A stretch of 64,000 nucleotides of DNA from Eledone cirrhosa (Eukaryota), in assembly GCA_964016885.1 (NCBI GenBank), contig OZ024740.1:304854001-304918000 (forward strand), in the 5' to 3' direction. The stretch's first letter is position 1, and each line of letters begins with the position of its first letter. A program made the translations under genes and the position numbers. The notes under the pieces were generated by a model, which was not told where the DNA came from, did not search any database, and saw nothing but the letters and a program-made list of their open reading frames with translations. Of the stretch, positions 1 to 64,000 are shown in pieces.

Positions 1-258
1 TATGTGTATATGCATTTCTTCTAACTTTAATTTTATACCTAATTGTGTATGGTTGACGGTATATTTAATCGATTTCCACGTGCTGTTGAAATGTTGGGTA
101 AACAATCTCTGGCGGTTGGCCGCGAAGAGATTGCTGTCATTTATTTATCTACATATTCTAATTGGGAGAGGAAATGGTGTATATATATTATCAAATGATT
201 CTATGGACATACTTTATATTATATATATATATATATATATATATTAAATATATATACA

Positions 259-304
<46 letters not shown>

Positions 305-350
305 TATATATACATATATTATATATATACACACACACACATTTTATACA

Positions 351-1528
351 TATTGGATTGAAACATAAATTCCCGCCGTTGTTATAATTTGTTTGTTTTC
401 ACTCTATTTTTTCCTGTTTGGCTTAGTGAATATAGTCATAATTTGTTGGAATAATTTGTTTAAACAACTTTATTTTACTTTTTTTTTTGTAGCATTTGAA
501 ATGAAAATTTCGGGTGGCAGAAAAACCCATTTTCAACACTTGCTTTATTTCGCTTTTCGGCGTAATCAAAAAGCCGCCAAAGCAGCTCGGGATATTTGCG
601 CCGTTTACGGAGAGGATGCTATAGCTGCGAGGACTGCTCGAGATTGGTTTGCCAAGTTCAAAAATGGCAACTTCGAACTAGATGACGCACCTCGCTCTGG
701 ACGACCTACCGAGTTCGACCAAGACCATTTGGAGGCGCTTTTGAAAGAAGACAGTCGCCAAACATGCAGAGAATTGGCCGAGAAGATGAACAGCAATGCC
801 ACCTTCAATCAATTGGTTTTACTCAAAAACTTGGAGCTTGGGTGCCACACGAGCTTACCGGGGGAAAAAAAAAAATTATACAGTATTGTCACGGGAGATG
901 AGAAATGGTGTCTCTACATCAAAATGAAGCAAAGGAAGGAGTGGGTGGCTTCAGGAGACACGCCAAAGCTGAGAGTTAAGAAAGACCTCCATCCCAAAAA
1001 GACCATGATCTGCGTTTGGTGGGACTGGGAGGGTCTTGTGCACTGGGAGATGCTTGAGAAAAACAAAATGGTCGACAAGAATCTCTACATAGCCCAATTG
1101 CATCGTGTAAATGAGGCTATCCAACAGAAAAGACCCTATTGACAAGACCAAGTCATCCTGCTCCACGACAACTCCAGGCCCCAGCTTTCAAACATTGTCA
1201 AAGCTACCCTCCAAGAGATTGATTGGGAGGTTCTTCAGCACCCACTGTATTCTCCGGATCTTGCACCAACTGACTATCATCTTTTCCGCTCATTGTCAAA
1301 CCAAATGAGGGGCGTAACCTTCGACAATGACGAGGACCTTGCAAATTGGCTTAATAACTTCTTCCAGTCCAGGTCTGGCGATTTCTGGCGAAATGGCATC
1401 AATACATTGGTCGATAGGTGGGAACAGGTCATAAACAATGACGAAGAATACATACTTGACTAATTTGTTGTTATTATTATTATTTTCAATAAAACTTCTT
1501 AATAAAAAAAAAACGGCAGGGAATTTGT
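351..1528 (+). mobile_element. Decayed mariner (DD34D) DNA transposon, near full length
   Basis: HTH region (TARDWFAKFKNGNFELDDAPRSGRP), AWVPHEL at ~836-856 (shifted frame), TGDEKW, LHDNSRP at ~1161 and HPLYSPDLAPTDYHLF at ~1238-1285. Frameshifts and a stop are present. Partial TIRs: aaattcccgccgtt (~367) and aacggcagggaattt (1512-1526). TA at 351. Confidence 0.92.
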
Positions 1529-2139
1529 GTGTGTGAGTATGAATATATTTACATATGCACACACATATACAAGGTATTCATGAATACATATGTATACATA
1601 CATACAACCTCACACAGCCATACAAACACACACACATAAACAGTTGTGTAATTAAGGAACAGTATTTTTCTTAAATTAAAAACATTATTGAATTGAAGTT
1701 TCATCATTTGCATCAAGGATTTTTACATATTTCCTTGATTTTATACTTTTAGTTTAATATTCTTAAATCCATCAGTCTATCAATGTTTTCAGACTTTCAC
1801 AGCACCATCTCCAGAATAAGAATGTATGTAGCAGGGGCATGCTTTGCAGTGGCTGCAAAGGATTATCGGGGTACGAGCAAAATCTTCAATGTTGGGTTTA
1901 AGGAATATTCAAAAGTTAAACACCTGGTAGTTTTCATAATTAATTTCATGTATGGTGGATCATCATCAAAAGCATTTTCCAGGCTTACATGTGTGCGTGT
2001 GTGTGTGTGTGTGTGTATATATATAACAAAGTTTAATACCGAAATGGATTCTACAGGACTAGAACTGTTTCATTCGAAGGAAATCATATCGGTATCATCA
2101 TCATTTTACGTCTGCTTTTATATATATATATATATTATG

Positions 2140-2395
2140 TAGGTGACACAACAAAAACCACCCAGTCCACACAGTAAAGTGGTTGTGTAGGTGTCATGAC
2201 AAAAAGCACCCAGCCGACACTGTAAATGTGGTTGGCATTAGGAAGGGCATCCAGCTGTAGAAACAAAGCCAAAATCAGTTCTGTATGAGCAAGAAAATGG
2301 TCATCTGACATTGACTTGCCTCAAATAGGACAACCCATCTAACTTATGCTAGTGCAGAAAATGGACATTAAATGGTGATGATGTTGATGATGATA
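2140..2395 (+). mobile_element. RTE LINE 3' tail fragment
   Basis: Shares ttggcattaggaagggcatccagctgtagaaac and the (gat)n tail with the RTE copy ending at ~28637. Confidence 0.8.
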
Positions 2396-2410
2396 TATAT
2401 ATATATATAT

Positions 2411-2696
2411 TTTAGGGGTTGTAACACCCAGTTACTGTAGGTTCACCAGAATGAGCACTCAATGCGTAGTTTCCAGTAGGTATATTGGTGTTGCACTAAG
2501 CCGAGTGAAATACTAATAAAATAGAATAAAAAGGATGAAGTGTTAGATTTTCATTACATTTATTAAGGTGTGACGCACATTTCACGATTGATAAGCTCAA
2601 TACAGATCTAGCCTTGAGCTGATCAATCACAAAACGCACATCACACCTCAATGAACATAATGAAGATCTAACACAGCGTCCTTTTTATTTTATTAG
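2411..2696. mobile_element. Penelope-type pseudo-LTR fragment with inverted repeat (2513-2696)
   Basis: Imperfect ~85-bp inverted arms. Right arm has tgagctgatcaat (shared with 7596) and a decayed hammerhead 3' half. Flanked by (TA)n. Confidence 0.55.
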
Positions 2697-2778
2697 AATA
2701 TATATATAGGCATGTATATATATATATGTATGTTTATATGTGTGTGTGTGTCAGCATGGAAAAATGAATGTAAAAGGA

Positions 2779-2812
<34 letters not shown>

Positions 2813-3534
2813 TCATACATATGTGTGTGGGCACTTTTGTGATTATACATTTACTAAACTATACATATTTTATACACACACATATACACGTGTGTGTATG
2901 TGTGTGTGTGTGTGTGTAAAATATGTATACTTTTGTAAATGTATATACACAAAAGTGCCCACACTCATATGTATGAGTCTGTATTACAGTTTTAGAATTT
3001 CACATTCTCAATTGCATAAAATCAAAAATTAAACATTACTTTGTGAACTATTTATTCTTTCTTCCTTCTCAAACCTTCCTCATGAACAAAAACAAAAACA
3101 AAAAACAAAATAAAACTAAAATAAAACTAAACATTAAATAAATAAAAAATATACCCATTGCAACAAAAGAAATTTAACAACAATATAAATAAACTAAAAA
3201 ATGTTTATCTATTATGTTTTCTTTGTATTTTGTTTTTTTTTTCTTTTCTTTTTTCAAAAGATTGAGTTTCCTAAGAAAACATCCTTGATATGTGGGATTC
3301 TGATGAGTAGAAAAGATAGAAGACATGTTCAGATTTTTTCAAAAGAACAGAAAGACCCAATAATTTATATACTCAGCAGTAGGAAGTACAGATGTATGTA
3401 TATCTAGACCAGAAAATGTTCAAATGTTCTTTACAGAAATGACTGTGTATAGAGTGAGAGCACCAGGATAGAATATGGAGATGTTGCAGATAAGGTGCTG
3501 TACAGATATTACATACATACAAACACACACATGA

Positions 3535-3585
<51 letters not shown>

Positions 3586-3589
3586 CATC

Positions 3590-3777
3590 AGGATTAAACC
3601 AGTATTAAAATAGTTAGACCATTATTCAACAAAGTGCTCGATACTTGGGATAGTAGAGTGTGACTATGTTAGAAATGTTGGGGCGTGATGGCTGAGCTCT
3701 TGTCGTTTCGACAGCTAATTCCAGAGTCTGGAATTAGCTGTTGAAATGGCAAAAGCTTAGCAGTTGGGCCCTGATTC

Positions 3778-3785
<8 letters not shown>
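3590..3785. mobile_element. Penelope-type pseudo-LTR fragment with hairpin (3690-3761)
   Basis: gtttcgacagctaattccag / ctggaattagctgttgaaat inverted pair. Homologous to 23483-23640, 32608-32723 and 46027-46170. Lies between (TA)n tracts. Confidence 0.6.
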
Positions 3786-3824
<39 letters not shown>

Positions 3825-4437
3825 TTCGTATGGGGGGGGGGGGGTAATTGTGTGTGGTCTGTGTGTGTGTGTGTGTATGTATGTGTGTATGTTTTAAATC
3901 AGATCAAATGATCAGAGAAATCCAGAATTTAGAAAGCATTCGGTGTTATGAACAGAGTAGGTATTAGTTGGATAAATGCTTCCTTACAAATTGGGTGTGT
4001 TGCACATTACAGATGTTCATATATACATACTATGTCCTATACACATGCATATATATATACACACAAACACACACACACACACACACACACATGAATGTAT
4101 GTATGTGTGTGTGTGTGTGTGTGTGTTGAACTGAAATTAGCCATAACTATGTGGTTTTACAGTAACAGAGCTTTATTATTTTTTCTTTAATTTTTGCTTT
4201 GAGATGGTTTGTAAAAAAAATACAGTTGAACAGAAAAAGGTGACAGTAAAAATATGATGCTGGGGGTAGAAAATATATATAAAACTGCTATCTGTTGAGG
4301 GATAGTATGTAGATATTTCCTGCCAATCAGATGTGGTGTTCAACTGGCTACAGTTTATCGCTGTCTCAGTATATTATAGAAGAAATCCATGGGTTATTAT
4401 TTTTAGCTACAAATGCATGTGTACATGTGAGTGTGTA

Positions 4438-4775
4438 TATCCTTGGGTCTTGAATAATTGCCCCTCCTCCTCCCTGCTTTTTAATGTTTCAGATTTTTTA
4501 TACCACCCCTGCTCTTATTCCAACCTACCGTTTATTAAATTTTGCTAATCTATCTCCTGTGAAATTTTATTTTAATTGGTTGCACTCCTGTGATAATTAA
4601 TTTTATTTAGACATTAGAAAAACATTACAAGAAATCTCATATGTTATAAAATAAATTGGATAAGTTGGGGTTTCAAAGTAATTTTGATTTTTTTTTAAAT
4701 CAAGGGAGACAAAAATTACCGATTTCCCACCCCCTCTGCTTATTCTACCCCCCTACTATTTGGGACTCAAGAGTA
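4438..4775. mobile_element. Tc1/mariner-type MITE (related copies at 12552-12884 and ~21150-21430)
   Basis: Terminal inverted ends cttgggtcttgaataat ... tatttgggactcaagagta with TA ends. Three diverged copies share the internal sequence. Confidence 0.65.
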
Positions 4776-5109
4776 TGCACACACACACACACACACATAT
4801 ACATAAAGGGTCAAGAATATTCCTCAATGGTGTCAAAGACATGCCGACCTTCCAAGTGTTAGTGCCATGATTGCACAGTGTCTTTAGAATGCTGAAACCT
4901 TTGTAAGGCGAGGTGAGCTGTGATATCTGTCACTCTGATTAAGTACTGACATGACTTGGACAAGTTCTCCAACCCTTTTTGCTAGCAGGGAAAACAAATG
5001 TTAAATAGTGATGATGATAATGATGACACTAAAACACCAAACAAAGGAGCCATGTCAATCCTTAGTCCCATCCACAAAAAAAAAAAAGAAAAGAAAAAGG
5101 AAACAGGCT

Positions 5110-5990
5110 TGACCCTGCTAATGATAGAACAATATTATTTACAACTATTCTAATTGAGATATTCACTAAAATTTTGCTGAACAGAATCATGGTAAATATG
5201 GAATAAAAATTGTCAGAAACTCAGATCAGTTTAAGGCCAGGTCATGAGACCATTGATGCAACTTTGATATTGTGTCAGTTGTTAGAGAAAGCAATGAGCA
5301 TCAAATTCACTCCATTCACATGTTTATACTGTTTCAAGTGTAATTCAATATAATATGGAGAGAAACTTTATCACTAACACTTTGTAAATAGGTATTAATT
5401 CTACATCAGTTAGTCTAACTAAAGACTTATATATAACAACTCAACATATGATGTGGCAGTGGACTATGAGTTGACTAACCCGTTTGATGTCAGAGTGGGA
5501 ATGAAGCAAGGATGTGTTTTGTCCCCACCCATATTCAACGTTTACTTTGATTATGGGCTCCAAAATATATAACATACTGACAGTGAGTTCTCCTCCAAAC
5601 ACAAATTGAACATAGATCTTTGTTACACAGATAACACCCCTTTAATTTCAATCAAAGAGAGAAAACTGGTAGAAGCCACTGAAACACAGCTTGATGGATG
5701 CAGAAGTTGAGGTCTGAAGTTAAATCCACACAAATTTGTCAATGAATAGCACAGAGGTAAAGAGAGTGAACTCTTTCAGATACCTTAACAAACTGACATC
5801 AGCTTTTCAGCCATTTGACAGGCTAAGAAAGAAAATAAGGCAAAACAGGAAGATCAACTAAAAACTACAACCGATACCTGTATAATATACTCATCTTCTA
5901 AACAACTACATATGGGAGCAAAGCCTGGACTCTTAAAAAAGGAAATGAGAATAGACAACACTCCTTTGAGAGGTTTACAGCCGGAGTAAT
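5110..5990 (+). pseudogene. Highly decayed RTE-like LINE reverse transcriptase
   Basis: Manual translation gives KILLNRI...LSETQISLRPGHETIDATLILCQLLEK and ELTNPFDVRVGMKQGCVLSPPIFNVYFD, plus a YTD remnant of YADD. Many stops. Confidence 0.8.
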
Positions 5991-6370
5991 GCTTCAGTCA
6001 TGTTGTCTGTGCCAACCAGAGACATCTATGCTTTACTGAGTATTCAAGGAGTGAGAAAAAGTGGCAAACCTAATGAATTCTTCAACCAATTAGTTTCAAA
6101 ATTTCACTAAACACAAAACTCCTGGAACCTTGAGTCACTAGAATAGTTTTGCAGCTATAATATATATATATGAACAAATGGAGGATGATAGGTCATCGGC
6201 ACGGCACAGCTTTAATCGGGCCATCTGTTTACAAACGATTCGAATATTATTAATGTTCAATAATACCCATACGTACATATGTATGTGTATATATGTGTGT
6301 GTATATATATGTGTGCATGTATGCACACATACACATATATATACACACACGTATGTATACATGATATAAA

Positions 6371-6567
6371 TACGAAGGTTGGCTGAAAACTTCATAGGCT
6401 GACTATGAAGGAGTGATGCTAGCACTGTGGAATCTGAAATCTTGCATGCATTATTTCAACTCTTCTTATTAATAATTGCATTGTTTCTTTCTAGGGATTA
6501 TGTTGAAAAATAAACCTCATTTGGTCATTCATGAGTATCTCGGTCAGCCTATGAACTTTTCAGCCAA

Positions 6568-6575
<8 letters not shown>
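6371..6575. mobile_element. Mariner-derived MITE (~205 bp)
   Basis: ~33-bp TIRs tacgaaggttggctgaaaacttcataggctgac and gtcagcctatgaacttttcagccaactctcata, with TA at both ends. Confidence 0.85.
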
Positions 6576-6609
<34 letters not shown>

Positions 6610-6970
6610 CATGTATGTAAATAAATACATATGTACATACATGGATACATACGCACACACACACATGCAGTGATTAAAAGGAAAGAGCATGTCTTGTGAT
6701 GTGCTCATATTTATTGAGTCACTCTTGTATATGTATATAATTGGGTTTCCTTTATTCAAATAAGAACAAATGACCCATTCATTGCTCTACTAACTGAGCT
6801 ATATATTTTCCCCCCTATTGACCTCAGTTCAGCTGTAAATTTAGAAGAGGGGCTTTTGAGGTCAAAAATTGAAAAGAAATATAAAACTCTGTTGTATTAA
6901 AACCACATTGTTATATATATAGTCACTGTTTAACATCAATTTTCCCATGCTTCCATATATGTATGCTGAA

Positions 6971-7005
<35 letters not shown>

Positions 7006-7469
7006 TGTGTGAATATACGAGAGTGCATGCATGCACACACACACACACACATATATAAGTTAAAGAGTAAAGAACTGAATGTTGTACATGAAAAATTCTT
7101 AATTTATTGAAATTTTTGCCTAATACAAAAGATATTGGTTGCAATTCCTAAATAAAAAAAAATTATTCCATAATATCAATAATTCCTTTCTCAGGTCAAT
7201 TCCTAAACCTAGGGAGGTCAGAAAAAGAATTGTGTATTTCCAGCTAAGAATATTTTCCATAATTAAAAAGAAAAATAGCAAAGGGAAATAATAGAAAGAA
7301 GCCAATGTCATAAGTACATAGGAGAAAATTTCAAGAAATTAAGAATTAGGGAAAGAACAGTCTTATCTTTGTTTATATTCATAATACACACACACACGTA
7401 CATATATACACACACACACGTACATATATACATACATACACCTACAAACACATAAATATACAATGTTAT

Positions 7470-7800
7470 GTAAGTAGAATTGAAGTCAGTGTTGCAACAT
7501 ATATTTAAACTTTACTGACATATTACAATTGTTTCAATATCGATCATCTTAGGGTACAACCAAACAGTCGGGCCCTAGTCATTGTCATTGTACCCTGAGC
7601 TGATCAATATTGAAACAATTGTAATATGCCAATAAAGTTTATATACATGTTGCAACACTAACTTCGATTCTACTTACTTTATTTACACTCTGCACAACAA
7701 CAGCCACCTTAACTCTGGAATACAACCCAACATGAGGTGCATGTCATAAGAGCATTCAGTGCTTCAAACGGTGCACTGCTTGTAAATGTAGTTACACACA
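7470..7800. mobile_element. Penelope-type inverted pseudo-LTR (hairpin 7470-7677)
   Basis: ~90-bp imperfect inverted arms. Right arm carries the hammerhead 3' half GAAAC-AATT-GTA (7612-7623) followed by aataaa. Confidence 0.65.
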
Positions 7801-7822
7801 TAACTAACACACACACACATAC

Positions 7823-7871
<49 letters not shown>

Positions 7872-7941
7872 TATATATATAAACACAGACATATATGTGT
7901 ATACATATATATACACATATATATATACACACACATATATA

Positions 7942-7987
<46 letters not shown>

Positions 7988-8689
7988 TACACATATATAT
8001 ACACACATACATATATATACACACACACACATACATACACATACATACATATACACATATATATACACACACATACATATATATATACACACATACATAC
8101 ATATATATATACACACATACATACATATATATACACACACACACATGTATGTATATATATATATATACACACACATATTAATATATTGATATTTGGGTAC
8201 AAACAAGAGAAAGAAGTAATTAACACATCATATGGAAGTTCAGAATATTTATATTGACAGCTTTATGTATTTTTGTATTACCAAATGGTCTCATGGTCAT
8301 GAAACTGTTTGGTAATGCAAAAATAAGTCAAACTGTTGATATATATATATATATTCAAAATATGGGTGTGTAGGTGCACAGGACAACGACAATGGAAAAA
8401 ACAATGGAAAAATAGTCCCATCTCCTCAGTCAACCTCTGAAAATAACTAGTTTTGATGCATGAGATGGGATTGTCTGTTTTTCCATATTTTTTCTTGTCT
8501 TTGTCCTGTGTACCCCCTATTTTTAATTCATATTCTAAAGACTTAGCCATGTGGGCTTTTTTTTTTTTAAAACACACACACAATATACGTAATATATGTA
8601 TGTGTGTCTATAATATACACATATATATATATACATATTCAAATTATGTATCTATCAATATGTATGTAGATTGTGTGCCTGTATGTGTA

Positions 8690-9030
8690 CATACACACAT
8701 AAGCACGTTTCTCTGTGTGTGTGTTTATGTGTACATACATAAGCACATTTTCTACATATGTGTGTGTTTGAGTATGTGTACATTCACACATAAGCACATT
8801 TTCTATATATGTGTGTGTTTGTATATGTGTTTATGTGTACATATACACATAAGCAGATTTGTTTATATGTATGTGTGTGTTTGTGTATGTACATATGCAC
8901 ATAAGCACATTTATTTTCTATGTGTGTGTTTGTGTATGTGCATGTACATACACACTTAAGCATATTTTCTATATGTATGTTTGTGTGTGTGTGTATGATT
9001 ACATACACACACAAGCACATTTTCTGTGTG
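8690..9030. repeat. Degenerate ~45-50-bp minisatellite (cacataagcacattttct...gtgtgtgtttgtgtatgtgtaca)
   Basis: ataagca motif recurs about seven times with (tg)n spacers. Lies just downstream of the PKI stop codon. Confidence 0.8.
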
Positions 9031-9221
9031 TGTGGGTGGGGGGTGTTAACTCAAGTAGGTATAGTAGATAAGGCTCACAATAATTACAAAGGGCAGTGGA
9101 ACCCAAATGCCACCATTTTAGCAGTGTCATCCTCTTTCCAACGATGTTTTACTTTGAAAAGATTTTTTAACTGTCTTGTGTGATAAACCATTGTTGCAAT
9201 GGAAGTTATATAAAGGTATGA

Positions 9222-9337
9222 TTATGTTGATGATTTTGATGGTTTTGATGATGATAATGATGATGATGCTGAATCTGGATTGCTTCCACTCGTTGATGGA
9301 GCAGCTGTAGAAACCATTCCAGGTTGTTGGTCATCAT
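9222..9337 (-). CDS. PKI: cAMP-dependent protein kinase inhibitor (PKI), last coding exon
   Basis: Acceptor tttcattgtttttcag|AT at 9338/9337. Phase matches the phase-1 donor at 20687. Reads (D)DDQQPGMVSTAAPSTSGSNPDSASSSLSSSKPSKSST-TAA, a low-complexity tail as in PKI proteins. Total CDS is 270 nt (89 aa). Confidence 0.75.
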
Positions 9338-9802
9338 CTGAAAAACAATGAAATCTTGATTACAAACTGTTGTACATATGTTTGTTTGTGTTTGTTACTT
9401 GAGTTTTGACAAGATAGCTGGGGCCACCCTCCAGGTACTTCAAGTTGTACTCTGCCCATATTATCATGAAGTCCTTTTTAGGCATTACTTTATAGCTGGG
9501 TGACCTCCCAAACTTTTATTACATGCAGAGTTACAGCATACCTATTCTAAATGGGTAACTCAGAAATATATGTTGGCAATGATTGATGGAGGATAAGCAC
9601 CATGCCAAATATGGAAACAATATTCCATAATGAGATATATTTAGATCATGGAGAAATAACAAACAATTGTTTATGGCTGGAGTTCTTGGTTTTTGGAGAA
9701 GGACAAGTCTCCATATTACAGGGTTGGTGACTGATTCATAGAAAGTCACTGGAAATGATAAACCTTTGGAGATTATGAATCATTAGTGGAGAAGCATAAC
9801 AG

Positions 9803-10040
9803 TTAACCCTTTTGACATCAAAGAGGCCAAAACCGGCCCTCCCTGGTTCTATGAAAGAAAACTACCCATTTCAAACAATTCCTATATAAATTTATATCTT
9901 CCAACATAATATTATACAGGAACCATATGTTAAGTTATATTAGGAACGAAATAATTAATAATTTGAGTAAATCCTTCAAAATTCTGCATTAATCAATTGA
10001 AAGAATATATTTCTTTAGAAATACAGTAACTAAAGAGTTA
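9803..10040. mobile_element. piggyBac-like MITE, diverged (related copies ~14424-14670, ~22949-23187, ~55020-55240, ~56993-57200)
   Basis: ttaaccct... and ...aaagagttaa ends: TTAA target duplication with CCCT-like termini. Confidence 0.6.
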
Positions 10041-11489
10041 ATGAAATAAGAGGCAATATTTTATGGTTGGATCATCTTCCTGGCACCAACACTTTTAGTT
10101 GCCTCTTATGACATAAAGAGTATAGGGTAGCTATTCTAAATGGTGAGAAGAATTTTCAGTAGGTGGTTTACAAGTTACATATTGTCAAAAGCTATGCTAA
10201 TATCAAATGCAAAATAGATATCTAATCAAGAGGCCATTATAATACCATGTAAGAATATAGCAGAAGTGTAAACTATCAGTCAATCTCTGTGTGTTGGTTT
10301 GTGTTGTGTTAATAATATTACGTAATTATTAAACATAGATGTATTTATTGTGATATTTTTATAAAGGATGCCACAGAATGTACGATAGATAATGATTACA
10401 ATATTTTTGAGTAACAACTCTAGTCCCACACTTTTGAAGGTTTATTATAACATTCTGTGGCTCTTTTGAGCTTGCGCATTTTTCATGTCTAGTTTAATAT
10501 TTTTTTAAGGCAACGCTTGTAATAACTCTAGTTAAACATGATATATATTAATAATAAATTATCGTTGTAATGTAATTAGATTATATAATTGTTATTATAA
10601 ATGATCTTATAAATATTAGTGTAAGATGTATAAAAATATTTTCAGACTTTTAATATAAACAACAACAAAAAACAATCAATATTAAATCAATATATTATAC
10701 ATAATAGAAAACATAAAATAAATAAACAATATAAAAATAAATATTTACATACAATTGCAATTATCAGTCTATATAAATTTTCTTTATTCTCTGAGCAAAT
10801 TAATGAGATATATTACATTTGTTTTAAAAATAGTTAATATAAATTTTTTAAAATCATATAACGACGAAATAACAAAAATAAATGAACTAGGAAAACAAAC
10901 AAAAAACATGGCGGATGCTTTTGAGCAACACTTACTCTGATTGGTTGAAAATTAGCCAATGGCATGTAATCACCACGGCCAGACCTTGAAAAAAAATTGA
11001 CGATCTACACATATATGTTAGAACACTAAAAGTGACTAAAACATTCTGTTGTTAGTCACTTCGTGTCTAACAGATATATATATATATATATATATAAGTG
11101 CTGCAGAAAAGAATGCAATCCCTTGAACAGAAACTGCTACCCTCTTTCAGTTACCTATTAAGGATATTCTATTTTACATTGCCATTGGGAAAAGTATGAC
11201 TATCTCTTAATGTCTACTTTTCCTTGTATTCTTCTACTAACAGATACTTACTTCCAAACAACTAAGATTGGGTATCACAGCAGAGCCCCGTAGAAGGGAG
11301 ATAAGCACAGTTTGACCAGGCAAAAACCCACTTTTTGCTTAATAATTTTCATGTCAAAATACATCTTAGTAAGATTATTACACTTGTATGAGATAATTAT
11401 TGATTGGGTGATTATATATATATATACAAAAACATATGTGAGTGTGTAAATATGTATGTGAAGACACATACATATTATAGAAAGGGGTT

Positions 11490-11650
11490 AATTGTGGTCT
11501 GGAGAATTATAAATAACAAGAGGAACAGTGGACAGAGCCTTGATGAACACCTACCAGCACATTGAATTCCTCACTAAACTCATTATTAGTCTCACTTTAC
11601 TGGCAGAATCTCTCTACATGGTTTGTACTGCTCTCTCAAGCCACTCATAC
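11490..11650 (-). mobile_element. RTE RT fragment
   Basis: Reverse strand reads EWLERAVQTM*RDSASKVR..NNEFSEEFNVLVGVHQGSV, homologous to the ORF at 34596. Confidence 0.75.
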
Positions 11651-11755
11651 ATAATTGAGGATAACTTAGAAGCATGTACAATGCTTTCACTAATGCGTTA
11701 GTTGGGAGAGAATACAAACGCTCTCTTGGTCCTTTCACATATGGCCTAGCAAAAC

Positions 11756-12012
11756 CAGGGCCAGATTTAGACGGGGTTCATACACAAAAAAATTAGAATA
11801 CAAAGCAAACCCCCAATTTTACATATCAAAGTCAGCTTGGTGTAAGTAATTGGAATTGAAAAGTTATACATATAGGTATTAAATTTTAAAATATTTAACC
11901 ATCCTAAAACTAAAACAGCAGAGGACACAAATAAATTGCTAAAGCTGTCATTGGTGGGCCACCCACTGCAGGGGGCCCAAGGAAATTGACACCCTCATTA
12001 AATCCAGCCCTG
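11756..12012. mobile_element. hAT-like MITE
   Basis: TIRs cagggccagattta and taaatccagccctg. Flanks agcaaaac / agcataaa resemble a decayed 8-bp TSD. Confidence 0.7.
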
Positions 12013-13199
12013 AGCATAAAATCCAGGATGTGATAGAGGGAGAGAGAGTTGAACTAACACTATGCTGCTACTATCTTTGTTAACTCTGAAGAGATGGAAG
12101 ACAAAGTACACTTGGCTGGGTGAGCAAATATTGCAATACATCAAATCAATGCTCTAATGATTCTGTCAAATCAACTGCTTTAGGAATGACATCTAACCAC
12201 GAGTCCTTAACTCCTGATGGAGTTGTAGCAGCACCATCATTACTATAGTATTCAAACCTGGTGATGCCAAACCTTTTCCAAGTTGAAACAACCTATTTCT
12301 TCCAGAAAGAGTTAGAGAAGGAATCAACTCCTGTTTCAAACTGATACCTTAACTTTGAAAGGATGAAAGGAAAAGCTGGCCTCAGAGGGATTTGAACCCT
12401 GAGTACAGAGAGCCCAAACTACAAAGCCTTCTAACTGATCTTCTTATGACTGCCACTTTTCTGCTTTGAGGAATAACATACTGTAAACAAATATCTATCA
12501 TAATCTTTCTCTTTTTGATCATGGATACAGCTTAGACCAGCATTGTTTTTGTACACTTGGGTCTTGAATAATCACTCTTATTCCACCACCCCATCCCCAC
12601 TATTAAATTTTGTTAATATATCTCCAGTGAAATATTATTTTAAGTGGTTGCATCCCTGTGACAATTAATTTTCTTTATACATTTTAATGTATAAAAAGCA
12701 TTATATATGACAAAAAAAGAATATTACAAGAAATCTCATATGCTATAAAATAAATAGAATGGGTTGGGGTCTCAATATGTAAACTAAATGACTAATTCTG
12801 GTTTTTAAAAAAAAACAAGGAAGACCCCCACCTCCGGCTTATTCCAAGCTACCTTCCCTCCCTATTATTTGGGACCCAAGAGTAAAGCTTTTAGCATTTG
12901 GGAAAAACTGAATTTTATATAAGAACATAGACACAAATTTATATGAGAAAAAAAATCATATACTCGTTATTTGCAAGAACACAAGTGATACTTTTTAAAT
13001 TGAAAGCAAAATTAGGTTGCAGACATGGATCAAGAGAAATTTGCTGCCACGTTGCAATAGATGCCATAACATTTTGATGAATAATGAAAATAACCAAACA
13101 CAGCAGTTAGCTGCTAAATACCATGAGACTACTACAGCAATATGATATAGAAATGCTAGGAGGCTATTGTAAACATAAGAAAAATGGATTGCCAGGGCA

Positions 13200-13722
13200 C
13201 TACAGAATATTACAGAAATGTATTGTAGGGATATTGCAGGGTAGTAGAGGCTCTGCAGGAATGTGTTATACAGCTGGAATGTGTTGATGTGTTGTAAGGA
13301 TACATCAGAGAGGTATGGTATGAAGTCTGATGCTGCATGGGTTGTGACTGCAGAGAGCATGCATAGACTGGAGAGAAATGAAGCAACCATGCTTCGTTGG
13401 ATGTATAATGTAAATGTGAGAGAAAAGCAGATGAATTGAGGGAGAAAATGGGTTTAAGAGGAATCCGGAGTGATGTGAAGGAGAGAAGACTGTGTTGGTA
13501 TGGACATGTGATGTACATGGATGAAGACTGCTAGGTGAACAAGTGCCAGGAAATCCCAGTAGAAGGAAGTCACAGTAGAGGTAGACCAAGAAAGATCTGA
13601 GATTGAGAGAGCTAACCTCAAATTGCTGAGACTCAGAGAGGAGATGACAAGTGGGGAGATGCTGTGTTGAGAAGGACCCTTCTAACCATGCAAGTGTGGA
13701 AAAACAAACGTAATGATGATGG
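13200..13722 (+). mobile_element. Decayed RTE LINE 3' portion
   Basis: RLERNEATMLRWMYNVNVRE and WYGHV motifs, ending in a (gat)n tail. Confidence 0.8.
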
Positions 13723-15890
13723 ATACATCAGTGTTGAAATGACCCTGAAAAGCAGACAAAGATTTATAATAACAATGTTTGAAACTATAAAAATACTGCA
13801 ACAAGTGATGATCACAATAAAACTGGGGAAGGTATTAAAGGACACAGAAGGAATAGACCACAGAAATTATAAGGAAGTTTCTGTTAAACTACCATATATA
13901 CTTGCCTATAATCCCCACCTCCTATTTTATGTCTGAGAAATAGGTGAAAATCCAAACCCCATATATAAACCGAGGCAGCTAATCAACACATTGTCTAGAT
14001 AGCGTATATAAGCCAACCTCCCATTTTACCATCGATTTTTTTTTATAAACATATTCCTCAACTTATATTCAAATATATACAGTAACTTGAAGATTAAATA
14101 ACACTAAAAAAAAGCAACAGTTTAAATATGCAACTGAGGTGTATAAAAGTCTTATCTGTCTTAATCAGAGTAAAGTGGAGATTAATCATAGATATTTACT
14201 TACTAACAATAATTAGAGTGGCTAGACTTAATGACATCCTGCTTTGTTAATATTTGTTTTTAATTAGTAATGTAGAAATAATGGATTGCTATCAAAGTGC
14301 AAATGCAAAGGAATTTTAATTAGAATCGTGTTCTGGAGAGATGAATAATTTGCAGAAAGAGTAACATTAAGATTCCCAGAAATATTTGCTTCAATATAAC
14401 CCTTTCTCCTATGAATGTTCATCTTAACTCTTTTAATATCAAACTGCCTGAAACCACCCCTAGTCTAATGTGTTTGTGTTTATTTAAAAACCTTCCATCA
14501 TAATTTTATATAAGAACCTTTGTTAAGTTACGTTCCAAACATCCAAACATCACCTTAATAATGAGAAAGTTAGTTATATTATGAAACCCTTCAAAATTCT
14601 TGATTATTTTCAAAACTCTGAAAATCATAGATAATATCTTTTATTAGAAATATGGTAATGAAAGAGTTAATAGAATATCTTCCCCTGACAGTTCCCTAGT
14701 GTACATTCATTGAACAAAAACATCCGTTCTTGTACAAATCATTTGGACCAAATTGAAGGAATGTCATTCTAAGGATAAAAACAAACCACAAAGCTATACC
14801 AAATCTCTTAAGTGTATTGATAACATCAGCCATAATAATATGCCATGTGTGCTTGTGTATGTGTGTGTGTGTACATATATATATATATATCACTACCTGT
14901 AACTTTTTAAAATGTATACAGACACAAACATACATACACATAATGCATTTCCTATCTCAGTCATGTTGCTACAATAAGAAGTTTGCTTTCTAATCACAAG
15001 GTCTTGTGTTCTAACTTTACCTTTGTCCCTGTAAATACTTATTTCTTTAAAGTTACCCATACATTTAATCCTATATGTCATTTGTATATATATATATATG
15101 CTGAACACTTATGTAATGATATAGAAATAAATGATTGAAATATTCTTATCTTTAATCACTTCTATGTATCAGTAATCAATACAAAATATAGGGTTCATCT
15201 TTACACAAACTATTAATTTACGAAAACACAAATTTCCCAGAATGTAAGATTGTTCATCTGGTAATCTTGATATAGATGACATAGCAATCCTGGACTTCAA
15301 AAATGAAATACATTCAATGCTGTTGCTCCCATTATTGATAACACAGGTCCACTAGTACAGTAACAAGTCATACTAGTGTATGTAGATTAGTTACTGTTGT
15401 TTCTGTCACAACAATTCAGGCTTAACTTAGTTCATCTTTTTGAGTTCATTAGTTAAGCTGATATGGGAGTGTTAAGAAAACATTAGTATTGTAATATATT
15501 TCAATTGATTAAACAGAGAAACAGCTACAGCCATGACCTCCATAACACTGTCCCAAATTGATGAAATTGATGCAGTTAGTGTTTTGTCTAAACAGATGTT
15601 TATCTATGTCAGTTAGAAAAATCATGTGAAAGATGTGACGTCAAAACGAGATGACAAAGGAAGAGCTTCAACCTGTTGGAAATAGCAGCCAAATTTCCCT
15701 GAAATCCTACCCTACAGCCTTAATCAAGGAATGGTGGTATTAGATTGTGTGGTCCTACAACCCTTTCAGAAAGGAAGTTGTTCATGGCAAGAATGTCTTT
15801 GAACTAGAATTGACCTGGAGTTATACAGTAATAACATATGGTTATCATGAGAGACCCTCAGAAATGATAAGGTCTAGCTGTTAAAGTGAC

Positions 15891-16097
15891 TTTAACCCTT
15901 TAACAATCAAACCGGCCATATTCGGCTAGAAATGTCTCATCTCTTTCTGTTCAAACTTGATGTTAAGGTATTGTTCTCAAAATAAATAACATCAAAATCT
16001 CATAGATTCGATATTATATGCGATAATTATGTAAGATTAAGTGTTTACTACAAAATACAATAGTATATATAGAGTAATGTGAATGCTAAAGGGTTAA
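15891..16097. mobile_element. piggyBac-like MITE
   Basis: ttaacccttt...aaagggttaa. Same family as 19352-19566 and 49143-49333. Confidence 0.8.
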
Positions 16098-19000
16098 ATG
16101 TGTTAGTTATGTGGCAAGATTGTAGGATGTTTCCATGGTCAGTGATCATGGAAGAATTGCAAGGCTGGTGAGAGATGTCTATTCTGAATTTACCTGACAC
16201 TGTATCATCATCATCATCATCATCATTGTTTAATGCCAATTTTTCCAGGCTAGCATGGGCTAGACAAATTGTCCCATTGTGACATAGGCCAAGTCAGGTA
16301 ACCATGTCTTGCTCATACAGAACTGGTTTTGGCCTAGTTTCTACAGCTGGATGCCCTTCCTAACACCAACCACATTTACAGTGAGCACTGGGTGCTTTTT
16401 GTTGTGACATCTACACAACCACTTTACATTGTGGACTATGGATTTTGGTGGGGATTGGGGAGGTGGGCATATGAGTGTGTGTGAAGGGCAGAGTTTTTGG
16501 ACATGGGAGGTGAATGGAAGGGAGGATGGAGGTGAAGGTGGTGCATACTAGATATATGCTTTAGCCTGTGCTCAGTTTAAAGAAGTATGTGATCAGAAAT
16601 AACAACTAATAGATTATTAATGTACAGAGTTGGTGATAGAACTGAATATATACAAATTTATTCACAGAGATTAAGGAATTTAAAATGAGATTTTACAAGT
16701 GAGTTTAATCCTTCTGTTACCAACCTGGCCCTCATTTGTAATGTCAACTACGTGAACTTGCCTGGTTAATATTATAAGGCAAAAAAATGAGGCCAAAAAC
16801 TTCATAATATGCTTGTAATAATATTCTTTCTGTTTTTAGGTGTAAGTATGGCAATGGTACCGACCCAGAATCACAACAATCTATAAATTGATTGCAAGCA
16901 GCATTAGATACTTGTGGACATTGTTCAATGTTCATTGGATTCTGTTTGTCTTGACATTACATAAACACTCTTCAAAGAATAAGCAGTGTACCTAAAAAAA
17001 TCTGTTTGTGCAAGAATTTTAGAAGCTGCACACTTCAGCAGATTTTTATTAGTGCAATAATTTTATAGAAAGGGAGATCTTTACATTTTGTTTTGTTTAT
17101 AATATCATATTCTCCAACTGATAAAGCCTTCCTTGCTTCATTTTCTATAATAGGATACATTATGTATTCTTGACTAAGTAAATTAACTAAGGTTAGGTAA
17201 TGTTTACATGACAAGAACTCATTATTAAAGTGTTAGTCTCACTTCGAAATGATATGTACTCATTTTAAAATTATTATTCTCACTTTGATCTGGCATGTGC
17301 TCAATTTGAAATTATTATTCTCATTTTGAACTGACATGTCCTCACTTGGTAATACTGTGGTCAGCCAACGAACTTCCAACACAAAAGTTGAGATATGGAT
17401 GGAACCCAAACTAACCAGGAGATTTTCAACCCACTTATGATAAAACTCTTTCCTCATGTCAAGTGCATAAAACACACCAGGTAAGTGTAAATAATTAAAA
17501 AATTAGGTTAGGTGAAGGTGACCTGCAAAGTATTTAATGAATTTCAAATGAAGCAAAACAAATACTTTGATTTTCAGTGAAGTATATTTCATACCTGGTT
17601 CATTAAGAATAACATTGAAGATATGATAGAGATATTTTTTAGAATGGAAAAAGAAGTTGCCCGAATGAATAGTAACTAGCCATAATGTTTTGAAATGGTG
17701 GAAGTTTGGGGCAAACAAAATTTATTGGACAGGAAGATCTTTTACAAATCTTATTTGATAAACCTATTCCTTTAAAATTATAACAAAATATATAACAGAA
17801 AGCAAATTAATAAGATTATCAATAATAATAGAAGAAAGTGAAGCTGAGGCAATAAACATTTATACAACTAATAAAATATTTGTTCAGCTGTTACAATGGA
17901 AAGAATTATTTATTTAATAATCTAACAATTGATATTAACATTGGATTTGATTGATATGAGTTTCAAACCAAATCTGACAAATACTCAAAATAGCTGTCCT
18001 ATATAACTGCACCAATCTTAAATAGTCGTAGAGTCTGTGTTAACTGTATCCATGGCAATGCACTTTCACAAAATAATGTAAGAGAGAGAAGAAACAAAGA
18101 ACTGACTTAATCTTAGATTTAACAGTGAAAAAAATCAAACAAAGGTAAGTCTTCTTTTTTGATGGAGAAAACATTTGCTTAGATATTGTAACTGATTCAA
18201 GGATCTACAGGAAAGCTAAAAATCATCATCATCATCATCATCATTGTAGTTTTAACATCTGCTTTTGTTTTAAAATGATGATGATAATGATGATGATGAT
18301 TTCCAGCTTACCATCTACGTCAAATGCGGAAAGTTGTTCTAACAATATTATAACCAAAACACAAATAATTATGTTTATTCTTGTTTCAGACTGTCCATAC
18401 AAACTTAGAATATTTTCTTCTTTATCTGCCAAGCATGCTGTAGTGAAACGTAACAACTGCCATTATAGTTTATTGTTAATATTTAATTGGAACTACAGTC
18501 GCTGCTGATGAATTACTGCAATAGAAACATCATCTATATATTAACTATATCATCAGCAGCAGCAGCATTGCTTATGCACCTAGTCCACACTGTAAAGTGG
18601 TTATGTAGGTGTCACGACAAAAAGCACCCAGTACACACTGTAAATATGGTTGGCATTAGGAAAGGCATCCAGCTGTAGAAACCAAGCCAGAAACAGTTCT
18701 GTGTGACCTGACTTGCCTCAAATGGGACAACTCGTCTAACCCATGCTAGCATGGAAAATAGACGTTAAATGGTGATGATGATGATGTTTTTACTCCCCAT
18801 GACAGCTTCAGTTGGGCAAAAGTTTGATGCACTATTCTATGCCTAGATGCCCTTCCTGACACAAACTCTTGTATATCTTTTTAAAAAGTAAGAGTGGTTG
18901 TCTTGCTCGCATAGGACTGTCTGGCATGTTTTCTACAGCTGGATGCCCTTCCTAACACCAACCACATATATATATATATGGCAATTAAACAGTGACAACA

Positions 19001-19306
19001 GAGTAGAAAAGATTCTTCAGTCACATGAAGAACATGACAACCTAGTGTTAAAAAGGTCTTCCTGACATAGAACAATGAACATCATGTGACCCCCAACCTG
19101 TCTAGTAGGATAGTAATGCTAATTAATGACCAGTCCAACCTATGCCATAATGGAAAATGCATGAAAAATGATGATGATAATATATTAATATCAATATTTG
19201 TTATTTTAACCCTACCAAGAATAATTAGTGTAGACTCAACTTCCTTGAAATAAATTCCAACAAAAAAGTTTTCCTTGACATCTATTTTATCTAATAGACA
19301 GGTTTT

Positions 19307-19770
19307 CCAGACATACATTAAAACCAGACATACATTAAAACGAGACTTACATTAACCCTTTAGCATTTAAACCGGATGCATACGGCCAGAATTCTCTCAC
19401 CCCTTTCTGTTCAAACTGGCCATAACTGGTTGCTCATACTTATGTTAAAGTATTGTTCTCAAAATAAATATCAAAATCTCGTAGATTTGATATTATGCGA
19501 GATAATTATGAGATAAAGTGAAAATACAATAGTAAATATAGAATAATGTAAATACTAAAGGGTTAAAACCAGACTTACATTAAAACCAGACTTACATTAA
19601 AACCAGACTTACATTAAAACCAGACTTACATTAAAACCAGACTTACATTAAAACCAGACTTACATTAAAACCAGACTTACATTAAAACCAGACTTACATC
19701 AAAACCAGACTTACATCAAAACCAGACTTACATCAAAACCAGACTTACATCAAAATCAGACATATTAAAA
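19307..19770. repeat. 17-bp minisatellite (aaaaccagacttacatt)n interrupted by a piggyBac-like MITE at 19352-19566
   Basis: About 3 units lie left of the MITE and about 12 right of it. The MITE is bounded by TTAA-ccctt...aaggg-TTAA at a TTAA of the repeat unit. Confidence 0.9.
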
Positions 19771-20004
19771 GCAACTATTTTCAACAACCATACCAAAAAT
19801 CAGATATGAAGAAACTATTACAGATATTATTTACAGTCGGAGTTTTAAAAATTTCTTGCAACAACATTACAATGGATACTTCTCAGTTCTACTGTTTGTA
19901 TCATCTGCCATCAGTCTGCACATACTAATTGCCATACTTTAAACTATAAACTCAAATACAACAGTTTCTAGTCACCAATCTTTATCATTCATTTTACTCA
20001 TAGA

Positions 20005-20200
20005 ATAATTGTTTCTACTTTTGGCACAAGACCAGCAATTATCCTAGTGCATTACTGGTACTTTATTTTATCGACCCCGTAAGGATGAAAAGCAAAGTTA
20101 ACCTCGGCAGGATTTGAACTAAGATCATAAAGGGAGGTAACTCTATGCTTCAAAGCATGGCATCCGACCCTCTACCGATACTGCCAATCCACCGCCATCA
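20005..20200 (-). mobile_element. tRNA-derived SINE with Nin/Deu-like domain (copies ~49665-49760, 54315-54490, 61650-61825, 61830-62015)
   Basis: Minus strand shows an A-box-like tggcagtatcggtag, B-box gttcaaatcc, a gcttttcatccttacggggtcgataaaataaagtaccag core and an (att)n tail. Multiple near-identical copies. Confidence 0.75.
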
Positions 20201-20686
20201 ATGAATAATATGATTACTCATAGAATAATATGATTAAAATTTCATCGACAGCTATTTAAAATTTTGTGATTGAAGCAGCCTCCTAAAATGTAAATCTATG
20301 CCTCTTTTTCAGGAACTTTATGACATCATGGTGAATTAGATTCTCTAAACATTGATTAATAACTTGGTTATACTGTAGTACAATAAAGTGAAATATTAAT
20401 GAAGAGCTTAATGGATCAACATTCTAAGTTTACATCCAGACATCATGGAGTTTGTTTCTTATAAGAATAGGAAGGATACAATAAGTACACATGACACATT
20501 GAGAGAAGAGTTCTTGTATCTGGTAAGTGGTTTATCTGGATTGATTGTTCATTAGAAATATTTAATATTTATACTGTGTGATCTAAAGAAACTGAAGCTA
20601 CTCTCACCAAAAACATACAAACACACCATCAACAAAACATCTTGTACCAACAACTGACAAACAAAAAAAACAAACTTAAAATTTAC

Positions 20687-20840
20687 CTGTGCACTTTAAC
20701 TTTTCTAGTTCATAAGGTAGGTCACCTGTACCAACTTTTGCCAATTCATCTTGTATGATGTTGGTCAAGGCATTCCGCCGTCCAGTACGTCCACTTGCTA
20801 TGAAGTCCTGGAGATGAGTGCTAACATCTACATCTGTCAT
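20687..20840 (-). CDS. PKI: cAMP-dependent protein kinase inhibitor (PKI), main coding exon
   Basis: Translates MTDVDVSTHLQDFIASGRTGRRNALTNIIQDELAKVGTGDLPYELEKLKCT. DFIASGRTGRRNA is the PKI pseudosubstrate signature and LPYELEKLKC is NES-like. Acceptor tttcag at 20875-76, ACC-ATG-A start context, donor CAG|GTAAAT at 20686. Confidence 0.95.
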
Positions 20841-21437
20841 GGTACGTGGTTGAATTGTACTTGAAGAAATATTTCTGAAAATATATTAAAAATAAATAAT
20901 GTTAGGAATAAATATCTTACAAATATGTTTAATAATGTATATCCCCATCTAATTTGCATTTTAAAGATTTGACAGTAGTTAGTTCTATGAGTATTTAGAA
21001 ATACAGATTAATCCATACAAAATTTACTACAGCTCTTGTGTATGTCTTATTGCTGTTTTAAACCACATACCATGGTTAAATGTTATTGAGAAACTTATGT
21101 TAAACCTGTACACTCGTTTTTTAATACAATAGATGATTAATTAGACAAATACTCTTGGTTTGCGAATAATTGCCTCCACCCCATCCCACGTTTATTAAAT
21201 TTTGCTAATCGATCTCCGGCAAAATTTTAATTTAAGTGGTAACATTCCTGTGACAATTTTCTTTAGACATTAAAAAACATTATACATGACAAAAACGTGC
21301 ATTACTAGAAATCCTATACATTATAAAATAAATAGGATGGGTGGGGGTTCCAAAACTAAACGACTAATTCTGGTTTTTAAAAATCAAACAAACAAGAGAG
21401 ACAACCTAGGAAAATTATCGATTCTGAAATCCATTTG

Positions 21438-21660
21438 ACAGGTAAGTTGGTCTGTAGTTTATAACAAAAGTATTTCACAGGTAAGTTGGTCTGTAGTTTA
21501 TAACAAAAGTATTTCACAGGTAAGTTGTTCTGTAGTTTATAACGAAAGTCTTTGACAGGTAATTTATTCTGTAGTTTATAATGAAAGTCTTTCACAGGTA
21601 AGTTGTTCTATATCTTATAATAAAAGTCTTTCTTTCATAGGTAAATTGTTCTATAGTCTA
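21438..21660. repeat. 39-bp minisatellite (acaggtaagttggtctgtagtttataacaaaagtatttc)n
   Basis: About 5.5 units. Explains the 13-aa periodicity of ORF 21377-21595. Confidence 0.9.
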
Positions 21661-23482
21661 CAATGTTGAGTTCAAAATTTGCTAAATGTAACTGAGCTTT
21701 CCAGATGTGTAAATAAGTACAGTGGTGTGTTAAAACAAATCTACAATAAAATTCATAGCAACCATAATTACCAAACAACAAAGCACAACAATTATTAGGT
21801 AGATGCTTACGTGATATCTAATCCAAGCAGCTTCACTGAGTTAGTCAGAGTCATAACTAGTAACTTGTTGAGTAGAGACTGACTGTACAAGCGACAAAGA
21901 TGTCTCGTTTTAAACTTGTCATTGTAAAGCTGGTTGAATCAACTTATGCCCTCGCTTCTATATATTAACTCCTATTGCTACTATTCATGGATATTTACAT
22001 TTTCATATCTCATACTTATATCAATCAGTCAAACAAGTTTTATTAATATTATTATTATTATGCGCCAAATGTAGAAACCATTATTATTGCTGTTACTGCC
22101 ACAACTGCTGCTGCTGCTAGTAGCAGCAGAAGCAGTAGTAGTAGTAGTAGATCAGTATTATTATTATTATGGCCTTGTGCCAAAAGTAGAAATAATTATT
22201 ATTATTGTATTTTCATTGCACAAATGGCCACAATGTTTACCACAAGCTTTACCTCTTAATCCTCCAAATCTTAATTTAAGCATATCAGATTTGGTTTTTA
22301 CTATGTTAAACAACACTGCTTATCTAATTTCAGAATTGATACAAGGATTTACCATTTCCATAAACCTACAATATATATGTATATATCTCACTACATAACA
22401 AGTGTATCAGGAAGTATTACAAATTACAAATATATATATATCACCAAAATACTTTACATAACCCTGTAACTATAGATATCTTTTAATATTAGTGAAGGGC
22501 AAGGTTGAACAGTTTACATTTAAAAATAACTACCTTATATATCTCCCAACTTTTATCACAAACTTAGTATTGCTTCCAAACCTCATCTTATACACATTTC
22601 CTGGTCCCCCTTCCTTGGAACTACATACTTGTATACTCCCTCTCCTAGCATATGATTTCTTTGGACTAGGTTCAAAGCCAATATTTATAAGAGATATAAA
22701 TTAAATTGACTTTAGTATATTAGTAATGCTGGTGGTTTATAGTAGTGCCTGAAGAAAAGCAAATTAGATCACGTGGTTTTTGAACTCAGAAGGCAGAAGA
22801 TTGAAAATAATGCAGTAAGATATTTTGTATAAAAGTCAATGGTTTGTAGTAATTTGCTACACTTTTCCAACTCTACAAACTCACATAGCTTTGCAGTTTA
22901 TCCTCTGACTAACAAAAATTAAAAAGAGAAAACCTGGAATACAAGACTTTAACCTTTTCATGATCACATTTCTAATGGAATACACTCTATTTTAATTAAT
23001 TAATGAAATATTTTGGGGGATTTGCTAAAAATATTAATTATTTCATTACTAAGATAGTAATTTAATACAAGATTCTTATATAAAATTATGTTGGAAGATT
23101 TTAATTTAAATTGGAAACCTTTAAGATGGGTGGTTTTATTTCATAGAACCAGAACTGGCTTTGGCTGGGTTGGTAACTAGAGGGTTAAGAAACCGTTCCA
23201 AGCTAAGCTGTGATTATAATATAGCTATGCTGTGATATATAATATAATATTGCTCTGTCGTGATATATGATATATAATATAGCTAAGCTGTGATATATAT
23301 AATATAATATTGCTCTGATCACTGGTCAGGATATCCATTTACAGATGTATCAACATGAGATAACCATATCTTTCACTGCTTCACATTAAGGAACTGATAA
23401 AGAGAATGTTGCATGCACTTCATCTTAATCACACAGCTATTTGATCGGTGTAACTGGAATAAAGTAAATGAGTCAGAGCCCT

Positions 23483-23640
23483 ACGGCTAAGCTGTTGCCA
23501 TTTCAACAGCTAATTCCGACTCTGGAATTAGCTGTTGAAAAGGCAACAGCTTAGCCGTCGACCCCTGAGTCTAATATACTCACACCCTACTATCCCAAGT
23601 ATCAAGTACTCTGTTGAATAATGGTCAACTGGTTTCATTC
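23483..23640. mobile_element. Penelope-type pseudo-LTR fragment with hairpin (23483-23558)
   Basis: Inverted acggctaagctgttgccatttcaacagctaattcc / ggaattagctgttgaaaaggcaacagcttagccgt. Same family as 3590 and 46027. Confidence 0.6.
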
Positions 23641-24667
23641 GTGTGTGTGTCTCTCTCTCTTTCTTTCTCTCTCTCCATCTCAAACCCCAACTGCTTGCTA
23701 AGTGGAAATACTCAACAAATTTAACTGATTTTCAACCACCTTAATTTGATTTATATACTTCCGTTATATCTTTTCTTTCTCTTTTCACACTTACATAATA
23801 CAATACACTTTCTATACTACAATACTTGACACATTAATAAATATTACTGTCTTTATATTACATTCCATCACATAATACAATGCTTCTGTTATAGTATACA
23901 AACACAAACATGTGGTTGAACTCATAATTCATATTTACATCTTGGAGTTATTTCCATTTGTTTTACAATGTTATCTTTTGTAAACATGCATTCCTATCAA
24001 AATTTACTTTTAACGGTATCTAATAAACTCGTATTAGCACCTGAAGAAAGGTCATTATTTTGATGCCTCTTGTGAGGTATGATCAAATTGGACCTTCAAC
24101 CTTTGGGTAGCACTTTTGTTCCGTGTATGAACAAAAAAAAAATATAATATAATATATATATATATATCCAGTCCAAATAAATTAGATAAATGAGATCGAG
24201 ATTGAGATCGTGTAGGTGTCACGAGAAAAAAACACGCTGACCACGCTGTAATGTGGCAGTATAGGTAACACGGTAAAAAGTTCCCAGTTCCACACTGTAA
24301 ATGTGGTTGGTGTTAGGAAGGGCATCCAGCCGTAGAAAACCTGCCAGATAGTCGTATATGAGCGAGACACGGTCACCCGACCAACCTCGCCTCAAGTGGG
24401 ACAACTCCCGTCTAACCCAAGCTAGCGTGGAAAGTGGACGTTAAACGAGGATGATGATGATGATATATATATAGATATATATATATAGAGAGAGAGAGAG
24501 TATACATGCTGTGCTGAGACTGGTGGCACCACTAATCATGGAAGTACTCAATGCATGGGGAGATGCAGAGTGGGTATAGAGATAGCTACGTTGAAACTGC
24601 TTGGCGCAGCGGTCGGATTTACCCCCCCCCCCCCTATATATATGTATGTATATATATATATATACAT

Positions 24668-24707
<40 letters not shown>

Positions 24708-24786
24708 GTATGTATATATATGTATGTATGTATGTATATATACATTTATATGTATATATATATATGTATATGTATATATATACATA

Positions 24787-25160
24787 TCATCATCATCATC
24801 ATCATCACCGTTTTATGTCCGTTCTTCCACGCTAGCATGGGTTAGACGGGTTGTCCTGTTGTGGGCAGTGTCTGGTCGGCTGACCATGCCTTGCTCATAC
24901 AGGAACTGATTTGGCTTGATTTCTACAGCTGGATGCCCTTCCTAACACCAACCTCATTTACAGTGAGTGCTGGGTGCTTTTTCGTGGCACCTATACGTCC
25001 ACTTTACAGTGTGGGCTGGGTGCTTTTTTGCCGTGGCACCTCCACGACCACCTTGCGGTGGGGGGTGTGGGGGCATATTGTCTATATGCTTCAGCTTGTA
25101 CCCATGGGAGGTCGGGTACTCTGTATTACTGCGTGACGCCAGAAGTCACGGTCGTGTGTC
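24787..25160 (-). mobile_element. RTE LINE 3' end (young family; also 41030-41442 minus and 47293-47730 plus)
   Basis: Near-identical to 28243-28637, including the AVIQSTRPPMGTS* end and (gat)n tail. Confidence 0.9.
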
Positions 25161-26187
25161 GCCATATACAAAGTGAATATAGTCTTCCTTCTTTTTCATC
25201 ATATTATCACGTTCACACACAAATTTTTCAAAATGGCTGCCAACGACCTGTTGCACTATCATTTTCGCGCCATTTTCTCGCGCAATAGAAATATATTTTT
25301 TTTTCAATTTGACTTTAACCTTGTTTCGGCACGTGTGGGAGAACACATCTCGACTCACTGAGATAACACACGCCATAGATAATGTTTCTTGCCAAGGATT
25401 CTCCAGCCTTAAGTTACATTCTCATATTTGCCGGTTTAAAAATTTACCACATAAATTTGCCATTGAAAACTGCGCATTTATTCAGAATGATTATTTCTAT
25501 GGTCGCTGGCCTTTTGACCCATCTAAGTCAACGCGTTCTCAACATCGACCATCAACTTTGGCTGTTATTTCTAGCACTTTGCGCAACTCATTTTTTCTGG
25601 GAAACTTTTTACTGTGAATGGAAACAACATCGAATAGGCTCACTCCGCGAGACAACAACAACACAGCTTCATCTTTGCTTTATCAACAACCAAAACCAGC
25701 AGAACAAAACAGAATTTATTTTTGCAGCACTCTTCCTGTGAGAAAATCCCACCGCCTTCGGAGGTTGGGAATTTCACATTGTACCACAGTCCAGAAACCA
25801 CCTGCATACATTCACTGGAACACACTCTCTTTCCTGCTGTCATGTGATTGCACACCTGTGAACTTTATTTTTGAACATTTGAACTTTTTTTTAATAACTA
25901 TATTCGAGCACATTTCTTTGCTCTTTTGACCTCTTCTTTTAGGTTGATTACATTGTATCTTTGTGTGATGGATAGATAGATGTCGAGTCGTTCTCTGGCC
26001 AAGAGCAGTTGGCTACCTTGATATCTATCATTAATTTTTGCATGCTTATATTTTGCTGGTTTGCTTTTATTGCAAACATTATTTTTTTGTAATTTTCATG
26101 CCTGGACTTTCGTGTTACATGCTCGCCATCTTACTTCATACATGGTTGATTCGATTTTTATGTTTTAAAAATCTGGCAGGGGAATAA

Positions 26188-26578
26188 TGTAGCAAGAGTT
26201 GCCTCCCTTGTTATGATGATCACATCACCAGTAGCGCTCTCTATACAGGAAGTAGCTGGAGTTACTTCCCGTTGAGGTAGCAGAACCTTCTTAGGAACTT
26301 CCGTCCGAGGGAGCTATAAAGGAGAGAGCCGAAAGCTAACTCCCTCTCTTTTAACGTGCCTGGCCTTTCAGCCAGGTGCGTTCCGCCGACGGTATGCTCT
26401 CTGGCAACCTGAACATGGTAATGTAAAGACCTCTTGGTCTCTTGCGCGCTAACTTCAAAACGGTAAACAACTAACTTTAATTCATCCTTTCATCTCTCTT
26501 GGCATGTCAACTATTCTGCTCTACATAGATCAACCTTGTTAAATAAACATTGTACATACAACCCAGTGTCCTGTTATA
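26188..26578 (+). mobile_element. Possible solo LTR
   Basis: Starts tgtagcaaga and ends in the imperfect inverse tcctgttata. Internal TATA-like gctataaag and aataaa at ~26542. GC-richer than flanks. No clear TSD. Confidence 0.4.
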
Positions 26579-26799
26579 TATACATATATGTATGTATATA
26601 TATATGCATGTATATATATATATATATATACATATATGCATGTATATATATATATATATACATATATGCATGTATATATATATACATATATATATGTATG
26701 TATATATATACATATATATATGTATGTATATATATACATATATATATGTATGTATATATATACATATATATATGTATGTATATATATATTTGTTATTTC

Positions 26800-28637
26800 G
26801 AGGACCGTATTTAAACATTTAAACTTTTAACCCCTGCTCCTTCCTATCTTCTCCTCCTCCCCTACATCATGCTGGTTCTTATTTAAACCTTACCTTCTCG
26901 CTAACAACTCAACATCCCTCCCATCCGCCCCCACGCACCACCATTATTATTACGTGGACCAATCATAAGTCAGAGGCCTATACTATCGCTTACCTGGTTG
27001 CCTTTCGATATGATGGATGGACTACGGAATTCTGGAGAGTTGAAGAGAGAGAAATCTGGACGCTCAGCAACAATGCCAAAGATAAAGACAAATTCACCTC
27101 GTGGACAAGAATGCGAGCACTCCTCCTCTTTGTTTCGGCCGCGGATGGCTAACATAACCCCATCTCCCCCCGCCCCCCTCCAAACGCAATCCAAAACTTC
27201 AGAGTTGGTACCATGAATGTAGGCACCTTAAAGGGTCGCTCTAACGAGGTTGTAGAAATGCTTGAACGTAAGGAGGTCGATGTTTGTTGTATTCAAGAGA
27301 CCAGGTGGAGGGGTGGGTCTGCTAGATTCATTGTGGGTAAAAAACGATGCTATAAGCTTTTCTGGGCGGGAAATGACAACGGGCTAGGTGGAGTAGGAAT
27401 CATGGTAGCAGAAAAGTGGGCAGATAAGATAACAGACGTAAATAGAGTGAACGACAGAATAATTAAAATAAGACTTGTCCTCAATAGAACTACTGTGACA
27501 GTAATATCTGCGTACACACCCCAATCCGGACTGCCCGGCACTATAAAAGACAGATTCTATGAGACACTGATGCTCACTACCTCCCAAATAACCAAATGCA
27601 AACAATGGGTACACAAGAGATGTAGCGGGATCTCAGGAAGCTTAATTAAGAATGTAGGATTCACATGCAGCAGCTGTACTGAGACAGCAGGCAGCAAACA
27701 GCCACAGGAAACAAGTACCACCAATCTCTGGGAGGGCCCTGTAGAAACAGTAGACAGCTTCTGCTACCTAGGTGACCGAATTAGCAGCGGAGGTGGGTGT
27801 TCAAAAAGTACAATAACTAGGGTAAGAACGGGATGGAAGAAGTTTAGGGAACTACTACCACTGCTAGCTGCAAAAGGCTTCTCCCTCAGAATGAAAGGCA
27901 GACTGTATGATGTGTGTATCCGAACAGCGATGTTGCATGGTAGTGAGACCTGGGCGCTGAAGGTGGAAGACTTATGTAGATTAGAGAGAAACGAAGCCTG
28001 CATGCTCCGATGGATGTGTAACAGTAATATACGTGAACGACAAAGTATAAATGAATTGAGAGAGAGACTGAGCATAAGAGGAATCAAATGCTGTGTGCAG
28101 GAGAGGCGGTTGCGCTGGTATGGACATGTGATGCGTATGAAGGATGACAGCTGCATAAAAAAGTGCAGAGCCCTAGAAGTTGATGGAAACCGCGTAGTGG
28201 GGAGACCCAAGATGACCTGGGATGAGGTGATAAAAGCCGACATTACCCAATTACACCTCTCAAAGACATTGACACACGACCGTGACTTCTGGTGTCACGC
28301 AGTAATACAGAGTACCCGACCTCCCATGGGTACAAGCTGAAGCATATAGACAATATGCCCCCACACCCCCCACCGCAAGGTGGTCGTGGAGGTGCCACGG
28401 CAAAAAAGCACCCAGCCCACACTGTAAAGTGGACGTGTAGGCGCCACGGAAAAAAGCACCCAGCACTCACTGTAAATGAGATTGGCGTTAGGAAGGGCAT
28501 CCAGCTGTAGAAATCAAGCCAGATCAGTTCCTGTATGAGCAAGGCATGGTCAGCCGACCAGACACTGCCCACAACAGGACAACCCGTCTAACCCATGCTA
28601 GCGTGGAAGAACGGACGATGATGATGATGATGATGAT
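26800..28637 (+). mobile_element. RTE-clade LINE, internally deleted (ORF 27213-28340)
   Basis: APE endonuclease N-terminus (NVGTLKGRS...DVCCIQETRW...VISAYTPQ) is fused in frame to the post-YADD part (CKQWVHKRCSG, FCYLG, LHGSETW, RLRWYGHV). The RT core is missing. RTE 3' UTR and (gat)n tail present. Confidence 0.92.
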
Positions 28638-28955
28638 GTATATGTATATATATATATATATGTGTGAGTATATGAATGTGTGTATATATTTATTTTATAA
28701 TTATGTATCTATACGCATTTTATCTGTAGATTATAAACTTACAGAGACATTAGCCTTGAATTTTTGTATTTACATACATCTTTTTGGCATGCGTATGCAT
28801 GTGAACACATATCTTTATGCATATCTGTGAACGAAGTTAATTACATGTATATACACACACCTAACTGCATAAACTTTTTGTATTTTCATTGGTCAATTTG
28901 AATTCTGTTCCCAAACAGACCTGAAATTTTGAATTGTTGTTATCAATAAATATAT

Positions 28956-29110
28956 TTCATTATTTCTGAAGACGGCATATATATGTGTTTGGTATGTATA
29001 TTTAATTTTGATAGTTTGTATAATTTTGTATAATTTTGTACATAGATCTGTTGAATATGCATGCCAATTCTAACACATATATATCCTAGAAACGATCGTT
29101 AAATAATGAA
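28956..29110 (+). ncRNA. Type I hammerhead ribozyme with ~115-nt extended stem II
   Basis: Stem I ttcattattt/aaataatgaa (10 bp). CTGAAGA at 28966. Stem II atatatatgtgtt/aacacatatatat plus tggtatgtatatttaa/ttgaatatgcatgcca. GAAA at 29089, palindromic stem III ACGATCGT, GUU site at 29098-29100. Confidence 0.7.
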
Positions 29111-29176
29111 CTTTTTTTGTTTAATATAAGGAACTGTTTCATTGTTTTATTCATTATTTTTTTAATATTTTATATG

Positions 29177-29210
<34 letters not shown>

Positions 29211-29220
29211 TCTATATATG

Positions 29221-29271
<51 letters not shown>

Positions 29272-29663
29272 GTATATATATATATATAAAAGTTTACATA
29301 TATATATACATACATATACATATACATGTTTTGCAACTGGTCACTTTGTGGCTCAATGAAAAATTAATAAATTAAACAATCAGAGCTATATATCATAAAA
29401 CATGTCTATAGAATCACAAGATAAAATATATATGTATATGTATGTATATATATATGTAAACTTTTATATGTAATAATCTCCCATTAGGTTGAGATACAAA
29501 TTTGGCTGTATTGTGCTGTGCTTTCTAGCAAAAATGCCACCAGTCGTAAGCAACTACCACACCCCTTCCAACCTGACCGCGACTACGTCACGATTTTTAG
29601 CCATTTTGAAATGAATTTCTTGGCGCGATCACTTTGGAAAATTTAGTGTCTAGATAAGAGTGA

Positions 29664-29751
29664 GCTTCCTGATGAATCCGGCACTCGAGTTTATATAATT
29701 ATTACATAATTATTGGAAAACTCAAAATACGGACGAAACCATGGTAGAGGT
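29664..29751 (+). ncRNA. Type I hammerhead ribozyme in a Penelope-type pLTR (~29390-30020)
   Basis: gcttc-CTGATGA-atccg...cggac-GAAA-C-CATG-G-TA-gaggt. Palindromic ACCATGGT, GUA site. The host repeat has a short inverted 5' copy (29390-29430 vs 29980-30020). Confidence 0.72.
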
Positions 29752-30052
29752 ATTTAAATGTATTCTATTTTCTCCTGGTTTATTTTACACCCAATTCTGT
29801 TTAGTTGACTATATCTGGGCGATTACGCTGTCGAAATATTCGATAAATATTCCGCTACGGCCGACGCGAAGCGCTATTTTCGGTTATTTGTCGGAGATTT
29901 CTTCATAGAAGCCTCATTCTTATAGCCTGGTCTATTCGATTTTTTATATGGTTAATTATGCTAATTGGGAGAGGAAATAGTATATATTTTATCTTGTGAT
30001 TCTATAGACATGTTTTATGATGTATATATATATATATATATGTATATATATG

Positions 30053-30147
<95 letters not shown>

Positions 30148-30148
30148 G

Positions 30149-30308
<160 letters not shown>

Positions 30309-30443
30309 TATATATATATATATATAAGTTGAAAAAAAATGAAAACGAAATTTCATTTCTCACTCTTATTATGGCACTTACTTAAATGTAAGTATGTATG
30401 TATACGTACATACATATATGTATACAGACGTACAGTAGCATGC

Positions 30444-30474
<31 letters not shown>

Positions 30475-30623
30475 CAGGTACACATATATATATGCACGCA
30501 TTAGTTTAGCGGACGCTTATTATAACGCCGCTTTGTTCGTTTGTCAACAAACTGAACAGCCTGAATTTATGCCATACGGTGTTAAGGCAACCACGTCACC
30601 TTTTTGTTCAACACTGACACAGG

Positions 30624-30668
30624 AACGATGTACTAGTTTCAAGCTTGTTAGCTATCATCAGCACCGTT
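30624..30668 (-). ncRNA. Minimal type I hammerhead ribozyme
   Basis: Minus strand aacggtg-CTGATGA-tagct-aaca-agctt-GAAA-CTAG-TA-catcgtt. Palindromic ACTAGT, GUA site. Confidence 0.8.
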
Positions 30669-30735
30669 TACCCATCTGCCAGATAGTTGAACGTTCGAAA
30701 GTATATGTATATATATATATATATATGTACATATG

Positions 30736-30810
<75 letters not shown>

Positions 30811-30959
30811 AAATGTATATATATATATGTATATATATATATGTATATATGTATATGTATATATATATATGTATATATATATATGTATATATATATATGT
30901 ATATATATATGTATATATATATATGTATATATATATATGTATGTATATATATATATATG

Positions 30960-31094
<135 letters not shown>

Positions 31095-31095
31095 G

Positions 31096-31130
<35 letters not shown>

Positions 31131-31131
31131 G

Positions 31132-31174
<43 letters not shown>

Positions 31175-31259
31175 TTGTATATATGTATATATATATATGT
31201 ATATATATATATTTTTAAAGCGATCGACTTTCGTCAAATCGGACCGAGGTAACAATGTT

Positions 31260-31430
31260 TCCGTTGGTCTTTCCAGTTGCTAATACTATCTATCGGTCGC
31301 AACTCCAGGTAGAAGGAGCAACGTGAAATAAAGTGTCTTGCTCAAGGACATAACGCATCGCCCGGTCCAGGAATCGAACTCACAACCTCAAGATTGTGAA
31401 TCCAATTCTCTAACCACTCAGCCACTTCTC
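31260..31430 (-). mobile_element. tRNA-derived SINE
   Basis: Minus strand tggctgagtggttag (A box), gagttcgattcc (B box) and gtccttgagcaagacactt core. Confidence 0.8.
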
Positions 31431-31666
31431 ACTCTTAGTACGGCTGTTACTTAAATATAAATATGTATACGTACATACATATATGTATACAGACGTACAG
31501 TAGTATGTATATATATATATACATACATGCACACATATATTTATGTACGTATGGATTCACTGAACATTTATTATAATGCTCGGTGTGTTTGTAAACAAAC
31601 ATCCCGAATTAAGCCGAACAGTGTCTAGCAACCATCGTTGCTCATTTGTTCAATCCTGACAAAGGA

Positions 31667-31705
31667 ACTGTACTAGTTTCAAGCTTATTAGCTATCGTCA
31701 GCAAC
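31667..31705 (-). ncRNA. Minimal hammerhead, tandem paralog of 30624-30668
   Basis: gttg-CTGACGA-tagct-aata-agctt-GAAACTAGTA-cagt. Core intact, with changes at the free position 7 and in loop II. Stem I is weakened. Confidence 0.65.
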
Positions 31706-32029
31706 GTATACCTTCCTGCCAGATGATTAAACGTCTGAAAGTATATACTTTCCTTATGCATATTAACGGCTGAGCAGCCTAATTTGCATATCGAGTGAGT
31801 TAATCGGCCGGGGTACAGAAAACGATAAACGGGAAAAATGAAACAAAATTTCATTTCTCACTCTTAGTACGGCTGTTACTTAATATTACTTAATATTCGG
31901 GATGTTTATTTACAAACACACCGAGCATTATAATAAATGTTTGGTGAATCCATACGTACATCAATATATGTATGTATATAGATATACATACTACTGTACG
32001 TCTGTATACATATATGTACATATATAAGT

Positions 32030-34227
<2,198 letters not shown>

Positions 34228-34228
<1 letters not shown>

Positions 34229-34562
34229 ATCATCATCATCATTTTACATCCGCTTTTCCCTGCTTGCAAGGGTGGGACGGGAACTGATTCTGGCTTGATT
34301 TCTACAGCTGGATGCCCTTCCTAACACCAACCTCATTTACAGTGAGTGCTGGGTGCTTTTTAGACGTGATACCTCCACGGCCACTTTGCAGTAGAATGAT
34401 ATGGACTCCAGTCCCTATCATCTCATATCTACAGCTGAGTAAACTGGAGCAATGTGAAATAAAGTGTCTTGCTCAAGGAAACAACACATCACCCGGTCTG
34501 CGAATTGAACTCACAACCTTTGATTGCAAGGCCAATGCTGTAACCATTAAGCCATGTGCCTC
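34228..34562 (-). mobile_element. tRNA-headed SINE with RTE-derived tail (copies 38021-38352 plus, 45775-46000 plus truncated, 46885-47232 minus)
   Basis: A box tggcttaatggtta, B box gagttcaattc, ccttgagcaagacacttt core. 3' end is shared with the RTE 3' UTR (gttggtgttaggaagggcatccagctgtag) and ends in (atg)n. Confidence 0.85.
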
Positions 34563-34580
34563 CATATGTATATATATATA

Positions 34581-36243
34581 TAAGCTATACAAGCCATGTA
34601 TAAAGAAACAGTCAGCAAGGTTAGAATTAACAACGAATATAGTGAAGAGTTTAGCGTAAAAGTTGGCGTTCATCAGGGCTCCGTCATTAGCCCCCTACTA
34701 TTTATTATTGCCCGTCAGGCTATAACAGAGGAGTTCAAGACCGGCTGCCCATGGGAACTCCTATATGCAGATGATCTAACGCTCATAGCTGAATCTATGG
34801 CGGAACTAGAGAAGAAATTCCAAACATGGAAGCATGGCCTAGAATCAAAAGGCCTTAAAGTTAACTTGTCTAAGACTAACGTTCTAGTTTGTAGGAAGGA
34901 AAATAGGGCACTGGTCCCATCTGGGAAATGGCCATGCTCAGTGTGTAGAAAAGTAGTAGGCAGAAACTCCATTTCATGTACCAAATGCAAAGTATGGGTG
35001 CATAAAAGATGTAGTGGGATCACAGGTAAGCTAACTAAGAATATAGATTTTATATGTGGCCGTGCTCTGGTGCAATAAGTAGCAGCAAGTGCCCAGAGAA
35101 TACTAGCTCATTCCATTGCACAGATGGTTCTATAGAAATAGTGGACAGCTTCCGTTACCTGGGTGACAAAATCAGCAGTGGGGGAGGGTGCTCTGAAAGT
35201 ACAGAAGCTAGAGTCAGAACGGGATGGAAAAAGTTCAGAGAGCTTATACCACTATTGGCTGCTAAAGAGTTCTCTCTAAAAATGAAAGGAAGGCTGTATG
35301 ATGCCTGCATACGAACAGCAATGTTACATGGCAGTGAGACCTGGGCATTGTGTGCAGAGGATATACGCAGACTGGAGCGAAACGAAGCCTGCATGCTCCG
35401 CTGCATGTGTAATAGTAATATACGTGAACGGCAAAGCATAAACGAACTAAGGGAGAAATTAGGAATAAGAGGGATCAGATGTTGTTTGCTCGAGAGACGA
35501 CTACGTTGGTACGGTTACGGTCACATGATGCGCATGAAAGACGACAGCTGTATAAAAAAGTGCAAGGCGATAAAAATAGACGGTAGCCACGGAGTAGGCA
35601 GACCCAGAAAAACCTGGGACGACTTGATAAATTCCGACCTCACACACTTACACCTCTCCAAGACAATGTCACTGGATCGAGATCTTTGGCGCTACACAGT
35701 TATACAGATGACCCGCCTTGCCTAAGTACAAAGCGAAACCTAGTCAGTAGGCACCTCTAACAAAATACACCCCCATCCCACTACCCCAACCACACTACCC
35801 CCTTAAATGTGAAGTTATGTTGGTACCACAACATCCAGTCCGAAACAAATGAGGTCGTGTAGGCGTCACGACAAATAAAAAACACACAGTCCACGCTGTA
35901 ATGTGGCCGTGTAGGTAACACGGTAAAAACCTCCCAGTACACACTGTAAACGTCGTTGGTGTTGGGAAGGGCACCCAGCCGTAGAAAACCCGCCAGACGT
36001 GTAGGTGTCACGACAATAAAACACACAGTCCATGCTGTAATGTAGCCATGTAGGTAACACGGTAAAAATCTCCCCGTCCACACTGTAAACGTGGTTGGTG
36101 TTAGGAAGGGCATCCAGCCGTAGAAAACCCGCCAGACAGTCCTGAGCAAGACAACCAATCTTGCCTCAAGTGGGACAATTCCCGTCCAGTCCCATGCTAG
36201 CGTGGAAAATAGACGTTAAACGATGATGATGATGATGATGATG
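34581..36243 (+). mobile_element. 5'-truncated RTE LINE with PHD-like insertion
   Basis: GVHQGSVISPLLF, LLYADDL, CSVC..CTKC..VHKRC..CGRC, FRYLG and RLRWYG. One frameshift near 35065. (gat)n tail. Confidence 0.93.
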
Positions 36244-36266
36244 TATACATATATATATATGTATAC

Positions 36267-36301
<35 letters not shown>

Positions 36302-36304
<3 letters not shown>

Positions 36305-37466
36305 TCATCATCATCAACGTTTAACGTCCGTGTTCCACGCTTGCATGGGTTTGGACGGGGGTAGTCCCACTTGAGGCAAGAGTGATTGTCTTGCTCGCAT
36401 AGGACTGTCTGGCAGGTTTTCTACAGTTGGATGCCCTTCCTAACACCAACCACATTTACAGTGTGGGTCTGGGAGGTTTTTACCGTGTTGCCTACACGGC
36501 CACATTACAGCGTGGACTGTGTGTTTTTTTGTCGTGACACCTACACGATCTCATTTGTTTCGGCCTCGATGGCGCGGCACCAACATAACTTTACATAGAA
36601 CGGGGTGGTGTGGATCGGGTGGGGGTGGGGGTGGTGGGACGGGGTGTATTTTGTTAGAGATGCCTACTGGCTGGAGTAGGTTTTACTATATATTTAGGTA
36701 AGGCGGGTCTTCTCTGTTACTGAGTACCGCCAAAGGTCTCGGTCCAGTGACATTGTCTTGGAGAGGTGTAAGTGTGTGATGTCGGAGTTTATCAGCTCGT
36801 CCCAGGTTTTTCTAGGTCTGCCTATTCCGTGACTACCGTCTATCTTTATTGCCCTGCACTTTGTTATACAGCTATCGACTTTCATGCGCATCACGTGTCC
36901 ATACCAACGTAGCCTTCTCTCGAGTAAACAACATCTGATCCCTCTTATCTCTAATTTTTTCCTTAGTTCGTTTATGCTTTGCCGTTCACGTATATTACTG
37001 TTACACATCCAGCGGAGCATGCAAGCTTCGTTCCTCTCTAGTCTGCGTATATCCTCTGCACACAATGCCCAGGTCTCACTGCCATGCAGCATTGCTGTTC
37101 GTATGCAGGCATCGTACAACCTGCCTTTCATTTTTAGTGAGAACCCTTTAGCAGCTAATAGTGGTATAAGCTCTCTGAACTTTTTCCAACCAGTTCTGAC
37201 TCTAGCTACAGTACTTTCAGAGCACCCTCCCCCACTGCTGATTTTATCGCCCAGGTAACGGAAGCTGTCCACTATTTCTATAGAACCCTCTGCGCAATTG
37301 AAAGAGCTAGTAGTTTGTGGGCACTTGCTGCTACTTATTGCACCAGAGCACCGGCCACATGTAAAATCTATGTTCTTAGTTAGCTTACCTGTGATCCCAC
37401 TACATCTTTTATGCACCCATACTTTGCATTTAGGACATAAAATGGAGTTTCTACCTACGCCTTTCC

Positions 37467-37467
<1 letters not shown>
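36302..37467 (-). mobile_element. 5'-truncated RTE LINE, same family, tail-to-tail with the previous copy
   Basis: ORF 36694-37545 from RKGVGRNSILCPKC onward is nearly identical to 34950-35725. (cat)n at 36302. Confidence 0.93.
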
Positions 37468-37498
<31 letters not shown>

Positions 37499-37499
<1 letters not shown>

Positions 37500-37950
37500 T
37501 GTTATACTTTGGGAGGGTCATGTTACCAATAAGAAACACACGCACCAGTTGCTTTCACTTCAATCTATTATAATAAATTTATAAATTTAGGAATTTATAA
37601 ATTTCCGGCATCTTGTTTTTGTGTGTCCAAAAACACAAAAACAAGATGGCGTAGGACAGAACAAAGGAGAGGCACAAAAAAACAAAAAAAAGAATCCCCA
37701 GTCACTAAAGAGGTCACAGAATGTGTGACGAAAGAACTTTGACAATATATAAACAACCATCTGGTTGTGGAACCAACCAACAAACCGGAAATTTATAAAT
37801 TCCTAAATTTATCAATTTATTATAATAAATTGAAGTGAAAGCAACTGGTGCGTGTGTTTCTTATTGGCAACATGACCCTCCCAAAGTATAACAATATCGG
37901 TTTCAACACACGTTTTCAGATAAAGAATCTTGCTAAACAAATTCAGAAAC
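37499..37950 (+). mobile_element. Penelope-type pLTR with ~110-bp inverted 5' copy and a core-mutated hammerhead (37701-37743)
   Basis: 37499-37608 is the inverse of ~37785-37895. gtca-CTAAAGA-ggtcaca-gaatg-tgtgac-GAAAGAACTT-tgac carries a G5A core change. Confidence 0.7.
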
Positions 37951-38353
37951 GAAATATGTATATATATATACATATGTATATATATATATATATATAGGCA
38001 CATATATATATATATATATAGGCACATGGCTTAATGGTTAGAGCATTGGCCTTGCAATCGAAAGGTTGTGAGTTCAATTCTCAGACCGAGTGATGTGTTG
38101 TTTCCTTGAGCAAGAGACTTTATTTCACATTGCTCCAGTTTACTCAGCTGTAGAAATGAGATGATAGGGACTGGGGTCCCTATCATTCCACTGCAAAGTG
38201 GTCGTGGAGGTGTCACGGCAAAAAAGCACCCAGCACTCACTGTAAATGAGGTTGGTGTTAGGAAGGGCATCCAGCTGTAGAAATCAAGCCAGAATCAGTT
38301 CCCGTCCCACCCTTGCAAGCAGGGAAAAACGGACGTAAAATGAAATGATGAAG

Positions 38354-38385
<32 letters not shown>

Positions 38386-38539
38386 ATACTTTGGGAGGGT
38401 CATGTTGCCAATAAGAAACACACGCACCAGTTGCTTTCACTTCAATTTATTATAATAAATTTATAAATTTAGGAATTTATAAATTTATAAATTTCTGGTT
38501 GGTTGGTTGGTTCCACAACCAGATAGTTGTTTATATATT

Positions 38540-38582
38540 GTCAAAGTTCTTTCGTCACACATTCTGTGACCTCTTCAGTGAC
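38540..38582 (-). ncRNA. Minimal hammerhead (intact paralog of 37701) in a second copy of the element at 38380-38712
   Basis: Minus strand gtca-CTGAAGA-ggtcaca-gaatg-tgtgac-GAAA-GAAC-TT-tgac. Confidence 0.62.
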
Positions 38583-38750
38583 TGGGGATTCTTTTCTTTG
38601 TTTTTGTGCCTCTCCTTTGTTCTGTCCTACGTCATGTTTCTGTGTATAACAATATCGGTTTCAACACATGATTTCAGATAAAGAATCTTGCTAAACAAAT
38701 TCAGAAACGAAATATATATATATATATATAGATATGTATATATATATATG

Positions 38751-38827
<77 letters not shown>

Positions 38828-38856
38828 ATTATGTAATAAACAACATAAGGCAATTA

Positions 38857-38916
38857 TTCCATTTACCAGTGGTTTCTTAAAAGCAAAAGGTTTTGCTTTC
38901 AATCCTCAGAATGAAA
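38857..38916 (-). ncRNA. Type I hammerhead ribozyme (inverse copy of 40790-40849)
   Basis: Reverse complement of the plus-strand motif at 40790. Confidence 0.8.
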
Positions 38917-39123
38917 AATCCTGGTTTGTTTATTGAATATGGATTCTAAAAACAAAAATGCAATCTATATGAAAGTGAGGCTGGAAAAGGGAGAAGGAAA
39001 GGAAAAATAAAATAAAATAAAACTACACATGCAAACACACACAAAAAAACACAAAAGCATACTTACACACACACACATATATACACATATAATTTGCACG
39101 CATACACATATACACATACACAC

Positions 39124-39161
<38 letters not shown>

Positions 39162-39271
39162 CATACATATATATACATATGTATATATATATACATATAT
39201 ATATAAAGAGCGTACACCTACACACACATACACATATATACACACATATACACATACATATATTCATACAT

Positions 39272-39314
<43 letters not shown>

Positions 39315-39352
39315 CACATACACACACACATACATATACACATGTACATATC

Positions 39353-39403
<51 letters not shown>

Positions 39404-40312
39404 ATACATATATACATATATATATATACATATATATACATACATACATATACACACATATACACATATACATACACACACACACACATGTGTGTGTACA
39501 AGCCTACACATACACACACACATATATATACACACACATATACATACATTCACACAAACATACAACGTACATACATACACATACATGAATGCACTCCACT
39601 ACATATTAACACACGCAAATAAATATAAGAAAAAAATATATAAATAATATTAACAAATATTTGACAGCGATACATGCCCCAGCTAACAGGACAGACACCA
39701 GTGGTAAGTATATATATATACACATACATATATATAAATATATATATACATATATACACACATACACGTACACATACACACATGCATACACATACACACA
39801 CACATATACATGTGTGTATGTGTAAAGCTCAGTATTAGATAAGACAAATGAACCTTACATAAACGTATATATAGTAGTAAAGTAATAAAGCCATACAAGG
39901 CAATTAATCCATTCACCAGAGGTTTCTTAAAAGCAAAAAAAGTTTCCTTCAATCTACAGAATGAAAAAATTTCGAACGTATGTATATATGCTTATGTGTG
40001 TATTACTTACCACGCGTGTCTGTCCTGTTAGCTGGGGCATGTATCGCTGTCAAATATTTGTTAATATTATTTATATATTTTTTTCTTATATTTATTTGCG
40101 TGTGTTAATATGTAGTGGAGTGCATTCATGTATGTGTATGTATGTACGTTGTATGTTTGTGTGAATGTATGTATATGTGTGTGTATATATATGTGTGTGT
40201 GTATGTGTAGGCTTGTACACACACATGTGTGTGTGTGTGTATGTATATGTGTATATGTGTGTATATGTATGTATGTATATATATGTATATATATATATGT
40301 ATATATGTATGG

Positions 40313-40353
<41 letters not shown>

Positions 40354-40391
40354 GATATGTACATGTGTATATGTATGTGTGTGTGTATGTG

Positions 40392-40440
<49 letters not shown>

Positions 40441-40789
40441 ATGAATATATGTATGTGTATATGTGTGTATATATGTGTATGTGTGTGTAGGTGTACGCTC
40501 TTTATATATATATGTATATATATATACATATGTATATATATGTATGTATATGTATATATATATATATATATATATTATATATGTGTGTATGTGTATATGT
40601 GTATGCGTGCAAATTATATGTGTATATATGTGTGTGTGTGTAAGTATGCTTTTGTGTTTTTTTGTGTGTGTTTGCATGTGTAGTTTTATTTTATTTTATT
40701 TTTCCTTTCCTTCTCCCTTTTCCAGCCTCACTTTCATATAGATTGCATTTTTGTTTTTAGAATCCATATTCAATAAACAAACCAGGATT

Positions 40790-40849
40790 TTTCATTCTGA
40801 GGATTGAAAGCAAAACCTTTTGCTTTTAAGAAACCACTGGTAAATGGAA
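40790..40849 (+). ncRNA. Type I hammerhead ribozyme
   Basis: tttcatt-CTGAGGA-ttgaaagcaaa-acct-tttgcttttaa-GAAA-CCACTGG-TA-aatggaa. 7-bp stem I, 11-bp stem II, GUA site. Confidence 0.82.
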
Positions 40850-40948
40850 TAATTGCCTTATGTTGTTTATTACATAATAATAATAATTAAGCTCTGTTGC
40901 TTACATAGAGCACTCTTTTTTCCTGGACTTTTCCGATGGAATTACTTC

Positions 40949-40982
<34 letters not shown>

Positions 40983-40983
40983 G

Positions 40984-41028
<45 letters not shown>

Positions 41029-41460
41029 CATCATCATCATCACCGTTTTACGTCCGTTCTTCCACGCTAGCATGGGTTAGACGGGTTGTCCTGTTGTGGG
41101 CAGTGTCTGGTCGGCTGACCATGCCTTGCTCATACAGGAACTGATCTGGCTTGATTTCTACAGCTGGATACCCTTCCTAACACCAACCTCATTTACAGTG
41201 AGTGCTGGGTGCTTTTTCGTGGCGCCTACACGTCCACTTTACAGTGTGGGCTGGGTGCTTTTTTGCCGTGGCACCTCCACGACCACCTTGCGGTGGGGGG
41301 GGGGGGGGGGCATATTGTTTATATGCTTCAGCATGTACCCATGGGAGGTCGGGTACCCTGTATTACTGCGTGACGCCAGAAGTCACGGTCGTGTGTCATT
41401 GACTTTGAGAGGTGTAGTTGGGTAAGGTCGGCTTTTATCACCATATATATGTATATATAG

Positions 41461-41613
<153 letters not shown>

Positions 41614-41697
41614 TATATGTATATATATATATGTATGTATATATATGTATATATATATATGTATGTATATATATATATGTATGTATATATATATATG

Positions 41698-41736
<39 letters not shown>

Positions 41737-41841
41737 ATATATATATATATATATGTATGTATATATATATATATATATTTGTATATATATATATATATGT
41801 ATGTATATATATATATATATTTGTATATATATATATATATT

Positions 41842-41951
<110 letters not shown>

Positions 41952-41963
41952 TACATATATGTA

Positions 41964-42013
<50 letters not shown>

Positions 42014-42057
42014 TACATATATGTATGTATATATATATATATATTTGTATATATATG

Positions 42058-42096
<39 letters not shown>

Positions 42097-42105
42097 ATAT
42101 ATATG

Positions 42106-42142
<37 letters not shown>

Positions 42143-42235
42143 ATATATATATATATTTGTATATATATATATATATATATATGTGTATATATATATTTGT
42201 ATATATATATATATATGTGTATATATATATATATA

Positions 42236-42266
<31 letters not shown>

Positions 42267-42273
42267 TTGTATA

Positions 42274-42386
<113 letters not shown>

Positions 42387-42405
42387 ATATATATATATAT
42401 ATTTG

Positions 42406-42526
<121 letters not shown>

Positions 42527-42772
42527 ATATATTGTGCAAACACAAAACCAACCACGCATATCTTTACTATCTCTAATCCTTCTATAGATTTAGAAAAATA
42601 ACCAATAATATATTCTATAAAAAATGTCAAAACAACAGATGGGAATCTAATTACGCACTGCCACCAAGAATTCTCACTGCTATCGAAAAACCACTCCTTC
42701 AACTATTCTTCTAACAACTTCACCCCTCCCTCCTAATATTCTCTATAAAAACTAAATAGGTCCTCAGTAATA

Positions 42773-42889
42773 TTATTCTGATGAAATGACAGTAAATAAT
42801 AACATTGAAATATTGAATGTCTGCATAACTAAAAGTTTGTAGATAGCTGTTTTAGGTTATGTAACTGTTATAGAAACACGTGTCAATAA
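42773..42889 (+). ncRNA. Type I hammerhead ribozyme with long stem II, in a Penelope 3' relic (~42530-43040)
   Basis: ttatt-CTGATGA-aatgacagt...actgttata-GAAA-C-ACGT-G-TC-aataa. Palindromic ACACGTGT, canonical GUC site. Upstream decayed LEK*PII...NLITHCH resembles a PLE GIY-YIG C-terminus. Confidence 0.75.
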
Positions 42890-43036
42890 ATTCCTTTCAA
42901 CTAAACTGTATCCATTCAAATCTTTCTATTTTTCTCCGGATTACTTTTGGAACTACAACTGGAACCGTCGAGCAAACTCTACGTGAGCTGATAATCTACT
43001 GTGTGTAATATTTATATTACAACACAACGGAAAATA

Positions 43037-43543
<507 letters not shown>

Positions 43544-43679
43544 AACCCCGCAACCCAAAACCTCATAGAAGTTATTTGAATGTTTAATCTTCAATTTTCT
43601 GTTTGTTCAATTCTCAATCTTCTTACCCCTTAGTTTTATAATGTTATTCTGAATTCTTTCAACTTCATCCGATAGAGTT

Positions 43680-44670
43680 AAGCAAAATTCTAAAGTTCCA
43701 ACTTTCTGTCGAACTGTTGGGTGGGTTTTAACGGTGGCGCGACCAGCTCCCTGGAGTGCTTGGAAAAATAAATTTCCCCTTCTTTCGGTAAATGAAAATA
43801 CTCGGCGTAGCTTAATTCGCCATGGGGCCTGGGGCGTGTTGTAACAGCCACATAGTACCTTTAAATTACAGAACAAATCGGAACTATTAGATATATCAAC
43901 CTGAAAATGTTAAACTGTTGAACTTTAAATTTTCTAACCTCTTTAATATTGAATGTTGATTATTGATTTTTTAACTTCATCCTATAGGTATAAACATTGT
44001 AACACACTGACTCCCAATATATTCACCTCTGCTAAGATGCGGGTCCCTGTGAAAATTTCCTGCGCCACTCCTGACCTGACTGTGGTCTGACATTAATATC
44101 GACCGTCCTTCCTCTCTCTTTCTATCTTCCTTCTTGTAGCTATCAACAATTACTTTTCTACTTCTCTAAGCAAAATTTTAAAGTTCCAACTTCCTGTCGG
44201 ACTGTTGGGTGGGTTTTAATGGCGGTGCGACCAGCTCCCTGGCGCACGAGCTCACCTGGAGTGCTTGGAAAAATAAATTTCCCCTTCTTTCGGTAAATGA
44301 AAATACTCGGCGTGGCTTAATTCGCCATGGGGCCCGGGGCCCGGGCGGTGTTTTAACCGCCACATAGTACCTTTAAATTACAGAACAAATCGGAACTATT
44401 ATATAATAAAATGTTAAACTGTTGAACTTTAAATTTTCTAACCTCTTTAATATTGAATATTGATTATTAATTTTTTAACTTCATCCTATAAGTCTAAACA
44501 TTGTAACACACTGACCCCCAATATATTCACCTCTGCTAAGATGCGGGTCCCTGTGAAAATTTTCTCGCGCCACTCCTGGCCCGACTGTGGTGTGACATTA
44601 ATATCGACCTTCCTTCCTCTCTCTTTCTATCTTCCTTCTTGTAGCCATCAACCCTTACTTTTCTACTTCT
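43680..44670. repeat. Tandem duplication of a ~490-bp unit within a probable retroelement 3' region (~43540-45165)
   Basis: ~43680-44165 and ~44168-44670 are highly similar. A decayed CTGATGA-tatca..tgata hammerhead-like motif lies at 45065. Confidence 0.75.
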
Positions 44671-45239
44671 CTCTTCTCGTCCTTCTCTTCTCCCCTCTTC
44701 CTGTCTTCCTCCCGCAGACTTATCTTCCTTCCCCCTCTTGCTTGCCTATATCTGACCAGTAGTAGTTACCTTCCTCTTTTAGCTGACATTAACCCTGGCT
44801 TCTCTTCTTTTTTCTTCCCCCTTCTTCTCTCTCCTTCCTTTCTTTTTTTCTTTTACCTTGTGTCATGAGATTGACGTTAACTTATGTTCCCATCCCTTTC
44901 TGTTTTCGTTTATCTGACCGGTAGTAGCATACTATAAACTTAAGCCACGTCACTCCAGGGCGACCGGCTGAGGTTGAAGGAAGAGAATAGCGGTCGGCCT
45001 CGGGTCCTCGATTTTCAGCTCCATGGATTTTATCTATTACATTCACGTATTATATTTCGAATACCTGATGATATCACCGGATTGATACGGAACCCGGTTA
45101 TTGAAATGATCATAGTATAATAAACCTTTCAAGGATTTACACAAATCCAGCCTCCTGTCATTTCATTATATTATATATATATGTATATATATATATATAT
45201 GTGTATATATATATATATATGTGTATATATATATATATA

Positions 45240-45294
<55 letters not shown>

Positions 45295-45342
45295 GTATAT
45301 AAATATATGTATATATATATATATATAATATATATATGTATA

Positions 45343-45381
<39 letters not shown>

Positions 45382-45389
45382 TATGTATA

Positions 45390-45428
<39 letters not shown>

Positions 45429-45465
45429 TAATATATATATATATAATATATATAATATATATATG

Positions 45466-45496
<31 letters not shown>

Positions 45497-45583
45497 TAAT
45501 ATATATATGTATATATATATATATATATATAATATATATAATATATATATGTATATATGTATATATATATATATGTATATATG

Positions 45584-45618
<35 letters not shown>

Positions 45619-45621
45619 GTA

Positions 45622-45680
<59 letters not shown>

Positions 45681-45736
45681 TATATATATATAATATATAT
45701 ATATATATAATATATATATATATATATAATATATAT

Positions 45737-45774
<38 letters not shown>

Positions 45775-46168
45775 GTTTACTCAGCTGTAGAAATGAGATG
45801 ATAGGGACTGGGGTCCATATCATTCCACTGCAAAGTGGTCGTGGAGGTGCCATGGCAAAAAAGCACCCAACACTCACTGTAAATGAGGTTGGTGTTAGGA
45901 AGGGCATCCAGCTGTAGAAATCAAGCCAGAATCAGTTCCTGTCCCACCCTTGCAAGCAGGGAAAAGCGGACGTAAAATGAAATGATGAAATGATGATGAT
46001 ATACATATATATATATATATATATATAGCGAGGGAAAAGTGGTAAGGAACCAGGTGGATCATAACGCACCAAAGTACTCAATACTTAGGGTAGTAGAGTG
46101 GGTAATAGGAGTAAGTAAGACCCCGACGGCTGAGCTCAAGCCGTTTCGACGGCTAATTCTGTACTGAA

Positions 46169-46217
<49 letters not shown>

Positions 46218-46412
46218 CATATATATACATATATATATATATATAATATATATATAATATATATATATATCAAGTAAGTATGTTTTGAAACGGTGAGCAG
46301 GATTGAAATTAGAAAATAGAATAGCTTTCACCGTATTTTTATCTGAGGGTTCTAAACCCCATTATCAGGCTAATATTCCTTTAGTCAAAAATACGGTGAA
46401 AGCTATTCTATT

Positions 46413-46467
<55 letters not shown>

Positions 46468-46720
46468 GTATATATATATATATTTTTTTTTTTTTTTATT
46501 TATTTTATTTATTTATTCTTTTATCTATGTATTCATTTATTTATTTATTTACTTATTTATTTATTTCAAAAAAGCACTCTGGCTAATTGACCACTCCCCA
46601 AAGAAAAAACGGCCTGTGCAATGAAGTGGTCCTCTGTACCTAAATACCCCCCCCCCCCTTCCACCACCCCTCCCTTACCACTACCTAAATGTATAAATAC
46701 CAGAACTTAATATGACACCC

Positions 46721-46771
46721 AGCTTCCTGAAGATTTCATCTGAATGAAACAGTACTAGTCCTGTAGAAGCT
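46721..46771 (+). ncRNA. Type I hammerhead ribozyme
   Basis: agcttc-CTGAAGA-tttcatctgaat-GAAA-CAG-tactagtc-CTG-TA-gaagct. Perfect 6-bp stem I, near-palindromic stem III, GUA site. Confidence 0.75.
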
Positions 46772-49142
46772 CCTTCTATAAAATAAAAAAAATTTACTCT
46801 GCCATGTATTGAGTACCTTACTTACTGTGGTTATCCCCGACTCAACCCGGGACCTACGTATATATATATATATATATATATATATCATCGTCATCATCAT
46901 CATCATCATTTTATGTCCGCTTTTCCCTGCTTGCAAAGGTGGGACGGGAACTGATTCTGGCTTGATTTCTACAGCTGGATGCCCTTCCTAACACCAACCT
47001 CATTTACAGTGAGTGCTGGGTGCTTTTTTTTGCCGTGGCACCTACATGACCACTTTGCAGTGGAATGATAGGGACTGGGGTCCCTATCATCTCATTTTTA
47101 CAGCTGAGTAAACTGGAGCAATGTGAAATAAAGTGTCTTACTCAAGGAAACAACACATCACCCGGTCTGAGAATTGAACTCACAACCTTTCGATTCCAAG
47201 GCCAATGCTCTAACCACTAAGCCATGCGCCTCCCTATATGTATACATGTATCCCTATATGTATACATATATATATATATGTATACATATATATGGGATGA
47301 GGTGATAAAAGCCGACCTTACCCAACTACACCTCTCAAAGGCGATGACACACGACCATGACCTCTGGTGTCACGCAGTAATACAGAGTACCCGACCTCCC
47401 ATGGGTACAAGCTGAAGCATATAGACAATATGCCCCCACACCCTCCCACTGCAAAGTGGTCGTGGAGGTGCCACGGCAAAAAAGCACCCAGCCCACACTG
47501 TAAAGTGGACGTGTAGGCGCCACGGAAAAAAGCACCCAGCACTCACTGTAAATGAGGTTGGTGTTAGGAAGGGCATCCAGCTGTAGAAATCAAGCCAAAA
47601 TCAGTTCCTGTATGAGCAAGGCATGGTCAGCCGACCAGACACTGCCCACAACAGGACAACCCGTCTAACCCATGCTAGCATGGAAGAACGGACGTAAAAC
47701 AGTGATAATGATGATGATGATGATGATGATGTTGAAATCACATCTTACAGGCTTAAAAAAAAAACATGAAGACATTAGATAACGTAGTGTCATATACACA
47801 GTCTAAATAAAAGGCAAGATGGTCATGGCTAGAAGAACCCTTGGTCATATGTTTACTCGATCAGAGCTGATCTAAGGACAAATAACATCATTATCAGCTG
47901 CTACTGCTAAGTCCATTAGTCACTACAGCAAGCAAAATGTGTGATGAAGAAAATATAAAAATTTCTATTTTCTTTTTTTAATGAGTGAACTAAATTTAGC
48001 TCATCATTTCAGGTGAGTTGATATGTTTTTTACTGTATTTATATATCAAGGTGGTATACACAATTTCTTTACTTCTATATAATTGTGTATTCTTTTACTG
48101 GTTCCAGTCATTGGATTATGCCCATACTAGAACACTACCTTGAAGGTAAAAATCTATTAAATCAGCTCATTTTTCACTGGCACTTGTTTTATTGAGATTG
48201 GAAAGATGAAAGGCAAGGTCGGCCTTCACAATATTTGGATGTGACTAAATATCACAAAGTATTTTGTCCAATGCTCTACCGATTTCTATCATCCATTGCT
48301 TTGTCTCTTGTAGAAAATAAAAATTTAGCTTAGGTCTTCTCTCTTTGCAGGTTTTCTAATCATTAATGTAAGGGTAACTACCATGAACAATCTTAAATGT
48401 TTATGTATTGCTGTATATAAACTGTGTTGTGCATATGTACAAATATACATAGACACACATAATATAAGGGTAGGCAGTGTGGAATTAGTAAGCTTGGGAT
48501 TATCTAAATCAGATTGGAAATAAAACTAAAAGATGCATGTTGGTGTACTATGACTGTTTTCAGTTATCCCTTTTGTTGAAAAAGGAGAATCAGTAAAACA
48601 GTTGTAGAAAATTGTTTTTCTCATTTTTCTTTGACAAAAAACTGAAACTAAATATCTTGTGTGCATGTGTAAATGTAAGTATATGCCTATACACACATAA
48701 GCATATATGTAAGTATGTTAATATGTATATATATCTATAACACTTCAATGTAGTTGTACATTTTAGACAAGCATCTTAACATTCTACTATCATCTTCTAA
48801 AATTGTTATACCGCTGTCCAGTGTTCTATAAAACCATTTTCAATGCATATTTTATATTAAACAGTTGTGATTGATTAAATTACCAGCTTTCTCTTAAACT
48901 GTTATGTTGTTAATGAATAGAAAAATTAATTAACATTCAATGGGTGAATATGAGAAAATTAAAAGCAAAATCTAGTGATTAATTAAGATAATTGTTAAAT
49001 AATATATGAAATACACAGAATATGTCAAGAAATATAATCCTCAGCTTCGATAAATACTTGAAATAGTCACAAGAAAATTTAATTGAAGAAACATATGTAG
49101 AGGTTTTCATAAAAGTGTTGTTCAGTATTAAGTTAGTCCTGA

Positions 49143-49333
49143 TTAACCCTTTAACATTTAAACTGGCCATATCTGGCCATAATCCTCTCACCTCTTTCTG
49201 TTCAAACAGGTTGTAACCAGTCGCTCATACCGATGTTAAGATATTGTTTTCAAAATATATATCATCATCAAAATCTTGTAGATTTGATATTATGTGAGAT
49301 AAATATAGAGTAATGTAAATGATAAAGAGTTAA
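49143..49333. mobile_element. piggyBac-like MITE
   Basis: ttaacccttt...aaagagttaa. Same family as 15891 and 19352. Confidence 0.8.
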
Positions 49334-49369
49334 ACAGAGATATGATCAAAGAAAGGTGTTCCATAATTA

Positions 49370-49510
49370 GTAGTGAGATGTGATGAAACATAGTGAGATG
49401 TGATAAGATAGAATGAGATGTGATGAAACATAGTGAGATGTGAAGAAATAGAGTGAGATGTGGTGAGATAGAGTGAGATGTGATGAAACAGTGAGATGTG
49501 ATGGAACATA
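49370..49510. repeat. 20-bp minisatellite (gtgagatgtgatgaaacata)n
   Basis: About 7 imperfect units. Confidence 0.85.
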
Positions 49511-50352
49511 CCCATTGAACCTATACCAGAAAGGAAAAACAGTCATTTGATGATGAAAATTATAATGACAACACTGAAAATGAGAAAATATTCAGCTGAC
49601 TAAAACCATCCATTCCCGATAACATGATGAATGATGATTATATTGACTCTTATTGTCATTGATTCTTATTTGCCTTTCATCCTTATAGGGTCGATAAAAT
49701 AAAGTACCAGTAATACACTGGGATAATTGCTGGCCTTGTGCCCAAAGTAGAAACAATTATCTATATTACTAAAACAGAGAATGTCTGTTTGTCTGTCTGT
49801 CTGTACAATCACTAAAACTCGAGAACCAGCCAACCGATTGTTTTCAAACTTTACACATGTAATACATATGGTCCTATTGAGTGTTCTGAGCAAAAAAAAA
49901 TTCCAAATTTTCCATGCCCTAGGGACCGCATTAGGCGATTTAGCGATCTCTTTCTCTCTTTCTTAGTCTTTCTCTTTTTAGATAGATACATAGATATTAT
50001 GTTGCACCCTTATAATATCCGTCTGTATGCCTGGCTGTCTGCATTACGTCATTATGACGCAGTGTGTGTGTGTGTGTAGTGTGTAACGTTTTTCGAAATA
50101 TTTACTTCTGCGTTCACGGATTTATTATTTTAGTTTCAGAAGATCCCGTTAAGGGTGAAAGCAGCGATTCTTTGCTTAAACTTTAATCTGTTATTTTAAT
50201 ATATATATATATATATATATATGCAAAAGTTCTATTTAAATTGTTGGGATACAACAAGAAAATATTTTTATAACTGATATAAAGCACTCAACAAGTATTT
50301 GGAGTAAATATACGATATTAACAAATGGAAACTATATTTATAAAACCATATC

Positions 50353-50417
50353 TATTTCATTATACATATTTCAAGGATACCATGTTAAATTATGGTATGC
50401 TTTCATCAGACAAAATA
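50353..50417 (-). ncRNA. Hammerhead in the inverted 5' pLTR
   Basis: Reverse complement of 53691-53755. Confidence 0.72.
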
Positions 50418-53400
50418 CAATATATTTCATGCATATAATGCATGAACTAGACATTGAAAATAAAACACAACGCTTCATGCCAAGGAAACCTAAGATTAAT
50501 ATGAAGGATCATAAAAGAAACTTTGAAAATGATTTACCAGTCAGATTAATTGCACCATCTAAATCTGACCTTGGCAGACTTAGCAAAAATATTCTAGACA
50601 GAATAATACCACAAATTAAGAATTTACCTAATTTATCTTACTTAAAATTATGGAAAGGGACTAGTGAGGTTATCGATTGGTTTAAAGAAATTAAATATAA
50701 TTATAATAATAAGTTTATTCAGTTGGATATTGCTAACTACTACTCATCTATCACTCCTAATCTACTGAATAAGGCACTAACTTACGCATTTAAACATACA
50801 GACCTAACTAGCAATGAAATGCACATTATATTATCGGCACGGAAAACATTAATAGAATTTAATAACCAACTCTGGACTAGGGCAGATAGAAATAATAATT
50901 TCGACATAACTATGGGATCTTCAGACTCAGCTCAGGTAACGGACCTTGTGGGCCTATTTATATTTAATTCTCTGCATAGAAAAATACCAGGTGTAACCGG
51001 AGGTTTATATTGTGACGACATGCTTTTACTTATAGAAAATAATAGCTGTGATCTAAATAGAAAAAGAAAACAAATTATACAATTTTTTAATTACCTTAAT
51101 CTAAAAGTAGAAATAGAGAATAACCATAAAATAGTCAATTTTCTAGATGTAACACTAAATCTTAACACATGTCTTCATTATCCATTTCACAAACTAAATG
51201 AGAACTTAAATTATGTCAATTTTAACTCTAATCACCCCCAGATCCGTTAAAAATACTATAGTGAACTCTGTACAAGAACGAATTTCGAGAATTTCATCTA
51301 ATAAGAATATATTTGATGAAAAAGCGCATTATTACAATGAAGGTAGAGCTGGGTATAGAAATAAAATTAAATACATCGATAATAATAATAATATAAAAAC
51401 TAACCAAAATAATAACAATTTTAACTATGGTAACAATTTTAACAACTATAATAGAAAACATTACAATAATTCCGAAAGCCGAAAAAGAAATAGAACTAGG
51501 AATATAGTATGGTTCGCTCCTCCTTTCTCAGTAAATATTAAAACCCCTATTGCTAAACTATTCTTTAAAGCTCTCGACAAACGCTTCCCTAGAACACAGA
51601 TATTACTCAATTTTTAATAGACATACTATAAAATTAACTTACTCTTCCACCAAAAATTTAGCGCAAAATATTAATAGAATTAATAATAGAAATTTAAAAC
51701 CTAACCAAAATACCAATAATAACCCAAGCAATATTCAATCGAATAATTGTAACTGTAGAAATAAATCCAACTGTCCGTTAAATAACAATTGCTTAGCTAA
51801 AAATGTAGTTTATAATTGTAATGTAAAAACTAATTTAAATTCATTTAATTATGTCGGTTCTACCTCCACAGAGTTTAAATCCCGCTTCAATAATCATAAA
51901 AATTCTTTTACAGATCCAAACAAAAAATCTTCAACTTCGCTATCTAGCCTATTATGGGACCTAAAACGAGATAATGTTGAATATTCGCTGATTTGGAATA
52001 TTATTTCAAAAGCTACTCCTTTTAATTCCTCTTCAGAAAATTGCAATCTTTGTATAGAGGAAATATTCTTTATATTAAAGACCAAAAATTCCCTAAATTT
52101 AAGGAATAATTTATTCAGTTGCTGCAGACATAGATTGAACTCAACGTTTAAATATAAATATAAATTTAAAATGTAGCATAATTAATTAAGTAATTTGGTT
52201 AATATATGAAACCTGTCGATAAATCATTAGATTCCTTCACCTTTTTCATTTTCTTTGGTTAAATACTCAAGTATAAATAAATTTTCTTCCTAAATATAAA
52301 TATAAATATAATAAACTATTCTAGAGAAATATATTGAGCTCTTGAAAGGAGAAAATATTTCCTATTTCTTATATTTTTTTATATTTTTCATATTTTTTAT
52401 TTTTTATTGTTTATATATTTTTTTATATTTTTTTTATATTTTATTTATTTTTTATTAGGTTTGTTTTTATTCTGATAGCTTCTCATAATTTTCAAAAGTT
52501 TATCCTTTCAATATCTTGAGTAAAATATACGTAAGATAAATTTCTATACTAAATCTATTAAACATTATTTTAACTTAAAATATTCTATAATATTTTAAAA
52601 TATTTTAATATTTTAGATTTCTTTTGTTTTTAAGTTATATTGATATAATTATATTTCCAAAATATAATCCTTTTGTATTTTATGTACTCAATTATACTAT
52701 GTAATATATTGATGTATACTTATCTCTATACGAGTATGTATGTATATGTGTGTATTAACATACATATACATGTGTTATATGCATTTTTATGAATATATGT
52801 CTGTCTGTATATATGCATGGGTGACGCGTGTCTACCAATTGGGTGAGGATGCACACACATGTTTATATATGTATATGTAAGAATTGTGTGTGTACATGTA
52901 CATGTGTACCCATACAATTTGATTGCAGATAGGCATAATTTAACAGCCATAAATGCATGAAAGCTAATCCTATATATTTTTATATATATATATATTAAAC
53001 AATTTTATTTAATAACACAAGGGATGTATAACATTAATAAAAAAAAAAAAATGTATGCTTTGTATGTATATATTATATACGGGAGTAGATATAATGTGTA
53101 TCTTCTGAGTGTATATATATATATATATTTATGTGTATTTTTGCGTGTGTGTACGTGTTATATGATAGGTAATTTTCTCTAGCAATATATAGATTTTTTA
53201 ATGTTTAAATTCCAATTTTTAATATATTGATCTCAATTTTTAAACTAAATATCTAATCATAGTTAAACAATGATTAATTTCTCATATTATATATGTATAT
53301 TCCATTCATGAATATTAATATTTCTAATTTTATTTATTCATTTCATCTCAGTTGTTAACTTAACTTAATATGACATGACTTAAGGTTTTCGTTCTCCCCC

Positions 53401-53690
53401 TCCTCTCTATCTCTATATTTCTCTCTCTTGCTTTTTTCTCTCTGTCTGGTGTTTTGATATCTCTCTCGTTTTTCTCTTTTTTCTTTTTTCTTTTTTTTTT
53501 CTCTTTTCTCTTTTTCTTTCGTTATCTCTCCCTTTCTTTCTCCACTTTTCTCTCTCTCCGTCTTTTTCCTTCTCCGTAACACAACGACTTACTAAGATAA
53601 ACAAATCCACTATCCCTGATGTCTTCCAAAAGTAACGGTCGCATTTTGAAAGGGTATGTCAATATTTATTTATAAAACTGGTATATATTG

Positions 53691-53755
53691 TATTTTGTCT
53701 GATGAAAGCATACCATAATTTAACATGGTATCCTTGAAATATGTATAATGAAATA
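53691..53755 (+). ncRNA. Hammerhead in the Penelope 3' pLTR
   Basis: tattttgt-CTGATGA-aagcataccat-aatttaac-atggtatcctt-GAAA-TATGTA-TA-atgaaata. AUA site. Confidence 0.75.
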
Positions 53756-53794
53756 GATATGGTTTTATAAATATAGTTTCCATTTGTTAATATC

Positions 53795-53847
<53 letters not shown>

Positions 53848-56800
53848 TATATTCATGTACAGATATTTTTGCATACACATATAAACAAAAGTATTTATTT
53901 CACGATAAAGTATTGATTTTCTTCGAACGGAAAAAAAAACCTGGTAATGTACGACTAACTTTTTTATAAGCACAAAGTGTAGACACCAACCCGAGGCTGA
54001 GGTATTCCGTACTTCTCTGTACTGTTATTTATATATTCGAGTACAGATATTTTTGCATACACAATAATAAAATATAAACAAACATATTTACTTCACAAGG
54101 CTCGAGAAGGATAAATATATATCAAATATATATAACTAGCCATTCTGCTAGTTATTAAAACGCACCTGGTGTACACTGTGAAGTTGTTGACATTAAGAAG
54201 GGTAGAAACCATGCCAGAATGAAATACATGAATGAGACACAGACATCTCACCTGTCGAGCCTCAGAATGTGACAACTTGTCTAATAGTGATGATGATGAT
54301 AATGATGAAGATGATAATTGTTTCTACTTTTGGCACAAGGCCAGTGCATTACTGGTACTTTATTTTATCGACCCCGTAAGGATGACAGGCAAAGTTAACC
54401 TCGGCAGGATTTGAACTCAGATCGTAAAGGGACGTAACTATGCTAGAAAGCATGTCCGACCTTCTACCGATACTGCCAATCCACCGCCATGAAGATGATG
54501 ATGATAATGATGAAGATGATAATGATAATGATACAGATGCATAAATTTCAATCACTGTCAGAAGAACTGTTTTTCTCATGCACTTATATCAATATATTAC
54601 ATTAGTTAGTGTACCACAGCTCCATAACTACACCTGATACTCAACAGATCGAAAAGTTAGATAACAGTCTACTTACATATTGATGTGAAAGAAACTGTAT
54701 TCCAAATAAATCTGAAGTCTGACATTCAGAGAGCTGAACTTAATAAAGACAATCTGCTACATTGTCACCACATTATGACAGTTACTACCACTACTACTGC
54801 TACCATAGCCACCACCACAACCACAAACAATGCAGCTATTCATGACCCTACCCTCATAACCACCACCACCATCATGACCACACCTACGACTTTACAAACA
54901 CCACAACCATACCCAGCAACCCAACTATCAATGCCACAACAACAGTTAGCAACACCACCAATCCTAACTACAATTATTTAAAGTAGCCTAATCCTTCATA
55001 TTGTTAGTTGGGTGTGTATTGGTACAGTTATTTCCAAGGAGTTGATACCAAACTACCCGAAACTGCGCTAGATTTATCATACAAAACTGCTCATTCTAAA
55101 ATGTTTATCCTTATATCAAAATTTTCCACCATTTAGAAATTTTACTGAAGTAATTACTAATGAAAATCTTAAAATTTTATTAAATTAACTGAAATACATA
55201 GGCAGTGTATTTCATTAGAAAAACGATAATAAAAGGGTTAACATGTGTAGCTAAAGGGAAAACCAATGTTCTTTTTTGTGTTTTTTCATTTTGATTTATA
55301 TAGATGAATATTCTTTTTGATTCTAGTTGGAAAGGGTGTGATACACTAATGACCAATGATTAGTTGACACAGTTAATACATTTCCCTTGTAATATCTTCT
55401 TTATATTTTTATCTTTAAAAGAATTAACTGCAACTTAAAAAATAAGGATACAACATTGAATAATGTGACACTGGGTGTGTTGTGCCTGAGAACAAGATGG
55501 AATGCATTTAGGTCATAGATCTACTCAATCTGGGATAACATGAGATAATACTTTAGCCTTAATAACTGACTCACAAGGAATATATACATACCACAAAGTA
55601 CTACTCTTAAGTTTCTGTAGAGTATTTTAGAGTTTACAGTATTTTGTATTGTACTTTTGAAACTGTAGAAAAACTCACCATAAAATTATAGACATGCAGT
55701 ATAAGAATATTGAGGAGGATATTTGAATCATAAACCTTAATAGATAAGCAACAGAAAAACACAAAACAGAGAAGTTTTTATTGCCTTTGACATTCCTTGA
55801 TCAAGAATGTGATGTCAAACAGCACCTAACAGGATCAATAGCCAATATAAACTTAAAACAAGGAAAATTAATAAACTGATAGATGAATTCTAACATCCAG
55901 TCATGGGAATGAATAAGGAACACTTTAAAAGCGGACTTTTTAGGTCATTTTTATTTCTAATGTTACAATAAAATATAAAATAGATAATTTTGAAAAACTT
56001 CACAGAAAATTATTGAAAATGCTTAACACTTATATTTTCAATAAAGCACTATCTCCCCCCTCCCCCACACACACACATACATACACACACTATTTCCATG
56101 GCAGAATGGTTGACATTTCTTTTTATATAAGATGTAATTAGGAGTGATATCCATGAATTTTGCAGGTCTCCAAAAACTGGTGAGATTGATGTGGCTGGTA
56201 GTGTGTGTAGGAAACAGATTTGTGAGATGAGACACAGTAAAAGTATCTGGAGGAGGCAAGTTAGCTGAGATCAGTGAGTCTGGGTAGAGAGGGCATGTAA
56301 CTAGCTAGTTGAAAGGAGCAGGGGTTCTTGTAATAGTGGCAGAAGAGGCAGAGAGAAGATTCAGCAAGTTTTTGAGTCAGTTGTAGTGTGTTACTTATGA
56401 GTTCAATGGCATTTTAAAAACTGCTGTTTAAAATATTTGTGTCTAGTAGCAGAATCATACCATATATGCATAAGCAGTACACTAGTGTGTCTTCTTGTAG
56501 ATGGGGAGACATATAATCATGATTCTCATTTGCCCAGATAAAACCCTTCCAGCTGCTAACTGCATAATTGTGATAATAGGTTGAAATCTGTTTTAGTTAG
56601 GCAAACCGAGTCAAGTAAATTTATGAGTCTTACCCAAGACAACTGGTTTTGACTCAAGTAATTCTAGTGAGCAGCTCAATCAATAAACAGGATGCACACA
56701 ACTTTTTTTTACATTAACACAAATATTAATTTTGTGTTTGATGACAGTGAACCAGGCTAGATAACATTTTGGCAACGTGTTTAATATAATTTGGTTCTCA

Positions 56801-58059
56801 GTTCAGTTCAAGCCATACCACAGTTTATTTCAACTCAAAATGTTGGGTTTTAGAAACCAGATGACATAAGATTGAAAAATAGAGAGCACTGGTAGCATGT
56901 TGTACAGCAAACTCATTATTATTTGGCAGACTCAGAAGAGCCTGGCAGCGTTCTAAGTTTAAACCTTGATGGAGTATGATAAAATAAATCCATTAACTCT
57001 TTTCATACCAAACCATCTGAAATTGCCTTTGATTCTATGATACAAAACATTGAGTTGTTTATATTCATCTAAAAACCTTCCATCATAATTTTATTTAAAA
57101 AAAACCTTGTTAAATCACATTCCAAACACCAGCTTAATGATCCCTCCAAATTCTTGGTAGTTCATAAAATTATTAGAAATCCATAGGAAATGTTTTTCAT
57201 TAAAAATATGACATTGCGACTACATTACAAATCATTATCATCATTATTAAGAAGAGATCGAATAAGTTGGTCATTATATAAGTAAAATTACATCTTTTGT
57301 TTGCAGAATAATGTTTCTAATAAAATAAATAGAGAAAAGAAAACAAACAAAAGAAAGGCAGAAGAAATAAGCAAACAATCATAGCTCAGAGAACGTCCTC
57401 TAATTATAAAGAAACCTATTTAACATTATAACAAAGATAGAGCGTGTGCTGTTTGGAGAGGAGAAGAGATAGAAATCATACTACATTCTATTGCTAATAC
57501 TACAATGTGGTCTTTTACTTAACAAGGGAAAATGGAATGTTTGCCACAACAATCTCTTGATTGTTTCTGTCTCTTCCTCTGCTGCAGTGGAAATGAATCA
57601 TTAAGTCTAGAGATATTTACTGAAGGATACATCATTCACAAGTCAGCACTTGAAAATGTTGCTGTTGATGAAATGCGGAAAGATGATACAAGGCAGCTCA
57701 GCTCTTCTTGCTGGTAACTTTACATATGATAAACATAAGAATTCCAAAGTTGTTGTTTGCTTTAGATATACACGGATTCAGAAGATAATATTGTTCAAGC
57801 TGTAACTTTCTCTTCTTTTAATCGTAGTTTTTACTCTTTTTTCAGATTAAATTTTGTAAATTCCATTTTTTCGTTGATTTCTTCAAATGTACTGGATGCA
57901 AGCATCACACACACATATACACACTGCACCCAGTACACTCTGTTAAATGACTGCTCAAGAGGTTGGAGACAATAGAAGGAGAAAAAGAAGAAAAAGGAGG
58001 TGGAGGAGAAGGAGGAGACAATAGATTGACGATTATGAAAGTCAAAGAAAACTCAGTGA

Positions 58060-58925
58060 TTGAGTTGTCTTCACATAGAATGTTAACATCCGACCTCTTA
58101 ACATCACATGGTCAGGAACACCACTTGAGAACTGCACCAATCCTGTTTACCTTGGCGTACCCTGGACTGCACCCTCTCATTCAAGGAACACATCAAAAAC
58201 ACCAAATTGAAAGTCAGCTCCCGGAACATCCTACAGAAACTGACCAACTCCAAATGGGGAGCCACAGCACACACACTAAGATGTACTGCCTTGGCCCTGT
58301 GCTATTCCTCTGCGGAGTACACGTGTCCTGTTTGGGAGAGATCAACCCATGCCAGTAAACTAGACCCAGTGTTGAACAACACCTGCTGTTTGATCACTGG
58401 TTGCCTGAAGCCTACTAACCCGAATAACCTGCATCTCCTCGGTGGCATTGCCCCTGCAGATGTGAGACAGGAAGCTGCCAGCCGACTAGAGATCACAAAG
58501 GCTATCAGTGATGAACGCCACCTCCTTCATGGACCTGAACCTCCGGCCCAACGACTGAAGTCAAGGAGAAGCTTCCTCAGCCATGTCCAACCCCTAACAG
58601 CATCTCAGGAAGAAACCAGACTACAGCTATGGACTAGAAAGCTAGAGAATGACTCCCCTCCTATTGACATGGGAATCCCTCCCCCCTTCTGAAGCCCTCC
58701 CTCTTGGCTCAGAAGCACCATGGGTCCAGTGGAAGACACTCAACCGCCTGAGAACAGCTACTGTGGCCAGATGGGACTACAAGACCTTGTTTTCCCTCTA
58801 CTACCCTACCAGTGCAGCTTAAAAGATCTCGCAGAATTTAATAATAATGCAAAGGACTGTGTAAAGCAATGGGAAACTGCCATATAACCACATGCTTCGA
58901 AGATACGAAAAGAAGAAGAAGAAGG
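58060..58925 (+). mobile_element. 5'-truncated Vingi/Ingi-like LINE
   Basis: YLGV.LD..L followed by KLTNSKWGA..TLR.TALALCYSSAEY.CPVW..S.H..KLD..LN..C.LITGCLKPT. (gaa)n tail at ~58910. Clade assignment is from recalled motifs. Confidence 0.8.
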
Positions 58926-59349
58926 AATTAGTTAACTAAATATCATTTTACGGCACCAATTATTTCTGACAGGTATTATTCTCATATGCAAGTGTATATA
59001 TGTATATGTAAAGACATACATTCATATGTATACATATATACCAATGCTGGCAGTCGCACTGTCTGACTTAACACAGCAGTATGAACATGGTTCCACCATC
59101 ACCATACACCGCCATACCACATGTCATTCGATTCTATAGTCATTACAGTGGCTGTCTAGTAGTTTACTTGAAAATTTTGAAAAATATTACCATGATAACA
59201 CTAACCATGATTATAACAGAAGGCTTTCTTTGCATTTCTTTAAGTTAAAAACATTGTTTTGATTGACAAACAATGAATGCTTAAATGCTTGAGTTTTCTA
59301 TGTATAGCTGTGTCTTTCATAAACATCTTTATTCTCTGCCAATTACCGA

Positions 59350-61640
59350 ATTGTTATGACTGCATGCCATAGAGGAAAATGGGAAAAGGTCAAAGTATGG
59401 GAGTAATGACATGTAAACATGAAGTATAAAATAAAGTTGAAAGGTTTGAATGTAGTGATGGAAGAAGTGAAACAGCAAATTAAGGTAAAAAAATCTAATC
59501 GGGTTAGGCACCATACAAATAGGCAAAAACAATATGAACGGATTTTTCTCTGCAAATCAGAAAATGTTCTTTAGAACACTGTTAGGAGATAATGGTACAG
59601 AAGTTCCACCTAATGTTGAAGAATCTACACAATTTTGGTCAAATCTATGGGGAATTGCAGAAGAGCATACAGATGTGAGATGGATAAATGAAGTTGAGCA
59701 TGTGTTATTTAATGAACCAAAACAAAGATGAGAAAGAATTTCAAAGGAAGACATTCAAGAGCAAGTTAGGAGAATGCCAAACTGGAAATCTCCTGATCTA
59801 AGGATTCTGGTTTAAAATATTTAAAAGTGTTCATTCAAAGCAATAGAAACACCTAAAGGATTGTGTAATACATGAAGAATTTCCAAGTTGGATGGTTGAA
59901 GGAAAAACAACTTTGAGAATGAAGGATAAAAAGAAAGGTCCATTAGTTGGAAATTACAGGCCAATTGCTTGTTTGAATTTGTTTTGGAAGCTGTTGGCTG
60001 GCATCTTTACTGCAAAAGTGTATGATCACTTGCTTCAAAAAATTCCCAGGGAACCAAAGACCATCTTGTCAAAGTGATCGTAAATAACTGCAAAAGATGT
60101 CTAAAGAATTTATGCATGGCTTGGATAGACTTTAAGAAAGTCTTGACATGGTCCCACATCTAAGGTACTGAAATATTTGAGGATGTTTGGGATAACAGAC
60201 GGTATTATTAATGTAATGGAGTCTGGCATGCCTTTGTAGAAGATTAACCTGTATGCAGGAAATAAACACCTAGATGTGGTCAATATGAGAAATATTTCAA
60301 GGAGATTCCTCCTCACCATTGCTTGTTGTGATTACAATGATGTAGATGGAAAACAGAGGACCTCCACTTTTCATGGATGATCTGAAGCTCTGGTGTTGTG
60401 GGGACATTGGGATGGAGTTTGGTATTGAAAAGTGTGCTACCCTGTTGGTTGGAGACACTGAGGATAGTAGGTACAAATATCTGTGCATCTTGGAGCTTGA
60501 CAAAGTTCTAAATAAAAAGATGAAAGGAAATGTGAAGGAAGTCTATCTAAATAGGTGAGAACTGCTACTGAAAACAAAATTGAATGAAAAGAGCTTGATT
60601 ACTGCTATCAATGTCTGGGCTGTGCCAGTTATTAGATATAGTGCAGCTATTTTGAATTGGACCAAAGAAAAGATAGAGAAGCTGGATAAGCTAATGCGAA
60701 AGAAAATGGTTGACAATACAACCAAAGGCAAATGTCATCAGGTTCTGTACACCATGAAACATAGGAGGTCAAGGACTTGTAAGTGTGAAAGGTCCTAAGA
60801 CATGTATTTGGCCAGTAGTAAAGCAGAAGCCTATGCATTGAAACCATTGGAAGTAAAGAAAATGACAAACAAAGGCTGGTGACTGAGAAACTGAGCACAA
60901 GGGAGAGCATGGAATTACATGAAAGGAAACTAAGGAAATAAAAGTAGGATCTTCATAGAATTGGTTCACAAAAGGTGATCTTAAGAGAGAGAGATAAAGT
61001 TTATTAATAGTTGCTCAAGATCAAGCATTAAACAAAAAAGTGATAAGGAATATGTATAGCCCAGATGAAATAAATAAGTGTAGGTTATGTGGGAATTGTG
61101 ACACACATTATGAGTGCCTGTGACATGCTTGCACAGAGGGAATATAAGAGGCATCACGATAAAGTGTGTTTACACCTCCTTTAGTCTTTATGCAAGAAAT
61201 ATGGGTTTGTAACCACCGAGAAATGGTATCAGCTCAAACAAGACAGGATCCTAGAAAATCAGACTGTGAAACTCTTGTGGGACTTTACAATTCAGAGAGA
61301 TAGAATTCTTGAAAATACAAGGCCAGGCATAACTTTGATGGAGAAAGGTATTGATAGATGTAGCTTGCCCCAGAGACCATTACATCAATGTTAAAGAACA
61401 CGAGAATATTGTAAAGTATGCAGACTTGAGAATAAATGTCAAAAGAATGTGGAATATGAGAGCAAGAGTGGTACCAATTGTGATTGGAGCACTTGGGTCG
61501 GTGACGAAAAACCTTAAAAAAAACCTTGATAGAATTGGAATCAGCCCCAGCATTACAACATTCCAGAAAACAACACTTTTAGGAACAGCAAGTATCCTGC
61601 TGAAAGTACTGTCTATCTGTGATTACATAACTTGATAGGG
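59350..61640 (+). mobile_element. Decayed R4/Dong-like non-LTR retrotransposon (RT + CCHC + restriction-like endonuclease)
   Basis: NYRPIACLN, AWIDF, LFMDDLKL, DIGMEFGIEKCA, AINVWAVPVIRY, CRLCG..HI..C..LAQREY..HD, LWDFTIQ, IDVACP and PIVIGALG. Many frameshifts. Confidence 0.85.
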
Positions 61641-64000
61641 AGTCAATTAAATGATCCAGTGTTAATAAGATCATGCATTATTGGTGCTTTATTAATCGAC
61701 TCCGTAAGGATGAAAGGCAAAACTAACCTTGGTGAGATTTGAACTCAGAACGTAAAGGGCCGTAACTCTATGTCACGAAGCACGTTGCCCAATGCTCTAC
61801 CAATTCTGCAAATCCACTGCCCTTAATAATAATTGTTTCTACTTTTGGCACAAGGCCAGCAATTACCCAGTGCATTACTGGTACTTTATTTTATCGACCC
61901 CGTAAGGATGAAAGGCAAAGTTAACCTCAGCGGGATTTGAACTCAGAATGGCAAGGGCCGTAACTCTATGCGTCAAAGCATGGCGTCCGACCCTCTACCG
62001 ATACTGCCAATCAATAATAATAATGTTCACAAAACATTGATTTTTTATTAACCACAAAGGGTTCACTTAAAGAAAAGATTAATAATGGCACAAGGCAAAT
62101 ACGAGGTGGGATTCATCATCATCCTCAACGGTTAATGTCCATTTTCCATGCTAGCATGGGTTAGATGAGTTGTCCTGACATTAGTTGTAGAAAACTGTAC
62201 AGATTTGAACTTATATTTCTTTTTCAATTTTGATTCTCAAAAGAAAAAAAAAGATATTTTTCTTTTTTTATTATGATAACTATTTTTATTCTCATTTCTT
62301 CTCCCACTTTAACCAGAATGTTTCGATATAAATGTTATTTCGTTGTCATTGTACTAAAATAAAATGTCAATTATTTATTTACAAAGCAGAATAACAAAAG
62401 AAATGTCATCCGAAGTTACGCCAAAAGGCTTTAGTGAAATTTAGTAAATTTTAGTGAAATTAAATCTAAGATTAAATGAAAGCTGCAATAAAGTCTGAAT
62501 GATGGTCAGAATAATATTTTTAAAGTGTAAGTCAGTTTTCATTTATAACATTTCTTGCAAAAAAAGCTATTGCTTTTTTTTTGGGGGGGGGGGGGGGGGG
62601 TTCTAATCAATAATTTTCTCACAAAGGATCATCCGAGTGTTAGGTATTGAAATAAAGTAGAAATTTATCACTAAGTAATTTAGAAGAGAAAAAAAAAATC
62701 TTTTCTTCGCTTACTTATTCCTGAGAGGGTCGTGGGTGCAAAGTCTTTAAACACTCCTTCCTGCGGGTACAGTCAGAAGCAACCGTCTCCAACTGATAGG
62801 TTGCTTCAGTATTCAACATTCAGTAATCAGAAGGAAGGTAGGTATAAAAGACAAACTTGCTATCTTCAATTCATTAATCATGCCAACCCTTACCTATGGT
62901 CATGAATGACCGAAAGAATACGATCACGAATAAAAGCAGCCAAAATCAATCTTGTGTATAAGTAAAATAAAGATTGTCATGATACAGAGTTTGTTTATAA
63001 CATCATTATTACATTCTTATCATCATCATTTAATGTCTATTTTTCCTGCCAGCAAGGGTTTAATGGGTTGTCACTGACCGGGTCAGTGTTCAAGCAGAGC
63101 CATTGACCTCTCAGATGGACTGGGGGAGGTTCACATCTCACTATCATACATTCCTAAACTCTACTGAGTGTATTTTATTGTTGCATCAATTCAAGAGAAG
63201 TTATCATATCATTGACACAGCTTAAGAGTCATCCTGGCTCTTTGTTTGGTTGGATGCTCTTCCTATCATTAACCACTTTAAACAGTATACTGGTTGCATT
63301 TATCATGTAGATCACTAACACTAGAAAGATTGCCATGCCCTTAACACAAAGAATATAGCATTGTTTTTACAGTGTGATGACCTTCCTATAGCCATCCCCA
63401 TTACTGAGTGTACTGGGTGCATTTTTTGTTGCGCCAGCACTAGAGAGGTTGTCAGTGGGTGTTCTCAACCCTACAGTTGGGGTGGGGGGTTAAAAAATAA
63501 TATTACATATTAAACAAACTAAGAAATCAACAACAAACCATCTAAACAAATGATGTGCCGGCTAAAATCCTTCTTCAAACAAATCAGTGCTATCATCAGT
63601 CCTGATTGTCATAATCTGCACACAGCATGAATTAAAGAGAAGACTTTCTACATAAGTCACTTTATATCTTAATACAGCCACAACACTAATCCCTAACATT
63701 TTCAGTGCTAATACATATGACCAACATAACCAGCATAAATGAGATAGCCACTGAAAACAAACAAAACAAATTACAAAAAAAGCTATGAAACCTCATACAT
63801 AAAATTCAAAGACAATGGCTTAGATGAGAATAGTTATTTCCAATCCAGGGTTCAAATACTCTCAATATTTACATAATCTTTCATAACTTTAGAACTAATA
63901 ATGGTATTAGTTCATCAGAAGCAAATCAGATTAGTAACTATATGATAATACTTTCAAATTTCACTGAGGTAATTTTCTCTAAGGAGAAAAGAAGAATAAT

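What the first reader, a model, noticed from the sequence alone, without database searches (positions are those of the whole stretch)
9222..20874. Hidden 89-aa PKA inhibitor (PKI) gene in an invertebrate-type genome, missed by the ORF track
Seen: two short minus-strand exons with canonical, phase-compatible splice sites give MTDVDVSTHLQDFIASGRTGRRNALTNIIQDELAKVGTGDLPYELEKLKCTDDDQQPG...SKSST. Established: PKI proteins inhibit the PKA catalytic subunit through an F-x4-R-x2-RRNA-hydrophobic pseudosubstrate and export it through a CRM1 NES. They are mostly studied in vertebrates. The pseudosubstrate matches PKI-alpha (DFIASGRTGRRNA) as I recall it, and the NES (DLPYELEKLKC) resembles PKI-beta with Cys at the last hydrophobic position. 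Inference: a compact molluscan PKI relevant to cAMP-dependent neuronal plasticity, and small enough to be missed by annotation.
Basis: partly seen in the sequence, partly recalled or inferred. Interest (0 to 1): 0.7.

Follow-up and report, generated by a model that had tools for sequence, protein, structure and literature searches.

The report
Octopus-type protein kinase A inhibitor gene
This is a real, spliced, single-locus gene for a small protein of the known PKI family that likely switches off protein kinase A; its counterpart is already annotated in the common octopus, so it is ordinary, apart from a cysteine in its predicted nuclear-export signal that it shares with other molluscs and that the vertebrate versions examined lack.

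Summary
Observation confirmed. Minus-strand exons 20840-20687 and 9337-9222 give 89 aa. The first exon scores 54.1 bits on Pfam PKI, cut-off 25, and is the only PKI hit in the 3.0-Gb genome. A contig of run X24 joins 20687 to 9337 exactly (30 of 30 letters); contigs of three other organisms use the same donor. Not novel: the 90%-identical orthologue is annotated in Octopus vulgaris, as are PKIs of many molluscs and arthropods, and invertebrate PKIs are noted in print (PMC4674680). Additions: (1) an unreported coding exon 76 kb upstream predicts a second, 116-aa isoform; (2) the protein groups outside the vertebrate alpha/beta split; (3) the last export-signal position is Cys in 20 of 20 molluscs and 0 of 39 vertebrates and fails the strict NES consensus, so CRM1 export is open. 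PKA inhibition is inferred, not assayed; the neuronal role is untested. The scan had not noted this sequence before.

The parts
20687..20874 (-). Core exon (188 nt): 34 nt before the ATG at 20840, then 51 codons + 1 nt; holds both PKI motifs. Its acceptor is also in phase with an alternative coding exon that lies outside the window (G000:C1:304951104-304951246 = L005:3104-3246, minus strand), which predicts a 116-aa isoform
   Evidence: covered end to end with 0 differences by the X24 contig and, from 20865 down, with 12-18 differences by contigs of X1, X8, X12, X16; outside exon:
20766..20804 (-). Pseudosubstrate, residues F13-L25: Phe at P-11, Arg at P-6, P-3, P-2, Ala at P0, Leu at P+1; Leu10 stands where PKI-alpha has Tyr7
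   Evidence: 12 identical residues in a row with PKI-alpha chains in PDB; Phe and Ala invariant in 88 of 88 homologues
20691..20720 (-). NES-like amphipathic segment L41-x3-L45-x2-L48-x-C50 (class 1a spacing, Cys at the last position; the only Cys of the protein)
   Evidence: predicted helix 41-47, pLDDT 84 for residues 41-50; taxon census
9338..20686 (-). Phase-1 GT-AG intron, 11,349 nt, rich in dispersed repeats
9222..9337 (-). Coding part of the last exon: junction Asp plus 37 residues, Ser-rich low-complexity tail (14 Ser of 38), TAA stop
   Evidence: relatives' contigs are shorter here by 30 and 12 letters, both in frame
9040..9221 (-). 3' UTR, shown down to 9040 (edge of the stretch laid); would reach about 8308 if the X24 contig stays colinear (inferred)

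Best explanation
This is a spliced PKI-family gene, the only PKI locus found in this octopod-like genome, whose mostly unstructured 89-aa product likely binds the free catalytic subunit of protein kinase A as a pseudosubstrate and blocks it. Shown: gene structure, last splice junction, family membership, all pseudosubstrate anchor residues, an in-frame stop upstream of the ATG in the X24 transcript form. Inferred from vertebrate PKI: after cAMP frees the catalytic subunit, helix 6-15 docks Phe13, the Arg cluster fills the substrate groove and Ala24 sits at the phospho-acceptor site; without the Tyr7 equivalent the affinity is likely PKI-beta-like (low nM) rather than sub-nM. Inferred, weaker (about 55%): helix 41-50 still serves as a CRM1 export signal, probably weaker than that of PKI-alpha because Cys fills the last pocket. 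Predicted: alternative 5' exons give an 89-aa and a 116-aa form that differ only by an N-terminal extension.
For: Pfam PKI 54.1 bits vs cut-off 25; PDB PKI-alpha matches, best E 2.1e-5; one locus by protein, family and orthologue searches; junction in contigs of X24, X8, X12, X16; one listed substitutions in relatives fall in 10 codons, 5 silent, and change no residue of 13-25 and no NES anchor; O. vulgaris orthologue 90% identical over 51 aa and annotated PKI alpha-like; other molluscs have annotated N-terminal isoforms; AF2 helices 6-15 and 41-47; mechanism and the Tyr7 effect, Ki 0.2 vs 7.1 nM, from PMC7723848; CRM1 exons covering the NES-groove region are in the genome.
Against: No assay and no complex model. 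The AF2 model is of low global confidence (mean pLDDT 68, pTM 0.26). The export signal fails the traditional and PKI-class consensus; only 2 of 234 experimental NESs have an unconventional last residue, and the Kosugi consensus has 4% precision (PMC3442415); five other Kosugi-only matches occur in the same 89 aa. Asn27 replaces an Asp at a column that is at least 90% conserved in the 60-row alignment. The 116-aa form rests on genome sequence and homology only. The 5' exon of the X24 contig was not found in the assembly. This genome's PKA catalytic subunit was not examined.
Confidence: 0.88

Rival explanations
1. It inhibits PKA but does not export it through CRM1: the Leu-Leu-Leu-Cys helix has another job, for example a lipid-modified (S-acylated) or redox-sensitive anchor that holds the inhibited kinase at membranes or switches export on and off.
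For: Cys at the last NES position in 20 of 20 named molluscs, 1 of 1 annelid, 4 of 5 chelicerates, 4 of 4 crustaceans, 1 of 11 insects (Thr in 10), 0 of 39 vertebrates, which have V, I or M; 73 of 88 in the wider set. It is the protein's only Cys, flanked by Lys and Leu. Cys and Thr at this position mark false-positive NESs in PMC3442415.
Against: The class-1a spacing, the three Leu and the distance from the pseudosubstrate (the same in 70 of the 87 with a match) are kept as in vertebrates. Thr in insects and Phe in one mite fit a small-hydrophobic pocket as well as a thiol function. No acylation or redox datum exists; the set is biased towards hits resembling the query and holds no vertebrate PKI-gamma, nematode, cnidarian or invertebrate deuterostome by name.
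Confidence: 0.2
2. The locus is a decayed or silent PKI remnant, or the joined form comes from a processed copy elsewhere.
For: The 5' exon of the X24 contig is missing from the assembly, so the assembly is not complete and an unassembled copy cannot be excluded.
Against: Open frame, canonical splice sites, exon-only contigs in five runs of five organism codes (X24, X1, X8, X12, X16), in-frame length differences, invariant anchors, and a single genomic locus with no intron-less copy found.
Confidence: 0.02

Closest known systems
Octopus vulgaris 'cAMP-dependent protein kinase inhibitor alpha-like isoform X3' (P0126, 111 aa) and Argonauta hians GAB1597725.1 (P0006, 95 aa)
   Same: 90% and 84% identical over the 51-aa core; one group in the tree, 100/94; same Cys-ended helix, same Asn at position 27, and a matching N-terminal extension exon.
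   Different: Mainly in the length and letters of the Ser-rich tail and of the N-terminal extension. Computational annotations; no functional study seen.
Vertebrate PKI-alpha (PDB 3wyg_D, 1apm_I; PKIA)
   Same: Twelve consecutive identical residues across the pseudosubstrate; same order inhibitor helix - pseudosubstrate - NES helix - disordered tail.
   Different: Leu for Tyr7; last NES residue Cys for Ile; one gene found here against three in vertebrates (PMC7723848); lies outside the alpha/beta group in the tree.
Vertebrate PKI-beta (PKIB)
   Same: No Tyr7 equivalent; Asp-Leu-Pro start of the NES helix.
   Different: Last NES residue Val or Met in beta, Cys here; no closer to beta than to alpha in the tree (54 columns, gamma not sampled).
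Annotated invertebrate PKIs (Gigantopelta, Haliotis, Magallana, Mytilus, Homarus, mites; tick PKIB LOC8025090; C. elegans K09E9.4)
   Same: Same family and motif order; alternative N-terminal isoforms in Gigantopelta and Haliotis.
   Different: About 41-55% identity for the non-cephalopod molluscs listed; the tick gene is used only as a cell-type marker in the passages read (PMC13015885), K09E9.4 only cited by homology (PMC4674680, PMC9118485); these two sequences were not examined here.

Membership tests
PKI family (Pfam PF02827) | Profile match above the curated cut-off | tested here: met
   54.1 bits vs 25, E 1.9e-14; 51.9 bits in the genome search
PKI family (Pfam PF02827) | Pseudosubstrate Arg-x-x-Arg-Arg-x-Ala-hydrophobic, with no phospho-acceptor at P0 | tested here: met
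   R18, R21, R22, N23, A24, L25; aligned to PKI-alpha; Ala at P0 in 88 of 88 homologues
PKI family (Pfam PF02827) | N-terminal amphipathic helix with Phe at P-11 | tested here: met
   F13 invariant; predicted helix 6-15 at pLDDT about 65; Tyr7 equivalent absent, as in PKI-beta
PKI family (Pfam PF02827) | Small, largely unstructured protein under about 100 aa | tested here: met
   89 aa, 9.3 kDa, pI 4.65, Ser-rich tail; the predicted long form is 116 aa; heat stability not tested
PKI family (Pfam PF02827) | Leucine-rich class-1a nuclear export signal downstream of the pseudosubstrate | tested here: inconclusive
   Position and spacing met; last residue Cys fails the traditional and PKI-class consensus and passes the Kosugi consensus only
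PKI family (Pfam PF02827) | Nanomolar, ATP-dependent inhibition of the PKA catalytic subunit | not testable with these tools
   needs a kinase assay
PKI family (Pfam PF02827) | CRM1-dependent export of the catalytic subunit from the nucleus | not testable with these tools
   CRM1 exons are in the genome; export needs a cell assay
Vertebrate PKI-alpha or PKI-beta orthologue | Groups with one vertebrate paralogue | tested here: not met
   20 vertebrate alpha+beta rows form one side of a branch (98/89) without the cephalopod rows; few columns, gamma not sampled

The most novel reading that the evidence does not exclude
Protostome PKIs carry a conserved cysteine where vertebrate PKIs have the last export-signal residue; it turns the helix into a weak or switchable signal (S-acylation or oxidation), so the ancestral PKI traps PKA locally, possibly at membranes, and strong PKI-driven nuclear export is a vertebrate upgrade. 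A single-locus octopod gene makes this directly testable, with no paralogue found that would mask a knock-down.
Probability: 0.15. Interest if true: 0.55.

Novelty: new member of a known kind. Interest (0 to 1): 0.2.

Why it matters
As a gene find it matters little: the family is known, and the orthologue is annotated in Octopus vulgaris. It is useful as a correct model (exon structure, two isoforms, missing 5' exon) and as a clean test case: vertebrates have three PKIs whose physiological role is still unclear (PMC7723848), whereas one locus was found here. The clade-wide Cys/Thr versus Ile/Val/Met split at the last NES position asks whether the textbook export function of PKI is ancient or vertebrate-specific; my searches found no paper on it.

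Tried and rejected
Locating the 5' exon of the X24 contig: no match in the window, none genome-wide at 0 or up to 2 mismatches (a control 30-mer was found), no 14-mer in the window plus 600 kb upstream. The only assembly gap in that stretch is G000:C1:304974482-304974681, 23 kb beyond the alternative exon; the exon may lie there, or the 30 letters may span a further junction. No RNA holder listed: no evidence either way. The last exon alone has no Pfam match. ESM Atlas gave no answer for P0006. Papers: 0 hits for the PKI phrase with mollusc + transcriptome (36), with octopus (37), PKI + palmitoylation + insect (54), PKI + export + invertebrate + orthologs (70); listings showed no functional study of an endogenous invertebrate PKI by title or abstract start (one search listed 20 of 236); PMC3625193 passages had no bearing. 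The library lacks most subscription journals, and no supplements were read. Rejected: a disulfide to the reactive CRM1 cysteine (it lies near pocket 3, not 4, PMC4588050; reducing compartment, recalled); spliced-leader trans-splicing (about 790 letters precede the exon in the contig); a second PKI paralogue.
Full report
1. Observation. On the minus strand an AG acceptor precedes 20874, the ATG is at 20840 and a GT donor follows 20687. The last exon starts at 9337 after a pyrimidine tract and AG and ends in TAA at 9222. Joined, they give 270 nt and 89 aa across a phase-1 intron of 11,349 nt. The 51-residue exon product matches Pfam PKI at 54.1 bits against a cut-off of 25, E 1.9e-14; the tail matches nothing. 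In PDB all 6 sequences found are PKI-alpha or peptides like it, with twelve identical residues in a row in the three alignments shown. Searches of the 3.0-Gb own genome with the peptide, the Pfam family and the octopus orthologue each give this locus alone; the tool scores only its best candidates, so this is one locus found, not proof of one copy.

2. Splicing is shown. One 2,012-letter contig of run X24 (library kind not on record) covers 20877-20687 and 9215-9040 with no differences, 122 letters apart, which is exactly 9337-9216. Its 30 letters beyond 20687 equal window 9337-9308. Contigs of X8, X12 and X16, three other organism codes, stop at the same donor and continue in homologous letters. 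In X1 and X8 the stretch between the exon pieces is 30 and 12 letters shorter, both whole codons; 12 letters fewer gives 85 aa, the length of P0126 counted from its matching Met. Contigs of the large run X21 cross both exon borders without a break. The 12 substitutions listed for relatives (of up to 18 per contig) touch 10 codons; 5 are silent and none alters residues 13-25 or an NES anchor. Contigs give no tissue or level.

3. The gene is larger than reported. The X24 contig has about 790 letters before the core exon. The 30 letters next to the junction contain an in-frame stop (read by eye), so the 89-aa form is the expected product of that transcript form. That exon was not found in the assembly (control). 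The annotated orthologues have an N-terminal extension (P0126, P0006). Searching 264 kb with it found a minus-strand exon 76,229 nt upstream (L005:3246-3104), 12 of 16 residues identical, E 1.6e-5, ending in a phase-2 GTAAGA donor that fits the core exon, with an AG acceptor and an in-frame stop before its ATG. It predicts a 116-aa isoform; I had no read-laying run left to test it. Gigantopelta and Haliotis have annotated isoforms that differ in the same way.

4. Relatives and novelty. The word-indexed search found 3 relatives, the full scan of representatives 87, the profile search 2,036, of which 120 were listed. The nearest are Octopus vulgaris 'PKI alpha-like isoform X3' (90%) and an Argonauta hians protein (84%). 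Named homologues occur in limpets, abalone, vent snail, chiton, bivalves, an annelid, mites, decapods and insects. PMC4674680 (passages read) states that PKIs are found in many invertebrates but not in Drosophila; PMC13015885 (passages) uses a tick PKI as a cell marker; PMC9118485 (one table passage) lists K09E9.4 as the worm homologue. A tree of 58 named or own core sequences (54 columns; unnamed rows, isoform duplicates and some vertebrates and insects left out) puts the three cephalopod rows together (100/94) and the 20 vertebrate alpha and beta rows on their own branch (98/89); arthropods do not hold together, so deep order is unresolved. The gene is thus neither alpha nor beta but likely co-orthologous to the vertebrate set; gamma was not sampled.

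5. Mechanism. From PMC7723848 (parts 1-2 of 7 read): PKI binds the cAMP-freed catalytic subunit as a pseudosubstrate, binding unmasks an NES, and CRM1 exports the complex; PKI-beta lacks Tyr7 and is weaker (7.1 against 0.2 nM). Here every inhibitory anchor is present: Phe at P-11 and Ala at P0 are also invariant in 88 of 88 homologues (P0003-P0091 without the 1,650-aa P0082). Leu10 stands for Tyr7, so low-nM inhibition is the prediction. AlphaFold with 60 rows gives helices 6-15 and 41-47, the latter at pLDDT 84, in a model of low overall confidence. Inhibition is inferred (about 90%); this genome's PKA was not examined.

6. The export signal is the open point. L41-L45-L48-C50 has class-1a spacing at the vertebrate position, but no strict NES match exists in the 89 aa; this and five other segments pass only the Kosugi rule. 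PMC3442415 (passages and section 10 read) found 2 of 234 experimental NESs with an unconventional last residue, limits that position to L, I, M, V, F in the PKI class, and sees Cys and Thr there in false positives. Among 80 named homologues picked (unnamed rows and isoform duplicates left out), the residue is Cys in 20 of 20 molluscs, 1 of 1 annelid, 4 of 5 chelicerates, 4 of 4 crustaceans and 1 of 11 insects (Thr in 10), and V, I or M in 39 of 39 vertebrates. The sample is biased towards sequences like the query and lacks vertebrate gamma, nematodes, cnidarians and invertebrate deuterostomes. The conservative reading is a weaker but working NES: three Leu and the spacing are kept, and CRM1 is present. 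The bold reading is a thiol switch or lipid anchor. PMC4588050 (passages) places the reactive CRM1 cysteine near pocket 3, which argues against a direct Cys-Cys link. Four searches found no paper on these points; the library is partial and no supplements were read.

7. Verdict. A correctly spotted, spliced PKI gene, a new member of a known family whose orthologue is already annotated. The claims 'hidden' and 'neuronal plasticity' are not supported; export is undecided. Interest 0.2; the cysteine hypothesis has probability about 0.15 and would deserve about 0.55.

Noticed in passing
G000:C1:304951104-304951246 (L005:3104-3246, minus strand): Alternative upstream coding exon of the PKI gene, 76,229 nt from the core exon: ATG at L005:3150, 15 codons + 2 nt, donor GTAAGA; 12 of 16 residues identical to the N-terminus of P0126. 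It has its own acceptor, so at least one more exon likely lies further upstream.
   Followed up: partly
5' of window 20874, X24 contig: The exon that precedes the core exon in the X24 contig was not found in the assembly; it carries an in-frame TAG here, where contigs of X12 and X16 read CAG, so the frame may stay open in relatives (only 30 letters seen).
   Followed up: partly
G000:C1:304974482-304974681: A 200-N assembly gap, the only one in the 664 kb examined; candidate place of the missing first exon.
   Followed up: no
window 369-1463 (+): Mariner-type transposase remnant (Pfam HTH_48 and Transposase_1) interrupted by a stop at about 1140.
   Followed up: partly
window 27153-28340 (+), 34584-35725 (+), 36694-37554 (-): Fragments of a LINE-like element: endonuclease (below cut-off), reverse transcriptase and PHD-finger matches.
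   Followed up: partly
window 50240-52176 (+) and 58129-58692 (+): Broken open frames of 135-336 aa that look like retroelement remnants by eye; no Pfam match at E 0.001 for the three pieces scanned.
   Followed up: partly
window 38906-39698 and 40016-40800: Inverted duplication of about 795 bp at 98.5% identity with a spacer of about 320 bp, mostly microsatellite; recent fold-back or assembly artefact.
   Followed up: partly
G000:C2:368249439-368249537 and the next exon in L024: CRM1/XPO1 exons; the next exon keeps the Cys that by recalled alignment corresponds to human Cys528, so leptomycin B would likely work in this animal.
   Followed up: partly
P0042 (Tuta absoluta, 195 aa): A moth protein with three PKI-like stretches in one chain.
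   Followed up: no
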